Part shown: positions 1 through 64,000 of the stretch, piece by piece
Position numbering within the stretch: position 1 is the first letter of the stretch
Layout: the number at the start of each line of letters is the position of its first letter
Source of the DNA: Candidatus Thorarchaeota archaeon
GTDB lineage: Archaea > Asgardarchaeota > Thorarchaeia > Thorarchaeales > Thorarchaeaceae
Assembly (NCBI GenBank): GCA_029855935.1
Contig: JAGSHN010000022.1
Location: 1 to 64,000, forward strand
Length of the DNA stretch: 64,000 bases
Direction: 5' to 3'
Notes under the pieces: generated by a model
Databases searched by the model: none
The model's input: the letters and a program-made list of their open reading frames with translations, nothing else
What the model was told of the DNA's origin: nothing
Position numbers and translations under genes: made by a program

Positions 1-183
1 GAGTGGCTGTACACACTTCTGAATTTCAGCGAGGCACTCGCGAACCGCGAGATTGACGAGGCGGGAGAGATTCTGAGGGCGTTCAGCGAGGAGCAGACGA
101 TTCAGGAAGTCATGAACGCGTGCCTGAGCATTGTGGAGGAACGCGAGAAGTCCAAGCGGCTTGCTCGCAAGAAGAAACAGTGA
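1..183 (+). CDS. 3' end of a helical hypothetical protein (partial)
   Basis: Frame 1 is open from the window edge: EWLYTLLNFSEALANREIDEAGEILRAF...RKKKQ*; amphipathic helices. Confidence 0.7.
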   Translation, partial: EWLYTLLNFSEALANREIDEAGEILRAFSEEQTIQEVMNACLSIVEEREKSKRLARKKKQ

Positions 184-367
184 CCTCCTTCTGCTCGACC
201 GACGGTCTGTGATGGAGTACTTCAGTCCTGAGCCCCACCCACGCGAATCGTAGTCCGTCAGGTATGTGACCGTGGTAACAGTGCTCTCGGACGGGACGTG
301 TGACCGTCAGAACGGCCTCTGTCTGTAGAGATGACTCGCACCGCAGTCAGATGAACGAGTAGCGCCT

Positions 368-1630
368 CTACTCTGCAGCACCGACACGAATCTCCGCGCT
401 CTCGACAATCTCAGGAAACGACTCGTCGGGGGAGGAGAGTCTCAGCGTGACAATTCCCGTGCCCAGAGCGACGCCTCGCAAGTAGATCTGGAAACGCATA
501 GTCTCGCCGGTCCCAATGAACTGTATCGTCTTCTCTCTCCCGCCCAGAGATATCTCCAATTCATCAGATGGTTCGATGCTCAGCACGAGGTTGTTTGCAG
601 GACCATCTCCTCTGTTCCTGATATCAACATCCAACACGACCTCGTCGCCAATCTCGCAGCTGATCCTCTTTGGTGAGATTGCCATCTGCACATCGGGCGG
701 GGCCGGTGATATCTCGAACCTGATGACGTTGCTCTGTTTGTGGACGAGTACACGGTCGCCCTCCAATGTCAGGCGGATTGGCCCTACGACGGCCTCGCCA
801 CTCAAGACGGGAGTTATCTCCATCAACCAAGACCCGGTCGTCGAGACCTCGCCGCCTATGTCAGGCTCACGAACGAAGGCGAGACTGTTGGAAAGCGGCA
901 AACGATAGTCCACCACCCTCACTGGGACAGGACACCTGTATCGAAGCTCGAACTCCAGAGGTGTCTTGACGGTGACGAGCTCCTGGGATGGGCCTGCCCA
1001 CTCTACTGCCACCTCGGTCTCCATCGCGTATCGGACTGAGGCCGTGACAAACTCGATGAGGTCCCTCACGCTGTCATCGGTCTTCACAGCAGCCACGGTC
1101 TTGTCCAGAACGTCGGTACGGATGTCGTGACCCTCGCAGAGCACTCCGACGCACATCTCGGCAAGCTTGAACAGACTTGTCTTGTGACCCGAGCGGCTGG
1201 CTCGGCGTTGTTCCATCTTCCGGGACAGATTGATGGCTGTGTCAAACATTCTCGCAGCGAGATAGCACAGCACGGCAGTGGCAAGGGCATCGAGTGACTC
1301 TCGCATCTTGCGCTCGCGCTTGAGATGATCCGAGGCCTCAGCAAATAGCGCGCCGCCATCCGAGAACAGCGCATCGTTGATCATCAATCTCGCAGCATGC
1401 ATCTTCATCTCGGCGGCACGGACGTGGTCATCATCCTCGAGTGCAGCATATGCTGCCTCGCGATAATACTTGACGGCAAACTGTACGTGACCTGCCTCCA
1501 AGAACTTCTCAGCGGCCTTCTCGTACTCGATGCTGGCGTAGTCGGGGTAGCCCTCCTCGAGCTCCTCAAGCGCCTTGTCAATGTGTTTCTTCGCCTTCTC
1601 AACCGGGTCCCGACGTAGGAACTTGAACAT
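368..1630 (-). CDS. SNAP/TPR-like alpha-solenoid fused to two Ig-like (CARDB/ASH-like) domains
   Basis: ATG at 1630 (MFKFLRR). N-half has helical repeats (YEKAAEKF, YYREAAYA, AVLCYLAA); C-half is beta-rich with VLDVDIRNRGDGPANNL and IQFIGTGETMRFQIYL. Confidence 0.7.
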   Translation of the reverse strand: MFKFLRRDPVEKAKKHIDKALEELEEGYPDYASIEYEKAAEKFLEAGHVQFAVKYYREAAYAALEDDDHVRAAEMKMHAARLMINDALFSDGGALFAEASDHLKRERKMRESLDALATAVLCYLAARMFDTAINLSRKMEQRRASRSGHKTSLFKLAEMCVGVLCEGHDIRTDVLDKTVAAVKTDDSVRDLIEFVTASVRYAMETEVAVEWAGPSQELVTVKTPLEFELRYRCPVPVRVVDYRLPLSNSLAFVREPDIGGEVSTTGSWLMEITPVLSGEAVVGPIRLTLEGDRVLVHKQSNVIRFEISPAPPDVQMAISPKRISCEIGDEVVLDVDIRNRGDGPANNLVLSIEPSDELEISLGGREKTIQFIGTGETMRFQIYLRGVALGTGIVTLRLSSPDESFPEIVESAEIRVGAAE

Positions 1631-1700
1631 CAGAGCGACCTCGTCACGCACGTGTCACGCATCGCAGGTGTTTTATCGATTTCGGCACGTTGCAGGATGT

Positions 1701-2906
1701 ATGAGCCAGACCTATGTGTACTGGGAAGATCCCCTGAGAGACACCTTTGACATCAGAGTCATCAGCTGTACTCCGGAGGGCGAGAACTTTCACGTGGAGA
1801 TAGACTCGCCAGTCGCTAGGCCTGAGGGCGGCGGTCAGGCGGGAGATCGCGGGCTTCTCGTCCTGTCCGACGCCGAGGTACGAGTCGTCGACACAGTCGA
1901 GAGAGAAGGAAGAGTCATTCTCGTGACGAAGACCGAGGTCGCGCCGGGTGCATCAGCGAAGCTCCTCATCGATATGGAGTGGAGAAGGGGGATGATGCGA
2001 AACCACAGTGCCGAGCATCTCTTTGTCGCGTCGATGAAGAGGGTACGCGATGTCGAGCTTGGCTATATCTGGATCAGCGGGGAACGTGGGACGGTCGACC
2101 TCCACGGGAAGGACATTACCCTTGACGAGATTGCTCGGGGCGAGCGCGAGGTACAGAGGCTCATTCTTCAGGACCTACCGATGCACAGCAGGATGGTCCC
2201 CGTTGACCAGCTCAGCGAGGAGGTACGTGCGAGAGAGGGCGTGACGCGGCGGCACGGTGAGGTCAGAGTTGTTTCGTTTGGCGACTTCGACAGCTCGGCC
2301 TGCTCGGGGACCCACGTTCTGTCTACTGGTTACATAGGATGCTTCAAGGTCGTCGACTGCAAGCACTTCCCAGACAGGGTCAGGGTTGAGTTCCTCACGC
2401 ACGAGAGGGCGCTCGGCCTTCTCAGTGACGTGTTCAACGTGGTTCTCTCCAGAAAGGACTCCTACCCATTTGAGATTGAGCAGCTGGGGCCGGTACTCGA
2501 CCGGGCCAAGAGGCTCATCCAGCAGAGAGAAGAGCTCGTTCACGTACTGGAGGAGATCATCACCACACAGGCTCCGTCAGAGAGAGTGGGCGACGTCAGT
2601 CTCGTCGCACTCTACCTACCGGGGATGGAGCCCGGTGATCTGCGCAGGCTCGTCAAGCGCATGAGGTTCGATGGCAAGATGGCGGTGTTACTGTTTGCAC
2701 CAGGCAAGAAGTCAAATCTCATCTTTGCAATAAACGACCTTCCTGCCGAGGCGAGAGAGTACATCCAGCCACTGGTCGAACAGAATGGAGGACGCGGCGG
2801 CGGGAGCCGCGAGGTCTTCACTGGAGGGTTCGCGCGGCTTGAGGATCCAAGAGCCGTCTTCAACAGAATAGCAGATGGCCTCCGGGAACGTCTCCGTAGC
2901 GGTTGA
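1701..2906 (+). CDS. alaX: Alanyl-tRNA editing protein, AlaX-L type with C-terminal DHHA1 domain
   Basis: PEGGGQAGDRG, Zn ligands NHSAEH and CSGTH, C-terminal GGRGGGS; ATG at 1701. Confidence 0.9.
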   Translation: MSQTYVYWEDPLRDTFDIRVISCTPEGENFHVEIDSPVARPEGGGQAGDRGLLVLSDAEVRVVDTVEREGRVILVTKTEVAPGASAKLLIDMEWRRGMMRNHSAEHLFVASMKRVRDVELGYIWISGERGTVDLHGKDITLDEIARGEREVQRLILQDLPMHSRMVPVDQLSEEVRAREGVTRRHGEVRVVSFGDFDSSACSGTHVLSTGYIGCFKVVDCKHFPDRVRVEFLTHERALGLLSDVFNVVLSRKDSYPFEIEQLGPVLDRAKRLIQQREELVHVLEEIITTQAPSERVGDVSLVALYLPGMEPGDLRRLVKRMRFDGKMAVLLFAPGKKSNLIFAINDLPAEAREYIQPLVEQNGGRGGGSREVFTGGFARLEDPRAVFNRIADGLRERLRSG

Positions 2907-2973
2907 AAGTCCCTCAGCACGCTGGCCTAGAGCGGAGAGGGGCCCTCGTCACTGGCAACAAGTGACGTGAAGG

Positions 2974-3429
2974 TCACTCAAGCCCGTGCTTCTTCGCAAC
3001 TTCGCTCCAGAACTTCTTGACAGCCCAGGGAATTGCGAAGAACTCCTCCCTGAATGCGTCGAAGTTGAGGCCCTGAACGAGCATCTCCTGAGACGTACCT
3101 ATGACGCCTCGTTCCTCATCAAGGTCAAAGCAGACCTCGGCGTATCGTCTGTTGCAACCCAACAGGTCCAGCAGAACGTCTACCTGTTTCTCATCGGGGA
3201 TCTTGTCCAGCGGGTAGACGTCACAATATACCTGCACCCATCTCTCACCGGGGCGGACGCTCACCACGTACTTGAAGTAGGGTCCCTCCTCGCTCGCCTC
3301 TGCCGACGCTGGCTTCTCGTCCTTTCTCTCAGTGAAGACGAGCTCGAAGGTGCCGGTCTTCTCATTCCACGTGTACTTCATCCTGAGAAGGTCAAGATAG
3401 TCCTGAATCTGTTCCTTAACGCTTGGCAA
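2974..3429 (-). CDS. YbjN/CesT-like chaperone-fold protein
   Basis: 151 aa, acidic; LLDLLGCNRRYAEVCFDLDEE matches the YbjN pattern; TTG start with GGAGAG upstream. Confidence 0.65.
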   Translation of the reverse strand: MPSVKEQIQDYLDLLRMKYTWNEKTGTFELVFTERKDEKPASAEASEEGPYFKYVVSVRPGERWVQVYCDVYPLDKIPDEKQVDVLLDLLGCNRRYAEVCFDLDEERGVIGTSQEMLVQGLNFDAFREEFFAIPWAVKKFWSEVAKKHGLE

Positions 3430-3663
3430 GGCTCTCTCCCAACCTGTCCGTCGTCCTCTCCCGTCTTAAGACTATTGGCGATATGCCGCCTCTGGGGCGA
3501 GACTCTCGCAAGGCCTCTGCGACCTCAGTTTCGAGGTGAATACTTTCGGCCACCTCTGAGCCTAGGACGTACGCGTCCGCTCGGTGGGAAGCAGGGGCAA
3601 GAGAATGTCCAAAGGATTCCACGCATAGAAAGAACACGGAGTGGCAACCGTATCACTGAGGTA

Positions 3664-4776
3664 ATGAAGTTGCTCGTAATGGACCAGCGACGCGCGCAGA
3701 CGCGACTCGTGGAGCCCACGGCAATGCGCTATCACACAGTGTTCACTCCGCCGGGTATCATTGTCGAGCAGATGAGGCACAACCTCGTCATCGCCAGCGT
3801 TCTTGCGACGCCGACCTTCTCCGATCACCTCGCAATATACGACCACCCTCGCGCCTGGAGAGGCCTGAGCCAAAGGGCCATCCTGACCATGCGTGAACAC
3901 CTCTACGCTTTCCAGTTTGTCGTTGACTCGAGGATGTCCGACTACATCGATACCATCCGTTCCCTGCAGACCCTTGCCCTATCGGTCACACCAGTGGCCA
4001 TCGGCGTGGAGGCCGGGCCCCTGCCTCCGCGCCACCTTGTACGCCGTCGTGGACTGCTGCCGACCGGCCCTGCGGTCTCTGCTGTCCAGCTTGAGATTCT
4101 CTCCGAGCCGGAGGCGAGCACTGTTGCCAAGAGAGTATGTGAGAGGGACATTCCTGCAGCCGAGGGCATATGGCGACTGCTCGACTACGACTACACCATA
4201 GATCAGGTCGCGAGGTTTCTGTCACTCGGCATGCTTGGCACTCACTCACGTAGAAGGCTTGTCCCGACACGCGTGGCATACAGAGTAGTCATCAATACGT
4301 TTGCACAGAGGGTGAGGGAGAGGCTGGAGGACCAACCGACGATTGAGAACGTGAGAATCCTGCGCCACACGAATGGCGTGGAGGACATAATCGTTGTGGC
4401 AATGCCCGGTCCAGCGGACGTGAGGTACGTCGAAGTGGACAAGAGAAACGCGAACGTCCCACTGACTGACCTCATCACAAAGACGGACTCTGGATCGGAT
4501 GGTCCGCAGGAAGTACCGACAGCCGAGCACGCGCGCTTCGCCGCGTTCACCCAGATGCTCCGTCTTGGTCTCCAGTGCGACATCGTCCTCCTACACAGGT
4601 TCGTCCGGGGAAGGAGTCAGCTTGGGCCATGGTCCGTGCGGGCTGCAGTGGACGACGCGGTGCGCGATTGTCTTGCAGGCGCGGAAATGCAGGACGTCGG
4701 TCGAGAAGCCGACACCATCACGGACGCACTTGCTCGTCCGGTTCAACACTACTTCTTCAGCCAGTCGGCTGTCTGA
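3664..4776 (+). CDS. Divergent Nre-family DNA-repair paralogue lacking the N-terminal Cys cluster
   Basis: Colinear with NreA at 37671: LSLGMLGTHSRRRLVPT vs FSVGLLGMGKKRRLVPT, LPTGP vs LPVGP, QLGPWSVR vs PLGVWRFR. Confidence 0.75.
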   Translation: MKLLVMDQRRAQTRLVEPTAMRYHTVFTPPGIIVEQMRHNLVIASVLATPTFSDHLAIYDHPRAWRGLSQRAILTMREHLYAFQFVVDSRMSDYIDTIRSLQTLALSVTPVAIGVEAGPLPPRHLVRRRGLLPTGPAVSAVQLEILSEPEASTVAKRVCERDIPAAEGIWRLLDYDYTIDQVARFLSLGMLGTHSRRRLVPTRVAYRVVINTFAQRVRERLEDQPTIENVRILRHTNGVEDIIVVAMPGPADVRYVEVDKRNANVPLTDLITKTDSGSDGPQEVPTAEHARFAAFTQMLRLGLQCDIVLLHRFVRGRSQLGPWSVRAAVDDAVRDCLAGAEMQDVGREADTITDALARPVQHYFFSQSAV

Positions 4777-4900
4777 GTGTCGCCAATACAGTCCGACAAG
4801 GCTTGAGGCCCGATGATACCGCCAACCCGAGCCACTTCATGGTAGTCCGCTCAGCTGGCAGTGACCTAGTTGGTACTGCCCGACATAGGTGATGAGAATC

Positions 4901-4951
4901 ACAGAGAGAGGAAGTCGGAATCAGTCCCCGCGTGAGGGCAGGGACCGATTC
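4901..4951 (-). terminator. Putative hairpin plus pyrimidine-tract terminator
   Basis: gaatcagtccc (4918-4928) pairs with gggaccgattc (4941-4951); C/T tract follows on the minus strand, about 50 nt after the stop at 5002. Confidence 0.4.
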
Positions 4952-5001
4952 TACCGATGCCACATTCTACGTCAGAGGTATGAGGGCCAGCACCCAGCGC
5001 C

Positions 5002-5961
5002 TCAGATCTCCTCCTTGGCCTCCTTCGTCGATGCTGCCTTGTACAGCATACCGAGGCCAACGGCCGCAAATATGGACCCTGACGTGAGTCCACCAGCATA
5101 CCAGAGGCCCTGCTTCAGTGCCAGATAGAACAGGCCAGCACCAATGAGCAGGAACACAAGTCCTCCGGCAAGGGCCGCTGCCCTGAAGGCGAGTGTGCGC
5201 GGGTACTTGCTCTCTATGACATAGCCAGTCGCCGCAGAGACCGAGGCCTTGTAGGTACTCCGACCGTAGCGGTACTTCAGCTCCCACACGGGAACGTGGA
5301 TCAGATAGGCCTCTCCGACCTTGATATTGTCGTCGCGGGACTCGATCTTGTCGACCTCCTCAAGGACAAGGGCCGTCTGCCGGTTGTAGGCCTCCTGCTT
5401 TGCCTGCTCGCGTGCCTGTTCCTCGCTCACCTTGCTGTGCAGGACAATCCCGTCATGTTCCTCAGCGTGTGCGTGACTGAAGTACTCACGCGACCGCGTC
5501 GGAATCGGGAAGCGTTTGATATCCTCGTCGATGTCCTCAATCCCGGGAATGGAGATCTCGTACCGACGCTGGAATCGTCCAGACTCGGGCTTGTAGTAGA
5601 ACTCGATTCTCTTGAAGGCCTCAGGTCGCTGGGGCCAGCGGTCGTAGAACCTGGCGTCCTTTCCAAGTCCCTGGTATCGTGTGTCGGCCTCTACATTGCA
5701 CACCCAAAACGGGTAAAAGACCAGCTTTGCCTCGACAAAGCGTGCTGCGACAGCAAGGTCATCGGGGGCTCCCAGCTGTTTGGAACACCAGTCGAGGAGG
5801 GTGCGCTCGGCGTCGCTCCTGTCAAAGTGGACACGAATCATGTAGTGTTTCTCGAACTTGGCACCCTCAGTGGTCTGTGCAGTGCCGCAGTACGGACAGA
5901 CAAGGAGTATGTCGCCAGGTCCGGTCTCAAACTCAGCTCCACAGAAAGCACATCTTGCCAT
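5002..5961 (-). CDS. YdjG-like zinc-ribbon membrane protein (copy 2)
   Basis: CAFC...CPYCG ribbon, LVFYPFW, IHVPVWELKYRYG, two C-terminal TM helices. Confidence 0.75.
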   Translation of the reverse strand: MARCAFCGAEFETGPGDILLVCPYCGTAQTTEGAKFEKHYMIRVHFDRSDAERTLLDWCSKQLGAPDDLAVAARFVEAKLVFYPFWVCNVEADTRYQGLGKDARFYDRWPQRPEAFKRIEFYYKPESGRFQRRYEISIPGIEDIDEDIKRFPIPTRSREYFSHAHAEEHDGIVLHSKVSEEQAREQAKQEAYNRQTALVLEEVDKIESRDDNIKVGEAYLIHVPVWELKYRYGRSTYKASVSAATGYVIESKYPRTLAFRAAALAGGLVFLLIGAGLFYLALKQGLWYAGGLTSGSIFAAVGLGMLYKAASTKEAKEEI

Positions 5962-5970
5962 TGTATCACC

Positions 5971-7011
5971 TCACCCCCGCTTCTCCCGCTGTGTCATGAA
6001 CAGCACCCTGTAGCCAAAGACTGCAAGTACGATTCCGATGACTGCCAAGAGCCCACCGAGGGCCAACTCCCTGAACGTATCGGCAATCAATGCGAGATAC
6101 GCCATCTGGGCCCCGAAGCCAGCGAGGACCGTGCCAATGAGTCCGACAATCGTCCAGAGCGCCCTCTGGCCCCGAGTTATCGGAATCTCGCCAATCACCA
6201 CCTTGCCCTCGTGACCGTCCATCGCCACCTTGTAGAGGTCACCTTTGTACTTGTAGCGGATGAGGACGAATGGAACCTGAAGGTAGGTGCTGTCACGCAC
6301 CTCGGTCACCGTCCTGCAGTCGAACAGCTCTGTCAGGCGGGACTTTGCCTGTTCCCGGTGCCTGTCGGACACTCGACTGTGTATGGCCTTCTCGAACTCC
6401 TCCTGTCCGATCTCAGCATTAAGGATCGTTGGGTTCAGATCCTTGATCTTCGAGAAGTCGTACTTCTCTGCATCCTTGACATCTATCTGGTTCAGATACT
6501 CCTCCAGACCATAGAAGCGAGCGCCCCTACGAGCGAGGAGTGGCTCGTCGGTCACGGTGTGAATCTCGTCATCCACTGGGACATAGCCGGTCTCGTAGTC
6601 CGTGTATGTTTCCGTGTGTGTCCGTCCATCGCTGTCAGTGACCGTTCTCGTTCTCTGGACCGGTACCTGTACGGTCCTGTAGCCTCTGTATCGCGTGTCA
6701 GCCTTCACTTTCGCTGTCCAGACCGGGACGTAGATGAGCGTATGTTCGACCACCTCGGCCTTATCGGGAAGGTCCTTGTTGATTCCCTTGTTCTTCTCAA
6801 GGAACTTGCGAAATCCTCTGAGCCGGGCCTTCTCATCTTTGGCGGTCTCCATCAGATGGGCACCTATCTCCTTGCCCTCGATGGTCGTCGTGCTACCACA
6901 ATAGGGGCACGTGACAACAACGTCATCCGGGCCGGTCCGCACATTGCCGTTGCAGACGGGACACTTGAACATGTCCACCGACTGTGCTTCCGATCCCATT
7001 TTGCAATACAC
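5971..7011 (-). CDS. YdjG-like zinc-ribbon membrane protein (copy 1)
   Basis: CPVC...CPYCG, LIYVPVW, LQVPFVLIRYKYKG...MDGHEGKV, two C-terminal TMs; tandem paralogue of the 5002-5961 gene. Confidence 0.75.
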   Translation of the reverse strand: MYCKMGSEAQSVDMFKCPVCNGNVRTGPDDVVVTCPYCGSTTTIEGKEIGAHLMETAKDEKARLRGFRKFLEKNKGINKDLPDKAEVVEHTLIYVPVWTAKVKADTRYRGYRTVQVPVQRTRTVTDSDGRTHTETYTDYETGYVPVDDEIHTVTDEPLLARRGARFYGLEEYLNQIDVKDAEKYDFSKIKDLNPTILNAEIGQEEFEKAIHSRVSDRHREQAKSRLTELFDCRTVTEVRDSTYLQVPFVLIRYKYKGDLYKVAMDGHEGKVVIGEIPITRGQRALWTIVGLIGTVLAGFGAQMAYLALIADTFRELALGGLLAVIGIVLAVFGYRVLFMTQREKRG

Positions 7012-7182
7012 CTATCCTTTTGGGGCAGACAAACGGCGATTCCCGACGTGGGCTATTATTACTTGTGGTGATAGTTCCAAGTCCCTCAGGCGTATGGGCC
7101 ATTCCTGCCGTGGACAATCGGGAGACCTTCGCCACTTTTTTATCGCTTCGTTGGAAGGGCTCTCATAGAGAGGCACAGAACG

Positions 7183-7338
7183 ATGTCCGGACCGCAGCCA
7201 GACGAGGAAATCGACGAAACAGAGCTGGATGAGATGGACTACGAGGACTGGGGTGAGGAGGAAGAGTGGGAAGAGGAGGACTGGGGCGACGACGAGTGGA
7301 CAGCCACGTATCGAGACGAGGATGACGATGACTGGTGA
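7183..7338 (+). CDS. 51-aa highly acidic, Trp-rich micro-protein (not in ORF track)
   Basis: MSGPQPDEEIDETELDEMDYEDWGEEEEWEEEDWGDDEWTATYRDEDDDDW*; TATA-like TTTTTTAT at about 7136-7143 and GAGAGG at 7168-7173; fills an intergenic gap. Confidence 0.7.
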   Translation: MSGPQPDEEIDETELDEMDYEDWGEEEEWEEEDWGDDEWTATYRDEDDDDW

Positions 7339-7392
7339 GGCCGCTGGCCATGCGGCCTCTTGCCAGCCAGAGGACCCGCGTCCCCGGGGGAG

Positions 7393-8253
7393 CTAGAAGA
7401 GTCCGTCCTTCATTGCCGTCTGACAGTCACAGCTGGCCTTCTCTGGAATCTTGGGGATCATCTCGAAGGTCAGCTTACGCACGCGCTCAATGTTCGACGC
7501 CATTGTCTTGAGGACCATCTCGTGGGTGACCACCTCGTCACCGTGGACATCGTAGTCGGTCGGCATAGAGATATTGACGAAACAGATCCCGGCCTCACGT
7601 GCCAAGGCCGCCTCTGGGTACGCAGTCATCCCGATGACATCCCAGCCCATCTTGTGGTAAAACATCGACTCTGCACGGGTGGAGAATCTCGGTCCGTTGA
7701 TGCAGACGTATGTCCCCTTCTCGTGGGCCTTGTATCCCAGCTCCTTTGCCGTCTCGAAGGCTATTCTGCGGAGCTCAGGACAGAACGGTTCTGCAAAGGC
7801 AAGATGCGCAACGGGCCCGCCCTCAAAGAACGTGTCCTTTCTCCGGCCGAACGTCCGGTCAAAGAGCTGGTCCGCAATCACAAACTCGCCCAGCTTGATC
7901 CTGTCAGGCTGAAGGCTGCCGCAGGCCGCAGGGCTTATCAGTCTGCGCACGCCGAGGGCCTTCATCCCCCAGATGTTCGCACGATAGTTTATCATATGCG
8001 GGGGGATCCTGTGGCCTCTCGCGTGACGAGCGAGAAAGGCAAACGAGCGGCCCTTCACTGTGCCGACGATGAAGTTGTCTGACGGAGCGCCGTAGGGGGT
8101 GAAGACCTTCACCTCAATGGGATTGTCAATCACTGTCGGGTCGTAGTTGCCGCTGCCGCCGAACATCCCAATCTCGATGGGCAGCAGCGCCTCAAACTCT
8201 TCCTTCTGACTCCTGTCGATTGGTACACACTCGAGCTTCGCCTCAAAGGCCAT
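7393..8253 (-). CDS. mtnP: S-methyl-5'-thioadenosine phosphorylase
   Basis: GGSG, TPYGAPS, ARH, INYRANIW, GPRFSTRAES, GMT..PEA.LARE, TDYD. Confidence 0.93.
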   Translation of the reverse strand: MAFEAKLECVPIDRSQKEEFEALLPIEIGMFGGSGNYDPTVIDNPIEVKVFTPYGAPSDNFIVGTVKGRSFAFLARHARGHRIPPHMINYRANIWGMKALGVRRLISPAACGSLQPDRIKLGEFVIADQLFDRTFGRRKDTFFEGGPVAHLAFAEPFCPELRRIAFETAKELGYKAHEKGTYVCINGPRFSTRAESMFYHKMGWDVIGMTAYPEAALAREAGICFVNISMPTDYDVHGDEVVTHEMVLKTMASNIERVRKLTFEMIPKIPEKASCDCQTAMKDGLF

Positions 8254-8392
8254 CTCCGGTCACATCTCCTCAGGCTCTGCCGATGGTCAACGCTCTCCTC
8301 CATTTATAGATACTGACCACTGGGGCAGGACCGTTTCGATGGGCTGGCCGCCCACAAGATGCCACCGGTCGACGGGACGCTACGAGGCGAAC

Positions 8393-9064
8393 CTAGTCCT
8401 TCTCCTTGAGACGCCAGAGCCCCTTAGGATCGTCCTCAAGATGGCCGAGGTAGACCATATGCTGGCGAACGGTCTCAAGCTCGTCATCCGGAAGAACCAC
8501 GTTATTGTATTCCCGGAGGTGCTTCTTGACGTCACGCAGTGTCATCTCGGTCAGTTTCTCGCCCTTGAAGATCTCAAGGACAAGATGGGTCAGGTCCTCC
8601 ATACGATTCCACGGGAAGATCTCCCATGCCCAGGTGACCTCGACACCGTAGTAGTCAGGAACGAACTTGGAGCCGACTATGTGCATCAGTGTGGCAGAAC
8701 GCACCTCGGCAGGGCCCTTCTCCTTGACGTGGTTCACAGCCATCGTCAGGCTCTCGCCCGTGTCTGTGATGTCGTCAACCACAAGGACGCGCTTTCCAGT
8801 CACATCAGCCGTAAGCGGGCTAGTCAGTCGCGCCTTACCATCCTTCGTCGCGGTGACGCCCCAGTGATCGACCTTCACGCTGTAGAGCTCCTTGACACCG
8901 AGGAGGTCACACTGGATTCGGGCATGTACCCATCCACCGCGCGCTATGCCGACAATCACATCCGGACGCCAGCCCGATGTCTTGATCTTGGCAGCGGTCT
9001 GCGTCGCGTACTTGTAGATGTCGTCAAAGTCTAGAACGTAACAGAGGGGACCTTTCAGCTCCAT
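8393..9064 (-). CDS. Purine phosphoribosyltransferase (type I PRT)
   Basis: IARGG, PRPP loop VLVVDDITDTGESL, PDYY, WEIFPW; ATG at 9064. Confidence 0.9.
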   Translation of the reverse strand: MELKGPLCYVLDFDDIYKYATQTAAKIKTSGWRPDVIVGIARGGWVHARIQCDLLGVKELYSVKVDHWGVTATKDGKARLTSPLTADVTGKRVLVVDDITDTGESLTMAVNHVKEKGPAEVRSATLMHIVGSKFVPDYYGVEVTWAWEIFPWNRMEDLTHLVLEIFKGEKLTEMTLRDVKKHLREYNNVVLPDDELETVRQHMVYLGHLEDDPKGLWRLKEKD

Positions 9065-9120
9065 CGTGCAGCACCATCTGATTCCGGGGCGCACGTAGAG
9101 AGATAATAAATCTGACGACA

Positions 9121-9960
9121 CTACACCAACGTCTCGATAATGAGCGAGTCGACGTGCCCGGGACGATATCTGATCCTGACAGCGATGTCATCGCCCGTCC
9201 GCACCTCCACAGGCTGTGCCAGGGGAAGCAACAGGTCGCGCCAACCGTCCTCTGGGAACAGGCGGATATCACGAGTGAGAGATGCCTCAAAGAAACCAAC
9301 AAAGCCGTGCACCGTTCCATTCTCTACGGCCTCGAACTCTATCTTCTTGTCAACACTGACCGGAGCGGGTGCCCCGAAGTCGAACGTCGCAAGTACGGCC
9401 GCGTCACTGAGGTCACGGGCGGCCCCCCGGTCCACCGTCTGTGGCACCAGAGGAAATCTGAGAGCGTGAACACCGAACCGGTCCAGCAGATGCGGACACT
9501 CCACAGGCACAAGATAGACCGTCGCATTGCGTGGGAGAATCGCTCCGTCATGCCTCAGCACCTTCTGAACGGCGTGTGCGCACGCCTCGACCTGCTGTTC
9601 CACCAACATCATCGAGGACAGCATCTCGCATATCACAACATCCGCTCGCTCTGACGGGACAAACTCAGCAAAGTGGGACTCCACAAACTCAGTACGGGAA
9701 GACAGGTCATTTATCTCCGCAGCGTGCCGCGCGTAGGATACGCAGAGTGGATTGATGTCAACGCCAATCACTCTCCGCGCTCCAGATCTCGCCGCAAATA
9801 GGGCCAGCACACCTGACCCCGTCCCCAGATCAACAACAATGGCATCGTTGTTCACGGTCTCCTCGATGGCTATGCGGAATTTTTCCAGCCGAGAGGAGTG
9901 TGAGAGCAGGCTGACAGCGTGGAGGAGGGAGAATGGTGTAGCCAGACCAGAGGACGTCAT
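9121..9960 (-). CDS. PRMT-like SAM-dependent methyltransferase
   Basis: VDLGTGSG motif I, double-E loop CEMLSSMMLVEQ, ILP...VYLVPVE, beta-barrel GTVHGFVGFF; ATG at 9960. Confidence 0.8.
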   Translation of the reverse strand: MTSSGLATPFSLLHAVSLLSHSSRLEKFRIAIEETVNNDAIVVDLGTGSGVLALFAARSGARRVIGVDINPLCVSYARHAAEINDLSSRTEFVESHFAEFVPSERADVVICEMLSSMMLVEQQVEACAHAVQKVLRHDGAILPRNATVYLVPVECPHLLDRFGVHALRFPLVPQTVDRGAARDLSDAAVLATFDFGAPAPVSVDKKIEFEAVENGTVHGFVGFFEASLTRDIRLFPEDGWRDLLLPLAQPVEVRTGDDIAVRIRYRPGHVDSLIIETLV

Positions 9961-10042
9961 CGTTTTGCCGTAAAGCCACGTTATTATAACTGAGAGTATT
10001 GCACCCACGTCAGACCTCTGTCCTGCTCTGGTACCACATCCG

Positions 10043-11227
10043 GTGGTGCCCTGTGAGGTGACCAAGACGAGATCACCAGACCTTGAAGATGCCGTTGAGG
10101 CAATGCGACAGCAACAGTTCGAAGAGGCGGTCACCATTCTTGAGAGACTGGCCGAGACCCGAGGCAATGACCCGGAGGTCCTCGTCTATCTTGGCGTGGC
10201 CTATGTACAGGCGGAGCGCCCAAGAAAGGCGATAGATGTTCTTCGCAGGGCGGAGGAGATCGTAGAAGATCACCCGGTCATAGCGCAGTTCCTCGGCCGT
10301 TCCTATAAGGCAATCAAGGAGTACGCACTGGCTGAGAGATACCTTGAGATGGCAGTCTCGCTGGACCCTGAGGCCTACGACTCGTGGCTGGACCTCGGAG
10401 AGGTGCTGTATCTGAGTCAGCAGTACGGTCGTGCCGCGGACGTTCTATCAACCGCGTGTGAGCGATTTCCCGGGGATGCGGCCCTCCACTCAATCCTTGC
10501 AATGGCGTTCTATCGCCTAGGTGATTACACACAGGCAGCTGACGAGTGGTCCGTGGTCTATAGACAACGGCCTGACTCAATCGTTGCCCTCGCAAACTAT
10601 GCCTACACGCTGCTCTACTTGGGACGCATCGAAGACACTCTTCCTCTGATGGAGCGGGCGAAGGAGATTGCACCGACACACTACAGAACGCTGATGATCT
10701 GCGGCGAGGTGGAATTCCAGAGAGGCAACCTCGACGTCGCACAGGAGTACTTCGAGCGGGCACTCGACAAGTGCAGTGTGAGCGCCGAGGCCCTGGGACG
10801 CCTTGCACTGATAGAGGAGTTTCGCGGCAATATCAAGAGAGCCGAGTTCTATCTCACACTGGTCAGAGAGCTGATGGAGCGCGATCCGTCAGCGTGGCAG
10901 AGGACTTGTGATATCCACGTGCGGCGCGGCGACTACGACGGCCACCTCCAATGTCTCCACGGTGCGGTTGAGAGAGATCCGAACTCCCCAGCAGCGTGGG
11001 TGGGCCTTGCCTCCGAACTCCAGAGAAGAGGACTCAGAGAGGAGGCGAGTGAGGCGTGGATGAAGGCCATAGAACTGCGCGGCTACGTGAAGGTCTACTG
11101 TCCGCGCTGTCACATCTACCAGCGATACGACATCTCTGACACAACGGAGAAGGTGTTGTCGGTGGCGGTCACGTGCCCGGGCTGTAGTGAGGAGCTGCCG
11201 CTGCCAGAGAGTCTTGCAGTTGTGTGA
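10043..11227 (+). CDS. TPR-repeat protein with C-terminal zinc ribbon
   Basis: About 9 TPR-like units (LVYLGVAY, WLDLGEVLY, AWVGLA) and CPRC...CPGC at the end; exact start uncertain. Confidence 0.85.
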   Translation: MVPCEVTKTRSPDLEDAVEAMRQQQFEEAVTILERLAETRGNDPEVLVYLGVAYVQAERPRKAIDVLRRAEEIVEDHPVIAQFLGRSYKAIKEYALAERYLEMAVSLDPEAYDSWLDLGEVLYLSQQYGRAADVLSTACERFPGDAALHSILAMAFYRLGDYTQAADEWSVVYRQRPDSIVALANYAYTLLYLGRIEDTLPLMERAKEIAPTHYRTLMICGEVEFQRGNLDVAQEYFERALDKCSVSAEALGRLALIEEFRGNIKRAEFYLTLVRELMERDPSAWQRTCDIHVRRGDYDGHLQCLHGAVERDPNSPAAWVGLASELQRRGLREEASEAWMKAIELRGYVKVYCPRCHIYQRYDISDTTEKVLSVAVTCPGCSEELPLPESLAVV

Positions 11228-11233
11228 GCACAG

Positions 11234-11734
11234 ATGACGCTCGGAACACGGAAGGAGCCGGAGATGAAGGCCACTAGTGAGATGAAGGAAAGGCTGTACC
11301 CCTCTCGGCCTATGGCAGCAGTTGGCGCCGTGGTAATCGGCCGCAGAGGAGTCCTGCTGGTCAGGAGGGACAAGGACCCGGGCCGGGGCAGGTGGAGTAT
11401 CCCTGGTGGTGTCGTTGAGATCGGAGAGACACAGGAACAGGCAGTCGTCCGCGAGGTACGCGAGGAGACCGGCATTGACGTGAGAGTCATACGGATCATA
11501 GACTCCTTCGACCTGATCACAAGGGACAACGAGGGCCGGATAAGATTTCACTACGTGATAAACCACTACCTTGCGAGAACAGACTCTGAAGACGCGGAAC
11601 CCGTCCCTGAGAGTGCGGAGGCAGTTGCTGCTTGGTTCGCCCCCGAGGAACTTGACAACGTCGACGCCCCTCGGGAGGTGATTGATCTCATTCGCAAAGC
11701 CCTCGCCCAGACTCGTGGCCCACGGGGGCCTTGA
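11234..11734 (+). CDS. NUDIX hydrolase (ADP-ribose pyrophosphatase-like)
   Basis: Nudix box GGVVEIGETQEQAVVREVREETG. Confidence 0.92.
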   Translation: MTLGTRKEPEMKATSEMKERLYPSRPMAAVGAVVIGRRGVLLVRRDKDPGRGRWSIPGGVVEIGETQEQAVVREVREETGIDVRVIRIIDSFDLITRDNEGRIRFHYVINHYLARTDSEDAEPVPESAEAVAAWFAPEELDNVDAPREVIDLIRKALAQTRGPRGP

Positions 11735-11816
11735 GAGCACTGTCGGACGGCCGAAGAGATATAAGCGCTTCTCGTCCCCTGCATAAAGACAGACACAGCA
11801 AAGGAGCTGGGACAGA

Positions 11817-12275
11817 ATGTTTAGAACAATCATCGCACTCCTGATAGCCGTCATAGTAGCCGTCCTGATCGGGGCCTTCCAGATTCTTGGACTGACCCTT
11901 GAACAGATTCAGACAATCCTTCAGAGCAGCAATGTGACAAGCGCGCTGCAGTACCAAGGCAGCCTCCTATTTGCCTCCCTGATGACGCCATACTCGATGG
12001 CGATGAGCGGAGTCTACAGCCCCCTTGTGGCCCTCGGAGTCGCCGGCTTCGTGGCCGGTCTCGTTTCCAAGAGCCCGGTGAGGATGTTCTTTGTGTCCAT
12101 CATTGCCCTCGTCATCTTCTTCGTGGCATACGTGGCACTCTCCATCGGCGCTGCTCTCCAGATTGATGTGCTGATGACAGTGGCCAAGAACATAGCCATT
12201 GATCTCGGAGCGGCCTTCGGACTGCTCTTCATCCCTGGAATCATCGGTGCGCAGCTGACGGCTGAAGAGTACTGA
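11817..12275 (+). CDS. Hypothetical membrane protein (about 4 TM)
   Basis: Hydrophobic segments; ATATAA at about 11759 and AGGAG upstream. Confidence 0.8.
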   Translation: MFRTIIALLIAVIVAVLIGAFQILGLTLEQIQTILQSSNVTSALQYQGSLLFASLMTPYSMAMSGVYSPLVALGVAGFVAGLVSKSPVRMFFVSIIALVIFFVAYVALSIGAALQIDVLMTVAKNIAIDLGAAFGLLFIPGIIGAQLTAEEY

Positions 12276-12277
12276 AC

Positions 12278-12308
12278 GGGGAAAGGGGTCGGCGCCCCCT
12301 TCCTCTTC
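12278..12308. terminator. Putative terminator hairpin between convergent genes
   Basis: ggggaaagggg and cccccttcctc form an imperfect stem followed by a pyrimidine run. Confidence 0.35.
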
Positions 12309-12319
12309 AGAACATGTGC

Positions 12320-13861
12320 CTATCTCTTGTTCTTTGGCTTGGCCAGGGTCTTCTCCAGCAGAGAGGACACCCTCTCCAAGAACTCATCTAGGTATTCGTC
12401 TCGGACAAATGCACCTGCCGCCATCGGATGGCCCCCCGCCTCGACCACGAGCTGTCCGTGGCGGTCATTCATTGCCCTCGCAACCGAGACGAACACCTCC
12501 TTCAGATTGACGCCTTTTCTGACGAGGTCCTTATGGGCACGACCAGAGATCTTCACGAAGGGACCCTCATCGGACGTGCGTGTCGCAATGCCTATCACTG
12601 GCCGGTCGGACGGCACAATCTTCGACCCCTGTGCCATTCCTATCACTATTCCCACTATGGTGTCGGGAGTCTCTGGGTCACGGACTATGTACATCCCGTC
12701 GGTCTCCTCGTATCCGTTCTCCTCCAGCCTTCTCAGAGCAGAGGAGAGGTTCTGACGGTGTACCTGCAATAGTGATCTGCCCGCGGAGTAGGCCTCCTCA
12801 TCACCCAGGCATATCCTCACGCCAATCTCGGGACGCGAGTTTCGCCCGCAGGCGTTGAGCAATGTGGCAAACTCTTTGGCAATTCTCATCTCGCTGCGCT
12901 GCGGCCGTCTCAGGAGCTCGACTACCTCGCCTATGATATTTTGTGCAACCGAGGGCGGATAGCCAGCCTCAAGGATGACTCCGACTAGACCCTGAACGGC
13001 CCTCTTCTTCTCGTCAGGACTGAGGTCAGTCCACATCCTCCACTTGTCCTCATCATCCTTGAGGGGGATGTCGCGTTCCTCGAAGAAGGACATGCACGCG
13101 TCCCTATTGCCAGTCAACCCTGGGAGGTAGGGCTCGGTACAATACTCAAGCAGGAAGGGCAGAGGGCGCGTGTTTATCCCGAAGAACGTCAGGTCCCGTT
13201 TCCTCAGCAGGACGCCAGCCCGTTCGCCAATCTCAGCAATGCGCTTGTTTGTGCCAACAAGGCCCCGACCGTAGTACCGTTGAAGGTCGCCAGTAGCGCC
13301 TACGACAGCGAGTTCGCTCAGGTCCACATTGCGCCGGTCCATCGTCAGAGCGAGCAGGAATGCCACACCGGCGGCTGAAACGTCAAAGGAGCCGTCCATG
13401 CCGTGAAGGTGGGGGTTGATCTCAACAATGTCTGACCGCCGCTCGGCCTCGCCACGCATGCGGTCGCCAGCATCCTCCTCTCCACTCTGACCGTTGCCGC
13501 CACTCTGCGGTAGGTGATGGTCAAGAATGATGATACCACGGACAGACTCGAACTGGCGTCTCATCTTCTCGATCAGGGCCCGTTGGCCTGTCCCAAGGTC
13601 GCTAAAGATGACCACATCAGAGTGGTTCTCGCGGAGCAGTTCAGCGACCTCTGTGATTGTCTCAGAATTGAGCTGGTGAATGTTGCGCCAGATGTGTGGT
13701 ATCTTCGAGCGCCTGAGAAGGGAGACCACTATTGCGAGAGACGTTATTCCGTCTGCGTCGATGTGGGATATAGCAAGAACGTGCCGGGCGTCGCACAGCA
13801 GGTCTGCAGCGCGGTTCAGTCCCCTCTGCAGGTCTTCGGGCAGCTCGCTGAGAATCTCCAT
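12320..13861 (-). CDS. recJ: RecJ/Cdc45-family DHH phosphoesterase
   Basis: SHIDADG, FSDLG, LDHH, INPH, GATGD, GGHPMAAG. Confidence 0.88.
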   Translation of the reverse strand: MEILSELPEDLQRGLNRAADLLCDARHVLAISHIDADGITSLAIVVSLLRRSKIPHIWRNIHQLNSETITEVAELLRENHSDVVIFSDLGTGQRALIEKMRRQFESVRGIIILDHHLPQSGGNGQSGEEDAGDRMRGEAERRSDIVEINPHLHGMDGSFDVSAAGVAFLLALTMDRRNVDLSELAVVGATGDLQRYYGRGLVGTNKRIAEIGERAGVLLRKRDLTFFGINTRPLPFLLEYCTEPYLPGLTGNRDACMSFFEERDIPLKDDEDKWRMWTDLSPDEKKRAVQGLVGVILEAGYPPSVAQNIIGEVVELLRRPQRSEMRIAKEFATLLNACGRNSRPEIGVRICLGDEEAYSAGRSLLQVHRQNLSSALRRLEENGYEETDGMYIVRDPETPDTIVGIVIGMAQGSKIVPSDRPVIGIATRTSDEGPFVKISGRAHKDLVRKGVNLKEVFVSVARAMNDRHGQLVVEAGGHPMAAGAFVRDEYLDEFLERVSSLLEKTLAKPKNKR

Positions 13862-13928
13862 TGTAGATGGTGAGAGTCAAATCGAGTAATAAGTGGGCCG
13901 CTCTGTCAATGCGAGCTATTTGCCACCC

Positions 13929-14270
13929 TCACTCAGCACCTCGAGCCAGTCGCGAGAGAGCAAGAAAGACTATCAGGAAGAAGCTGGCCACCGCAGCGAG
14001 TGCCCTGGCTACCTTCTGCCACCTCGTTTTCGGGACCTCAAGATCACGGAGTTCATTTGTGACACGACGCAGATAGACGCGCCTCTCCGAGTACAGGACG
14101 TTGGGATCGTCAAGCTGAGATGCAAATTCCGACCATGCAACATGATAGGGCGGCTCCGCATCTGTCGTCATCGCCCACTCCGTCCATCTCTTGAGAATCT
14201 CGCTCCTGTGAGGTTCTGGGAAGGACGCAATGACACGGCGTATCTTCTCATCATAGTCCGGTGGTATCAT
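13929..14270 (-). CDS. Hypothetical tail-anchored membrane protein
   Basis: Soluble helical body plus a single C-terminal hydrophobic helix ALAAVASFFLIVFLALS; start uncertain. Confidence 0.7.
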   Translation of the reverse strand: MIPPDYDEKIRRVIASFPEPHRSEILKRWTEWAMTTDAEPPYHVAWSEFASQLDDPNVLYSERRVYLRRVTNELRDLEVPKTRWQKVARALAAVASFFLIVFLALSRLARGAE

Positions 14271-14394
14271 GATGTGCACCTTGCCCCGGCATACCTCATC
14301 GCAATGTTCGGTGTGCAATCTATTAAGTCTATGCCATAGGTACCGTTCTTCCGAAAATTGGAGGGAATGCGCATCAATCGAGAGGCCGGCGCGT

Positions 14395-14922
14395 CTATCG
14401 CATCTTCGTCAGCTCTTTCTGCCAATCCCTGATGTCAGAACGCAGTTTGTTCAGGTCGGCCGGGTTGACGGGGTCCACACGGCCGTAGGTCTTCAGTATC
14501 CTGACCCACCGCTGCATCTTGACAACAAGGTTCGGGCTCCCTCCGCGCTGCTCGAACAGGTCGGCCGTTTCACGTATCTTGTCGGCAAGATCGCTAGCAA
14601 TGACGCCATCTCGTATCTGGGCCTCGAGCGTGTCAAGCAGCGAGCTGAGAGAAGACACTCTGGCCTTCTCCTCGACACTTGACGTGGGACGAGAGACTGC
14701 AACAGCAGCCGCCTGACTCGGCATGCTCCGAATCGCCTCGGCTAGGTCATCAAGTTTCTCGCTATTGGCAGCAACCGCAAGAGCAAGGTCGCCCAACTTG
14801 TCGTCCATCCCTGCAAGCCTGGTCATGACCTCGATCATCTTGTTCAGCATCTCGGTCATCCGGGTCAGGGCACTATTGATCTCGGTCAGCTTGGCGCGAA
14901 TGTAGGTGTCTTCCTCTGTCAC
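14395..14922 (-). CDS. Coiled-coil protein with Vps28-CTD-like C-terminal helical bundle
   Basis: GTG at 14922 with GAGGAG upstream; heptad N-terminus, low-complexity linker, then KMQRWVRILKTYGRVDPVNPADLNKLRSDI. The CDS is secure; the Vps28 call is tentative. Confidence 0.6.
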   Translation of the reverse strand: MTEEDTYIRAKLTEINSALTRMTEMLNKMIEVMTRLAGMDDKLGDLALAVAANSEKLDDLAEAIRSMPSQAAAVAVSRPTSSVEEKARVSSLSSLLDTLEAQIRDGVIASDLADKIRETADLFEQRGGSPNLVVKMQRWVRILKTYGRVDPVNPADLNKLRSDIRDWQKELTKMR

Positions 14923-15128
14923 GAGACTCAGCTCTCCTCGGGAAATGTGGATGCTTCCTTCACAATCCAGTCCTGTCTGCTCTCTGTCTGGCATTCTCAT
15001 AAAGTTTCTGTGGCTTTCCTCAGGATGCCTCAGTGCCATAACTCAACCTTATTTAGGAGCTAGATGATGACGCGACCCAGAGCCGTGGACCTAAGGCTGG
15101 ACCAAGGCCTGAAGAGGAGGTCTCAACG

Positions 15129-15479
15129 CTGTACGTAATAAACTACCGTGAGCGAGAAGAGGTGATAGTCGAACTTCCGGGGGCCGAGGGAGCAACAATG
15201 AGATGGCTCATTGGAAAGACGAATGGTGCCAAGACCTATGCTATGAGACTGTTCACGATTCAGCCCGGAGGCAAGATTCCGTTGCACAACCATCCGGAGG
15301 AGCACGAGATATTCGTTCTTCAGGGGCGCGCAAAGATGCTTGGCAGCCTCGAGGAGACCTACGCCAAGAAGGACGATGTCGTCTTTGTGCCCTCTAACGA
15401 GCCTCACGGGTATGACAACACGGAGGGCACAGAGCCTTTCAGATTCATCTGCGTGATTCCGCTCCTCGAGAAGGATTGA
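15129..15479 (+). CDS. Cupin domain protein (probable CTG start)
   Basis: HNHPEEHE and PSNEPH cupin motifs; GAGGAGG at 15114-15120 lies 8 nt before an in-frame CTG. Confidence 0.85.
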   Translation: MYVINYREREEVIVELPGAEGATMRWLIGKTNGAKTYAMRLFTIQPGGKIPLHNHPEEHEIFVLQGRAKMLGSLEETYAKKDDVVFVPSNEPHGYDNTEGTEPFRFICVIPLLEKD

Positions 15480-15503
15480 ACAAACTGTCGTGAGGGATCT
15501 CAC

Positions 15504-16313
15504 GTGACGGATATCGGCGATGCCCCACTATGGATCTTCGATGTGGACAACACGCTCGTCCGGGACATAGAACATCCAACAGCCTTCGAGGATGCCCTGG
15601 CACTCGTTGAGACGCTGCGAGTGAGAGGACGAAACGTTGCGGTATTGACGAACGTCGGAAGACTCTCGGCGCGTCAGGTCAGGAGGGTGCTCCACGATGC
15701 GGGGTTTGTATTTTATGAGAGCAGTATATTCACTGCCGGCGCTGCAGCAGCAGCCTACATCCACAACAGAATGCCTGGCGCCCGTTGTTTTCTCATCAGT
15801 GAGGGCGGTGCACGTGACGACTTCGTTGCACGAGGCCTTCAAGTGACGAACAACCCGCCCGTTGATTTTGTGGCGGTCGGTGCTGACAGAGGAATGACCT
15901 TTCAGGAGCTGAATTTTGCTGCCAAGATGGTCAGTCGGGGTGCGAAGTTGATCTGCATCAGTGGCAGCCGCGCCTATCCAGGGGTCTATCTCGGTCACGA
16001 GGACACCTATATCGGGGAGCTCTCCATTGTGCGGGCAATAGAGGATGCCACAGGTGCGACTGCGACAATCGTGGGAAAGCCTCTGCCAGGGATCTTCATA
16101 GAGACCGCACGTTCACTCGGTGTCGAGCCAGCGGAGGCCGTGATGGTCGGGGACAATCGAGACTCCGATATCGCCGGTGCCCGCGCCGCTGGCATGACCA
16201 CGGTACTGGTTCAGAGAGACCCTCACAACATTGTGGAGTTCGACTCTCGCGGGATGGACACAACGCCGGACATCGTCGTCAACGACCTCCGAGAGCTCAT
16301 CGACAGGCTATGA
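15504..16313 (+). CDS. HAD-superfamily IIA hydrolase (NagD-like)
   Basis: FDVDNTL, LTN, VGKP, MVGDNRDSDI. Confidence 0.92.
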   Translation: MTDIGDAPLWIFDVDNTLVRDIEHPTAFEDALALVETLRVRGRNVAVLTNVGRLSARQVRRVLHDAGFVFYESSIFTAGAAAAAYIHNRMPGARCFLISEGGARDDFVARGLQVTNNPPVDFVAVGADRGMTFQELNFAAKMVSRGAKLICISGSRAYPGVYLGHEDTYIGELSIVRAIEDATGATATIVGKPLPGIFIETARSLGVEPAEAVMVGDNRDSDIAGARAAGMTTVLVQRDPHNIVEFDSRGMDTTPDIVVNDLRELIDRL

Positions 16314-16358
16314 CGGCAATGTCACTACCGTGCGGCAGTCCAAGACTATTTGTGCAAC

Positions 16359-17093
16359 ATGACTACTGATAATGATAGAGTGCGCATAGAGATGTCCGAT
16401 AGTCTCAGACCGCCTCCGGGACTCGTGAAGTTTGCTGTTGACAGACCGGGCCTGTCTGTCGCTGCGGCCAGACTGCACAATGTCAGGGTAGTGCCCAGCA
16501 CCGACGAGTTCGCTGCGTACGAGAGAGAGCTCTTTGCGGAGATTCGCAGAAAGCACACGCTTGAGGGACTCGCTGAGAACAGGATCATACGGTCGTTTCG
16601 TGACCTCTACTGGAGTTTTGGTATGGACCCCACAAAGCTGAGAGTGTCGAGCGAGGCTCTCGCAAGGCGTGTCCTGCGAGGAGAGAATCTCTGGAGGATA
16701 AACAACGTAGTCGATGTGATCAACCTGGCCTCCGCGTACCACCTGCTACCCATCAGTCTCGTCGATGAGCAGAGGATGCGAGGGGGTCTCGTCGTACGGA
16801 CTGCGAACAGGGGCGAAATCTTCACAAGGATTGGCGGCAAGACAATGACATGCCGCGGAAGGGAGATAGTGGTTGCGGATGACGAGAGGATTGTCTGTTT
16901 TGGCTATGCCACGCACGACTCCCATCACACTCGTGTCACAGAGGACTCTACCGATATCCTCGTGCTGGTCTACGGCACGCCCGAGGTCCGTGCTGGAGAG
17001 ATGAGCGATGCGGTGGGCATCACGCTGGATATGATACGCAGGTGGGTGGACTGCAAGACCAGCTCACCGAGAATCTACTCTATCCCCCAGTGA
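16359..17093 (+). CDS. Stand-alone B3/B4 (PheRS beta-like) tRNA-editing domain protein
   Basis: GMDPTKLRVSSEALARR, INNVVDVINLAS, P..LVD. Confidence 0.88.
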   Translation: MTTDNDRVRIEMSDSLRPPPGLVKFAVDRPGLSVAAARLHNVRVVPSTDEFAAYERELFAEIRRKHTLEGLAENRIIRSFRDLYWSFGMDPTKLRVSSEALARRVLRGENLWRINNVVDVINLASAYHLLPISLVDEQRMRGGLVVRTANRGEIFTRIGGKTMTCRGREIVVADDERIVCFGYATHDSHHTRVTEDSTDILVLVYGTPEVRAGEMSDAVGITLDMIRRWVDCKTSSPRIYSIPQ

Positions 17094-17142
17094 GGCCCGT
17101 GTCCCGAAGACCCGGCGTCGTATTCTCCTCTCAGACTCTGGC

Positions 17143-19131
17143 TCAGAACTCGAGAAACGGCTCACCCAGTACGATACGCTCAAGAAGGCTGTTCTTGGAG
17201 GCACGCTTGATGATCTCTATGAACCGCTTCTTGAGCCGAGCGTCATCAACGTATTCTGGTTCTCTGATGCCCATCGATTTGATGACCTGATCCAAGACGT
17301 ACTTGAAGTCAAACACCAGGCACGGGATCTTCTTGCCACTCTTTGTTGGACACTTGTCCTTCTTGGCGAGCCCCAGCTTGATGGCCATCTTGGTCTCCTT
17401 CAGATAGAAGGTCATCGCCTTCTCGTAGTTGAGGGTCTCTCGTTTGACCAGCTCTCTTAGGAACGGCAGTCCGAAACGCGTACGGGCCAGCTTCTCTATC
17501 TTGGCCACGAAGGCGTTCACAATGTCGTCATAGGACACCTTCTCGGCCTTCCCACGAGTCTCGAAGACCTTCTCGTCATCCTTTGCGGACTTGAACTTCT
17601 GCTTCTTCAGGGCAAGCTCGCGTTCTCGTCTCTTGCGCTCCTCCTCCTCCTTGCGTCGGCGCTCTTCCTCCTTGCGGCGTCGCTCCTCCTCAAGCCTCTT
17701 CCGCTCAGCCTCCTTTCGACGCTGCTCCTCGAGCCTCTTGCGCTCAAGTTCCTTGCGGCGCTCCTCCTCCTTACGCCTTCTTTCCATCTCCTCCAGAATC
17801 TTCTGCTGGCGCTTCACGAGTGCCTCCATATGCTTCTTGACGTCACGCTCGGTGAGAGTCACGTGCTTCGTCAGGAGCCAACGCACGGAGATGTTGTTGA
17901 CGCGAGGCTTCAGGTCCGCTGAGGAGAATATGAAGCAGGCCGTCTGTTGACCGGGCAGGGCCGTGATGATCTTCTCGGCTGCAGCCTCACCAGCGATGGG
18001 TTCTAGAATCCGCTCAAGAACCTTGAGCGACTGCTCACTGCTGATGCGTCCTGCCGCGATTGTATTGAACTGTTCAAACGCCTTGTAGTCAATGTCCTTC
18101 GGACTCTGAGTGGCTACGAGGCACTCAATACCATACTTGCGTGCCTGTCGGAACAGCAACAGGAAGATCTCCTTCGGTCCCGGTGCTCTCATACCCGCGG
18201 GGATGAACGGCGCGGCCTCGTCCATGAACAGTATCATCCGTGGCTTCTCAGTGAAGCCCTGTCGCAGCATCCACGAATAGAGCTGGTTAAGCATAATTGC
18301 GATGAAGAAGTGCTTCTCCTCCTCGCTCCTCAACGTCTTGAGGAAGATCACGTTTATTGGGGTCTTACCATCCACCGAACGAGTCAGGTCATCAAAGTCA
18401 ATCTGACCCTCCTCCCTGAAGAGCAGCTGTGCCGAGCCGACCGTCAGACTTCTGATGGCCGCGGCCAATTTCTCACGCTCTGAGAACTTCATATACGGCT
18501 CAAGGTCGACACCCACCTCCTCCGCTGGCGCCACAAGCAGATTTGCCAGCTCCATCAGGTCCTTGATCTCGACACCGTTCTCCCAAGTGACCCTGAGAAG
18601 CTCGTACAGGGCCGCAAAGGACTTGCTCTCCCAAGATCGTGACAGACCAGCGACCTTGGCGAGGACCTTGACCAGAGTCCGCGCTGAGTTGTCGAGAAGA
18701 CGAATCATGTCATCGTGGTCAGCCTTCTTGTCAGGCAACTTGAGCGGGTTAATCGAGATGGCCAGACCCTTGGTACTCGCGGGCGTATAGACGCGGACAA
18801 TCACCTTTTCCATGAATTCCTTCAGACGCCTGGGATCGACGCCCTTCTTCTCAAGTTCCTTGGGATCACCCGGCAACATCAATGAGGCGATGTCTCCCTG
18901 AGGGTCAAAGGCTATGACCGGAATGCCCTGAAGTGCAGCCTCCTCCAGAATGACCTTGCTGAGCACCGTCTTGCCCGAGCCGGTGGAACCGAATACGCCA
19001 CCGTGTCTGCGTAACAGGTCCACGCTGATCTCGAACTTCTTGTTAGTGCGATTTCCCTTGTCGTCCAGATAATAGCCCAGCCAGAGCTTACCTTCCTCAG
19101 TCATTTCAAATACCACCTTGGGCGGCGACAC
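17143..19131 (-). CDS. HerA/FtsK-superfamily ATPase (DUF87/DUF853-like) with E/R/K-rich helix and unknown C-terminal domain
   Basis: Walker A GSTGSGKT, FDPQGD, Walker B ILFMDEA, RQARKYG, ATQSP. Confidence 0.88.
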   Translation of the reverse strand: MSPPKVVFEMTEEGKLWLGYYLDDKGNRTNKKFEISVDLLRRHGGVFGSTGSGKTVLSKVILEEAALQGIPVIAFDPQGDIASLMLPGDPKELEKKGVDPRRLKEFMEKVIVRVYTPASTKGLAISINPLKLPDKKADHDDMIRLLDNSARTLVKVLAKVAGLSRSWESKSFAALYELLRVTWENGVEIKDLMELANLLVAPAEEVGVDLEPYMKFSEREKLAAAIRSLTVGSAQLLFREEGQIDFDDLTRSVDGKTPINVIFLKTLRSEEEKHFFIAIMLNQLYSWMLRQGFTEKPRMILFMDEAAPFIPAGMRAPGPKEIFLLLFRQARKYGIECLVATQSPKDIDYKAFEQFNTIAAGRISSEQSLKVLERILEPIAGEAAAEKIITALPGQQTACFIFSSADLKPRVNNISVRWLLTKHVTLTERDVKKHMEALVKRQQKILEEMERRRKEEERRKELERKRLEEQRRKEAERKRLEEERRRKEEERRRKEEEERKRRERELALKKQKFKSAKDDEKVFETRGKAEKVSYDDIVNAFVAKIEKLARTRFGLPFLRELVKRETLNYEKAMTFYLKETKMAIKLGLAKKDKCPTKSGKKIPCLVFDFKYVLDQVIKSMGIREPEYVDDARLKKRFIEIIKRASKNSLLERIVLGEPFLEF
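17600..17790 (-). repeat. Low-complexity coding repeat (EEERRRK-like units)
   Basis: Repeated ctcctcc/ttgcggcg units encoding an ER/K helix. Confidence 0.8.
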
Positions 19132-19212
19132 GTCAACTGTGGCCCCAATTCAGGAGTTAGTTGGGCAACCCGCTTATTTCGTTTACTGGGTCAGACCACC
19201 TAGCATAGGACC

Positions 19213-19274
19213 GAGAAACAGAGAAGAAAGATCGGCGGGAGGGACGGGAACCACTACAGGCGGACGCCCGTCCC
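19213..19274 (-). terminator. Putative hairpin plus pyrimidine-tract terminator
   Basis: gggacggg (19241-19248) pairs with cccgtccc (19267-19274), then tctttcttctctgtttctc on the minus strand, just after the stop at 19288. Confidence 0.45.
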
Positions 19275-19287
19275 CTCCAGGCAGGGT

Positions 19288-19917
19288 CTACTCGCCTACG
19301 GGCTCGTACTTCCGGCTCAGGAACAGCACAATGAGCACTGCAAGAACCACGGCCGAAAGTCCCAGTGTTGCGGCCGCGTGGACATACGAGTTGAAGAAGT
19401 CCCAGACGAAGCGGAATCCTATGAGCAGACCCGCCATTACGCCACCCAGCAGAAGAGACACTATCATAAAGCGGGCGGTCATCTCCTTCACTGCCCCGAT
19501 CTCGCTGCCCTCGGTGATAGTGCTGGAGAACACCACGAAGATGAACAAGAACACATACGCAATCACTATCATCGAGGCGACGTTGAACAGCAGTTCCTGA
19601 AGGTCGGGGTACTCGTTGATGTATCCGAGAATGAGAACTGCGCCGATGGCGAAGATGTAGACGAACATATTGCTGAGCAACTTGTCCTCGGGATGGACAA
19701 AGCCCGTGAGCTCGGTGAATGTGTTGATTATGCTCATCAGCAACACAAGGCCCAGAATCACAACGGATGCAAGCCACAGGTAGTACGGCAGCCTCCAGAG
19801 ACTGCTGGTGAACTCCACATCTGCAGTGAGAAGCAGAAGTTTCACACCTGCGGATACAGCGAGTATCGTGAGTCCGACACCGGAAAGAACGTTACTAATG
19901 GTCGTCAGCCTAACCAC
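19288..19917 (-). CDS. Hypothetical membrane protein (about 6 TM)
   Basis: Six hydrophobic segments with polar loops (FTELTGFVHPEDK). Confidence 0.82.
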   Translation of the reverse strand: MVRLTTISNVLSGVGLTILAVSAGVKLLLLTADVEFTSSLWRLPYYLWLASVVILGLVLLMSIINTFTELTGFVHPEDKLLSNMFVYIFAIGAVLILGYINEYPDLQELLFNVASMIVIAYVFLFIFVVFSSTITEGSEIGAVKEMTARFMIVSLLLGGVMAGLLIGFRFVWDFFNSYVHAAATLGLSAVVLAVLIVLFLSRKYEPVGE

Positions 19918-20080
19918 TGTCTTCAGACTCCCACAATTGCTTTGGTACCCTTGAAGGGGATGGTCCCATATTAACTAATTGCATAGGTTCCCACCCGCAG
20001 CTGGCCTCCACAACCGTAGGCTCAGCCACAGTGTTCCCGTCAGACGGGGCACGGGTGAGATTTATGCGACCGGCTGAGAA

Positions 20081-21283
20081 CTACTCTTCCACCGGCAGGT
20101 GCGCCTCGGGCATAAAGTAGGTCCCTACAACTGCAACTAGGATCAGCAGCGCAACGGCAACGCCAAGCCCGGGCAGACCGTAGCCCGAGTACGCAAAGGC
20201 ACCGAGCGCCGGCCCAATGATCATGCCGGAGCCAAAGAAGATGCTGTAGACACCCATCGTACTGCCTCGAGACTCCGGATCCGACACGTCCGTGAGATAG
20301 GCCATGGCTGCTGGGGGGAAGGCACCCGCTACGAAACCGAGCAGGGGCAAGACTGGCCAGATGCTCCAGAGAGCGGCAAAGTCCCCCGCATAGGCCACAA
20401 GTAGGAACGCCAGAACCCCGAACCCTACCAGTCCGAGGACTATGAAGGGCCTCCGCTTCATCAGACGGTCAGAGAGATGGCCCATCGTGATTATCCCCGC
20501 GAACAGTGCTGCACCCAGCATTCCAAAGAGTACGAGCATATCAGTGGCTGTCAGTGCGAAATGCTCCTCGATGATTGTCTCGGCCTTGGTGATGACAAGT
20601 CCGTAGAGCGAGATTATCGGCACGTAGACCGGTATCATCAGCTGTATCCTGCGGTCGCTGGCCACCTTGCGCAGAAGCTCTGTGATGCGATAGTCGTGGC
20701 GTATTGTGACTGATGTCTCCTTGATGCCGATGACCGAGAGGCCAGCAGCAAAGAAGCATGTGAGAGAGGCAGCAAGTAGGATGCTGACAGGGAGGACTCC
20801 AAACTCAAGCAGGATCACACCAAGGCCGTAGCCACCGGCAAGGCCCATCAGCGTGGAGAGGTCATAGTATCCCATCAGTCGGGCACGGTTGAACTCAGAC
20901 GACGAGTCTGCAATGATGGAGAGGCTGGTAGTCACCTGGGCTGCGGCGCCCAACCCAAATATGACAGCGAAGACGTAGATTATGCTGGACGTCGGCGTCA
21001 GCGAGAAACACAGTGCAGCAGTGGCAGTCATCACAAGACTGGCGATGAATATTGGACGGCGGCCAATCTTGTCAGAATAGGAGCCAAAGAAGGAGACGGT
21101 TGCCAGTTCGGTCACCGGATAGACAATCATCACACCAGCGACCTCCCAGTCTGTCAGACCCCCAAGATATCCCGAGCTCTGAATGACCGCGATGGTCACG
21201 TAGAAGGATGCTCGCATCAGTATCGTCACAAAGTAGAGGGCTATCAGTGTCCACTTGTGCTCCGACTGTCGCAGACCCATCAT
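20081..21283 (-). CDS. MFS transporter
   Basis: GSYSDKIGRRP and GHLSDRLMKRRP motif A repeats; about 12 TM; ATG at 21283. Confidence 0.92.
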   Translation of the reverse strand: MMGLRQSEHKWTLIALYFVTILMRASFYVTIAVIQSSGYLGGLTDWEVAGVMIVYPVTELATVSFFGSYSDKIGRRPIFIASLVMTATAALCFSLTPTSSIIYVFAVIFGLGAAAQVTTSLSIIADSSSEFNRARLMGYYDLSTLMGLAGGYGLGVILLEFGVLPVSILLAASLTCFFAAGLSVIGIKETSVTIRHDYRITELLRKVASDRRIQLMIPVYVPIISLYGLVITKAETIIEEHFALTATDMLVLFGMLGAALFAGIITMGHLSDRLMKRRPFIVLGLVGFGVLAFLLVAYAGDFAALWSIWPVLPLLGFVAGAFPPAAMAYLTDVSDPESRGSTMGVYSIFFGSGMIIGPALGAFAYSGYGLPGLGVAVALLILVAVVGTYFMPEAHLPVEE

Positions 21284-21355
21284 TCCTGACTCCTGAAAGG
21301 TTGGCCCAATGCGATACGCCAGCGTTATAAGTCGTTCTGAGCCATATTGAGGGAC

Positions 21356-21718
21356 ATGCCAGGAGGCCGGATACCCGAGCACGTCGGAGACATAGATCTC
21401 GTCTACGTGGTGCTTTATAGACTGAGGGCACTCACGGACGAGGAGAAGCGTGACTGGGCCGCGCAGTGGAACGACATCAAGCTGCATCTGCCGAGCGGCC
21501 TGAAGATTGTCATAGAGGGGTTCGGTGCGTTCGGTACGGAGTACACCGGCTTCACAGTCTACGAGGGACCGATGGAGAAGTTCAGGGAGCTCGTCGAGTG
21601 TCTGGAGGAACGCGCGGCACCGTATGTCGAGAAGACACAGACGATTGTCGGGACGAAGGGCTTCAATCTCCCGCTGGCCGGAGTCTGGGAGATACTTGAC
21701 TCACGACCCATAGACTGA
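21356..21718 (+). CDS. Hypothetical protein, possible ferredoxin-like fold
   Basis: Alternating beta/alpha pattern; shares GTTATAA (about 21325) with the divergent MFS gene. Confidence 0.65.
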   Translation: MPGGRIPEHVGDIDLVYVVLYRLRALTDEEKRDWAAQWNDIKLHLPSGLKIVIEGFGAFGTEYTGFTVYEGPMEKFRELVECLEERAAPYVEKTQTIVGTKGFNLPLAGVWEILDSRPID

Positions 21719-21797
21719 TCACAACGCTTGCCGCTGCCGCCCACTTTTTAGCCTGCTCAATGACCGCTGTGAAACAACTGACTCTGGAGGCCGACGA

Positions 21798-23558
21798 ATG
21801 CCCAAGACCTGGACTCGCAGCGCAGTGGTGCTCTTTGTTGCCGTGGCCGTCGGGCTCTTCCTGTTCAACATCGCGCCCCCTGAGATTCAGCCAGGCACCT
21901 ACGCGGCCGACCTCGCAGTCGACGCGCCAACCGTCTCCACCTCACTGCAGCTGAATATCTCATTCGTCAGCGCAGGCGACACCACTGAGAAGACACTCTC
22001 CATTGTCGGGTCTGGCACCAATCTCACCATCACCTATACCGACATTGTTGTGATCGGGCCGCGAAACCGCCTCCTCATTGATGTCGCTGTCTCTGGTGAG
22101 CCCATCACAGCAGGCCAGGTCCATGCGGTGCTCCATCTCCCAGAGGACGTGGAGGTGAGTCTGAGACCTACCAGGCAGGTCGGGGACACGTTCAAGATTG
22201 AGTACCAGCCTCTCGTCCACTCCAAAGACGCAGCACTTCTTCTTGGCATTGTTGCCGTCCTGTGGTTCACAGAGGGGATAAGCCTCGTGGCCACGTCAGT
22301 ATTGATACCGATACTCATTGTAGTCCTGAACATCCAGGGCGCCCGGACCGTCCTTGCAGCCTTCTTCGACCCGGCTGTGGCGCTCATCCTCGGCGGTTTC
22401 CTCATCGGCCGAGCGCTCAGCAAGTACGAGCTTGACAAGAGGATAGCACTGCTGCTCCTCTCGAGGGGCGGCGGCTCGGGTGGCAGGCTCGTGCTCACCG
22501 TGATGGCAGCCTCCGCATTTCTCTCGATGTGGATCAGCAACACGGCATCAGCGGCGATAATGATACCGATCGCGCTGGCCGTCATATCACGAATCCGCAC
22601 AGAGGAGGTGAGGACAAGGTATGGAAAGGCCATTGTCCTAGGTGTGGCCTATTCGGCGACACTCGGTGGTGTGGCGACACTGGTCGGGTCGCCCCCAAAC
22701 CCGCTGGCGGCGTCGTACATCAGTTCGTTCATCGGGATCGAGTTCTCGTTCATGAGTTGGCTGCCGTTCGGCCTACCTGTGGTCCTCATTCTACTACCCG
22801 TCATGTGGCAATGGCTCCTCTTCAGGTTCAAGGTGCCAACGGACGTGGAGGAGGTCAGAGTCCTCCATGAGACGTCCCGCAAAGAGTACGAGCGGCTCGG
22901 CCCTGTGACTAGGGAACAGAAACTCGTCATCACAATCTTTGTCGCTGTTGTGGTGCTGTGGTTCACCGAGAAGGTGCCCGATGTGATCGCAGCCCCCACT
23001 GGATGGAGCGGTCACGGCATTCCAAGCTCCATAGTGGCACTACTCGGTGGTCTCGCCCTCCTCGTGACTGGACTACTCGATGAGAGCGACGTCTCGCACG
23101 AGATAGGATGGTCATCGCTGCTGATTCTCGGGAGCGGCATTGCCCTCGGCGGAGCGATGATTGATACGGGCCTGTCCACCTTCATAGCCCATCATCTGGC
23201 GGTCTTGGGCGCTCTGCCTCCACTGCTGATAGTCATAGTCGTCGGCGTTGTGGCCGTCCTCGTCACGATGGTGGCATCTAACACCGGTGCTGCAGTGATA
23301 CTCATCCCAATCGCAATTCCGTTGGCCATAGAACTGGGAATCGACCCAATACTGATCACGATGGTCATAGCAATCTCGGTCTCGATGGACTATGCCTTAC
23401 CGACAGGAACTCCGCCGTCGACGATAGCATACAGTACAGGGAAGGTAGGGCTGAGAGAGATGGTGACCACTGGTCTTGTTGTCGACCTGATCGCCGTCCT
23501 AGTCGTCACCATCGTGGTGGTCTATCTGTGGGTGCTTCTTGGTCTCGTCATCCTCTGA
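21798..23558 (+). CDS. DASS/SLC13 sodium:dicarboxylate or sulfate symporter
   Basis: SMWISNTA, GSPPN, ASNTG, LPTGTPP motifs. Confidence 0.92.
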   Translation: MPKTWTRSAVVLFVAVAVGLFLFNIAPPEIQPGTYAADLAVDAPTVSTSLQLNISFVSAGDTTEKTLSIVGSGTNLTITYTDIVVIGPRNRLLIDVAVSGEPITAGQVHAVLHLPEDVEVSLRPTRQVGDTFKIEYQPLVHSKDAALLLGIVAVLWFTEGISLVATSVLIPILIVVLNIQGARTVLAAFFDPAVALILGGFLIGRALSKYELDKRIALLLLSRGGGSGGRLVLTVMAASAFLSMWISNTASAAIMIPIALAVISRIRTEEVRTRYGKAIVLGVAYSATLGGVATLVGSPPNPLAASYISSFIGIEFSFMSWLPFGLPVVLILLPVMWQWLLFRFKVPTDVEEVRVLHETSRKEYERLGPVTREQKLVITIFVAVVVLWFTEKVPDVIAAPTGWSGHGIPSSIVALLGGLALLVTGLLDESDVSHEIGWSSLLILGSGIALGGAMIDTGLSTFIAHHLAVLGALPPLLIVIVVGVVAVLVTMVASNTGAAVILIPIAIPLAIELGIDPILITMVIAISVSMDYALPTGTPPSTIAYSTGKVGLREMVTTGLVVDLIAVLVVTIVVVYLWVLLGLVIL

Positions 23559-23626
23559 ACCCAGGGCAAGGCTCACGAAGGGCTTAAATCCCAGAGGCAA
23601 CGCCCTCTGCGGAGAGGCGACAAGCA

Positions 23627-24394
23627 GTGGACTGGATAGCAAAGATCATCAATGGCACCCCCGACGAGTTCGTCCACGCCAAGGTGCTGAAGTACGGGGT
23701 GGGCGAGCATCCCGGACCACGGGCATACCTCACACTATCTTCCAAGAAGGTCGGATTCAAGGCCGACCTTGATCTTGAGAAGGTCTTTGTCAGGGCGTAC
23801 GCCCACGCTGCGCCGGACGGCGAGCATAGGGTCTCGGGAGTCATCACGACGTACACGGACCGGCAAGACGCCTTCAGCAGTGTCCCCGTGCCGCTCGACT
23901 GGCGCAAGGCAAAGGGAAAGGGAGCCACCACGTACAAGGCCAAGCTGAAGGCGGTACTCAGCAGAGGCGATCTTGAGGCCCTGCTCTCGGTTGATGATCC
24001 CACGACATTCTATCTACTCACGCTCGTTCCTGCAGATGGGGCGAAGCCTTGGAAGGTCGCAACAAAGACCAAGTTCCCGAAGACACCCGCGGCTGTTGAG
24101 GATGAGTCCGCCGAGAAGGACCCTGTGTTCTGCAAGGGTGCTCTTGGTCGGACCGAGGAGGTGATGAAGTTCCTGTATCGGGAGGTACTGCCTGATGTTG
24201 CTGATATCATCTCTGACAAGACGAAGAGGGTCAAGGTCAGACACAAGATTGTCATCGAGGACATCGAGATACCTGATGATGCGGGACTCTCCTTTGCAGA
24301 GAAGCGACGTCTGGCCAAGAAGACAGGACGACTCGTGCGCGTCGTCGACGTCGATGGCGAGGTGCACACTGGAGAGTACCCGTTCCGCGCATAG
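23627..24394 (+). CDS. Hypothetical basic protein
   Basis: 255-aa Lys-rich ORF with host-like codon usage; CTTAAAT upstream. Confidence 0.75.
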   Translation: MDWIAKIINGTPDEFVHAKVLKYGVGEHPGPRAYLTLSSKKVGFKADLDLEKVFVRAYAHAAPDGEHRVSGVITTYTDRQDAFSSVPVPLDWRKAKGKGATTYKAKLKAVLSRGDLEALLSVDDPTTFYLLTLVPADGAKPWKVATKTKFPKTPAAVEDESAEKDPVFCKGALGRTEEVMKFLYREVLPDVADIISDKTKRVKVRHKIVIEDIEIPDDAGLSFAEKRRLAKKTGRLVRVVDVDGEVHTGEYPFRA

Positions 24395-24466
24395 CGCCGC
24401 CATTTGACCGCAAGGTTTAAACCTATGCCCCAACGGCTGAGTCCCTGACTCGAAGAGGTGGCACAG

Positions 24467-24670
24467 ATGCTCCAGATCCACTTTGCTACGTTGTTCTTCC
24501 CGCTTGCGATTGTGTTTATCGCATTGGGCCTGATAGCCTTTGGTTGGCTCGTAGTCCACGTGGAGCACAGCCGCCACTTCTCCACGGCGAAGGTCGTCAT
24601 TGCTGGCATCATAGGCGCATTCTTCGTCGGTCTCGGCCTCCAGTTTCTCCTGCTGTGGATGGGCGCGTGA
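24467..24670 (+). CDS. Oligosaccharyltransferase subunit Ost5/TMEM258 homologue
   Basis: Two TMs; FFVGLGLQFLLLWMG vs recalled human TMEM258 LFMGFGVLFLLLWVG; TTTAAA at 24416 and GAGGTG upstream. Confidence 0.75.
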   Translation: MLQIHFATLFFPLAIVFIALGLIAFGWLVVHVEHSRHFSTAKVVIAGIIGAFFVGLGLQFLLLWMGA

Positions 24671-24847
24671 TAGCACCGTTCCACGATAGACTGTGCATTG
24701 CATCAACAGACCACTCCTTGAGTGATGAGTACTTTCCGATGGCGGCCTGTTTCTGGTAGGGGATACGTGCAAGCATAATTCATATCTAAAGCAGTGAGCT
24801 CTCCTTATAGCTGGAGTTCTTGGACTTGCTAGTGAGGAGAGCAGAGC

Positions 24848-26023
24848 TTGCTTAGCGAAACGGACATCAGCAAGATGGCAGGTGACATCCGCCGAAGGAT
24901 GATTGAGGAGTTCAAAGAGAAGCATGCCTCTCTCCGAACGAGGGCCTTCAGGGTGCCCGTCGACGAGGCCCGCAGGATTGCAGAGCTCCTGCACTGTCCA
25001 CTGCAGATTGCCACGTGCGCCTACATTGTGGAGATGGACGGCATCCTGTCGGCCAAGAGTGCCGCCGACTTGATGATGCTTGAGTTTCGCAGGAGGGCCT
25101 CTGTTGGAGAGGAGGTGCCGAATCTTCCTGGCAGTTTGCTTGACTTTGCCATTGAGGAGAGCAAGTGGATTGAGTACATCTATGGCGGGTTCGCGAGAGC
25201 CATAGAACGTCACACCCGCAGCCTGAGCAACCTTGAGGGCGCGCTCAACACTGAGGAGGCAACGGTGGAGCAGGCTCTGGCCGTCATTCGTGAGAGGAGG
25301 CGCATCGCCGAGGGCGCCATTGCACCAATAGTTGAAGAGTGGCAGAAGGATCACATTCGCTCTCACGGGCTCGACGCGCTCACAGCCTTTGGGCCTGTAT
25401 TGACGAAGTGGCCTAGGATGACATTCCTCGGCAAACTCAACATCATAAGGAGGCGTACGCAGGCCCTGTTCAGACTACTTGCCAAGATACTGGCACAGGC
25501 CTCCGATTCTGCGACTGTGGACGCGAGCATTCTACGTCTGAACCGACTACTGGACATTCTGGCCCTCGACTACAAGAAGATGGACTCCACCGCAATAGCG
25601 CATCTGCTTCTTCAGATGGCTCCACGGGCCAGCGGTCGTGGCGACAAGGTGGCGTACGTCATCGTCGGGTCGCCCTCGACAAGAGGCAACAAGGCCGAAC
25701 CGGATATGACGTCGCCCTTGGACTTCCTTGAGAGGGACATCCACCTTGCCAGGCGCAGAGGGGATGAGGAACGGGAGAGATACCTAAGCGAGCGCATCGC
25801 TCGCGTCATCAGAGTCCTCGAGTACAAGGGGATGGACGTGAAGCAGAGCACCGAGGAGATACTGAGGGAGATCGCCCAGCGCTTTGGCCTCAATGTCGAG
25901 GTTGCGACACGATACGGAGAGGACCTCATGGATCAGCTCGAAATAGTACCACCGGATGAGAGAGAGAACAAGGCAGCCCATCTGATATTCGACTTCATAG
26001 TGGACCGGATCTATGGCAGGTGA
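24848..26023 (+). CDS. Hypothetical all-helical protein
   Basis: 391-aa ORF, TTG start with GAGGAG upstream; no recognised motif. Confidence 0.8.
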   Translation: MLSETDISKMAGDIRRRMIEEFKEKHASLRTRAFRVPVDEARRIAELLHCPLQIATCAYIVEMDGILSAKSAADLMMLEFRRRASVGEEVPNLPGSLLDFAIEESKWIEYIYGGFARAIERHTRSLSNLEGALNTEEATVEQALAVIRERRRIAEGAIAPIVEEWQKDHIRSHGLDALTAFGPVLTKWPRMTFLGKLNIIRRRTQALFRLLAKILAQASDSATVDASILRLNRLLDILALDYKKMDSTAIAHLLLQMAPRASGRGDKVAYVIVGSPSTRGNKAEPDMTSPLDFLERDIHLARRRGDEERERYLSERIARVIRVLEYKGMDVKQSTEEILREIAQRFGLNVEVATRYGEDLMDQLEIVPPDERENKAAHLIFDFIVDRIYGR

Positions 26024-26802
26024 AGACACACTTGATACGAGCCAATCCGATGTACTGGCTTCTCGACCTTGAGACATACGATTTTGATGTGGGCATATTG
26101 CGGGGGGCCGACCTGACAGGCAAGATGATTGTGGTGTCGAGCCAGATATGGTCGCTCATCAGAGGGGACACGGTCCTCTCGATGCTGATTGGTCCAGGCG
26201 TATTCAAGGGTGTAGCAGAACTCGGAAACAGGCGTATCGATCTGCTCGAATACATCGCCGGGGTGCTCTTTGACCCCAGCGCCCTTCGCGTGAGCGAACC
26301 TCTACCACAACTCGACATCGTCAATCCCGAGGTGATAGACCCCCTTGAAACACGGAAGGTCGAGGAGATTGTCACCATCATCAGGAAGGTCATTGTAGAG
26401 AGAGGCAACGTCCTGCCCGGGAATGTCATACTCCATCACGAGCCGAAGGCCTCAGTACCATTGACTATGCACGCCCTCGACCTGACCAAGAAGATCAACG
26501 TCTCTCATATCACTGGCGTCCAGAGAGCAAGATTCATCCTCGCTGGCACCAACGGCCCGCTGTACAGGCCTTTCGTCGAGCACTATCGCAACAGGGGCTT
26601 CATCAATCCCGAGAGATTGAAGATCCTCGCCGTGGCATTCCGGAAGATGACCGGTTTCCACGACGCCGACATCATGTCCGACTGGATGATAGTGGAGAAG
26701 GCAGGCACGGAGACCAACACGGGCGCCAAGGCCATTGCCGCCGAGTATCACGATGTGATGGAACAAATGAAGCGGAACGAAGACAGGTACCTCTATGAAT
26801 GA
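26020..26802 (+). CDS. Hypothetical protein
   Basis: 260-aa ORF; GTGA overlap with the upstream gene. Confidence 0.8.
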   Translation: MKTHLIRANPMYWLLDLETYDFDVGILRGADLTGKMIVVSSQIWSLIRGDTVLSMLIGPGVFKGVAELGNRRIDLLEYIAGVLFDPSALRVSEPLPQLDIVNPEVIDPLETRKVEEIVTIIRKVIVERGNVLPGNVILHHEPKASVPLTMHALDLTKKINVSHITGVQRARFILAGTNGPLYRPFVEHYRNRGFINPERLKILAVAFRKMTGFHDADIMSDWMIVEKAGTETNTGAKAIAAEYHDVMEQMKRNEDRYLYE

Positions 26803-26925
26803 GGAGAGTATGTATCTCCTCCAGCCAGCGGGGGTCTCCTCCTTCGTCTCTCTCCTAGTCCCTCAGCGGGCCCGACCGCAAAGGTCTTTGCCACCGACTG
26901 AACGACGCGGGGCGAGGACAGGAAC

Positions 26926-29592
26926 TTGGAAGTCGCGGATGCGCAGGTCAAGAGGGTGCTCTCAAGACCGTACGTGATGGTCTTCAGGAAGACGAGACAG
27001 GAACTCGCCTGCAGGGTAGAGGTCTATGGTACCGTCCTCAAGAACAGGCAGCGGAGCCTCCTTGCTGGGATTGTAGAGTTCGGGCGCAGGCAGAACGGTC
27101 TCCTTGAGATAAGACGCGCGTGGTTCTTGAAGTTCAACAAGCCAATCTACTACCAGCCCAAGGAGTTTCACCAGATCATCAGAGGGGCGCAGAGCGTCAT
27201 CATCCCGCGAGATGCAGCACCCGAGTTCATGGACGATTTGCTACAGTTCCTGTCACGAATCCAGTCCCCCGAGCCGCGGCTCGTTCCAGTCTGCATGCAC
27301 TGCCTGCGAGAGGACCGCCTGACCGTACTCACGCGGCGCAACGCCGTGCGCTTCTCGGCAACAGATGTCGGCTGCACGACTTGTGCGAAGAACGAGCTGA
27401 GGATGGAGCTGAGGAGCCTCGGCGTCAATCTCTCCAAGGGAATGATACGGCAGCTCGAGTATCAGGTGACACGGCTGCGATCAGTCCCAAGGGTGTTGGA
27501 GGTCCTGCTCCCCGGGTTTGACCCCACGAAGGAACCGGAGCTGACGCTGTTCGACACGATTGAGGCACGCGGTGTCGAGAGACCCCACGCGGTGAATGAC
27601 CTTCCCCTGCCACAAGAGTTCAGGGACCTGCTCAGTCATGAGGGCTATGAGTCCCTTCTCCCGGTGCAGGAACTGGCCGTCAGGGCCGGGCTGCTCGATG
27701 GCAAAGACCTGCTGATAGTGTCGGCAACGTCCTCGGGAAAGACGCTGATTGGGGAGCTCGCAGGGATACCGCGCGCAATGCAGGGACGAAAGATGATCTA
27801 TCTGTCGCCTCTCGTTGCCCTGACGAACGAGAAGTACGAGCTCTTCAAGCGGAGGTACAGAAGACTCGGCCTGCGGGCAGGCATCAGGGTGGGAATGTCG
27901 CGTCTTGATGTTGGTGACGAGGGTCGTCCCATAGTGGACACCGACATCACAAAGGCGGACATCATCTGCGCAACCTACGAGGCGCTCGACTATATGCTCA
28001 GGGCACGGGAGACCGACCCTCTCGGAGAGATAGGGACGATCATCATCGACGAGATACAGAATCTGGGCGACCCGGAGAGGGGCCCAGAACTGGACGGGCT
28101 CCTCGTGAGGCTGAGGCACTACGCGCCCAGAGCCCAGGTTCTCGCCCTCTCTGCGACAGTGGGCACTCCGAAGCAGCTGGCAGAGGAGCTCGGCCTCACA
28201 CTGGTCAACTATGATGGCCGACCCGTGCCTCTCGAGCGCCATCTGGTGTTTGCGCGCAGTGAGGACAAGAAACGCGAGATGATTCGTCGGCTCGTCCTCA
28301 AGGAGTACAGGACCATAAGCAGTCACGGCAACAGAGGTCAGAGCATCGTCTTCACCTATTCCCGTCGTCGTGCCCATGCGCTGAGCGACTGGCTCCGGGA
28401 CAACGGAGTGTCTGCAACCGTCTATCATGGAGGGCTGTCATATCTGCGTAGACGGCGAGTGGAACGAGCATATGCGAGACAGAAGTACGCCTGCGTGGTC
28501 ACGACTGCAGCACTGGGCGCCGGCGTGGACCTCCCCGCATCGCAGGTCATCTTCGAGTCACTGGCTATGGGTGCTGACTGGCTGAGTATCGCGGAGTTTG
28601 AACAGATGCTGGGCAGAGCGGGACGGCTCGGCAAGCACGACCGTGGGAAGGTGTACATCCTTGTGGAGCCTGACAGGAAGTATCATAGCGGTCAGGAGAA
28701 GACCGAGGACGAGGTGGCGATTGAACTCCTCAATGGCGTTGTCGAGGATGTCGAGCCGTTCGCTGATCTCGAGACCTCAGCTGAACAGGCCCTTGCCTCC
28801 ATATCTGCCACTGGCATCACGCGGCTGGAGGATGTGGCACGACTCTATCGTGAACATCTCTCCTTCTCAGTGCCGCCCTCAGAGGCGATGAAGCACCTCG
28901 TCAGGACCCGAATGGTCAGGGTGCGGAAGGGCGGTATCCAGATCACTCCGCTAGGACGGGCCACGACCCTCTCCTTCCTCAAGCCGTCACAAGGGCTAGA
29001 GGTTCTAAAGCGCACGGAGACAATGGATGTCCTTGATATAGCAATCAGCCTGAACCCGTTTGAGAACGTCTATCTCAGTAGCAAGCTGCAGGCTGAGATC
29101 AACAAGGCATTCCGCACGTATATGCCCACCAGGCTCTTCGCTGGTGTCTTCTCGGATGTGGCCGAGCTCTCCTCCCAGAGGGGCGCCGCCCAGAGGTTGC
29201 CGGGATGGGTCTTTGAGGTCTTCTCCCGATGGATGCGCGAGTTCTTCAACTGTGGTTGTCCGCTCTATCCGGAGTGTGACCACGGGAAGATACGTCTCGG
29301 TCGCTGGCTCGTTGAGAGGAGAAAGGAGGGCCTCAATCCAACAGGGCTGGCGAAACGCCTCCACGACGAGTTCCACCTTTGGGCCTACCCTGGTGACATC
29401 TTCTCTTGGCTCGACACTCTTGTCCACAGTCTCAAGGCTGTTCAGCGAGTGGCGGCCGTCGCAGGTAAGATGGACCTTGAGGAGGAGATTGAGAGTCAGA
29501 TAGCCAAGATTGAGCAGCCACTCAAGAGAGCGGAGACAGAGCAGGCCCGACAGAAGCAGCACTCGAAGAAGCAGGACACGCGAAAGGCATAG
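26926..29592 (+). CDS. Archaea-specific Ski2-like SF2 helicase (ASH-Ski2/DUF5814 type)
   Basis: ATSSGKT, DEIQ, LSAT, QMLGRAGR; N-terminal CMHC...CTTC; C-terminal CGCPLYPECDH and AYPGDI. Confidence 0.9.
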   Translation: MEVADAQVKRVLSRPYVMVFRKTRQELACRVEVYGTVLKNRQRSLLAGIVEFGRRQNGLLEIRRAWFLKFNKPIYYQPKEFHQIIRGAQSVIIPRDAAPEFMDDLLQFLSRIQSPEPRLVPVCMHCLREDRLTVLTRRNAVRFSATDVGCTTCAKNELRMELRSLGVNLSKGMIRQLEYQVTRLRSVPRVLEVLLPGFDPTKEPELTLFDTIEARGVERPHAVNDLPLPQEFRDLLSHEGYESLLPVQELAVRAGLLDGKDLLIVSATSSGKTLIGELAGIPRAMQGRKMIYLSPLVALTNEKYELFKRRYRRLGLRAGIRVGMSRLDVGDEGRPIVDTDITKADIICATYEALDYMLRARETDPLGEIGTIIIDEIQNLGDPERGPELDGLLVRLRHYAPRAQVLALSATVGTPKQLAEELGLTLVNYDGRPVPLERHLVFARSEDKKREMIRRLVLKEYRTISSHGNRGQSIVFTYSRRRAHALSDWLRDNGVSATVYHGGLSYLRRRRVERAYARQKYACVVTTAALGAGVDLPASQVIFESLAMGADWLSIAEFEQMLGRAGRLGKHDRGKVYILVEPDRKYHSGQEKTEDEVAIELLNGVVEDVEPFADLETSAEQALASISATGITRLEDVARLYREHLSFSVPPSEAMKHLVRTRMVRVRKGGIQITPLGRATTLSFLKPSQGLEVLKRTETMDVLDIAISLNPFENVYLSSKLQAEINKAFRTYMPTRLFAGVFSDVAELSSQRGAAQRLPGWVFEVFSRWMREFFNCGCPLYPECDHGKIRLGRWLVERRKEGLNPTGLAKRLHDEFHLWAYPGDIFSWLDTLVHSLKAVQRVAAVAGKMDLEEEIESQIAKIEQPLKRAETEQARQKQHSKKQDTRKA

Positions 29593-29679
29593 GACTCACA
29601 TTGAGAGACGGCGGAGTGAGCTACCACGGTGACGCCTCTCGCGGACCCGCCACGGAGTGTTGCAGACCGTCTGCACAGC

Positions 29680-29952
29680 TCAGGACTGCAACGAGGTTGG
29701 TGAGTCGTCGAACTCAAACCTCACCCTGAGATTGTTGATGCGATCGACATCAAGGGAGTCTATGTTGAGGTCGACCCAGAGATGCAGGTCGTGGCGAAGC
29801 CGCTCCTTCGGGGAGAGTCCCGCCACTTGCCCGACGAGGTCCTCTGTGACCAGCTCGAACCTAGTTCCGCCGCACTTACACGTGCCCTCCAAGACCATAT
29901 CGATGTCACTTGATGTGGCACCGCAGTTCCGACACCTGAAGATCATTGCCAA
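29680..29952 (-). CDS. Zinc-ribbon protein (DUF2072/OapC-like)
   Basis: CRNCG...VLEGTCKCGGTRF. Confidence 0.65.
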   Translation of the reverse strand: MAMIFRCRNCGATSSDIDMVLEGTCKCGGTRFELVTEDLVGQVAGLSPKERLRHDLHLWVDLNIDSLDVDRINNLRVRFEFDDSPTSLQS

Positions 29953-30135
29953 TCATCGTGTGGTACCATGCGCCGGACTATAGGGATTGGTACTCTTGAG
30001 GTAATACTCACACGGAAAGAGGAGGGATGATACTGGGTCCTTCGGAACACATGCTGCTCGTCCCATTGATATGAGATAGAGTCATAAAGGGCATCGGCGC
30101 AGCAGAGTCACTAGCTTAGCTGGGGCTGTTGTCAC

Positions 30136-30405
30136 ATGGCAAGGTCTTGCGCAATATGCCACGGTAGACCTAAACTGAAGTGCGACCGCTGCAGGAATGA
30201 GTTCTGTCACCAACACGCCATCAGATGCCCCTCTTGCGGCACCATAACGTGCATACGGGACCTGGGAAGGAGGACCACCTGTCCTGTCTGCAAGAAGCCC
30301 CTCAACATCTGTCCTGAATGCCTGCTCAACGGTGAGATAGTGAGAACGTTGACCAATCCTGTCACCTGTCCGGTGTGTGGCTGGACGGAGGACTCTGCCG
30401 TCTAG
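30136..30405 (+). CDS. Small multi-zinc-finger protein
   Basis: 14 Cys in 89 aa: six CxxC plus CHQH and CIRD. Confidence 0.78.
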   Translation: MARSCAICHGRPKLKCDRCRNEFCHQHAIRCPSCGTITCIRDLGRRTTCPVCKKPLNICPECLLNGEIVRTLTNPVTCPVCGWTEDSAV

Positions 30406-30415
30406 GCCGCTCAGG

Positions 30416-30733
30416 TCAGGCAAACAGAAAGAGCAGCGTCAGAACAATCCCGACCAGCAGTGCGACCAGCCAACCTCGCCAGCCCATACCCCATACGATG
30501 GGGATGGGACCGATGAGGATCACACCCTTGCTCTCGTGCCTGACCTCTACGGGCTCCGGTCCCTCGCGCATCCGCAGGATCAGACCAGCCGCAACAAGCA
30601 ATAGTCCCAACATCAGGAGGATCACTCCGAGAACAGCCATTGTGTCAGGTGTCTGCATCAACATCATCGAAGTCACCACCACGGTCGCTCTGAGTGCTTG
30701 GAGCACTGGCGTGGCTATAGCATGAACCAACAT
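30416..30733 (-). CDS. DUF131/TIGR00304 family membrane protein
   Basis: Signature GVILIGPIPIVWG; ATG overlaps the upstream TGA. Confidence 0.8.
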   Translation of the reverse strand: MLVHAIATPVLQALRATVVVTSMMLMQTPDTMAVLGVILLMLGLLLVAAGLILRMREGPEPVEVRHESKGVILIGPIPIVWGMGWRGWLVALLVGIVLTLLFLFA

Positions 30734-31308
30734 CACTGACCGTGCCTCTCCTCTGTCTCCGGCAGCCTAAAGACCATCCGTTCGTAGCCGCCCACGTGCT
30801 GACCCTCTTCGGCCCAGAGTACTATGATGTCATCACGAATCTCGTATTCAAGCAGGGAGTCTATCTCCATCACCTGAGTGCCTCGGGGGAACCTCCATAT
30901 GATCTCAAAGTCGTACGGAGCGTCCTCCTCCTCGAGCCAAGTCTCAATTCTGTTCTCCGTCCCCGGGCGAAATGGCCCGCGGAAGTCGATGACGAAGACA
31001 ACACCGACGACGCTCGTCGGGCCCTTTGGCAATATCTCCACGTGAGAGACCTTTGAATAGACACGCTCCCCGTTTATCTCCACACGCTCTTGATCGAGAA
31101 AGTACTGCATGTTGTCCCAGAGTCTCGTGACCTCCTGCTCAAAGAGCTCGTTGTCCGAGAGGACGCGAGAATAGTATCCCTCGTGATCCCAGTACTCGTA
31201 GATCAGCTGCTCGTGTATCTCACCTGTCATCGACACGGAGAAGAAGGAGTACGCGTGGACAGGTTCGACAAACCCTTCGTCGAGGTCATTCATCGGCATC
31301 ACCACCAT
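30733..31308 (-). CDS. Hypothetical acidic beta-rich protein
   Basis: 191-aa ORF tightly packed in an operon. Confidence 0.75.
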   Translation of the reverse strand: MVVMPMNDLDEGFVEPVHAYSFFSVSMTGEIHEQLIYEYWDHEGYYSRVLSDNELFEQEVTRLWDNMQYFLDQERVEINGERVYSKVSHVEILPKGPTSVVGVVFVIDFRGPFRPGTENRIETWLEEEDAPYDFEIIWRFPRGTQVMEIDSLLEYEIRDDIIVLWAEEGQHVGGYERMVFRLPETEERHGQ

Positions 31309-31311
31309 CCT

Positions 31312-32319
31312 TCATTCGAGGGGCACTGCAGGAATGCCCGTATCGGATAGGCTCGCGGCGAGAGTTCGTCCGTTCTCTGTGAAGCAGTACGCAATGACCG
31401 GGTCGACGCTCTTGGCGAAGTCCAGTAGTCCAGGGAAGTCCGTGTGAGCCGAGAGGGGAAATCCACCGTGGCCATAGTGCGGCAACGACCAACCCGAGAG
31501 GTCGAACCTTCGTGACCGTCTCTCCAGCCTCCGGGCCAGGTCCGGTCCGTGCAACCTCCGCACGTTGTACAGCATATGCCGAAATGATGACACCACCATC
31601 GCTCCACCATTCCGAAGGATCTCAGCAGCAGCGTCCGTATTGATTGACACGTATTCCAAGTCTGAGCCGTGATGGGCGTAGACCTGTGACACAGCATCAA
31701 TTGCGAAGTTCCCCACGACCACATCAATACCACTGCGAGCAAGGAGAGCTATCGCCTCCTGAGCCTTGCCCAGTGAATAGGCGCTGAAACACGGCACCTC
31801 TCCCCCGTTGACGACCTCTCTCGCAGTCCTCACGATGTCAGAGTGAATGTCTTCCCGCGGTGGGAAGACCCAGTGAGGCGTGCCATAGGTCGCCTCCGTG
31901 ACAAGAACGTCGGCCTCCACAGGGACTGCCGCGGTATGCACAAGACTGTCAACATTGTTGAAGTCGCCAGTGTAGAGGACGGTCGTGTCCCCCAGCTCTA
32001 TGAGAAACATTGACGACCCCAGCACGTGACCTGCGTTGAGAGCAGTCACGGAGACGGTGCCCAGCGAGACTGGTTCGCCGTACTCGACAGTCATCACGCG
32101 GGCGCGCCCCACACGACCGTTTCTCGCAATCAAGGTCTCGAGTGTCGCCTGTGTCGTCACGAGCGTCTTTGCGAGATCCACAGAGACAACGTGGTCAGCG
32201 TGTGAATGCGAGAGGAGTGTGGGACCGTGACCGACCGCGGCATCGAGACCTATTGTCACATCACCGTAGATGAGAATCAGCCCGCTAGAAGCGGCCCGAA
32301 GGATCTTTATCTCTGACAT
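31312..32319 (-). CDS. Metallo-beta-lactamase/beta-CASP nuclease
   Basis: HSHADH, AGHVLGS, YTGD, EATYG, LSAHTD. Confidence 0.9.
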   Translation of the reverse strand: MSEIKILRAASSGLILIYGDVTIGLDAAVGHGPTLLSHSHADHVVSVDLAKTLVTTQATLETLIARNGRVGRARVMTVEYGEPVSLGTVSVTALNAGHVLGSSMFLIELGDTTVLYTGDFNNVDSLVHTAAVPVEADVLVTEATYGTPHWVFPPREDIHSDIVRTAREVVNGGEVPCFSAYSLGKAQEAIALLARSGIDVVVGNFAIDAVSQVYAHHGSDLEYVSINTDAAAEILRNGGAMVVSSFRHMLYNVRRLHGPDLARRLERRSRRFDLSGWSLPHYGHGGFPLSAHTDFPGLLDFAKSVDPVIAYCFTENGRTLAASLSDTGIPAVPLE

Positions 32320-32398
32320 CAGTCAGCCCCCTCTCGCTCCACTCATCTCAAAAGGCTTTCCTCCGACAACTCGGTCAGAGACAATTGCGTCAATGTGA

Positions 32399-33289
32399 TC
32401 ACAACAGGCGCCGATACAGCGCCAGTCGTAGTAGATTTGTGCGTTTCCCGTCGTGACTCACAATGTCAATCACACCGCGCTCGTATGGGCTGAGCAGGTC
32501 AATGCTGAGTGTCTCCACACGGGCTTGACGTACAACGCCGAGCACCGCGTCTGCTGCCAACTGTTCGTCCACCCGACTAGGATCTCGCACAAGCAGGCGC
32601 AGTACGAGATGGCTCCCGATCGTGTCGGACACCAAGACGAGTGCAAGATCGCCATCAATCGACAGAGTGTGGAGTCGGCCCCTGGCAGCACCTAGGTCTG
32701 CCGATAGCCACGTGTGCGAACAGTTCACGCTTGAGTCCCTGCGACGCCTCCAGAGGAACTTTCTCACCGCATTTATATCGTGAGACTCGTCCCAGTCCAC
32801 ATTGCTCTTGGGCCTCGGAAACGGCCCAGTCAGGTCACCGTAGAGGATGTCTTCATCGACCTGCGAGAAGCGGAGATCCGCTAGAGCTGGTGCAGTCCAT
32901 TCCGGTAGCAGAAAGGAGAATGGGAAGGGGGGCGCACTTGTCGTCTCCTCGGGGACAAGCGCATCGACCTGACGGATGGCGGCTGTTCTGAAGAAAGGCA
33001 GAGACGACCTGATGATGCTCCTCAGAACATCGCCCCTCCGACTCTCCTCGACAAACACAGCTGCGAGAGCCAATCCCAGCAGGGTTCGATCTCTGTACAA
33101 TGCGGTACCGCCAATCGGTACACCTCCTAGGGTCGCAACATACAAGAACACGTCGTCCATTGTGCCGAATGACTCGGTGCATCTTCTGATGTCATCTGAC
33201 TTCTCGACTCCAAGCGTGTCGCACATCTCGTGCCACAGACCGAACTCGGGCGGGAATAGCCTGCTGTTGAACATCATACCATCCTTCAC
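32399..33289 (-). CDS. Hypothetical protein, possible tandem GNAT-like fold
   Basis: AAVFVEESRRG resembles GNAT motif A; GTGA overlap with mer. Confidence 0.55.
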   Translation of the reverse strand: MKDGMMFNSRLFPPEFGLWHEMCDTLGVEKSDDIRRCTESFGTMDDVFLYVATLGGVPIGGTALYRDRTLLGLALAAVFVEESRRGDVLRSIIRSSLPFFRTAAIRQVDALVPEETTSAPPFPFSFLLPEWTAPALADLRFSQVDEDILYGDLTGPFPRPKSNVDWDESHDINAVRKFLWRRRRDSSVNCSHTWLSADLGAARGRLHTLSIDGDLALVLVSDTIGSHLVLRLLVRDPSRVDEQLAADAVLGVVRQARVETLSIDLLSPYERGVIDIVSHDGKRTNLLRLALYRRLL

Positions 33290-34368
33290 GAGGATGCCTC
33301 CTTCAGACGCGGGACTATCTCACTCCCAATCCTTCTGATTGCAGATACCCTCTCAGGGCCCAGCGGGGAACCGGCCACAAAGTGCGTCACTCCGACACGG
33401 AGCAGCTCCTCTATCCGGTCAAGACAGTAGTCACGGTCGCCAACTATCGCAAATATATCAATCATATCCTCTGTGACAAGCGAGGCAGCCTCTGCAAAGC
33501 GTCCGCGTTCGAGCTCGCGAGCGATGACCTCTCGCGACTCCACGGCCAGTCCGTGTCGCTCCAGAACTGTGTTGGGAGAACCGGCGACCACGTAGGCGAC
33601 AATCAGACGTGTCATACCGGAGAGGGCATCCTCGCGATCCTTGCCGATGCTAAAGGCTGTGTAGGCCCCGATGTCAAGGGAGTCAACCTGCCGCCGACGT
33701 GCCCTCTTCAGTCCTCGCCTTATGGCACCAATCGATACCTCGAAGTCTCTTGGATGACTTGCATTGATCAGGATGCCATCAACCAGAGGGGCAACGCGTT
33801 CGAGCATCATCGGACCCTGTGCGCCAGCATAGATGGGAATGTATGGTGCTTTCTTGACCACCTTGCCATCACGGGTGACAGGCTCGCCCCTCTCGTCGAG
33901 CTGTATCGTCCTCGGGACCATAGATAGCTTGGCGCCGCGAAAGTGAAAGACCCGACCTTCAAAGTTGAGTCTCCGTCCAGCAAGGAGCTCCCTCATACAC
34001 TGAACGCTCTCCACGACGGTTGTGACAGGGAGATGCCATCTGAGCCCCAGCGTCTCAAGCGTGACCCTGTCACCGGCACCCACTCCGACAACAGCACGAC
34101 CATTCGAGATCTCGTTGAGGGTAACAGCCGCAGCGGCCGAGAGCGCAGGACTGGTGTGGTACGGGTTCGTCACGCCAGGTCCAATCATAACACGGCTGGT
34201 CGACATTGCTATGGCCGTCAGGGTGCACCACAGGTTCCTGTTGTTGTAATGGTCAGTGATCCAGACGTGGTCGAACCCCACCTCCTCGGCGAGCTGCGAC
34301 CACTTCACTATCTGAGCAACAGGATGATCGGGGACGAACTCGATTCCGACAAGCGTCATCAGGAACAC
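33286..34368 (-). CDS. mer: F420-dependent methylene-H4MPT reductase (Mer family, LLM class)
   Basis: VWITDHYNNR, GPGVTNPY, IPIYAGAQGP, DGILINASHPRD, VAGSPLGP. Confidence 0.85.
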   Translation of the reverse strand: MFLMTLVGIEFVPDHPVAQIVKWSQLAEEVGFDHVWITDHYNNRNLWCTLTAIAMSTSRVMIGPGVTNPYHTSPALSAAAAVTLNEISNGRAVVGVGAGDRVTLETLGLRWHLPVTTVVESVQCMRELLAGRRLNFEGRVFHFRGAKLSMVPRTIQLDERGEPVTRDGKVVKKAPYIPIYAGAQGPMMLERVAPLVDGILINASHPRDFEVSIGAIRRGLKRARRRQVDSLDIGAYTAFSIGKDREDALSGMTRLIVAYVVAGSPNTVLERHGLAVESREVIARELERGRFAEAASLVTEDMIDIFAIVGDRDYCLDRIEELLRVGVTHFVAGSPLGPERVSAIRRIGSEIVPRLKEASS

Positions 34369-34502
34369 ACCGTCATTCGGACAACGCCTACTGGGACGAA
34401 TAAATCATGTCCGGTGATGCAGCCAGGGACCAGCGCGCTCACTGCGACCGAGCGAAGGCTTTAAGGCCCGTGCGAACCGTTGGCTCAAGGGGGTCCTGAA
34501 AG

Positions 34503-35492
34503 CTGAAGTCGCTGGTACTGACGGACAATGGTCTTCAACTGGCAGACACGCCAATGCCATCGATTCTTCCAGGCGAGGTAAGAATCGAGGTCAGGTCAGT
34601 GGGTCTGAGTGCGATTGACATCTCCATATGGAGAGGCGAGTACGACGTACAGCTCCCCCTGATTCTCGGTCATGAGATCAGTGGGTTCATCCACGAGAGC
34701 TCGGTTCCTGGTATCGAGCCGGGCACGTACGTGACCACCGAGGTCGATACATTCTGCGGCACGTGCTGGTACTGCCGTCACAATCTCCGGCATCATTGTA
34801 AGTCAAGGACGACTCTGGGAGTCACACGTGACGGGGGCCTTGCAGAGTACCTCACCGTACTTGCGGATATGGTGCATATCCTGCCCGATCAGGTCGACTC
34901 CGTGACAGGTGTGTTCGTCCACCCCGTTGCAACCGCTCTGGAGACCGTCAACAGGGTCCCGCCCGAGCACGACGAGCCAGTGGCCGTCATTGGCACTGGG
35001 AAGATTGGGCTCATCATCTCACAGGTCTATGAGGCGTTCGGTGCCGAGCCGTTCGTGGTGGGTCGCAATCAATGGAAGCTCGGACTGGCAAGGCAGATTG
35101 GAATTCGACATGTCATCAACAACAGGGACTCCGGGTGGAAAAACGCCATCCTCGACGCCACGGAGGGTGTCGGTGCGAGAGTGGTGGTGGAGGCCACAGG
35201 GACGGTGGAGGGCCTGAGGGACGCGCTGGAGGTCGTACGAAACGGTGGGACTGTCGTCCTGAAGAGCATCCACTCGCAGGCCATTCCTGTGCAGGCACAG
35301 GAGCTGGTAAGTAGGGAGATCACTCTCATCGGGACAAGGGCTGGTCCCTTTGACGAGGCGATTGATCTTCTGGCCAAGGGGAGGGTGGAGGTGAAGCGGC
35401 TCGTCAGTGCCCAGTTCCCACTGGATGAGGGAGAGCGTGCCTTTGAGTATGCGACAAAGCCGGATGTGACAAAGGTCATAATCAACGTCTGA
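34503..35492 (+). CDS. MDR-family zinc-binding dehydrogenase with atypical catalytic site (probable CTG start)
   Basis: ILGHE, CGTCWYC..C structural Zn site, GTGKIG; the in-frame CTG gives a typical MKSLVL N-terminus. Confidence 0.85.
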   Translation: MKSLVLTDNGLQLADTPMPSILPGEVRIEVRSVGLSAIDISIWRGEYDVQLPLILGHEISGFIHESSVPGIEPGTYVTTEVDTFCGTCWYCRHNLRHHCKSRTTLGVTRDGGLAEYLTVLADMVHILPDQVDSVTGVFVHPVATALETVNRVPPEHDEPVAVIGTGKIGLIISQVYEAFGAEPFVVGRNQWKLGLARQIGIRHVINNRDSGWKNAILDATEGVGARVVVEATGTVEGLRDALEVVRNGGTVVLKSIHSQAIPVQAQELVSREITLIGTRAGPFDEAIDLLAKGRVEVKRLVSAQFPLDEGERAFEYATKPDVTKVIINV

Positions 35493-35502
35493 GGACCGCC
35501 CG

Positions 35503-36780
35503 ATGCCGGAGTTCGATGCCGACCTGCATATTCACTCGCCACACTCAATCGGTGTGAGCCCTCAGATGACCATCCCAAACATCACGGCATCCGCTCGGAG
35601 AAAGGGACTCAGCGTGATAGGCACGGGTGATGCCACTCAACCGGACTGGCTCAATCACTTGAGGTCACACCTGAGATCTGAGGGCGAGATCCTGCGCAAC
35701 GACAGGATATGCTTCATTCTGACTGCGGAGGTCGAAGATGCTGACTCTGTGCATCACCTGATCATCTTTCCAGACTTCGACTCTGTGGTCAGGTTTCGAA
35801 CTGCTATCAAGAGTGACTCGCCAAACATAGACCATAAGTGGGGTGGTCGCCCGAGAGTGAACCTGAAGGGAGAGGAGATTGCAGGAGTCGCCCGTGACGT
35901 GGGTGCCCTCGTCGGACCAGCCCACGCATTCACGCCCTTCAGGTCAATATTCCGGGAGGGCAAGTATGACTCGCTGAGCGCGTGCTACAAGGGTGAAACG
36001 GACTATGTCGCATTTGTCGAGCTTGGCCTCTCTGCTGACACAACGATTGCAGACTTCATCCCCGAGCTGAGGGAACGAACCTTCATCACCGCCAGCGATG
36101 CGCACTCACCGGCGCCCGACAAGCTGGGACGAGAGTTCGTCAGATTGGAGCTTGAGGAGCCGAGCTTCGAGGAGCTCAAGATGGCTATAATGAGGCGGGC
36201 TGGCCGTCGACCAGTCCTCAATGTCGGCCTGGATCCACGACTGGGAAAATACTACCTCTCGTTCTGTGGGAGCTGCAGGCGCACGCTCGTGCTCAGGCGT
36301 GGCAACGAGCCGCCGCACTACGACAGACTGAACGTGTTCTTCTACACAGACTCCCCCAAGGGGACTAGGCAGCTGCTGAGCGACGTCCACAGGAGGCATG
36401 TCGTCTGTCCTGCCTGTGGCGGCCGCCTGCGCCTGGGCGTGAGGGACAGAGCTGCAATGATAGGTGAGGGTGAGAGCCGCTCTCCACATCATCGGCCTCC
36501 GTATCTTCATATGCCTCCGCTTACAGAGCTCATTCGCTCGGCTCTGGGTGTCAGGTCGACCAAGTCGAAGAGCGTGATCAGGCTCTACGACACAATGGTC
36601 GGTGGGCTCGGACCTGAGACTGCCATTCTGACCAAGACAGCAATAGAGGACATCTGCAGTATCGATGCCAGAGTTGCAGAGATGATTGGTGCCTACAGGT
36701 CGAGACGCGTCAAGATAGTCCCCGGTGGGGGCGGCAGATACGGAAGGATTGAGGGGATAGTGGAGGACAACGAGCAATGA
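35503..36780 (+). CDS. Endonuclease Q (TIGR00375, PHP domain plus zinc finger)
   Basis: DLHIHS, GTGD, GPAHAFTPF, ELGLSAD, SDAHS, LGKY, PGGGGRYG. Confidence 0.9.
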   Translation: MPEFDADLHIHSPHSIGVSPQMTIPNITASARRKGLSVIGTGDATQPDWLNHLRSHLRSEGEILRNDRICFILTAEVEDADSVHHLIIFPDFDSVVRFRTAIKSDSPNIDHKWGGRPRVNLKGEEIAGVARDVGALVGPAHAFTPFRSIFREGKYDSLSACYKGETDYVAFVELGLSADTTIADFIPELRERTFITASDAHSPAPDKLGREFVRLELEEPSFEELKMAIMRRAGRRPVLNVGLDPRLGKYYLSFCGSCRRTLVLRRGNEPPHYDRLNVFFYTDSPKGTRQLLSDVHRRHVVCPACGGRLRLGVRDRAAMIGEGESRSPHHRPPYLHMPPLTELIRSALGVRSTKSKSVIRLYDTMVGGLGPETAILTKTAIEDICSIDARVAEMIGAYRSRRVKIVPGGGGRYGRIEGIVEDNEQ

Positions 36781-37094
36781 CTGTGGTTCGTGGTATCATC
36801 AGAGAGGTAGGGAGAAGTACCACCACAAGAATCAGCGCCAGACGCTGGTACGGCGTGACCAAGATTGTTGTCCAAGACCCCAAGACAGGACAGACCTATG
36901 ATGTGCGGCTGTCGGCAGATGTGATGCGACGCTGCAACTTTCTCCCGCGGGTCGGAATGCCAGTCATCATTCACGGCTTTGTGGAGGAGGCAGAGTACGG
37001 ACTGTCTGACTTCGTTGTGACACGGGTCACCGACGTCAAGCATGAGGGAGCTGGCATCAGAAGGGTGGTACGCCTAGACGAAGAGGATGGATGA
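36777..37094 (+). CDS. Small putative OB-fold protein
   Basis: VRGIIREV...VVQD..G.Y.VRL...PRVG.PVIIHGFV; acidic tail; ATGA overlap with EndoQ. Confidence 0.6.
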   Translation: MTVVRGIIREVGRSTTTRISARRWYGVTKIVVQDPKTGQTYDVRLSADVMRRCNFLPRVGMPVIIHGFVEEAEYGLSDFVVTRVTDVKHEGAGIRRVVRLDEEDG

Positions 37095-37122
37095 CGCCTC
37101 ACCCAGCAGCAGCGCAACACAC

Positions 37123-37422
37123 TCACTTGCGACGAGAGCGTATCAGAAATGCGGGCGGAAGAATCCACGTGGACTTACATTTGGGGCACCTCGACGGCGC
37201 CTTGGTCGATGTCCGGCCTGTGAACACGTGACCACACTTGCCGCACGATGCGGGACGGACCAGAAGCTCTCGCCCCTGAGGTCTCAATGACCGTGCTATG
37301 TGCTGCAGGTCCTCGTAGACCTGCGAACTGCGCGCGTCGAGCTCCTCGCAGATCTCCTGAACAGTGAGCGGTTCCTCACTCGACTCCAGCAGTTCTACTA
37401 TTCGTTCACGTCGTGTCGTCAC
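37123..37422 (-). CDS. wHTH plus Zn-ribbon transcriptional regulator (COG3357-like)
   Basis: TRRERIVELL, YEDLQHIARS, CGKCG...PSRCPKCKS. Confidence 0.88.
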   Translation of the reverse strand: MTTRRERIVELLESSEEPLTVQEICEELDARSSQVYEDLQHIARSLRPQGRELLVRPASCGKCGHVFTGRTSTKAPSRCPKCKSTWILPPAFLIRSRRK

Positions 37423-37670
37423 GGCGACACTGGCGCAACGCTCCCAGAAATAGATTTGCAATCTTGCCTCGTGGTAGGCAGTCGAGAGTGCTGACGTACA
37501 GACAGACTAAATACGGAGACTGACAATACTACCTATGGCCAGCCAGTCAGGGGGTCAGACAGACAGGCATAAGACCGGCAGGCTGGTGAGTCTAGCATCC
37601 ACCTTGTCGGTCAGAGAGAGAACTTAGGATAATAGGTGGACTCGGCCCCATTGGTGCTGGGAGTGAAGAG

Positions 37671-38924
37671 ATGAGCCAGACGAGCCTCGTGAACTATGGC
37701 AGGCGGCCCACATTCGACGAGCTACTGTGCAGCAGATGTATGGGCCATAGAGCGCTCTGCGGGGTGAGACCGTGTCCGCTCGTCCTACGTGCTATGACCA
37801 AGGCGAGGATTGAGGATGTCCTCCGAGATCTTGAGCTGGAGGGCTCATCACCACCTGCCGTATTCGTCGGGAGCTACGGCTATCCCAAGGTGCTTGCGGG
37901 ACCACTCGTCCCACCCTTCAGGGGAGAGGCCACGGCGGTCATGGAGCGGCCAGACCTCTGGCTGAACAAGAGCATAGACGAGATCATGGCCCTCAGGTTC
38001 AGTCTTGTCAGAACGAAGCAGCTCATCCCAGTCAGTGCGGCTGCCGACCCGCCCCGTACTCTTGCCGAGACCCAGACGATGGTACTCTCGGACTCACCAA
38101 TTGATGCCGAGGCGGCCTTGCTGAAGCGCCCCGAGTTCACCACTATCATCTCTCGGAGTACACTCCCGGTTGGCCCATCAGCCCCGTTGAAGTCCTTCTC
38201 CCTTGAGGACAATCCAAAGGTCCCCCGGCCAGTGGAGCGTGTCACCTCGGACACGGACCTACCCGCCAATCAGGCTGTTGTCACTCTCTTCAAGGAGGGC
38301 GTCTCCGAACAGCACCTGACAAGACTCTTCTCAGTGGGTCTCCTTGGAATGGGTAAGAAGAGAAGACTTGTCCCCACAGAGTGGAGTATCACTGCCGTTG
38401 ACGACATAGTCTCAAAGCGACTACATCGAGAGGTGCTGGACTACCCTGAGATCACGACTCATCTTGTCTTCTCTGATCATGCTCTGGGGAACACAGTGAC
38501 AGTCCTGATGATGCCAGTGCCCTGGCAGTTCGAGGTCCTTGAGTGCTGGCTCAGCGGCCCTAACCCACGAGTGATCTCAGACCACGAGTATGCGCAAGGA
38601 CGCAAGACCTACGCCAGCCACGTAGTGGGCGCCTACTACGCCGTCAGACTCCCCGTCCTAGAGTATCTGAGCCAGACGAGGAGGCAAGCTGGTGCTCTCG
38701 TCTTCCTTGAGATCGACCCGAAGAGATGGGTCCCTCTCGGGGTCTGGAGGTTCAGGGAGATTGCGAGAAGGGCATTGAGACGGCGACCTGCACGGGCATC
38801 CAATCTTGACGAGGCACTTGAGATAGTGCAGTCAACGTTGGCAAACTCTCTCGACAGATACCTACAGGCCTCGGCAACAATAGAGCATACCCGGACTCAG
38901 ACCAGACTGACCGAGTTCCTCTAG
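37671..38924 (+). CDS. nreA: Nre family DNA repair protein with C-terminal PIP box
   Basis: CSRCMG..LCG..PCP, GSSPPAVFVG..GYPKV, RLVPTEWSITAVD, PLGVW, terminal QTRLTEFL. Confidence 0.9.
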   Translation: MSQTSLVNYGRRPTFDELLCSRCMGHRALCGVRPCPLVLRAMTKARIEDVLRDLELEGSSPPAVFVGSYGYPKVLAGPLVPPFRGEATAVMERPDLWLNKSIDEIMALRFSLVRTKQLIPVSAAADPPRTLAETQTMVLSDSPIDAEAALLKRPEFTTIISRSTLPVGPSAPLKSFSLEDNPKVPRPVERVTSDTDLPANQAVVTLFKEGVSEQHLTRLFSVGLLGMGKKRRLVPTEWSITAVDDIVSKRLHREVLDYPEITTHLVFSDHALGNTVTVLMMPVPWQFEVLECWLSGPNPRVISDHEYAQGRKTYASHVVGAYYAVRLPVLEYLSQTRRQAGALVFLEIDPKRWVPLGVWRFREIARRALRRRPARASNLDEALEIVQSTLANSLDRYLQASATIEHTRTQTRLTEFL

Positions 38925-39096
38925 GGTGCTGCGTGGGAGCATATATATCTCGGCCCAGACTCTCCCCCAGTGGTCACGCAAGGACACCCTGATGGCCGAG
39001 CCTGAGCCGTTTTGGTCCATAGCTATGGACAAAGTACGACGTCAGATGAAGGTCACTGCTGGCCTGAGGGGAGGATGAGGATGCAGGAGGATAGCG

Positions 39097-40617
39097 TTGT
39101 CGGCGTACGAGGCGCTGTGTCGCGTCGGAGAGAGAGTCCCACTCGCAGGACGACTGGCCCGCCGTGAGGACAAGGCCGAACTTGTGCGTGCAACTGAGTT
39201 CCTGCGGCCCGAGATGAGCGTCACTCCCGAGGGCGTGATAGGGGCCGCCTATCTGTCTGCGACGCTCGTCGCTGTCGCGATTGTTGCACTAGGCTTCCTA
39301 GCAAGACTAAACCTCCTGTCCGTCGTGCCCCTATCCCTCATCAATGGTATCTTCGTCTATTTCGCGCTCTCCACGTATCCGGTCTCCAAGATGAACAGCT
39401 ACCGCTTGGCCCTATCAGAGGAGGCGGACATGATCTTCGAACAGTTTGTGCTCGTCTTTCAGGCGAGGGGCACAATCTTTGACGCGATGTGGATGGTCGC
39501 TGAGTCCGACCATCCCTTTCTCTCTCAGGCCTTCCGCCAGATGCTCGGAGATGTTGAGCGTGGAACACCACCTGAGCAGTGCCTCCGGGAGTTCGCGATG
39601 AGCCAGCCCTCTGACGATCTGAGAAGATATCTTGTCGCGATACTCTCGGCACACGAACGTGGAGATGACCTTCTTGAGGCGCTCTCCGGGCAGTCTTTTG
39701 AGGCCGATGCTGCGCTGCGGGCAAAGAACCTTGAGCTCGAGAGCAGGTTGTTGATCACGGCCGCGGTCACTACATACCTCCCCATCATCGTGACCCTCGG
39801 ACTTGCACTTCAGGGTCTGACCAATGACATCTCCATACTGTTGCTGATACCCCTGTTCGGGGGACTCAGCGTCGTCCTTCGAACAAGGTTCACCCGAGGC
39901 TTCTCTGCGTACTTTGACAGACCACAACACAAAGGTCTGGCAACGCCCTCGCAGGCCGCCATAATGGCCGAGTACAACTCGTTCCTGAACCTTCTGCTGC
40001 TCCTCAGCGAGAGACTACGGGCCGGCGACACCCTCGAGGTCGCCCTCACAGAGGTTCGCGACTCGGCCGAGCCCGCTGTCAAGCCAATCATCGACACGGC
40101 AGTGGAGCGCCTGTATGCCGACCGCCCAATCAAGGAGGCAATGGAGGCCGCAGCAGACGTGGCGAGAGGACAACGTGTTGCATCTCTGGTCAGGCTGACA
40201 CAGAGGATGTGTGAGGTGTCCACACTTGAGGCAGGGCACCGTCTTGGTCGAATTGTTGCGAGGCTCATCAAGCGATACGAGGTGGCAAAAGAGCGAGAGT
40301 CAATCATTGCCGCTCAGAGGCTCAAGGTGTATCTGCTCACTCTAACCAGTGCGGTCGTGCTGGGACTACTGTCGGCCCTCGCGCCGTTTATGGCTGTGGC
40401 CTCTATGTTTCGCGGTGGCGGGCCAATTCAGTTCCCAGCCCTCTCGATCTCAGACATTGTACCGCTTGCCATAACTCTGGGCGTGACCTCTTTGATCACA
40501 GGTCATCAGAACAGTGTGATGGTCAATGGCGCACATCCGAGGATGATGGGAATGGTCGCAGGCCTCGCATACTGGCTCTCCTTAGTGGTCGGGCTGTCAC
40601 TTGTCCACATAGTATGA
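39097..40617 (+). CDS. Type II secretion F / TadC / ArlJ-like membrane platform protein (two domains)
   Basis: LSQAFRQMLGDVERGTPPEQCL and LRAGDTLEVAL repeats separated by TM hairpins. Confidence 0.75.
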   Translation: MSAYEALCRVGERVPLAGRLARREDKAELVRATEFLRPEMSVTPEGVIGAAYLSATLVAVAIVALGFLARLNLLSVVPLSLINGIFVYFALSTYPVSKMNSYRLALSEEADMIFEQFVLVFQARGTIFDAMWMVAESDHPFLSQAFRQMLGDVERGTPPEQCLREFAMSQPSDDLRRYLVAILSAHERGDDLLEALSGQSFEADAALRAKNLELESRLLITAAVTTYLPIIVTLGLALQGLTNDISILLLIPLFGGLSVVLRTRFTRGFSAYFDRPQHKGLATPSQAAIMAEYNSFLNLLLLLSERLRAGDTLEVALTEVRDSAEPAVKPIIDTAVERLYADRPIKEAMEAAADVARGQRVASLVRLTQRMCEVSTLEAGHRLGRIVARLIKRYEVAKERESIIAAQRLKVYLLTLTSAVVLGLLSALAPFMAVASMFRGGGPIQFPALSISDIVPLAITLGVTSLITGHQNSVMVNGAHPRMMGMVAGLAYWLSLVVGLSLVHIV

Positions 40618-40737
40618 CCTAGGCCGCCTCACGGCACCGGCACGGCAGAGCATGGGATTCCGTCAATGGCCGCGGCGACTCCCACCACGTAGCTTTTTTA
40701 GGAACTGGTTGCACTGTCCAGTCTTGCTACTCGCGAG

Positions 40738-41382
40738 GTGGTAACTGTGCAACTGATAATAGACTACTCGCTCGGAGAGATAATGGCCTATTTCAGGGAC
40801 CCTACGGTCATAGGCTGGGTTCTGGTGGGTTCAGGCATTCTTGCGGCGATATGGTTGTTCGAGAATCTCACGGACCCGATCCCAGTACTTGGTTGGCTCT
40901 TTGATGGCTTGAATGCTGTGGCAGCCTACCTTGGATTCATCGTTGGCGCGCTGGACATCCTTGTGGGCTATGTGGTGTATGAGTACTATCCAGCGGCCAC
41001 ATTGGTGGCAGCGGTGCTTGTCGTGGCGGGATTCTGTCTCGTGATGCGCCTGCTAAAGAAGATCCCGCTGGCGCTGGTCTTCGCACTGGCGGTGGCCATC
41101 TTCGGGACCTTTACGGTCTACGGCATACTCGCGCCATACAAGGATGCCATGTTTATTGGCGACATAGTGACGCAGATCATCTCTCTCAAGGGGATGATCA
41201 TAATTGGCCTCATCATATTCACCGTGGCCTACGTTGTCGGAGGTCTCGTGATCAAGCTGATCCAGCTCATCGGCGCGGTCTTCTCCTCAGCCCCAGTGAG
41301 CGTCTTGGTTGGCCTCGGTGCTATCGCCGTGGGAATAATTGTCCTCGTGAACCCGGTCATGGTAAGCCTCATCGTCACGTGA
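40738..41382 (+). CDS. Hypothetical polytopic membrane protein
   Basis: Very hydrophobic 214-aa ORF; TTTTTTA upstream. Confidence 0.8.
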   Translation: MVTVQLIIDYSLGEIMAYFRDPTVIGWVLVGSGILAAIWLFENLTDPIPVLGWLFDGLNAVAAYLGFIVGALDILVGYVVYEYYPAATLVAAVLVVAGFCLVMRLLKKIPLALVFALAVAIFGTFTVYGILAPYKDAMFIGDIVTQIISLKGMIIIGLIIFTVAYVVGGLVIKLIQLIGAVFSSAPVSVLVGLGAIAVGIIVLVNPVMVSLIVT

Positions 41383-41407
41383 CCCCAACAGGAGATACGA
41401 CGAAATC

Positions 41408-41450
41408 GGGAGGAGAGCCGTCAAGAAGTCCTCCTCCCCTTCACACTTTT
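41408..41450 (+). terminator. Putative hairpin plus T-tract terminator
   Basis: Perfect 8-bp stem gggaggag/ctcctccc followed by cttcacactttt. Confidence 0.5.
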
Positions 41451-41605
41451 GCGGATCACGCATTGCCTGCACCAGCGGCGCTAGGTCGCGATAGGATGAT
41501 GTTCCATCGAGGCCCCAGGTCCGGTTGTTTCGGGTGACAGGCTGGTGGGGATAAGTTATAATGGAACCGGGAGAAGATGTATCTACACGCTCCCGAGGGA
41601 ATGCC

Positions 41606-41881
41606 GTGCCATATTGTGAACTCTGGATGGAGATGCGGTCAGGAAATGTCGCCTTCAGGGTGGCCCTCCTCGTACCCGTCGGATTCGACGTGCCCATCGA
41701 CCTGAAAAAGCTGAAGATGCGTGATGCCATCGCCGACAGGGAGTTCTACGTCTCCCGGTGGTTCCCGGAGGTGCTGGCGGCAAAACACGCAATGGATGAT
41801 GTCGCAAGATACTATGCCGAACGAAGGGTGAAGTTCCTCTTCTTCAGAGAGATCCGACCCATCACAGCAACACTTGCCTGA
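41606..41881 (+). CDS. Hypothetical protein
   Basis: GTG start with GAGGGA upstream and GTTATA at about 41555. Confidence 0.7.
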   Translation: MPYCELWMEMRSGNVAFRVALLVPVGFDVPIDLKKLKMRDAIADREFYVSRWFPEVLAAKHAMDDVARYYAERRVKFLFFREIRPITATLA

Positions 41882-42075
41882 ACACAGTGTGACAGAGACT
41901 ACCTGATGGCCTCAGATGCGCCATCGGAGGGACATCTGCACAGGACGACGACCGTTCATAAATCGCAAGCCAAACTTAAAATACGACCATTGACCCAAGT
42001 GATTACTCAGACTACCGGAGCCCACCTACGCGAGCCGTGGGAGGACTGCTCCCTGACGCAGGAGGAGAATGTCGG

Positions 42076-42639
42076 ATGGCCTCACCTCAGGTGACGGACG
42101 AGAAACACGATGACCGCAAGAGAATCATCAGCGTCACGATGAGCCAAGCCCTAGTCGCGAGGATTGATGAACTCGTTCAGCAGCGGATTGGCAGGTCAAG
42201 GGCGCAGTTGATTGAGGACGCAGTGAGATGGTTCATCGACCTGACCGTATACAAGTGGAGCGAGAGGGGGATATACATCGACTCCAGCCGGGTCATATTA
42301 GAGAGCGAGACTCTCTCCTCTCTGTACTTCTCCAGGCTGACACCGGCTGACCAGTACGAACTGGGCGTCACTGCGGGGAAACAGGCACCCGTGGCAGATG
42401 TGGTACGCTTGTTCCATAGCAAGGACCCGAGGGACCCCGAGAACTTCCCTCTGGTGTTGCGTCTGCTCCAGGACCAAGGGTGGGGAGCAATCACTCTACG
42501 GGATGACCTCATTGTGATCAGCAGCCCGTTCTATCCGCCTAGCTTCGTGAGGGGATTCCTAGAATCACTCCTCGGTATCCGCCTCCGCAGTGTCGAGACA
42601 TCGACCAAGGACACTGTTGCACTGAGAATCGTAAAGTAG
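42076..42639 (+). CDS. Ribbon-helix-helix regulator fused to a reduced V4R-like domain
   Basis: IISVTMSQALVARIDEL...SRAQLIEDAV (RHH); YELG..AG, QGWG, FVRGFLESLLG (V4R-like). Confidence 0.75.
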   Translation: MASPQVTDEKHDDRKRIISVTMSQALVARIDELVQQRIGRSRAQLIEDAVRWFIDLTVYKWSERGIYIDSSRVILESETLSSLYFSRLTPADQYELGVTAGKQAPVADVVRLFHSKDPRDPENFPLVLRLLQDQGWGAITLRDDLIVISSPFYPPSFVRGFLESLLGIRLRSVETSTKDTVALRIVK

Positions 42640-42803
42640 GTCACCAGTGGGGGATCTTCGCCCCGGTTGGGGATAGGTGGCGAGGGGCTGGACTGGACTT
42701 TCGGCCCACAGTCTAGGTGTGAAGACCTGCTGCAGACCTCCTAGGACATGGGTCAGACTGTCAGCCAAGCGAAGGGGAATCACGTCTTCGAGGCGGGTCT
42801 CTC

Positions 42804-43229
42804 CTACCCGCTGCTATCGAGCTCGAGGATCTCGAACTCGCTCTCATACAGACCGGGAATACTCTCGATGATCTCACGAATCCTCTGGGCCTTCTCCCGA
42901 ATGCCATCGGTGGCAAAGTAGACCTCGTAGATACAGCGGTTCTGTTCAAAGCAGAAACCAGTGGTATACAGCACCTTCAGGTCCTGTTCCTTGAACAGAT
43001 GTGTCATGGTCTGCATAAGCGCTGGATTGACCTTCTCGACCTCAAGCCGAACTCGTGCTCCGCTGTCCTTCGTCATAGGAATCAGGCGGAGCTCGCCCGT
43101 GCGCTCAAAGTAGATGCAGATTGCGGCCTTGACATCCTTATAGATCGGGCTGTTGTAGAACTCGTCGGGAATGCGCACCTCGCGGCTCTTCCGAACATCA
43201 ACAATGGTACCCTTTGTGAGCCCGGCCAC
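42804..43229 (-). CDS. AbrB-like plus ACT domain protein
   Basis: DVRKSREVRIP N-terminus; ACT-like C-half ending IIESIPGL. Confidence 0.6.
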   Translation of the reverse strand: MAGLTKGTIVDVRKSREVRIPDEFYNSPIYKDVKAAICIYFERTGELRLIPMTKDSGARVRLEVEKVNPALMQTMTHLFKEQDLKVLYTTGFCFEQNRCIYEVYFATDGIREKAQRIREIIESIPGLYESEFEILELDSSG

Positions 43230-43361
43230 CCTAATCGCCTCAGCACAAACTATGCGCTATCGTTGTATTCCTCTTATTTGTACTTTCGTACGGCCATAAC
43301 AGCCGACATACCTCCAAATCCTTATCAGTCTATGGTCCCTTCCACTGTCGAGGTCTCGAAG

Positions 43362-43481
43362 ATGGCAAAGGAAGGAGAGACATACATCTGTGATGTATGC
43401 GGCCAGATCGTTGTAGTGAAGAAGGGTGGTGCCGGCACGCTGGTCTGCTGCAACCAGCCGATGCGACTGCTTGAGGAATGA
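43362..43481 (+). CDS. Desulforedoxin (stand-alone FeS4 domain)
   Basis: MAKEGETYICDVCGQIVVVKKGGAGTLVCCNQPM; GAGGT upstream. Confidence 0.92.
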   Translation: MAKEGETYICDVCGQIVVVKKGGAGTLVCCNQPMRLLEE

Positions 43482-43663
43482 GCGACCCCCGGAACTGGGT
43501 AGGCTATCTGTTCCAGCAATCCAGGTCCCGTCGTCAAGACGGGTGGCTGCACCAGCGTGGAACTCGCTCAGAGTATAGACCGCCTCACAACGTGGGGCCG
43601 CGTTGACAACGTTTATATTTGCACTACGAGGCGAATCTATCACTCTTTGTTGGGTGCTGCGAG

Positions 43664-44248
43664 ATGGCCGAGATGATAGATGGGGCTGAGCGTGGGATTC
43701 CGACCATTGTGAAGAAGACACGCCAATTACTGACCCTCCGCGGCTATACAGTCAACGAGCTGTACGAGTACGACACCCGATACGTGATGATCCCCGAGAA
43801 GCGAACCGACGATCACGTGACTAGGTCAGTCGTGTGGGTGCTCAAGGAACCAAGGGTCGTTGGTGTCGCAATCATCAAGGACCTGATTCGCAGCATGGAG
43901 GAGAACGAGGCTGAGGAGGGCATCCTCGTCGGCGGCGCGCGCTTCACGCCAGCTGCAAAGAAGCAGGCACGCGAGAGCAATGTGGAACTTGTTGAGGGCA
44001 CCTATTCCTCCTTCGATCTCTTCAAGCACGAACTGGTGCCCAAGCACTACATAGCCTCCGAGGAGGAGGTCCGCAGAGTTCTTGAGTACTATGGCATATC
44101 AAAGACCGACCTGCCACGCATCTACCGCGACGACCCTGCGGTGCGTGTCCTTGGCGCCAAGGCAGGACAGGTCATCAGAGTGGAGAGATTCAGTCCGACT
44201 GCCGGAAAGACTCACTACTGGCGCCTCGTCGTTGAGGGCGCATCGTGA
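43664..44248 (+). CDS. rpo5: RNA polymerase subunit Rpo5 with N-terminal Mrr-like/jaw domain
   Basis: C-terminal HELVPKH, LPRI..DDP, GQVIRVER.SPTAG...WRLV; N-terminal RGY, VGV..I, FTPAAK. Confidence 0.9.
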   Translation: MAEMIDGAERGIPTIVKKTRQLLTLRGYTVNELYEYDTRYVMIPEKRTDDHVTRSVVWVLKEPRVVGVAIIKDLIRSMEENEAEEGILVGGARFTPAAKKQARESNVELVEGTYSSFDLFKHELVPKHYIASEEEVRRVLEYYGISKTDLPRIYRDDPAVRVLGAKAGQVIRVERFSPTAGKTHYWRLVVEGAS

Positions 44249-44358
44249 GACAACGTGGTTGAGAGCAGGCCCAGTGGTCACTCATTCATCCCCCTACGCC
44301 TTTCACCGGGAGAGAGGGTCCCACCCGACAGATCAATTGCGGGTGTCGGCCATGCAGC

Positions 44359-45162
44359 CTACAACACGACGAGACCAAGCCACGCACCTACAATGAGCAT
44401 GACGACTGTTGTGAGAAACGGCACGGTCACATTGTCAGACCCCTTCGGACTGACGAGTTCTATCAGAGTCGCCGAGGCTGCACCAGTCAGTGCGAGCGTG
44501 ATCATCTGGGACCAGAGTATGCCCGACGAACCGACCAGCGTCCCGTAGTTGAATATGCCAAAGAACCAGAATGCGATGAGAGTGCCAAGAAGACCGAACA
44601 CAAAGAGCGCAAGAGAACCGTGCAGACTGCGTTCCGAGCCGAATATGACTCTCCTGTATCGTTGCCCGTACTTCATTCCGATTGGCGCCGAGAGACCGTC
44701 ACCGAACATCATTATGTGAATTGCAGCAGCAGGGACAAAGTAGATCTGCTCTAGGCCTGTGAAGGTGAAGAGCCCAGTGAGCACAGTGATGGACACAGCG
44801 TACCAGAGTGGACCACGTATGCTGCCGTGTTCAAGATCCTCCGGACGCGCCATCGCCTCGAAGTACCGGCTGAACCGTTCCGCACCCGCAATGACGAGAA
44901 AGACCACGAACGTGAATGCCACCAGCGTCGCCATCCACGGATGCGGATAGTATGGTACCGTCCATATTGCAGCGCCTGCGAACAGGTGAATCACCTTGCG
45001 CGTGAAGTCTGGCTTGAGATTGAGTCTGCGACGGAGCAGATCGCCCGCAGTCAGAACAATCAGCACATAGAACAGGGCAATGAAGTAGACGACGATGTCA
45101 CCGGTCTGGATGACGAGTTCCACCTGCTGCACGGCTCGCACACTCGCAGGCGTCGATGACAT
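44359..45162 (-). CDS. Dolichol/phytol kinase-like membrane kinase (SEC59/VTE5 family)
   Basis: TRKVIH, FGDGLSA.IG..YG, RSLHGS, ELVSPKGSDN.TVP. Confidence 0.88.
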   Translation of the reverse strand: MSSTPASVRAVQQVELVIQTGDIVVYFIALFYVLIVLTAGDLLRRRLNLKPDFTRKVIHLFAGAAIWTVPYYPHPWMATLVAFTFVVFLVIAGAERFSRYFEAMARPEDLEHGSIRGPLWYAVSITVLTGLFTFTGLEQIYFVPAAAIHIMMFGDGLSAPIGMKYGQRYRRVIFGSERSLHGSLALFVFGLLGTLIAFWFFGIFNYGTLVGSSGILWSQMITLALTGAASATLIELVSPKGSDNVTVPFLTTVVMLIVGAWLGLVVL

Positions 45163-45189
45163 TCCTGACCTTATATCTGTCGCCCGAAG

Positions 45190-46029
45190 TCACTCGATCT
45201 CCCGTGTGTCAGCAACAGGCCGTGGCTCTACTCCTGAGAGCTCAGCCAGTGTGCTGATCGCCGAACGTACTCTGTCCCTGATCTCGTCCAGCGACTCTCC
45301 GCGGGCCGACACCCACACTCTGAGCACATCGCTGGTGCCGTATCTTCTCGGCATCGACTTGATGTACACACCGGGGTTCTTTCGCATCGCCTTCGTGATG
45401 AACGGAGCGAAGACGGTCTCATCGCGGACGGGAAACTCCACTACCTCCTCGTAGTATCGTCCCGTGACACGTTCCTCAAGCCACGGGACTACCGAGTCCT
45501 CAAAGATGAACTTGAGCTCGCTCGGAACACCGGGCAGACAGAATATCACCGCTGCGTCGGTCTCGAGGCGGATACCCGGCGCGCCACCGACCCTGTTGTC
45601 GAGAGGGACCGCACCCTCGGGTATCATCGCCATCTTTCGTCTGCTATCAATGTAGTCGGGTGTGTCGACGATACCCCTCTTGTAGAGCTCCTGGTACTGC
45701 CTCTTGACAATCGCGGCCGCGTGGGGGTCCTCCACCAGAGGGAGACCAAACGTTCTCGCCACAGCCTCAAGTGTCATATCATCGTGGGTGGGTCCCAGAC
45801 CCCCTGAGGTGAAGATGACATCACTCGTCTCTGCCAGAAAATGTATTCCTGCGGCAATCTCATCCAGATTGTCGCGGACTGCGGCAAGACGCGAGACCCT
45901 CAGCCCGATTGAGGCGAGCCTCAGCTCCAACCAGTTAGAGTTAGTGTCTAGGATCATCCCGTCGAGAATCTCGTTTCCTATGATCAAGATGCCTGCTGAC
46001 CCGACAACACTGTCACCGCGATTCATCAT
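45190..46029 (-). CDS. CinA N-terminal / molybdopterin-binding domain protein
   Basis: IGNEILDG..LDTN, SGGLGPTHDDMT, LPGVPSE. Confidence 0.9.
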   Translation of the reverse strand: MMNRGDSVVGSAGILIIGNEILDGMILDTNSNWLELRLASIGLRVSRLAAVRDNLDEIAAGIHFLAETSDVIFTSGGLGPTHDDMTLEAVARTFGLPLVEDPHAAAIVKRQYQELYKRGIVDTPDYIDSRRKMAMIPEGAVPLDNRVGGAPGIRLETDAAVIFCLPGVPSELKFIFEDSVVPWLEERVTGRYYEEVVEFPVRDETVFAPFITKAMRKNPGVYIKSMPRRYGTSDVLRVWVSARGESLDEIRDRVRSAISTLAELSGVEPRPVADTREIE

Positions 46030-46032
46030 AGT

Positions 46033-46686
46033 CTACTCCCCGCATTCCAATTCAAGCTCCCTGTCCAGGGCCCTGCTTATTGCGTGCAGAGTGTCCAGTC
46101 TCTCTCGTGCAAGGCGCTTGGCCGTATCGGTGACCATGGTCTCCGAGATCTGCTGAGCCAGCGGAAGAAACTTGCGCAGACGTTCGGCCATGTCGCTGAG
46201 GCGCAGCCCGGGCCGGAGGATGACACCATTGAGGACATAGTGAAGTAGTCCGACGACTCCAAGCTTCACAAGTTTGTCTGCCTCCCAGAGGACCTGTGAC
46301 TCCAGTGAAGGTAGGGGCGCTCTGAGAGTCAGACCCACGTGGTCACGGATGGCCTGCGCCACCCGCTCAATCGTCTCCTCATCAATGCCAGCCTCGCGAA
46401 GAGTCCTCGCTGCTCGGCGAGCGCCCTCCTCTCCGTGGTCGTCAGCCCCACCGAGACCGGGCTTCGCACAATCGTGTAACCAGGCCGCCAGCTTCACAAT
46501 GCGCTCGTCTGCACCCTCAGCCCTCGCGAGATGAAGTGCGGTCTCCACCACCAGCTCGACGTGGTCGCCACGGTAGTTGTAAGGTGGCACTTCAGAGGTA
46601 TCAAGCGCGTTCCTCCACTCTTTGCGGGCTGCGCGCTGCGACTCGCACATGACCATCTCTCTGAGCCGCCGCTCAATGTCATTCAT
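46033..46686 (-). CDS. HD-domain phosphohydrolase
   Basis: DHVELV, AAWLHD, DHGEEGA, EADKL. Confidence 0.9.
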   Translation of the reverse strand: MNDIERRLREMVMCESQRAARKEWRNALDTSEVPPYNYRGDHVELVVETALHLARAEGADERIVKLAAWLHDCAKPGLGGADDHGEEGARRAARTLREAGIDEETIERVAQAIRDHVGLTLRAPLPSLESQVLWEADKLVKLGVVGLLHYVLNGVILRPGLRLSDMAERLRKFLPLAQQISETMVTDTAKRLARERLDTLHAISRALDRELELECGE

Positions 46687-46795
46687 CACGGCCACCGTCG
46701 GCGAATGGGGCCACATCCCTTTCAAGCCTTGTCATTAGGACCAATTGGGAATCAGGGCCAAGGCTTAAGAGGAACTGGCCAAGAGCTCCCAAACT

Positions 46796-48127
46796 ATGCC
46801 ATCCGCGTCGACTTACGATGAGCTGGCGGACAGACTGGAAACCAGAAGCGCGACCGTCGGAGTGATCGGCGTCGGCTACATTGGTCTTCCGACAGCTGCG
46901 ATACTTGCCAGTGAGGGATACAGGGTCATCGGATTCGACATCGATGAGAAGAAGGTGCGAGTACTGAACTCGGGTGGTTGCTACATTGATGAGCCCGATC
47001 TGCCTTGGATTGTCTCCGGAGTGGTCGACGCCGGTCGACTCGTCGGCACAACCGATTTTCGTAAGATGGCAGAGTGCGATGTGCTTATGTTCTGCACCCA
47101 GACGCCGCTCAAGAGTGATGGTACCCCGAATCTGGACATCTTGTTCTCGGCCGTTGACTGCGCGCTGGAACACGCTAGACCCGGTATACTGATCATATGC
47201 GAGAGCACTGTCCCCCCGGGGACGACGCAGCGCATCGTAGAGAGATTCGTCTCCACCGGCTCGTTCCAACTCGACAAGAGTCTCTGGGCCGCCCACTGTC
47301 CCGAGAGAGTCCTTCCGGGGAAGGTCGTGCAGGAGCTCAGGACCAATGACAGGGTGATAGGCGGCATCACTCCAGCATCGGCAACTCTTGCCCGGAAGCT
47401 GTACGAGTCGTTTCTAGACCCAGACAGAATAATGGAGACCCGCGCCACGGTTTCCGAGTTTGCAAAGCTGGCGGAGAACACCTATCGTGATGTCAACATA
47501 GCACTGGCCAATGAGATGGCGATCGCCGCGGACCTCCTCGGGATTGACATCACCGAGGTGATAGCTCTGGCCAACCGCCACCCAAGAGTCAACATCCACA
47601 GACCTGGAGTGGGCGTTGGCGGCCACTGTCTGCCAAAGGACCCGATTCTACTCTCCACAGCGGTCACGGAGAGAGGAGGCAGGCTGGATCTGACCCTGAA
47701 GGCCCGCGAGATCAACTCCGCGATGCCAAGGTTTGCCGTGTCTCTCCTCGAGCGTGTCGTTGGCAGTGACGGGTTAAAGGACAGGAGAGTCTTGGTGCTG
47801 GGAATCACATTCAAGGAGGATGTCGACGACACGAGAAACTCTCCTTCCAAGGTGCTCATCGAGGAGCTGAGAAAGAGAGGAGCCTTCGTCCGCGCTCACG
47901 ACCCGAAGACAGATGAACGGTTCGGAGCCGACAATGTGACGGACCTGAAGAGCGGCATTGATTGGGCCGAGGCCATTGTTCTTGCTGTAGCTCATAGTGA
48001 GTATCGTATTGCTCTGCCACGGATGGACCTCCAGGGCAAGGTCTTTCTAGATGGTCGCAATATCTTCTCACCCAGTGAGATTAGTGCTGGTGTGTACCTA
48101 GGAATTGGCCGTCCGGTGAGGCAGTAG
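46796..48127 (+). CDS. Nucleotide-sugar dehydrogenase (WecC/WbpA type)
   Basis: GVGYIG, ESTVPPGTT, CPERVLPG, KLAENTYRDVNIA, GVGGHCLPKD. Confidence 0.93.
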   Translation: MPSASTYDELADRLETRSATVGVIGVGYIGLPTAAILASEGYRVIGFDIDEKKVRVLNSGGCYIDEPDLPWIVSGVVDAGRLVGTTDFRKMAECDVLMFCTQTPLKSDGTPNLDILFSAVDCALEHARPGILIICESTVPPGTTQRIVERFVSTGSFQLDKSLWAAHCPERVLPGKVVQELRTNDRVIGGITPASATLARKLYESFLDPDRIMETRATVSEFAKLAENTYRDVNIALANEMAIAADLLGIDITEVIALANRHPRVNIHRPGVGVGGHCLPKDPILLSTAVTERGGRLDLTLKAREINSAMPRFAVSLLERVVGSDGLKDRRVLVLGITFKEDVDDTRNSPSKVLIEELRKRGAFVRAHDPKTDERFGADNVTDLKSGIDWAEAIVLAVAHSEYRIALPRMDLQGKVFLDGRNIFSPSEISAGVYLGIGRPVRQ

Positions 48128-48402
48128 CCAGCCAATTGCCACATGGTTTCCATAGGATCGTTCCCCAAGTATCAGACAGACCATCTCGTAGCCCGAAGAC
48201 AGATTGGTGAGACGGCCGCTGAGGCCCAGCGGTTGGCCCGAGATTGCTCAGTCTCAGGCAAGTATCGCAGAGGGGAGGGCACGGTTCAGCTGCTACTCCC
48301 AGCGCAGCTCCTCTCAGCAATGATTCTGCCCGCGCAGTGGTTCCTTTGGGTTTCCAGTTTCCCAATAATCATAAAAGACCAACAGCCAGTTCAACTGGGC
48401 GT

Positions 48403-49572
48403 ATGTCAAGACGTGCAGAGCGCCTCATAATTCGACTTTTTCAGTTCATCATTCTCTGCGCCGACTGGCTATTCCCGAAGGACAGGCGCATCCTGATCTT
48501 TGGATCGCACGCGGGAAAATACGTTGGAGGAAACTCAAGGGTTCTCTTCGACTTCATAAGGTCTCGACGTGACTCGCCTTTCATTTGCTACTTCTTCACA
48601 CGCACTCGTTCCGTTGACCCACACGTTCTCACCCTTCAACCTCCAAGGCTCAAGACAATTATCCTATTCCTTATGGCAAAGACAATACTGGTGACGCACG
48701 GCCTATCCGATATGCATTGGCTACGTTTCTCTCGCCGCAAGTACTACATCAAGCTGTGGCACGGTCGCCCGGGGCTAAAGGGCGATGGCTATTCCATCAG
48801 GCGTGTGTCCCCACAAGTTCTTCGTCGTGTTGAGAGAGAGGCGCGCCAGACGACGGCATTCCTGGTGTGCTCGAGAATCGAGGCATATATGAGAGCGTTT
48901 TCGAATGCCCTGCGCCCACATCAGATACTCCCTCTTGGCTATCCCCGCAATGACATACTACTGAGGGGGAAAAGAACTGGACCAAGTAGGCTAAGAAAAA
49001 TCTTCAGTGGAGTTGATTTTTCCCGCGTGATACTATACGCCCCCACGTGGAGAACATACGCCTCAACAAGATTCTTTCCGTGGGATGACTTTGAGAAGGC
49101 GAAGCTTCTAGAATGGCTCGCTCAACACAATGCCATCCTGCTCCTACGAGCACACAGGAATGACCAGATTCCTGTTGTCGAATCGGAGAGAATAAGAAAT
49201 CTAAGTTTCGACAGATGCGCGGAGGTCACGGAGATACTGCCAGAGGTAGACGTGTTGGTCACCGACTACTCTTCAATTGCCGCTGACTTCTTGCTTCTAG
49301 ATCGTCCTATCATATACGTGCCATACGATATGGAGGAATTCGAAGAGAATGTCGGTGTTTGTTACGACGACGCCTATTCTTGGATGCCGGGTCAGGTGGC
49401 TAGGACGTTCAATGAGTTCCTACTGGCCCTAGAAAAGGCTCTCTCGGATGATGACGGATTCGCAGGCGAGCGTCGAAGAGTCAACCGAATTATCAATAGC
49501 TACCAATCGCGGAACTCCTCGTACAGAATCTTTCTCTACCTCAAGAAACTGCTGGGACTGAGTACACAATGA
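48403..49572 (+). CDS. CDP-polyol:poly(polyol-phosphate) transferase, TagF/TagB family
   Basis: LWHG, GYPRND, ILYAPTWR, LVTDYSS, DFLLLDRPI. Confidence 0.88.
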   Translation: MSRRAERLIIRLFQFIILCADWLFPKDRRILIFGSHAGKYVGGNSRVLFDFIRSRRDSPFICYFFTRTRSVDPHVLTLQPPRLKTIILFLMAKTILVTHGLSDMHWLRFSRRKYYIKLWHGRPGLKGDGYSIRRVSPQVLRRVEREARQTTAFLVCSRIEAYMRAFSNALRPHQILPLGYPRNDILLRGKRTGPSRLRKIFSGVDFSRVILYAPTWRTYASTRFFPWDDFEKAKLLEWLAQHNAILLLRAHRNDQIPVVESERIRNLSFDRCAEVTEILPEVDVLVTDYSSIAADFLLLDRPIIYVPYDMEEFEENVGVCYDDAYSWMPGQVARTFNEFLLALEKALSDDDGFAGERRRVNRIINSYQSRNSSYRIFLYLKKLLGLSTQ

Positions 49573-50315
49573 TGGACATTGTTATTGTAGCAGGTGGACT
49601 GGGAACGAGACTTGCCGGGAAAGAAGGCCGCATCCCTAAGACCCTCCTGCCAGTTGGAGACCGTACGATTCTCGACATCATCATAGGCACAATGAATGAG
49701 GTATTCGACGGAGGTTTTCATCTGATCATAGCTGCAGGTGTCTTCTTCGAAGACCTGAGGAGTTACATTCAATCAAGGTGGAAGGATAGGAATGTCGAGG
49801 TCGTGAGAGCAAGCAAATGGAAGGAGGGCAACGCCGCCACCGTCTTGGCTGCAGAAGAGTTGATAGGTGGACCCCAGTTCATAGTGCAGATGTCCGATCA
49901 CCTATTCGCTCCTGAGACCTACCAGCGCTGTACCGGCAAGATCAACGTGGATATTCCGGCAGTCTGTGCGCAGCCTGCATCTGATGGTATACCGGCCTAT
50001 CTTGATTTGGACGATGCTACGAAGATACTTGCTGACAAGGACAACAGGATACGAGCAATTGGGAAGGATTTGACAGACTGGAATGCCATTGACATGGGAA
50101 TCTTTCGTTTCCCGACTGACATCTTCGAAACAATCCGGTCCCTTCCCTACGGTAAGAAGAGTCTCAGCGAGTGTGTCAGAGCAAGGATTGCGTCTACTGG
50201 CTTCTTCGTTAGCCTACAGCCGGGTGCAATTTGGAAAGACATCGACTCGGAGGCCGACCTACAGTGGGCTACTAGAATGGCAGAAGACGGGCTGTGGGGC
50301 ACCGAGAACAGCTAG
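49569..50315 (+). CDS. Sugar-phosphate cytidylyltransferase, IPCT/LicC-like
   Basis: VAGGLGTRL..PK.L, GN, MSDH, DLDDATK, IGKDL...AIDMGIF, WKDID. Confidence 0.8.
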   Translation: MMDIVIVAGGLGTRLAGKEGRIPKTLLPVGDRTILDIIIGTMNEVFDGGFHLIIAAGVFFEDLRSYIQSRWKDRNVEVVRASKWKEGNAATVLAAEELIGGPQFIVQMSDHLFAPETYQRCTGKINVDIPAVCAQPASDGIPAYLDLDDATKILADKDNRIRAIGKDLTDWNAIDMGIFRFPTDIFETIRSLPYGKKSLSECVRARIASTGFFVSLQPGAIWKDIDSEADLQWATRMAEDGLWGTENS

Positions 50316-50437
50316 GGAATACATCATATCTCCGAGATTTTCCGAGACACAAGGGAGGTTCTTGGTCTAGACAGACAGAGCCGCGAGGGGCCTAGTTTGA
50401 TGTTCGCGTTCCAGAGCACTTTGATTCGACTTTCGGT

Positions 50438-51541
50438 TCAAACCATAGAGAAACGCGGGATTGAAATATCGTCACTGGCCAAGATCTTGGCGATACGTCT
50501 TGAGGCCTGCCCATCACCATAGACCGAAGGGTCATTTGACAACTCCTTTCCCCACATCATACTACACTTTGCAACAATATCTGAGGCATCAGCTCGGGAA
50601 AGAACGTTCGCACCGGCTCGGAGGGTCTCCACCCACTCCGTGTTGTCGCGAACAGTAACGCACGGCGTATTCAGTAGGTAGGCTTCTTTCTGAAGGCCCC
50701 CTGAATCAGTCACCAGCAACTGCGCACGGCTCACGAGAGCCATCATATGGGTATACGGAAAGGGTCGTACTACCAGCACATTATCGCCTAGCCGGAGACC
50801 CGTTTCGGTTAGCTTCTTTCTCGTTCTGGGATGCACAGGAAACACGATCTTGAACTCCAGCCTACTGAGTCCGGAGAGAATCGAGCGAAATCGCCAAGGA
50901 TCATCCACATTCTCGCGTCTATGAAGGGTGAGGACCGCAAACTCATCCACATCTAGCCTCGCAGCCCGCCGCATCGACTCGTAGAACTCGTCACTCGAAA
51001 AAACTTCTAGTTTGTCTTTCAAGACGTCGTACATAGTGTCACCCACGTGGTAGACATCGCCCCTAACATTTTCACGCCGGAGATTGTTGACAGCAGTAGT
51101 TGTCGGTGCAAACAATGCACTAGAGCCGTGGTCTATCAGTCGCCTATTGATTTCTTCTTGCATATACATGTCATAGCTTCGTAGTCCTGACTCGAGATGA
51201 GCAGTCGGAATGTCCATCTTGAAACCAGTCAGTGCCGCCGCCAGTGCCGAGTTAGTGTCCCCGGGCACCAACATACAGTCGGGACGGGTCTCTTCGAGCA
51301 CCGGCACCAGCCGTTCAATAATTCTCGATGTTTGAACAGGGCTACTGAAGCTCCCCACGCCAAGATTGAAGTCCGGAGAGGGAATACTCAACTCTTCTAT
51401 GAACTGGGTGGCCATCTCATAGTCGTAGTGCTGCCCAGTATGAATGAAAACAACATCGATGTCATTCTCAGTGGTCGCTTGGAGGACTGGTGCGGTCTTG
51501 ACTATCTGGGGACGGGTACCGGTGACAACAGCTACTCTCAT
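50438..51541 (-). CDS. wecB: UDP-GlcNAc 2-epimerase (non-hydrolysing)
   Basis: GTRP..K, HTGQHY, GDTNS, HLESGLRS, TLHRREN, TDSGGLQKEA. Confidence 0.93.
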   Translation of the reverse strand: MRVAVVTGTRPQIVKTAPVLQATTENDIDVVFIHTGQHYDYEMATQFIEELSIPSPDFNLGVGSFSSPVQTSRIIERLVPVLEETRPDCMLVPGDTNSALAAALTGFKMDIPTAHLESGLRSYDMYMQEEINRRLIDHGSSALFAPTTTAVNNLRRENVRGDVYHVGDTMYDVLKDKLEVFSSDEFYESMRRAARLDVDEFAVLTLHRRENVDDPWRFRSILSGLSRLEFKIVFPVHPRTRKKLTETGLRLGDNVLVVRPFPYTHMMALVSRAQLLVTDSGGLQKEAYLLNTPCVTVRDNTEWVETLRAGANVLSRADASDIVAKCSMMWGKELSNDPSVYGDGQASRRIAKILASDDISIPRFSMV

Positions 51542-51665
51542 TTCTTGGTCGGCCCCACACGTAGGCTCAGCCATAAGTAAGTGTCGCTACACTTGAAACC
51601 AGAAAGCGGCGTGGTGCCCAGCGACAACAACGATTATAGGGTCACACCCTACTGGGTCGAATGCG

Positions 51666-52739
51666 ATGCCTCCGCTCTCCAAATGGTTCATGAAGCAGTA
51701 TTGGCGGCTCACCACAATACGAGCATTGTTTGGCGTATTATTGGGAATGCTAGTCTTGGGGCGATACTACTATGGTTTCGTTCCCTTCCTGAGAGACCTC
51801 GATCCGTCCATTGCGGGGGCGGTCATTCTCGCGGGGATTCTCCTTGTTGGCTTTCTCTTCTTTGGGTGGCTCTACGACGATGTGCTCCGGCTCTGGAACG
51901 AAAAGTCGCAAGTGGCAATAGAGAAGGATCCCTACTCATATGTTCCCCTTCTACGAGTAAAGATGCTGGACTACCCCTACTTCTATTCTTGGCTGTACCT
52001 GCTAAAGAATCTGGCAGAGGAGGTTGAGGTCTCTACGCAATGGCTCTCAGACCTAGCCGCATACCTACACGAATACTACAGCCGAAGGCCCGACAAAAGA
52101 ACGGACCTGTTTGGTTCGCTGCCAAAGGGTGAGGCATTCCTATTGCGACACCCTTTTGCCGGAGAAGGGTCTGACAAGTCACCACGGCGGAATCTCGCCT
52201 CACGCGCAAAGAAAATGTTTATGCTACAAGTGTGGCGACTCAGTTGGGTTCAGAACTTTACGGGCGTGGTTCAAGATAGCCTAGTGTTTGCTGCTCTCTA
52301 CGTAGGAATCCTATTTGGATTGAACACTGGAGAGGGTACAGTTCCTGTAGGCTTGATGCTAGTAGGTATCATTCTCATCGCGGTTCCCTTCGTGGCGATA
52401 CAAATCGCCGCAGGATGGTACTATGACAAGAAGCTGCAGCTATGGAGCCCCGACCAAGTCGTGAAGGTCGAACGGAATCCGTTCACATACATTCCAGAGC
52501 CGAGGCTCGTAGGCTTCGCAGCACCGTTTCTGTTTGTAACGCTGTCGACGCTTCGCGAGCTGTGTGTTGCGTACGGGATTCCCGAGAGCGATATCGAGAG
52601 GCTTGCAAACCACATTGATGCCTTCTTTGGACTAGCCGCTGGAGGCGAAAGAGGGATTGAGAGGGCGTTGCAGCTGCAGAGGGAGTTCGGAGAGGTCTTC
52701 ACGATTCCCACTACGGTCGATCCCTCAGAGGAGGAATAG
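51666..52739 (+). CDS. Unknown membrane protein, two tandem copies of one domain
   Basis: M(K/L)Q.WRL...GW.YD..L.LW...V..E.(D/N)P(Y/F).Y.P occurs twice. Confidence 0.85.
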   Translation: MPPLSKWFMKQYWRLTTIRALFGVLLGMLVLGRYYYGFVPFLRDLDPSIAGAVILAGILLVGFLFFGWLYDDVLRLWNEKSQVAIEKDPYSYVPLLRVKMLDYPYFYSWLYLLKNLAEEVEVSTQWLSDLAAYLHEYYSRRPDKRTDLFGSLPKGEAFLLRHPFAGEGSDKSPRRNLASRAKKMFMLQVWRLSWVQNFTGVVQDSLVFAALYVGILFGLNTGEGTVPVGLMLVGIILIAVPFVAIQIAAGWYYDKKLQLWSPDQVVKVERNPFTYIPEPRLVGFAAPFLFVTLSTLRELCVAYGIPESDIERLANHIDAFFGLAAGGERGIERALQLQREFGEVFTIPTTVDPSEEE

Positions 52740-52741
52740 AA

Positions 52742-53293
52742 ATGGCAATCAGGAAATGGATAATGAAACAATACTGGAGGCTTGTTCAGGTCAGAGGAAT
52801 TTGGAACCTGTTCTATGGAGTGCTATTGCTGGCCGTCGCCTACTACGCATACGTTCCCGTGTTCCTGCAGATGGGCGCAGCAGGGCCACTGGTTTTTGCT
52901 GCCCTATTGTTGGGAACTTTCCTATTCTTGGGATACCTGTACGACCGCGTCTTCGTGTTATGGGGTCCCCAACAAGAGGTAGTCATAGAACGCAATCCCT
53001 ACCAGTACGTGCCTCATCCCCGGGACAAGATTCTTTGGTTCCCAGTGTACACAGTGTTTCTCAACACAGCCGAGCTCGTACTCAGCAGATTGGGGAGAGA
53101 TGCCACACCGATTCGCGAAACACGCGAGTATTTTGCAATTCTACAGACTCTCACCCCGTACCGAAAAGAAGACCTTCAAGCAGCGCTCAAGCTCAGAAAC
53201 GAGTTCATCGCTCGTCATCCCTTCAGTCAGTTAGTTGACGAGGAAGACGTCGACACGGTGGCCACCGCGGACGGGGAAACTACACATGAATGA
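52742..53293 (+). CDS. Unknown membrane protein, single copy of the same domain
   Basis: WIMKQYWRL, GYLYDRVFVLW, IERNPYQYVP. Confidence 0.85.
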   Translation: MAIRKWIMKQYWRLVQVRGIWNLFYGVLLLAVAYYAYVPVFLQMGAAGPLVFAALLLGTFLFLGYLYDRVFVLWGPQQEVVIERNPYQYVPHPRDKILWFPVYTVFLNTAELVLSRLGRDATPIRETREYFAILQTLTPYRKEDLQAALKLRNEFIARHPFSQLVDEEDVDTVATADGETTHE

Positions 53294-53687
53294 ACCTCTG
53301 TGTTCCGCAGCGCGGCCCGAGGCAAAGAACAGGACGGACTCTCATCATATCATATCATCATGCTTCTTGGCCTCACTCCTTTGATCCGACATCCTGGAGA
53401 AGTGCTGATCAGTCTCCCGAATCTATAGTGTCATCATTCCAATACACTCGCACATCTCTTCGTCTTCGGAATCCTGATCGCGGCACTGGGTGGGCGTGAT
53501 GATGGCAGGGTGAGTGTTCTGTGGAGATCGATATCATTCGTCCCTGAGGCGACATGTTGGAGAGATGTCACTCACGATGATGCCACACAGTCGAGATGCG
53601 CACCGAGGAGGAGTGAAAGGACCCGGCCGAGAGTCGAAACTTTGAAATACAAACCGGGCCGGCAGCTCGGGTAAGCGTGAATAGATA

Positions 53688-54722
53688 ATGAGGGTATTGC
53701 ACCTCGTACCAACCAGTGTAGTCGATTTCGTGAGGCAAGACATTGAGCACCTGAATAAGGTAGCAGGCATCAAGGCCACACCTATGCGAATTGGTTGGTC
53801 TGGTAGAAGAACAATATTCAACACTCTTCTCTCGCTTGTGAGACTCCTTGTGACTGGAATCATCGTACGATTGAAACGGCCAGATGTGGTGCATGCGCAC
53901 TTTCTCCAATCCACCATTCCCGCACTTGTCTCTGGAGTTCCTACAGTGGTAACAGTCCACGAGTCACGTGATATCCCGGCCCTCTTTTGGCGAAGTCTCT
54001 TTGTTGCAACTGCGCGTCGCTGCAAGCGTATCTATATCTCCCACCACAACAAGGAGTACTGGGAGGGGATATTGGGAGATGGCGAGGTGATCTATCACGC
54101 GGTCGACACAGAGATGTACAGTCCTTCCAAACGCAATGATGAACTCAAGAACTCTCTGAAGATTGAACTGAACTGCAAGTACGTTGCCCTTGCAATGGGT
54201 GGTTTTGTTCCCGATAGAGGATTTCACATCATTGTGAAGGGAATCGCCCATCTCAGACGAACAGGCGTTGATGTGGGCCTTGTCATCAAGGGCTATGGTG
54301 CAAACCAAGAATATGCGGCGCATATCAGAGAACTGGCGAGTAGGCTCGACCTGCCTCTGAAGATAATCGAGAGACATCTCACAGATGAGGAGATAGCAGA
54401 ACTGTTCGCATCGGTTGATGTGTATGTGCGTGCAACATTCAGCGATGGCTTTGGTATTGCACCATTGGAGGCCCAATCGTGTGGGACACCTGTTGTAGTC
54501 ACTGATTGCTGCAGTCTGAAGGAGATATTCGCAGACTCATCATTGCGATTCAAGAAAGGTGACTATGTGGGTCTTGCCGAACAGGTCAGCAAGATCTTGA
54601 CAGACACATCAGTTCGCGACGAGCTAGTCAAAGCAGGAATGAAGAATGCACATAGATTCCTATGGTCTGTGAAGATGAGACGATATGTTGCATACTACAA
54701 CAGTGTCCTACGCCGCCGATGA
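53688..54722 (+). CDS. GT4 glycosyltransferase
   Basis: PDVVHAH, TVH, DGFGIAPLEAQSCGTPVV. Confidence 0.9.
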   Translation: MRVLHLVPTSVVDFVRQDIEHLNKVAGIKATPMRIGWSGRRTIFNTLLSLVRLLVTGIIVRLKRPDVVHAHFLQSTIPALVSGVPTVVTVHESRDIPALFWRSLFVATARRCKRIYISHHNKEYWEGILGDGEVIYHAVDTEMYSPSKRNDELKNSLKIELNCKYVALAMGGFVPDRGFHIIVKGIAHLRRTGVDVGLVIKGYGANQEYAAHIRELASRLDLPLKIIERHLTDEEIAELFASVDVYVRATFSDGFGIAPLEAQSCGTPVVVTDCCSLKEIFADSSLRFKKGDYVGLAEQVSKILTDTSVRDELVKAGMKNAHRFLWSVKMRRYVAYYNSVLRRR

Positions 54723-54995
54723 TGAAGAGGCAGGAAATCTCATCATCTACCAATTGTCACAATTGTCAGTAGGCCAAAGAGGACTCTGGTATCCTCAAGC
54801 CCGCTCATATATGACTTGGGATGACACCAAAAGCGTGATTCATTTGAAGTACAGGTCCTATTGTGGGGAGAAGATATGCTATCACGGGCTGTTCGACGCC
54901 GGATAGTCATATGGTTCTGCCGCCATCAGATACGTGTACGAGAGTCTGGACCAAATTGATAAGGGCTAGCCATTCCGCAAGTAGATGAGCCTACT

Positions 54996-56888
54996 ATGTG
55001 TGGCATCATTGCGATACTCTTCAAGAACGGGACGCCACCTCAACGATTTGTGGAGAGACGGGAGCATATTGTCGATGTGATGTCTCACAGGGGGCCTGAT
55101 GGACGAGGAGTCTACGAGGCACCAGTGGTGTTTCTTGGCCACAGACGGCTCGCCATAATTGATCTGTCCGAACGTGCGAATCAGCCTATGAAGAGCTCCG
55201 ATGGACAACACCATATTGTCTTCAACGGCGAGATATACAATCATAGAGAGCTTCGTGAAGAGCTAGAACAGAGAGGTGTCAGATTCAAGACAACATCGGA
55301 CACCGAAGTCCTGCTGGAGGCACTTGTTTTAGATGGAGAGAGGATTCTTCCCCAACTCAACGGGATGTTCGCCTTTGTCATGTGGGATGAGAGTACTGGC
55401 AGAATGCTCATTGCTCGCGACAGGTTCGGCATAAAGCCACTGTACTACTATGAAGACGAGGAGCTGTTGGTCTTTGCATCTGAGATGAAGGCGATATTTC
55501 CGCTAGTGAAGGAGTTGCGGCCCAATGATGGCATACTCTATGACTTTCTTCACTACGGCCGTGTTGACCACGTGGACGAGACTTTCTTCCACTCCATACG
55601 CAGATTTCCAGCAGGGTACTATGCGATTGCGTCCGTCTCGGGAATACGCTTTGAGAGATGGTATGATCTCCGCGCACAGGTGAGAAGTCTTCGAGGTTCG
55701 CCAGAATTTCGCGAGAGAGGAGAGGCGGAGCACGTGGAAGAGGTTCGGAGACGCGTGCTGAGGGCCATAAGGCTACGCCTCCGTAGCGATGTGCCAGTTG
55801 GTTCCTGCCTCAGTGGAGGAATCGACTCCTCGACAATAGTGACGGCCTGCAGTACTCTCCTTGAAGACGAGAAGTCCGTGTTTCAGACGTACTCGGCCGT
55901 ATATGGTGATTGGTTTAGACTAGATGAGACAAGGTACATCAAGGCAGTGCTCGGCAAGACAGGATTTCACGGAAACTACGTAAGACCCACAGTCGCAGAC
56001 CTTGAACAGAGGTTCTCTGACTTTATGTATCATCAGGAGGAACCTGTGAGCTCTACGACCCCTTTTGCACAGTATATGGTGATGTATCTTGCGCACTCGC
56101 ATGGTGCAAAGGTCCTGCTAGATGGTCAGGGCGCAGATGAGATTCTTGCGGGATATGACTATATGGTGGGATTCTATCTCGCTGAGCTATTGCGTAGGGG
56201 CCGCATCCTGAGGTTCATACAAGAAGCCTATGTGCAGTACAGACGAAAGAATCGCGTGGGCCTTAAGGCTGCTCTCGCATCTTTTCTCCCACGGCGCTTT
56301 CGAAAGAGGGCGATGGGGCGTAGACAGCCTCACGTGAGCAGGCAGTTCGCCACAAGATTCCGCAGCCGGAGAATTGTAGAGCATCTTCTGATGGATCCGC
56401 CCGACCTGAATACAGGCCTCCTGAATCACGTATTGTGGAAGCTGCAGCATCTCCTGAGGTTCGAAGATAGAAATGCCATGGCATTCTCTATCGAGACGAG
56501 AGTGCCGTTTCTCGATCACAACGTCGTAGAGTACGTTCTCGCGCTCCCGCCAGAGTACAAGATAAGGAGAGGCGTCACCAAGTGGGTCTTGCGAGAGGCG
56601 TTTGGAGACCTTCTCCCGAGTGCTGTGCTGCAGCGTACAGACAAGATTGGTTTTGCGACGCCGGAGGAGCTATGGATGCGCAATTCCGAGGCGAGCGCTC
56701 TAAGAGAGCTGAAAGTTGCCCCGCATCCGATGCTGGCAGACTATGTGGATATGAAGTGGGTCCATCGCATCCTGAATACGGATCTTCGACAGATACCCTC
56801 GAAGGCCCTCCAGATGCTGTTTCGTGTGGTGTGTCTGCAATTGTGGCTCGACCTGTTCTTTCCCGTGGAGAGTGACAGGCCGGAATAG
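54996..56888 (+). CDS. asnB: AsnB-family glutamine amidotransferase (likely glycan amidation)
   Basis: MCGI, HRGPD, FNGEIYN, LSGGIDSS, GQGADE, ETRVPFLD. Confidence 0.9.
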   Translation: MCGIIAILFKNGTPPQRFVERREHIVDVMSHRGPDGRGVYEAPVVFLGHRRLAIIDLSERANQPMKSSDGQHHIVFNGEIYNHRELREELEQRGVRFKTTSDTEVLLEALVLDGERILPQLNGMFAFVMWDESTGRMLIARDRFGIKPLYYYEDEELLVFASEMKAIFPLVKELRPNDGILYDFLHYGRVDHVDETFFHSIRRFPAGYYAIASVSGIRFERWYDLRAQVRSLRGSPEFRERGEAEHVEEVRRRVLRAIRLRLRSDVPVGSCLSGGIDSSTIVTACSTLLEDEKSVFQTYSAVYGDWFRLDETRYIKAVLGKTGFHGNYVRPTVADLEQRFSDFMYHQEEPVSSTTPFAQYMVMYLAHSHGAKVLLDGQGADEILAGYDYMVGFYLAELLRRGRILRFIQEAYVQYRRKNRVGLKAALASFLPRRFRKRAMGRRQPHVSRQFATRFRSRRIVEHLLMDPPDLNTGLLNHVLWKLQHLLRFEDRNAMAFSIETRVPFLDHNVVEYVLALPPEYKIRRGVTKWVLREAFGDLLPSAVLQRTDKIGFATPEELWMRNSEASALRELKVAPHPMLADYVDMKWVHRILNTDLRQIPSKALQMLFRVVCLQLWLDLFFPVESDRPE

Positions 56889-57140
56889 AATGACTCAGAG
56901 ACCAGTACCGGGCATATGATAGGCCAGGCCTGACTGAGAATCCGCTTTCGAAATGTCGAACCAGCAATAGCCAAGATGAGAGGCCTATGCAGTCATCATC
57001 TCACCGATTCCGAACAGAGTATTGCGTCGTGCCCCTCTCATTCTCAGGGGATTGTTCCACGGCCTTGCGCCATGGTCCCTCAGTAAAGCCATTTGGACAT
57101 ATTATGGCAAAGAGAACGACCAGCCCAGTGAGACGAGATC

Positions 57141-58148
57141 TCATCCTTCAAAGAGCCGCAGGGCAAGGCCGTACGCCTCAAGAAGCTTGTCCTGCTGTCG
57201 CTCCCATACCAGATTCTTGTGAGCGAACTCCATGATCTTGCTGGGGTCGGCAGGTTCATGTTCCGATAGAATCACAGGAATGTCCCGATATTCTCTGAAG
57301 GGAATCGTATAGGGCAGCCTACCGTGGGCCTCATAGAGGGCCTCTGTCATCAGGACTTCCAATCCGCAATTCAGATAGTCGAAGGTCTTTGCGGAATTGG
57401 AGTACTTGGTATACGGGGTTGTCTTGAATGGCAACAGCCCGTAGCGATACTCTGTGAGTCTCAGATACAGCTCCCGTCTGTCCAGCCCGTGTAGGACATG
57501 AAACTTGACGAAGTCTGTCAGCCCGGTCATGTCCCGGTGAGCTGCGAAACGTCTTCTGATGAAATCGGAACCGATGTACGCGATTCCGTGCCGATTTCTA
57601 TTGACAGGTAGTTCGCGGACCTCACGTAGGAGAGGGTAGTTGTGTAGTACGTAGACGTGACGACAATAGCGCCGGTGCTCCTGGGCAATTCTCTCACTCA
57701 CAGTGACTGTGACATGCTTAGAGAGAATGTCCCGCTCCCAGAAGGGAATCAAATGAACAAAGGGTCTGACTGTGATTGACTGTCGACCAGCTAGAGCGAG
57801 TAGGGAGTACCTCTGCTTGCTCCAATACTCGTGATCGTCGTAGACCATAGGAACAGACAGACCAGACGTGAAATGACCCGCTATGATGTCGTTGGCGTGT
57901 ACAAGGTCAGGATCGATTCGCGAGATTGCCTTGCGCCAGGCTCTTCTGAAGGGCCAGTCGAAGACGACCTGCAGGTAGTTTATGCGAGGCAGCATAATCA
58001 CGCCACGGAAGACATCTAGGGACGGCCTGCCAGTTCGGCCAATACCGAGAAAGTACACATCGTGACCGTTCTGGCGTGCAACAAAGGCAGCGCGCTCAAT
58101 CCTCTGGTCGGGCAGACCGCTGTGGCTTGCATACAGAACTCTCATCAA
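57141..58148 (-). CDS. GT4-like glycosyltransferase
   Basis: PDQRI, VHAND, VYDDHEYW, AKTFDYLNCGL. Confidence 0.8.
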   Translation of the reverse strand: MMRVLYASHSGLPDQRIERAAFVARQNGHDVYFLGIGRTGRPSLDVFRGVIMLPRINYLQVVFDWPFRRAWRKAISRIDPDLVHANDIIAGHFTSGLSVPMVYDDHEYWSKQRYSLLALAGRQSITVRPFVHLIPFWERDILSKHVTVTVSERIAQEHRRYCRHVYVLHNYPLLREVRELPVNRNRHGIAYIGSDFIRRRFAAHRDMTGLTDFVKFHVLHGLDRRELYLRLTEYRYGLLPFKTTPYTKYSNSAKTFDYLNCGLEVLMTEALYEAHGRLPYTIPFREYRDIPVILSEHEPADPSKIMEFAHKNLVWERQQDKLLEAYGLALRLFEG

Positions 58149-58460
58149 TCAATCCCACTTGGCAGACATTTCTCGCCAATCAGGTGCGAGCCTGAACCAA
58201 TTTGCCAGACATATAGTAGTTGCGGTCCCAAACTCGCCTGCGAAGCACCAGTAGCGCCGACGAGAGAAATGCGCTATTTGGCCGAGGAAGATGGTGTGTC
58301 CCCAATCGCCCGCCCATTCTCCGAGGTAGCATCTCAGATGTCATAAGGGACACCACTCGGATAGAGAGGACGGCACGACCATTTTCTCGCCGGACAAGTT
58401 GTGACGCTTGGTAACAGTTATAACCTTCGAGAGGTCCACCGCGGGACTTGGTGCCTAGGG

Positions 58461-59768
58461 TTGGACACATCAGGAAAGCGACTTGTTGTTGTCGGGCTTG
58501 GATACGTCGGGGTTCCTGTTGCAGCCAAGTTTGCTGAGGCAGGGCTTCAGGTGACAGGAATTGATATTGTCGAGAGAAAGGTTGAGCTGATCAACAAGGG
58601 GACTTGCCCATTCACTGGGGATGAACCGGGACTGGCAGACCTTCTGGAAAAGATGGTCAGGAATGGCAGGCTGAATGCCACGACAGACTACTCGGTCATA
58701 CAACACGCGGACTACGTCCTGATTGTTGTGGAAACACCCTTTGACCTCAGAAGCCGTGAACCATACTACAAGGCGCTACGGTCGGCCTGCAAGAGCATTG
58801 GGAAGAATCTAAGATCAGGGACCCTTGTGGTCGTGGAGTCGACAGTCGCACCCGGCACCACCAACAACATCGTCCGACCAATCTTGGAGGCGGAGTCAGG
58901 TCTGAAGGCGGGCGAAGACTTCTTTCTGGCGACCGCGCCTGAGCGCGTGATGCCAGGCAAGCTTCTTCACAACATCACGTATCTCGACAGAAACATTGGG
59001 GGAATCAACCCGGAGAGTACGGGGAGAGCTCTGGAACTCTATTCTCTGATAGCCAAGGGGAACTTGCACCCTACAGACGCCATCACTGCGGAGGTTGTGA
59101 AGACCACTGAGAACGCATATCGAGATGTCCAGATAGCATTCGCAAACGAGATTGCACTGCTGTGTGAGAACATAGGCGTGGACGTATACGAGGTTCGCGA
59201 ACTGGTCAACAAGCTTGAGGACAGACATATGCTGATGCCTGGAGCGGGTGTAGGGGGCCATTGTCTCCCAAAGGACTCGTGGCTTCTGGCCTTTGGAACA
59301 AGAGGAAAGCACGAGCCGAAACTGATTGCCGTCGCCAGGGAGATAAATGACGGAATGCCCCGTCATATGTCCGAGCTCTGCGAATCGGCCCTGAGAGAGG
59401 CTGGCAGGGGGGTCTACGGCTCAAGGATAACAATTCTCGGACTCGCATATCTGAGGAACACAGATGACACGCGAAACTCGCCAGCATTCCCGTTGATCAA
59501 GGCACTAGAGGTACTCGGTGCCATCCCGACCGTACACGACCCATACGTGAGAGAGGCAAACGGCATCAAGCCGCTGGCTGACCTTGATGAGGCAATAGAG
59601 GGCTCGGACTGCATTGCCATCGTCACCGAGCACAGCCAGTACTACGACCTAGACCTCGACCACGTGAAATCGCTGATGCGAACGCCCATCATAGTCGACG
59701 GTCGAAAGGTGGTTGACAAGGAGGAATGCATCAAGAAGGGGTTCATATTCAGAGGGATTGGGCGGTAG
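58461..59768 (+). CDS. Nucleotide-sugar dehydrogenase (second paralogue)
   Basis: GLGYVG, ESTVAPGTT, PERVMPG, GVGGHCLPKD; TTG start at 58461. Confidence 0.92.
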   Translation: MDTSGKRLVVVGLGYVGVPVAAKFAEAGLQVTGIDIVERKVELINKGTCPFTGDEPGLADLLEKMVRNGRLNATTDYSVIQHADYVLIVVETPFDLRSREPYYKALRSACKSIGKNLRSGTLVVVESTVAPGTTNNIVRPILEAESGLKAGEDFFLATAPERVMPGKLLHNITYLDRNIGGINPESTGRALELYSLIAKGNLHPTDAITAEVVKTTENAYRDVQIAFANEIALLCENIGVDVYEVRELVNKLEDRHMLMPGAGVGGHCLPKDSWLLAFGTRGKHEPKLIAVAREINDGMPRHMSELCESALREAGRGVYGSRITILGLAYLRNTDDTRNSPAFPLIKALEVLGAIPTVHDPYVREANGIKPLADLDEAIEGSDCIAIVTEHSQYYDLDLDHVKSLMRTPIIVDGRKVVDKEECIKKGFIFRGIGR

Positions 59769-59804
59769 ATGCCCACCGCTGGTGCCTGAGAAAAAGACCA
59801 CCGA

Positions 59805-60470
59805 CTACTGTGGAGGCCTCTGGAACCTAATGATTGTCTTTTCCTGCACAAATGCCTCTGCATACGGCACCCCTATCTGCGCTCCATAGTAGCCCATATG
59901 GGAACGAATTGCGTTGATCTCAAAGTAGCCCCTCTTCTCCACTTGGGACCTGTATGAGTGGAGCATTTCCACTTTTTCCCGCACCTCATCCTCGCTCAAC
60001 GGAACATAGACGTGAGGAACGAAACCGGGACAGTTGCCCGGAATCTCATAGGCCAATATGGTTGCATCACGCTTCAGAAAGGCTCGGAGGGTCTCCTCGG
60101 CAACGGTTCTATGATCTTGGTGAAGATCGCCCTTCCAGGTGGCCAGTATCAGGTCATAGGGCGTCTCGCGCCCAAGCCGGTATATCGTGTCCAGAATGGC
60201 CTGTCTATGCTCCGGAAATTCCCGCACCGGAAAGTCAAGAATCGTCAGGTCGTCAATTCCGAGATGCCTTGCTGCAGCCTGACATTCTTTGCGCAGGACA
60301 TCAGGGGGATACTTGGATGTATCAACACTCTTCTTGCAGTCGCTGAAGACTACAGACTTTACGTGTGCTCCGGCTCGGACCAGCATCCTGACAGCCCCCC
60401 CAGCGCCGAGCTCCATGTCATCGGTGTGCGGCGACAGGACCAGTACTTCATTCACATTCCAGAACATCAT
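59805..60470 (-). CDS. PIG-L/LmbE family N-deacetylase
   Basis: SPHTDD.ELG.GG, HQDH, Y.SQ, YAEAF. Confidence 0.9.
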   Translation of the reverse strand: MMFWNVNEVLVLSPHTDDMELGAGGAVRMLVRAGAHVKSVVFSDCKKSVDTSKYPPDVLRKECQAAARHLGIDDLTILDFPVREFPEHRQAILDTIYRLGRETPYDLILATWKGDLHQDHRTVAEETLRAFLKRDATILAYEIPGNCPGFVPHVYVPLSEDEVREKVEMLHSYRSQVEKRGYFEINAIRSHMGYYGAQIGVPYAEAFVQEKTIIRFQRPPQ

Positions 60471-60667
60471 CTGTATCCAGATGCGCGGCCTTGAAGAACC
60501 AGATATCTGTTTTGCTGAGTCTCGCGTTTCGCAGTCCCAGGGCCTCACACCTCTCGAACAAGCACTCGTGCGCCACACTGAACGCTCACGTCGGGTGGTT
60601 CTCACAAAAGGTTCATCAGAGGCTTGCTCGCCCGATAGAGCCTGTCCACGCATCGGAGACCTATGGC

Positions 60668-61756
60668 ATGAGAGACCTGACCGTTCTTGTCACGGGAGCG
60701 ACAGCGCCCGGTTTCGTGAGTATCGTGAAGGCTCTGAGGAAGAGCCGCAAGTACAGAATGAGAATCATAGGGACAGATTTTCGCCTTCGGCCCAGTTCCT
60801 TTCACTTTGCGGACGAGGCCATCCTCTTGCCCGACAACAGGTCATCTGAGTTTGCGAACGCACTCATAGAGGTGTGCGAGAAGAAGCACGTCGATGTTAT
60901 ACTGCCCATTCGGACTGACGATCAGCTTCCAATCTGCGAGAATCTGAGACAGTTCAGAGAGGTTGATACGGAACCAGCAATCGTGGTCACGAATCCCAGG
61001 CTGATGCGAACGCTACTTGACAAGAAGAAGTTGTTGGAGTACAGTTCACGTGTACTGGACTTGGAGATCCCGCGGTTCGCGTCAGCGAGCACCCGGACAG
61101 ACCTTGAGAAGGCAGTTGAGAGGTTGGGATATCCTGACAGACCAGTCGTCGTAAAACCCTCCCTGTCACAAGGAAGCCGCGGGTTCAGGATCCTCGACGC
61201 CACAAAGGACCGTCGAACACTGTTCTTTGAGGAGAAGCCAACGGGCATCTACACAACGCTGGATGACTTGGTGAGCATTGTCGGCGAGAGGTTCCCAGAG
61301 CTCCTTGTGATGGAATACCTCCCGGGAAAGGAATACACATTGGATGTCCTGTGCAGAAAGGGACGCACCTTTGCAGTAGTTCCACGTCTGAGAGTAAGAA
61401 TGACGGGCGGAATAACAACTGGCGGCATAGTGGCAAAGGACGAGAACTATGAGACTCTCCACTCCACTGCCTCCGCGCTAGTCGAGGGCTTTGGAGCCTC
61501 ATACAATCTTGGCATGCAGCTGAGGGAGTCCGACTCGGGGACACCGCTCTTGCTTGAGATAAATCCTCGGCTGCAGGGCACAACAATCATCAGTGTAGCC
61601 GCGGGGGTCAACATCCCGGAACTGATGGTACAGATGGCCCTCCGCGAATACGACTACGACACCCGCTTTGATGTGCGCTGGGGACTTGAGATGGATCGCG
61701 TCTGGTTTGAAGTCTTCCAGTTTGAGGAAAGGACGTGGGCGACTGATGACCTCTGA
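60668..61756 (+). CDS. ATP-grasp ligase
   Basis: LDK, VVKP..SQGSRG, MEYLPGKEY, LEINPRLQG. Confidence 0.9.
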   Translation: MRDLTVLVTGATAPGFVSIVKALRKSRKYRMRIIGTDFRLRPSSFHFADEAILLPDNRSSEFANALIEVCEKKHVDVILPIRTDDQLPICENLRQFREVDTEPAIVVTNPRLMRTLLDKKKLLEYSSRVLDLEIPRFASASTRTDLEKAVERLGYPDRPVVVKPSLSQGSRGFRILDATKDRRTLFFEEKPTGIYTTLDDLVSIVGERFPELLVMEYLPGKEYTLDVLCRKGRTFAVVPRLRVRMTGGITTGGIVAKDENYETLHSTASALVEGFGASYNLGMQLRESDSGTPLLLEINPRLQGTTIISVAAGVNIPELMVQMALREYDYDTRFDVRWGLEMDRVWFEVFQFEERTWATDDL

Positions 61757-62150
61757 TATTGTCATACTTGATCTGGACGAGACTCTTGTCCGCAGAGATG
61801 GCTCACACGATGATCTGGCGGCCCTGCGAACTCTCAGGGAGATGGGGGTGGAGCTCTGTCTCGCGTCACGCAATGATCTGTACCACGCGGAGGACGTTCT
61901 CCAATCGTTGCAAGTCAGAGAACTCTTCAGCCTTGTGATGGCGGATTTCCGTCCCAAGTGGATTCAGGTGCGCCACATTCTCACACACTACGAAACGCGG
62001 GGACTGAGCATTGGTCGCGTGGTCTTTGTTGATGACTACGGCCCCAACGTGATGGAGGTTCGTAGGCATCTGCCAGACGTGATAGCACTGCAGTACGGAG
62101 TGGACATCAGAGAGCTGTCAGAGATTCTGGAGCAGATACGGAGTGATTGA
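61746..62150 (+). CDS. HAD-IIIC/MDP-1-like phosphatase
   Basis: LDLDETL, ASRN, PK, FVDD...N. Confidence 0.82.
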   Translation: MTSDIVILDLDETLVRRDGSHDDLAALRTLREMGVELCLASRNDLYHAEDVLQSLQVRELFSLVMADFRPKWIQVRHILTHYETRGLSIGRVVFVDDYGPNVMEVRRHLPDVIALQYGVDIRELSEILEQIRSD

Positions 62151-62198
62151 AGACAACGCTCATAGGAGTACTTGACGGATGAGGTACTTTGAAGGACG

Positions 62199-63221
62199 GT
62201 GGGCAACATCTTGAAGATTCTTCACGCAAGTCACAAGGGCCTCCCTGATCAGCGCATAGAACGCGCAGCCTACGTGGCTCGAAAACACGGACACCAGATC
62301 ATCTTTCTTGGCATGGGCAACAAGGACCAGCCCGATCTCGATGTCTTTGATCGGATAGTGATGCTGCCCAGTATCAACAACCGTCAGGCCGTCACTGACA
62401 AGGGTGCTCGGCGGCGATGGGCTCGGGCTGTGGAGGAGATATCCCCTGACATTGTACACGCCAATGACATCATAGCTGCAGAGTTCACACGTGCCCTAGA
62501 TGTGACGATGGTCTATGACGATCACGAGTATTGGAGCGCTCAGCGCATTGTATACCAGAACTGGCCGGCATGGAAGAGACTGGCAATTCGACCATTTCTC
62601 AAGGCAATTCCCCGCTGGGAACGGGAGATCGTCTCGCACCACGTCACCATCACAGTGAGCCAGGCAATTGCACAGGAACACAGGCGCTACGGAAAGTATG
62701 TCTTTGTACTGCAGAACTTCTGCCTCTTGGATGAGGTCAAGGACCTTCCCGTGAATCCGCAGAGGAGCGGTATCGCCTATGTCGGTGATGATTTCAGGAG
62801 AAAGAAGTTCAGCCCTCACCGGGATATGACCGGCCTGCGTGAACACGTAGAGTTCGATGATTTCTCGGGCCTTCCACGGCGAGAACTGTACTTGAGGCTC
62901 ACGGAGTACAAATACGGCCTACTACCATTCAGGACCAATCCCTACACCAGGTACTCCAACTCGGCAAAGACGTTCGACTATCTGAACTGCGGGCTTGTTG
63001 TCTTGATGAGCCGCGGCCTCTATGACGCACACGGTGGGCTACCGTATACGGTTCCCTTCGACTCGTATGATCAAATAGGTGAGATTGTTGAGGGGTACGA
63101 CGCGCCCCCGCCCGAGGAGATAATGCGCTACGCCCACGAAAACTTCGTCTGGGAGGCACAGGAGAGGACCCTCTTTGAGGCGTACAGCACGGCTCTAGAG
63201 CTAGACGCACACCACTCTTAA
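62199..63221 (+). CDS. GT4-like glycosyltransferase, close paralogue of 57141-58148
   Basis: Shares GLPDQRIERAA, MVYDDHEYWS, HRDMTGL, RRELYLRLTEY, YSNSAKTFDYLNCGL. Confidence 0.82.
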   Translation: MGNILKILHASHKGLPDQRIERAAYVARKHGHQIIFLGMGNKDQPDLDVFDRIVMLPSINNRQAVTDKGARRRWARAVEEISPDIVHANDIIAAEFTRALDVTMVYDDHEYWSAQRIVYQNWPAWKRLAIRPFLKAIPRWEREIVSHHVTITVSQAIAQEHRRYGKYVFVLQNFCLLDEVKDLPVNPQRSGIAYVGDDFRRKKFSPHRDMTGLREHVEFDDFSGLPRRELYLRLTEYKYGLLPFRTNPYTRYSNSAKTFDYLNCGLVVLMSRGLYDAHGGLPYTVPFDSYDQIGEIVEGYDAPPPEEIMRYAHENFVWEAQERTLFEAYSTALELDAHHS

Positions 63222-63305
63222 AGACGGGCGTCGATGAACAACGGAACCGCATCCACAGTCAGTGCAGTGCCATCCTGCAGACCCAGACTATTGATGAGGC
63301 GATAT

Positions 63306-64000
63306 CTAGCTGCTCGTGGAGGAACGGTGCGAGGCAAACAGTCTTGCCATACACCACCGCACAATATCAAGAAGGACTAGAATGCCGAGTACAATGCTCG
63401 CGACTACTATACCATAGTAGGCGACCTCCCAGTTCAGAAGCTCGTCCAGAACGAAGAGGGGACGCGTCTTGTACCCGCTCCACTTGTTGTGGTAGTACTG
63501 GAATATTGTGACACCCGTGTACTCGTACAGCTTGCCCGTCAGGTCAACATGGATCTTCTGATAGTTTAGTGGGGCCAGCTTCACTGGATAGGCGAGATGA
63601 TAACGCGTCCAGTTGTAGGGCAGGTCATACTTGTATAGATTCGAGGCCGCTGCAACGACACCAAGATTGAACACCTTTGTCAATCGCGACATATTCAACA
63701 CGAGGTTCGCCTGATAGAGATGGTGAAGTGCAAATAAGAACCCATTCAGGACAAGAGGGCTACTGTAGGAGGGGTCAATGCTGGGAGGGACAATGTACTC
63801 CGGATACCAGGAGGTTCCATCGTCGAGAACCAGCAAGTCACCGCCCTGCTCAACTGGAACCTCAAAGGAGGTCACAATCCTCTCACAGACCTCAAGCACA
63901 GACTCATCGTGGTAGATTCCGTAGTATAGGGCCAGAGCGTTGATTGCCTTTGCATCGACCATCGAGGAGTACCATCCAACCGGCAAGTCCCAGATGGCAA
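63306..64000 (-). CDS. D-glucuronyl C5-epimerase family protein with C-terminal TM anchor (5' end outside the window)
   Basis: WYSSM, WYPEY, VLNGFLFAL, YD...Y.L, Y..IH, KW..Y match the GLCE C-terminal domain. Confidence 0.85.
   Translation of the reverse strand, partial: AIWDLPVGWYSSMVDAKAINALALYYGIYHDESVLEVCERIVTSFEVPVEQGGDLLVLDDGTSWYPEYIVPPSIDPSYSSPLVLNGFLFALHHLYQANLVLNMSRLTKVFNLGVVAAASNLYKYDLPYNWTRYHLAYPVKLAPLNYQKIHVDLTGKLYEYTGVTIFQYYHNKWSGYKTRPLFVLDELLNWEVAYYGIVVASIVLGILVLLDIVRWCMARLFASHRSSTSS

Follow-up and report, generated by a model that had tools for sequence, protein, structure and literature searches.

An aromatic residue set in an acidic context serves as a docking peg in several known systems, among them the kinesin light chain W-acidic cargo motifs, the delta-COP Trp motifs, and the C-terminal tip of SSB. 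The LysW/ArgW amino-group carriers bear a C-terminal E-D-W-G-E motif, and this acidic Trp tail docks on basic enzyme surfaces. DSS1/Sem1 is described as a disordered acidic hub protein of eukaryotes (PMC6218214, PMC7641332), and prothymosin-alpha as the partner of the linker histone H1 in a disordered, high-affinity polyelectrolyte complex (PMC7661507, PMC10576128).

Asgard archaea are intensively mined for forerunners of eukaryotic cell biology, and genes as small as the one described here go uncalled by annotation pipelines. Our literature search returned no paper on archaeal acidic small proteins with a C-terminal tryptophan, and a term search of the preprint 10.64898/2026.07.02.735847 found nothing on such peptides. 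Here, we describe a micro-protein built nearly wholly of Asp, Glu, and Trp, apparently maintained by selection, that is encoded in a 64,000-nucleotide stretch of Thorarchaeota DNA (hereafter, the window).

An acidic micro-gene downstream of mtnP

On the forward strand, positions 7183..7338 of the window form an ATG-to-TGA open reading frame of 51 codons and a stop. A script count reproduced the composition given in a preliminary description of the locus, 51 residues with 28 Asp/Glu, 5 Trp, and one basic residue: the product holds 15 Glu and 13 Asp (55% Asp/Glu), its sole basic residue, and only tryptic cleavage site, is Arg44, it has zero Cys, and its net charge is about −27. The strings EDW-x5-WEEEDWGDD and, at the C-terminus, EDDDDW, on which that description had drawn, are likewise found in the translated frame, as is an E-D-W-G-E string at residues 21–25. 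The conserved core W-x-E-E-[DE]-W-G-D-[DE]-x-W occupies residues 28–39 (7264..7299, + strand) and contains Trp29, Trp34, and Trp39; the C-terminal tip consists of five Asp/Glu residues followed by the terminal Trp51 (7318..7335, + strand). An AlphaFold2 model with a mean pLDDT of 62.6, a pTM of 0.19, and one 8-residue helix predicts that the micro-protein is intrinsically disordered. In the ESM Atlas, the best feature score was 0.82 and only unnamed clusters were returned, the ‘Highly_acidic’ Pfam cluster scoring 0.75, below the useful level.

Upstream of the frame, a TATA-like box, TTTTTTAT, with CAC just before it, lies at 7136..7143 (+ strand); its columns are invariant in 5/5 genomes of the genus in the aligned upstream regions, and it probably acts as the promoter. 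A Shine-Dalgarno-like GAGAGG follows at 7168..7173 (+ strand), 9 nt 5′ of the ATG, and four congeners carry GGAGG 5–6 nt ahead of TTG or GTG starts. These signals bear out the TATA-like box and ribosome-binding site initially attributed to the gene. The frame had also been reported as missed by the ORF track, which agrees with a search of about 15 billion predicted proteins in which the exact 51-aa protein did not occur; a related MAG has an orthologue that carries the annotation of hypothetical protein (65 aa, ‘Candidatus Thorarchaeota archaeon’). Across the whole 2.97-Mb genome, the micro-gene is the one frame with at least 13 Asp/Glu plus at least 2 Trp in 25 aa, and it alone ends in Trp with at least 5 Asp/Glu in its last 8 residues; when the latter scan was widened to W/F/Y, two matches were returned, the micro-gene and one other.

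Downstream, and convergent with the micro-gene, lies mtnP (7393..8253, − strand), which encodes a 5′-methylthioadenosine phosphorylase-type PNP_UDP_1 protein (Pfam E = 5e-46) and is the last gene of a PRMT-like/PRTase/mtnP row; 55 nt separate the two stop codons. Using mtnP as the synteny anchor, without implying a functional partnership, we took a census of 54 mtnP loci. This census counted 51 acidic-aromatic micro-frames downstream of mtnP, 50 of them convergent with it, and 0 upstream, the flanks being about equal in total length (111 kb versus 103 kb); at least one such frame was present downstream of mtnP in 43 of the 54 related genomes. A Shine-Dalgarno site plus start codon precedes 45 of the 51 micro-frames (19 TTG, 16 ATG, and 10 GTG starts), and 46 of the 51 end in Trp. 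Substitutions in 65 within-genus pairs were distributed over codon positions 1/2/3 as 262/240/835. At the phylum level, a DNA pattern encoding five Asp/Glu, Trp, and a stop was found in 84/301 genomes, as compared to 5/301 for the reversed control.

In principle, a frame that is open by chance within GA-rich intergenic DNA, or that merely mirrors a feature of the opposite strand, could look like this gene: its sequence has low complexity, both the +1 frame and the opposite strand are likewise open across it, and public predictions leave it uncalled. Such an origin is contradicted by the mtnP-side census, the conserved Shine-Dalgarno sites and starts, the terminal Trp directly ahead of the stop, the in-frame third-position excess, and the conserved aromatic positions described below; no Rfam family was matched at E≤1 in 6900–7500. 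The chance-frame reading is thus largely refuted already, and we regard it as highly improbable. Among sequencing runs, none of RNA is listed as containing the stretch, whereas one DNA run contains it and may be its source. On these comparative grounds, 7183..7338 is very probably a real translated gene, and its independent transcription and translation is the best explanation of the data.

Type A, type B, and the basic protein c5

The class to which the micro-gene belongs divides: type A occurs together with a very basic orphan protein, c5, across Asgard families, and type B persists without it. Judged from sequence and position, the window protein is a member of the type B branch of the Asgard acidic-Trp micro-proteins; it possesses the type B core together with the flanking and C-terminal aromatic positions, and its gene runs towards mtnP and ends a short way from the 3′ end of that gene, type B genes being placed either there or one gene farther off. 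A type B HMM was built from nine sequences, the window protein among them, and W29, E32, W34, and D36 are invariant in 9/9. These columns are retained in an alignment of 21 type B sequences from 10 genera, in which all five Trp residues of the window protein fall in aromatic columns. The HMM scored the window protein, itself part of the training set, at E = 1.4e-7, and it matched 17/301 genomes of the phylum, namely the window genome and 16/76 others of its family, with 0/224 matches among genomes of the other 29 families; type B was detected in one Thorarchaeota family only. Of the 18 places found by the HMM, 16 share a contig with mtnP at a distance of no more than about 1.7 kb. Orthologues with conserved Trp spacing and mtnP synteny, on which the preliminary description had staked its proposal, are therefore present.

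Protein databases added little beyond this family: 22 small type B proteins were recovered from a 5.8-billion set and 8 from an exhaustive 1.84-billion search, all of them identical to, or close variants of, type B ORFs at the loci of the family. Of 7999 candidates scored, none was a longer protein carrying the type B motif at E≤0.01, which is weak evidence. A single-protein search of 41 relatives gave weak matches only (best E = 0.07), and the family was recognized from its loci.

Type A, the sister form, occurs in the same organism family and at the same spot downstream of mtnP. Both forms are shorter than 60 aa, are over half Asp/Glu, carry spaced and terminal Trp residues, and possess their own ribosome-binding site and hairpin; the window type B protein differs in its W-G-D core and in an N-terminal part that is longer and less repetitive. 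Type A accompanies c5, a protein of about 278 aa with a pI of about 10.5, in at least two Asgard families, and the ancestral gene order is CN-hydrolase< [B>] c5< [A>] mtnP<. In another Asgard family, a c5 homologue (hhalign probability 97.75%, E = 1.3e-12) is followed by a 25–27-aa acidic Trp-ending frame at 11/11 loci examined, and the c5-bearing families are largely those with the five Asp/Glu-Trp-stop pattern. In genus g5, the type A copies are located elsewhere in the genome, not beside mtnP. The distribution of type A was based on synteny and the DNA pattern, not on the type A profile, which is insensitive (10/301 genomes, with no candidate in known positives such as G009). The AlphaFold2 model of c5 is confident (pLDDT 88.7). 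With this model, Foldseek found nothing in the PDB at E≤1e-3 (PaaX, 8a39, ranked fourth at E = 0.019), a wide VIA search gave a match limited to the C-terminal three-helix bundle, and a c5 profile search of the PDB returned coiled-coil noise only.

In the window genome, a single c5 protein used as query found nothing at E≤1, and a profile of 16 c5 proteins reached a best E of 0.12. The same holds for the window genus, g1: c5 was found in 0/5 genomes at E≤1e-6, the 97%-complete window genome included, and the best match in the genus (E = 7e-4) was to a coiled coil only. Neither was c5 found in g4 (0/7 genomes) or g16 (0/1). In these three genera type B is the only micro-gene found, and it is kept in 5/5, 5/5, and 1/1 sampled genomes with the mtnP locus, respectively; all 16 sampled genera retain at least one acidic-Trp micro-gene. 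Lysine-rich micro-frames occur in three other loci (L152, L116, and L117), and there is none at the window locus; a genome-wide scan for lysine-rich composition returned two matches, the better of which falls in a ribosomal protein gene upstream of uS5 and encodes the C-terminal tail of its product. The window locus thus holds neither of the components by which membership of the c5 module was judged, c5 and a lysine-rich micro-gene. A mutual charge-neutralizing complex was excluded as the role here, as both of these components went unfound in the genus. Because a genus without detectable c5 still keeps type B, the role of type B would be independent of c5.

The same observations could be taken to mean that the micro-gene is an evolutionary leftover: a member of the c5 module that stayed behind in this genus when its partners, c5 and the lysine-rich micro-gene, were lost, and that now does little or nothing. 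In favor of this, searches of the genus yielded no c5, and the scan of the genome turned up no lysine-rich micro-gene. The window copy is moreover the most divergent of its genus, with 43–63% identity to its congeners as compared to 86–92% for mtnP; it carries a private TATYR insertion, and a larger share of its changes falls at codon positions 1 and 2 (13/10/24 in the comparison with G001, for example). This divergence would also fit relaxed selection. However, third-position changes still outnumber those at the first and second positions, the gene has lost neither its promoter box, ribosome-binding site, and start nor its core motif and terminal Trp, and type B is kept in every sampled mtnP locus of the three genera in which c5 went unfound. 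On balance, we consider a leftover unlikely.

Gene neighborhood and a putative mode of action

Between the convergent stops of the micro-gene and mtnP, a GC-rich hairpin is computed at 7332..7366, the core stem of which pairs 7337–7344 with 7352–7359; the micro-gene stop codon falls in its left arm. The fold amounts to −34.5 kcal/mol over 76 nt with z = −1.6 relative to shuffles, which is not significant alone. The hairpin is probably a terminator. Many related loci have a hairpin at this position, though of differing sequence, and in many loci a T-rich tract follows it in the manner of plain terminators.

The arrangement invites a reading in which the act of translation is itself the function: the frame would be an Asp/Glu-rich sensor ORF for Mg2+, polyamines, or the supply of Trp/Asp/Glu, and its translation would gate read-through past the hairpin into the antisense of the mtnP operon. 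Acidic runs destabilize ribosomes in E. coli, and mtnP recycles a by-product of polyamine synthesis. A stop codon inside the left arm, a convergent mtnP operon 55 nt on, and the tie of mtnP to polyamine synthesis, which is general pathway knowledge, are what such a sensor would have. Yet conservation extends beyond composition to particular residues, namely the terminal Trp, the W-G-D core, and four to five aromatic columns. In g5 genomes, type A is found away from mtnP, and in another family it adjoins c5 homologues; the T-rich tracts after many of the hairpins are terminator-like, and the window hairpin does no better than shuffled sequence. We therefore hold a sensor ORF to be very unlikely.

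Since the sole conserved neighbor is convergent, co-transcription gives no hint of function. The neighboring proteins, with charges of −1 (mtnP), −4 (PRTase), −12 (PRMT-like), and −20 (TPR protein), are all neutral to acidic, and MtnP, PRTase, the PRMT-like protein, and the TPR protein were set aside as partners; they are further disfavored by genus g5, which keeps all four and has the micro-gene beside mtnP in 0/10 loci.

The micro-protein might also be a ligand for small molecules or ions that would buffer or carry Mg2+, Ca2+, Fe, or polyamines in the cytoplasm, with Trp making cation-pi contacts. The Asp/Glu content and net charge are suited to this role, and the MTA/adenine salvage neighbors mtnP and PRTase offer a loose link to polyamine metabolism. 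That link, however, is to a convergent neighborhood and is lost in genus g5; a buffer would need neither a conserved W-G-D core nor a terminal Trp, and the single copy per genome gives no sign of high dosage. A role of this kind strikes us as very improbable.

We tentatively put forward a mechanism, one that we hold to be possible rather than probable, in which the micro-protein acts as a polyanionic, Trp-anchored ligand or mimic. The peptide would remain disordered and clamp onto the positive surfaces or tails of at least one partner protein, long-range electrostatics would supply most of the binding, and the Trp side chains together with the carboxylate of the terminal Trp would dock in pockets and sharpen it; the peptide would thereby compete with nucleic acid or another acidic ligand. 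Given a genus without detectable c5, type B must act on something other than c5. Among the points against a polyanionic clamp are that i) no basic partner is encoded nearby, the neighbors being neutral to acidic, ii) composition alone would equally permit cation or polyamine binding, and iii) the divergence of the window copy would also suit relaxed selection. The preliminary description had suggested a disordered adaptor or nucleic-acid mimic; the structure prediction lends support to the disorder, and we infer that an adaptor or mimic of this type is still the likeliest sort of mechanism.

A broader reading, which we think rather unlikely, would make the acidic-Trp micro-proteins free-standing docking peptides throughout the Asgard archaea, with type B, retained even in genera where c5 is gone, as a general hub and a prokaryotic functional forerunner of interactions of the DSS1/Sem1 or acidic-activation-domain type. 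They would then be polyanionic mimics of nucleic acids or acidic tails, whose spaced and terminal Trp residues would plug into basic nucleic-acid-binding proteins, and the likeness of type B to DSS1 and activation domains would have arisen independently or diverged past recognition.

The split between types A and B offers a clean experimental handle on the polyanionic, Trp-anchored ligand that we propose. If its partner were a conserved nucleic-acid-binding or scaffold protein, the micro-protein would be a prokaryotic case of the disordered acidic hub logic of DSS1/Sem1 and prothymosin; if not, it would still be a new micro-protein family for Asgard annotation.

Comparison with DSS1/Sem1, WASP, and other acidic Trp systems

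The motif strings had initially been likened to DSS1/Sem1, and the acidic C-terminus to the WASP-type motif of Arp2/3 activators; neither kinship was borne out. The DSS1/Sem1 family model, PF05160 (cut-off 32.2 bits), gave no match at E≤10 on the window protein, on any of the nine type B members, or on the six-frame genome (2 candidates scored), where HMMER filters may discard weak biased matches. Pfam as a whole returned 0 families at E≤10 for the window protein, 0/9 type B members match any family, and no PDB chain was found at E≤10 by phmmer of the protein or hmmsearch of the family profile.

An Asgard counterpart of DSS1/Sem1, whether homologue or functional analogue, would be expected to dock on PCI-domain or OB-fold (RPA-type) proteins. 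The acidic composition with spaced Trp and the predicted disorder are in keeping with such a counterpart, and the PCI model, PF01399, exceeds its cut-off on three frames of the genome (best 26.5 bits versus 22). The best of these, a 282-aa helical plus winged-helix protein, is nonetheless a doubtful partner, as PF01399 also passes in 6/14 prokaryote control genomes. Together with the silence of PF05160 and the PDB, the confinement of type B to one family, whereas a broader spread would be expected of a hub, and a literature search that found no paper joining Asgard with DSS1 or Sem1, this makes a DSS1/Sem1 counterpart a very doubtful proposition.

For a WASP/Scar-type acidic motif that would activate an Arp2/3-like complex, there is the acidic run with Trp near the C-terminus. 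Against this, just one of the 51 residues is basic, an amphipathic basic/hydrophobic stretch is lacking, as are the WH2 (V) and central (C) elements, and searches of the 97%-complete genome, run without a positive control, found neither ARPC4 (PF05856) nor ARPC2 (PF04045) at E≤0.1. We regard this activity as extremely improbable.

Taken together, the window protein is not, by the sequence searches above, a detectable homologue of DSS1/Sem1 or of WASP-type activators. The resemblance to DSS1/Sem1 and WASP is best explained by convergence among low-complexity sequences of acidic and aromatic residues, the alternative that the preliminary description had itself allowed. As an analogue, DSS1/Sem1 stays plausible: both proteins are small, very acidic, and disordered (by prediction here), with Trp residues as anchors. 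The window protein differs in length and motif order, and in its restriction to one archaeal family.

With prothymosin-alpha, the window peptide shares an extreme negative net charge and predicted disorder, and the proposed mechanism is of the same kind. To our knowledge, prothymosin has no aromatic anchors. In the window peptide, by contrast, aromatic residues are conserved at five positions and the terminal Trp is conserved too, a pattern suggestive of docking into pockets besides electrostatics.

The E-D-W-G-E string at residues 21–25 and the E-D-W-G-D-D of the core resemble the tail of the LysW/ArgW carriers. The window protein, however, has neither the zinc ribbon, which PF21344 spans and for which that model found no match on the window protein, nor any Cys. 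Its motif is internal and its C-terminal residue is Trp, not Glu, so that substrate carriage in the manner of LysW is impossible.

A receptor for Trp-acidic pegs in the neighborhood could be sought in the TPR protein, which is disfavored because it is itself strongly acidic. The likeness to the W-acidic cargo motifs, the delta-COP Trp motifs, and the SSB tip lies in an aromatic residue in an acidic context, sometimes at the extreme C-terminus; those motifs sit inside larger proteins, whereas here the entire product is the motif array.

The micro-gene and its setting

The micro-gene occupies positions 7183–7338 of the forward strand as a frame of 51 codons with an ATG start and a TGA stop. A script count of its product returned 15 Glu, 13 Asp, 5 Trp and one Arg, with a computed charge of approximately −27 at pH 7; the preliminary description of an acidic, Trp-rich micro-protein with 28 Asp/Glu residues was thus accurate, and the EDW-x5-WEEEDWGDD and terminal EDDDDW strings that it named are present. 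The upstream box and ribosome binding site attributed to the gene were also located, as a T-rich box, TTTTTTAT, at 7136–7143 and a Shine-Dalgarno-like GAGAGG at 7168–7173, 9 nt 5′ of the ATG. The box is invariant in five of five genomes of the window's genus, g1, and the four g1 congeners possess GGAGG upstream of TTG or GTG starts. The stop codon is followed by a GC-rich hairpin, and the convergent mtnP gene (7393–8253, reverse strand; an MtnP-type PNP_UDP_1 phosphorylase, Pfam E = 5e-46) ends 55 nt past the micro-gene. No Rfam family matched the region.

Divergent from the micro-gene, two tandem paralogues on the reverse strand (5002–5961 and 5971–7011) encode proteins that have a zinc ribbon at the N-terminus, membrane helices at the C-terminus and weak Pfam matches only (Prok-RING_1, Zn_ribbon_PaaD); among the compared loci, this arrangement was found only in the window genome. 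By Pfam, mtnP belongs to a reverse-strand row with genes for a PRTase-domain protein and a PRMT-like methyltransferase (7393–10167), which is kept across f1, the window's family. The methyltransferase scores above the Pfam PRMT5_C (PRMT5 beta-barrel) cut-off (32.0 versus 30.3 bits; 39.5 for a relative), and sharing a row with PRTase and mtnP links its gene to those of MTA and adenine salvage. The window has a G+C content of 57%; positions 48001–58000 are lower, at 0.50–0.53 versus ~0.57 elsewhere.

When all stop-to-stop frames of the window genome (a 97%-complete assembly of 2.97 Mb in 32 contigs) were queried, the micro-gene was the one frame with at least 13 Asp/Glu and at least 2 Trp in 25 residues, and the sole frame with an acidic tail ending in Trp; one more frame passes a wider W/F/Y test. 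We matched mtnP in 56 of 61 sampled f1 genomes and collected loci for 54, genomes G020 and G060 being excluded because a contig end cuts the mtnP match. At least one acidic-aromatic micro-frame is present downstream of mtnP in 43 of the 54 loci (51 frames in total), and upstream there are none, the flanks on the two sides being about equal in total length (111 kb versus 103 kb). The 11 loci devoid of a micro-frame comprise all 10 from genus g5 and a single g10 locus whose flank is short. Nearly all micro-frames are convergent with mtnP (50/51), 46 have a terminal Trp, and 45 carry a Shine-Dalgarno-like site 2–9 nt 5′ of the start (16 ATG, 10 GTG, 19 TTG). Differences at codon positions 1, 2 and 3 number 262, 240 and 835 across 65 within-genus pairs, which are not independent; this periodicity is, at the sequence level, that of a coding frame. 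The unique frame, the downstream-only census, the Shine-Dalgarno sites and starts, the third-position excess and the invariant box together make it very probable that 7183–7338 is a translated gene.

GC-rich hairpins of differing sequence also populate the gap between the micro-gene and mtnP stops in many loci (for example L011, L012, L013, L021, L024 and L026), often with a T-rich tract behind them on the strand of the micro-gene, as read by eye; the hairpin may be a shared terminator.

Two types of micro-gene and their range

The micro-frames sort into two kinds, a division that is new here. Type A peptides (26–35 aa) have a short hydrophobic N-terminal start, Asp/Glu runs interrupted by Trp every 5–8 residues, and a C-terminal Trp. 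Type B peptides (29–51 aa), the window protein included, have a variable N-terminal part, a W-x-E-E-[DE]-W-G-D-[DE]-(x)-aromatic core and an acidic tail with a terminal Trp, or Phe in two. Every one of the 16 f1 genera possesses type A, type B or both. Four residues of the window protein (W29, E32, W34 and D36) are unchanged in nine of nine type-B sequences, and when 21 type-B sequences representing 10 genera are aligned, all five of its Trp residues fall in aromatic columns. Orthologues with conserved Trp positions therefore exist; the preliminary description had named their lack as grounds for abandoning its reading. One orthologue, from a close relative, is an NCBI entry under ‘Candidatus Thorarchaeota archaeon’.

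A profile made from nine sequences detected type B in 17 of 301 genomes of the phylum, namely the window genome and 16 of 76 other f1 genomes, and in 0 of 224 genomes of 29 other families. The suggested synteny with mtnP is borne out, with 16 of 18 type-B places within ~1.7 kb of it on the same contig. A word-indexed search of 5.8 billion proteins matched 22 small proteins and an exhaustive HMMER run against 1.84 billion representatives matched 8; these are type-B ORFs of f1 loci, identical or close variants. Longer proteins with the type-B motif were absent at E ≤ 0.01, which is weak evidence. An acidic-Trp tip (at least five Asp/Glu, then a terminal Trp) also occurs in larger proteins of ~260–320 aa, at loci L103 and L104 (family f14), L150 (1549–2445, reverse strand; genome G004) and L121 (family f30), so the tip is not limited to micro-genes.

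The basic protein c5 and its tie to the micro-genes

Neighbour clustering of the 54 loci, with names from Pfam, gives the ancestral order TPR protein<, acidic-headed membrane protein>, MazG-like>, CN-hydrolase<, [B>], c5<, [A>], mtnP<, PRTase<, PRMT-like methyltransferase<, TPR protein>. The very basic orphan c5 (~278 aa, pI 10.3–10.7) belongs to no Pfam family; its AlphaFold2 model (pLDDT 88.7) comprises two alpha/beta units and a three-helix bundle, and neither model nor profile found a convincing match among solved structures. The c5 profile matches 84 of 301 genomes (f1 55/76, f12 17/19, f13 3/3, f16 3/5, f21 2/3, and four single cases). In all 11 f12 loci examined (L107–L110, L112–L118), an acidic frame of 25–27 aa with a terminal Trp lies downstream of the f12 homologue (~283 aa, pI 11.3; hhalign probability 97.75%, E = 1.3e-12 over 235 columns) and shares its strand; a further f12 pattern match, L111, was excluded because its acidic-Trp end belongs to a membrane protein of 286 aa. 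This pair in a second Asgard family is new here.

A DNA pattern of five Asp/Glu codons, Trp and stop occurs in 84 of 301 genomes versus 5 of 301 for its reversed control, mostly in f1 (56/76, including 24 of 25 g5 genomes), f12 (13/19) and f16 (3/5); in two fetched g5 loci, the acidic-Trp frame adjoins c5, away from mtnP. Recurrence of the pairing in f1 and f12 indicates, from gene order and sequence, that the placement of an acidic-Trp micro-gene beside c5 is old within the Asgard archaea. A lysine-rich micro-frame also occurs in some loci, and lies nearby in at least L116 and L117 (f12).

Type B survives without c5, which is also new here. At E ≤ 1e-6, c5 was detected in 0 of 5 g1 genomes (the window genome included), 0 of 7 g4, 0 of 1 g16 and 1 of 3 g11, versus 37 of 45 genomes of the remaining twelve f1 genera. 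In the five g1 genomes the best profile match (E = 7e-4) is a coiled coil of an unrelated 489-aa frame; in the window genome the best E is 0.12. Type B is the only micro-gene found in the g1 (5/5), g4 (5/5) and g16 (1/1) loci, exactly the genera with zero c5. The comparison thus shows type A, as judged by gene content, accompanying c5 and type B independent of it. In g1, the CN-hydrolase block has been relocated to a different contig by a rearrangement, and type B is still beside mtnP.

The g4 locus L022 has, between type B and mtnP, an 80-aa Glu/Arg/Lys-rich frame (1057–1299, forward strand; pI 9.9), which shares the strand of type B and lies ~200 nt 3′ of it; L031 carries the identical sequence, and the window lacks it. 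A composition scan found no lysine-rich micro-gene in the window genome, its top match being a ribosomal protein tail. That tail, a lysine-rich C-terminal extension of ~60 aa, belongs to the gene directly upstream of uS5 at the start of contig C5 of this genome (3–365, forward strand), which is probably uL18 by the usual gene order.

Putative mechanism and comparison with known families

As the preliminary description proposed, the window protein is predicted to be disordered (pLDDT 62.6, pTM 0.19). We propose a free polyanionic ligand role for the peptide, which would bind basic surfaces or tails through charge, with the Trp side chains and the terminal Trp carboxylate serving as pegs, in competition with nucleic acid or some other acidic ligand. 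Two points support a mechanism of this kind: i) the class is tied to the very basic c5, and ii) it is analogous to disordered polyelectrolyte pairs (PMC7661507). However, the calculated charges of the micro-gene's neighbours, neutral to acidic, count against it. The window copy is also the fastest-evolving of g1, with 43–63% identity to its congeners versus 86–92% for mtnP, which lends weight to the alternative that the micro-gene is an evolutionary leftover in this genus, although we consider this improbable and favor the polyanionic ligand.

Kinship with DSS1/Sem1, as initially suggested, found no support: the PF05160 profile gave no match at E ≤ 10 on the window protein, nine of nine relatives or the genome, and the PDB held no match. 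Membership of that family is not assignable; a DSS1-like way of working may still apply by analogy. A 282-aa helical-repeat and winged-helix protein of the window genome with a short acidic C-terminal tail (contig C21:225559–225771; locus L098, 1396–2244, reverse strand) scores 26.5 bits versus the Pfam PCI cut-off of 22, a model that also responds to 6 of 14 prokaryote controls. The likeness to WASP-type Arp2/3 activators fared no better, since the micro-protein possesses neither V nor C elements and Arp2/3 subunits were not found in the window genome by a search run without a positive control. Our literature search retrieved no paper on such Asgard acidic-Trp peptides.

Taken together, sequence comparison argues for a real micro-protein gene whose DSS1 and WASP kinship is unsupported and whose product is a putative polyanionic ligand. 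The motif of LysW is E-D-W-G-E. The window protein shares this string, but there it is internal, the zinc ribbon is absent, and the C-terminus is Trp.

Follow-up and report, generated by a model that had tools for sequence, protein, structure and literature searches.

[quoted passage not shown] In eukaryotes, the C-terminal domain of Vps28 (Vps28-C) docks ESCRT-I onto ESCRT-II, and possibly onto ESCRT-III, and its partner in ESCRT-II is the GLUE/NZF part of Vps36. The Thorarchaeota list of Hatano et al. 2022 (PMC9192718) comprises SB, Vps22, Vps25, ESCRT-IIIA/B and Vps4, and contains neither Vps28 nor ubiquitin. A gene at 14395..14922 (-) of the window analysed in this study (a stretch of 64,000 nucleotides, contig C13 of a 2.97 Mb genome that is 97% complete in 32 contigs) raises the question of whether a cell of this lineage encodes a Vps28-C domain and, if so, in what kind of protein. 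A sequence-only reading had proposed that the gene encodes a cryptic ESCRT-I subunit. The analysis presented here leads to a different answer, to which we assign a probability of roughly 0.6: the product is a coiled-coil protein of the adaptor type that bears a Vps28-C domain and is not a core subunit of ESCRT-I.

The gene and its three-part product

The gene extends from a GTG start at 14922 to a stop codon at 14395-14397 on the minus strand and encodes 175 amino acids. Its reading frame is open over a longer distance (14395..15039 (-), 214 aa in the ORF list), and the in-frame upstream extension to an ATG (14923..15039 (-)) is not shared by homologues and is probably untranslated. More than 150 homologues, nearly all of them labelled Candidatus Thorarchaeota, are 171-177 aa long with 50-79% identity and span just 80-83% of the 214-aa frame, and their N-termini (M-[SAT]-E-[ED]-D-T-Y) correspond to the GTG at 14922. 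These lengths and the common start therefore identify 14395-14922 as the true gene, as the sequence-only reading had assumed. A search of the genome contigs returned the target match at C13:14398-14919. Among sequencing runs, the sequence is listed solely in a hydrothermal-vent metagenome, which may be where this DNA comes from, and in no RNA run.

The same reading had described a heptad coil, a low-complexity linker and a C-terminal helical domain, and all three were recovered by AlphaFold2 modelling, heptad shuffling and column identity. In the full-length model (pLDDT 79), residues 3-65 (14728..14916 (-)) form one helix, in which 78% of the a and d positions of one register are occupied by L, I, V, M or F, compared to a mean of 45% in shuffled sequences (0/5000 shuffles reach 78%). 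The alignment places the invariant stretch DTYxRAKLTEI in this helix, with T6, Y7, R9, A10, K11, L12 and I15 as invariant columns. Residues 66-82 (SMPSQAAAVAVSRPTSS; 14677..14727 (-)) form an S/A/P low-complexity linker that is disordered in the model (pLDDT ~42) and differs in length and sequence among orthologues; its column identity is 33%, versus 75% in each flank, and it is much longer in paralogues. The C-terminal residues 83-175 (14398..14676 (-)) fold into a four-helix bundle (helices 83-105, 109-125, 130-144 and 154-174), and this domain reached a pLDDT of 88.7 when modelled alone with a wider alignment. Two conserved ends flanking a variable tether suggest a bridging protein.

Pfam searches with the protein, 26 orthologues, paralogues and distant relatives produced only sub-threshold matches to coiled-coil families (DUF948, FUSC, NPV_P10, Snapin_Pallidin and BLOC1_2), which are treated here as apparently compositional. 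The coiled coil of orthologues and relatives (A1, P0257-P0279) also shows recurrent sub-threshold similarity to BLOC-1/BORC-type subunits (Snapin_Pallidin, BLOC1_2 and SNAPIN 9tqb_F), a resemblance that is probably compositional. At the start of the helix, residues 2-13 (14883-14918 (-)) carry the motif D-T-Y-[IV]-R-A-K-L-T-E-I-N, whose spacing may match that of MIM1-type MIT-interacting motifs, [DE]xxLxxRLxxL[KR]; this MIM1-like pattern is degenerate and frequent in heptad helices.

Relationship of the C-terminal bundle to Vps28-C

Structure comparison connects the bundle to Vps28-C. When the full-length model was searched against the PDB with Foldseek, the C-terminal domain of Xenopus Vps28 (2j9w_B/A) ranked first, with a probability of 1.0, a TM-score by target of 0.72 and an rmsd of 2.9, and the yeast structures 2j9v and 2g3k gave TM-scores of 0.74-0.76. 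With the domain-only model, 2j9w_B/A occupied the top two positions (TM 0.71-0.73 by both normalisations), and the next structures scored at most 0.63/0.50. The bundle thus has the topology of Vps28-C, and Vps28-C is its best PDB match with both models. A second structure search, VIA, also placed Vps28-C at the top. Weak matches to PsbQ/Psb27-type proteins were considered as an alternative fold and rejected, as they covered ~25 residues or had lower TM-scores.

An alternative explanation is that the resemblance is convergent and that the domain is a generic up-down four-helix bundle on a coiled-coil protein of unrelated function. The Foldseek E-values are at least 0.08, generic bundles lie within 1 Z unit of Vps28-C in the VIA search, identity to Vps28-C is 11-15%, and searches of profiles against sequences fail. 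Pfam VPS28 matched neither the target at E<=10 nor the 26 orthologues at E<=1 (the PF03997 matches of this genome lie elsewhere), while sequence and profile searches of the PDB with the protein and with the profiles A1, A2 and A7 returned coiled-coil and designed-bundle noise, with 2j9w at an E-value of just 0.67. No sequence-to-profile search of Pfam or the PDB connects the target to Vps28, and a feature search of a protein atlas gave nothing beyond one Asgard cluster at 0.77.

The comparison of profiles with profiles argues against convergence. For an Asgard Vps28-C profile (A3), PF03997 was used to collect 30 canonical Vps28 genes from other Asgard families, and their C-terminal domains were aligned; A3 was validated by its matches to 2j9w (1e-13) and to yeast 2j9v, 2j9u and 2g3k (~4e-7). 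The profile of the narrow target family alone reached a probability of 4% (E 0.01) against Asgard Vps28 in hhalign, with C-terminal domain already paired with C-terminal domain. When the target subfamily was combined with the paralogous subfamilies (A2), the probability against A3 was 84.3% (P 7.2e-6) over 85 columns, which is the whole domain, and an Asgard-wide profile that includes relatives from other lineages (A7) reached 90.6% (P 1.3e-6). The real score of 35.3 compares with 10.4 and 12.4 for reversed profiles and with a mean of 11.2 (sd 2.4, maximum 19.7) for 200 column shuffles; it therefore lies ~10 sd above the shuffles, none of which (0/200) reaches it.

The whole domain aligns in one register, in which W139 and W167 of the target fall on the two tryptophans conserved in Vps28, spaced by 28 residues. 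The sequence-only reading had relied on a gapless alignment to a segment of yeast Vps28, and that segment is identical to the motif KLIDWIVRINKLSIGDTLTETQIRELLFDL printed in the PDB alignment. Because W139 is paired with the same tryptophan of Vps28 by hhalign, the gapless alignment has the correct register. The tryptophan and two aspartates singled out in that alignment are conserved among the 26 aligned orthologues, with W139 and D150 invariant and D163 at least 90% conserved; W139 is not retained in the paralogous subfamilies. In the reverse direction, a search of the 22,545 six-frame ORFs of the genome with the Asgard Vps28-C HMM ranked a paralogue first (E 0.36) and the target third (E 1.5), neither match being significant singly. 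An HHpred result for a probable paralogue, listed in Table S3 of Makarova et al. 2024 (PMC10936438), provides independent evidence in the same direction. Taken with the first place of Vps28-C in two independent structure searches and with two models, these observations make convergence improbable, and it is likely that the C-terminal ~93 residues are a true, remote homologue of Vps28-C, as opposed to a family-level sequence match.

Paralogues, genomic setting and the ESCRT-I question

The target subfamily is narrow, as an exhaustive search of representatives yielded just 10 clusters at 50% identity. A survey of 300 Asgard genomes detected it in Thorarchaeaceae, its own family (70 of 76 genomes), and in the one genome of the sister family (1/1); the remaining families contributed no more than two weak matches, G053 in f21 and G009 in f10. 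Within Thorarchaeaceae it is near-universal and usually single-copy. Pfam VPS28 matched 6 of the 76 Thorarchaeaceae genomes, all weakly, compared to nearly all other Asgard families, which have Pfam VPS28.

The genome encodes three further proteins with the same C-terminal domain, giving four paralogues in total, and 3-4 copies are typical of a Thorarchaeaceae genome. The 356-aa paralogue (contig C21, L064:730-1800 (+)) has tandem repeats of ~20 aa in its coiled coil. The 282-aa paralogue (contig C16, L065:1495-2343 (-)) consists of a helical N-terminus, a long A/P-rich spacer and the same bundle. In the most divergent copy, of 309 aa (contig C27, L066:1486-2415 (-)), an extra winged-helix-like segment accompanies the coiled coil and the C-terminal domain, and its gene adjoins PDCD5-like and TatD-like genes. 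A profile of the domain identified proteins of the same layout (helix, P/A-rich spacer and bundle; 173-430 aa) in Odin-, Hel-, Loki-, Jord- and Freyarchaeia and in other lineages, and in these lineages such proteins and canonical Vps28 are encoded by separate, coexisting genes. The target is a subfamily of this Asgard-wide family, which is defined by a coiled coil, a P/A/S-rich linker and a Vps28-C-like bundle. The domain-profile search for longer or fused forms returned coiled-coil plus bundle proteins only, of 173-411 aa; neither a PF03997 protein nor a fusion to another domain was among them, an absence that is weak evidence because the candidates were chosen by shared words. With regard to the phyletic profile, complementarity with Vps28 stood for the near-universal Thorarchaeaceae subfamily but is confined to it; since the wider family coexists with canonical Vps28, the complementary pattern holds only for the narrow subfamily and is no proof that it replaces Vps28 functionally.

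As the sequence-only reading had noted, the target gene lies outside the ESCRT cluster. The cluster occupies 164-173 kb of contig C21, versus contig C13 for the target, and contains Vps22 with a steadiness box, Vps25, Vps4, two TldD/PmbA genes, Znr_CC_PH_SB and ESCRT-III; contig C27 carries a second ESCRT-III gene. The two TldD/PmbA peptidase genes stand inside the cluster, between Vps4 and Znr_CC_PH_SB. In the loci examined, no ESCRT genes were found within 6 kb of the target orthologues.

The strongest form of the ESCRT-I proposal holds that Thorarchaeota have their true Vps28 in the target, which would be a core ESCRT-I-like subunit; its N-terminal helix would then be a stalk helix or a degenerate steadiness box and would assemble with the Vps22 and Znr_CC_PH_SB steadiness boxes. 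A near-universal, mostly single-copy subfamily in a family of genomes without a detectable canonical Vps28 is consistent with this explanation, as are the Vps28-C-like C-terminal domain and the long helices typical of ESCRT-I stalk subunits. The N-terminal helix, however, shows no such relationship. In hhalign comparisons, residues 1-70 reached probabilities of 0.2% against the Asgard Vps28 N-terminal domain, 1.0% against the Vps22 steadiness box and 2.4% against the Znr_CC_PH_SB steadiness box, while the positive controls gave 99.2% for the N-terminus of the genome's Vps22 against the Asgard Vps28 N-terminal domain (E 5.9e-20) and 83.2% for the Znr_CC_PH_SB tail. The gene was never found in an ESCRT cluster in the loci examined. 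This genome has three more paralogues, and other Asgard lineages encode relatives of the same layout alongside their canonical Vps28; both points indicate that the protein belongs to an older family of its own and is not a derived form of Vps28. A true Vps28 is accordingly a very unlikely reading of the target. The proposal of a cryptic ESCRT-I subunit is not supported, given an N-terminal helix without detectable relation to the Vps28 core, the absence of Pfam VPS28 and Vps23_core matches and the position of the protein as one of four paralogues: the target is not a Vps28 orthologue and not an ESCRT-I core subunit.

Several other candidates for a Vps28 or for its parts were considered in this genome. 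An Asgard full-length Vps28 HMM run on the genome ORFs matches Vps22 at 9.5e-14. The N-terminal ~75 aa of this Vps22 (C21:164724-165506, L067:2725-3510 (+)) are a strong homologue of the Vps28 N-terminal domain or steadiness box, in agreement with Table S3 of PMC10936438, in which residues 1-70 of Thorarchaeota Vps22 (KXH75178.1; ThorAB25_09030) are assigned to PF03997 at 99%. It would be attractive to regard Vps28 as having been split, with its N-terminal half going to Vps22 and its C-terminal half to the target; such an event is unsupported because Vps22 with a steadiness box is general in Asgard archaea according to PMC10936438, and because the coiled-coil/bundle family coexists with intact Vps28. 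A 444-aa coiled-coil protein (C21:327383-328717) was rejected as Vps28, its Pfam VPS28 match being weak (E 0.009) and the Asgard Vps28 HMMs leaving it unrecovered. The weak match of that protein (L001:1351-2685) is full-length, and the 356-aa paralogue lies ~1 kb away. A PF09454 (Vps23_core) flag on the homologue P0034 was not reproduced at E<=1, and the steadiness-box lead was dropped.

Candidate function and comparison with known systems

There are two potential explanations for what a Vps28-C homologue on a coiled-coil helix does. To our knowledge, docking to ESCRT-II/III is the sole documented role of Vps28-C, and an ESCRT adaptor is the best single guess for this reason. By analogy with eukaryotic Vps28-C, function as an ESCRT-linked adaptor is put forward tentatively for the target. 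According to Makarova et al. 2024 (mBio, PMC10936438), Vps28-C occurs in many non-core Asgard proteins with a scattered distribution, and such proteins are proposed to reach ESCRT-II without core ESCRT-I. The sequence-only suggestion of a ubiquitin-independent ESCRT adaptor matches that proposal and is a plausible interpretation of the target.

The second explanation is that the protein works outside ESCRT as a coiled-coil scaffold or tether whose bundle is a general protein-binding module, acting for example with the protein encoded downstream or in small-GTPase-linked trafficking like one of the paralogues. The co-oriented gene directly downstream (13929..14270 (-)) encodes a tail-anchored membrane protein of ~113 aa with a C-terminal hydrophobic segment and no Pfam family, and it occupies this position in all 14 Thorarchaeaceae loci examined (43-60% identity). 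The medium paralogue, of 282 aa, has small Ras/Arf-like GTPase genes on both sides together with a CBS-domain gene, and small GTPases also lie near the target orthologue in one other genome. The lack of ESCRT linkage in the loci examined and the two conserved ends with a variable tether would fit a scaffold of this kind. On the other hand, the neighbours of the target comprise a HerA-like ATPase, a B3_4 protein, an HAD hydrolase, a cupin, the tail-anchored protein and a RecJ-like DHH protein, and this synteny is kept in other Thorarchaeota, with no ESCRT gene in it, and lost in the sister order. Since the HerA-like, B3_4, cupin, target, tail-anchored and RecJ-like genes are syntenic family-wide, the adjacency of the tail-anchored gene may be inherited and is weak evidence of function; in G108, a genome of the sister order, the tail-anchored homologue (33% identity) and the target orthologue share a contig but are separated by ~10 kb. 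With ESCRT-II/III docking as the only documented role of Vps28-C, work outside ESCRT is considered unlikely. A separate observation from the same neighbourhood is that the HerA/DUF87-type ATPase gene (17143-19131 (-)), syntenic with the target across Thorarchaeota, encodes a long E/R/K-rich helical arm with a weak MAP7-like match and a C-terminal domain without assignment.

The product is a soluble protein of 175 aa, conserved at both ends and variable in the tether that joins them, and its N-terminal helix of ~63 residues probably forms a coiled coil, either with itself or with another partner. As an ESCRT-linked adaptor, it would use its bundle to contact the ESCRT-II/III machinery of Thorarchaeota (Vps22 with its Vps28-like steadiness box, Vps25, Znr_CC_PH_SB and ESCRT-III) and its N-terminal helix to attach to another partner or site. 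A complex prediction for Znr_CC_PH_SB, Vps22 and the target, made with alignments, scored 0.00; it was run without controls and speaks neither for nor against binding.

A more speculative and rather doubtful extension is that in Thorarchaeia, which have no canonical Vps28, UEV-Vps23 or ubiquitin, the near-universal, mostly single-copy target serves the cell as its working Vps28-C. In this scenario, the bundle would dock onto the Vps22(SB)/Vps25/Znr_CC_PH_SB assembly, the invariant N-terminal helix would draw in either some signal other than ubiquitin or a partner in the membrane, which might be the co-inherited tail-anchored protein, and the Asgard-wide family would consist of interchangeable ESCRT-0/I-like adaptors predating eukaryotes. 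If this were true, the protein would represent a simple, ubiquitin-independent entry route into the ESCRT pathway. If Vps28-C-like coiled-coil proteins feed cargo or sites into ESCRT, they would also be small, expressible candidates for binding studies with Vps22, Vps25 and ESCRT-III. The existence of Asgard non-core Vps28-C proteins is in general already published (Makarova et al. 2024, PMC10936438); the present study adds a defined subfamily that is near-universal in Thorarchaeaceae, the four paralogues in this genome, same-layout relatives across Asgard archaea and the finding that the target is not a Vps28 orthologue.

Compared to known systems, the closest likeness is to Vps28-C itself (the C-terminal half of PF03997; 2J9U, 2J9V, 2J9W and 2G3K). 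The target shares with it a C-terminal four-helix bundle of ~93 residues with the same topology and register, and the pattern W...LK...D..K[IL]..D...W.K[DE][FL] aligns with the target without gaps. The differences from Vps28 are that the target bundle is 11-15% identical and has no Pfam match, that it is joined to a coiled-coil helix in place of the N-terminal core (steadiness box), and that its gene stands outside the ESCRT cluster, ESCRT and ubiquitin genes being the usual neighbours in Asgard archaea (a supportive difference, not a defining one). The stalk subunits of ESCRT-I are long helices, as in yeast ESCRT-I, and the long heptad helix of the target could in principle join a helical stalk of the kind formed by Vps37, Mvb12 and Vps23; unlike them, the target shows no steadiness box or sequence similarity, and Pfam searches gave no Vps23_core or Mod_r match. 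In these genomes, the remaining half of Vps28 is found on thorarchaeal Vps22, as its N-terminal steadiness box, but Vps22 is a separate protein encoded on another contig inside the ESCRT cluster, without Vps28-C.

The non-core Vps28-C proteins of Asgard archaea provide a parallel to the whole protein: they belong to the same phylum and likewise consist of a helical N-terminal part that a spacer connects to a Vps28-C-like bundle at the C-terminus. In Table S3 of PMC10936438, the Thorarchaeota protein KXH73277.1 is listed as BAR-like over residues 1-110 and as matching 2J9U_A over residues 155-235 (HHpred 84%). KXH73277.1 differs from the target, whose single helix of 63 residues is too short for a BAR domain, and its length and domain coordinates (155-235) fit the 223-282-aa paralogue family (contig C16, L065:1495-2343), not the 175-aa subfamily. 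Judged by length, the 282-aa paralogue probably belongs to the subfamily of this published BAR plus Vps28-C protein, and KXH73277.1 shares both the lineage and the layout of the target.
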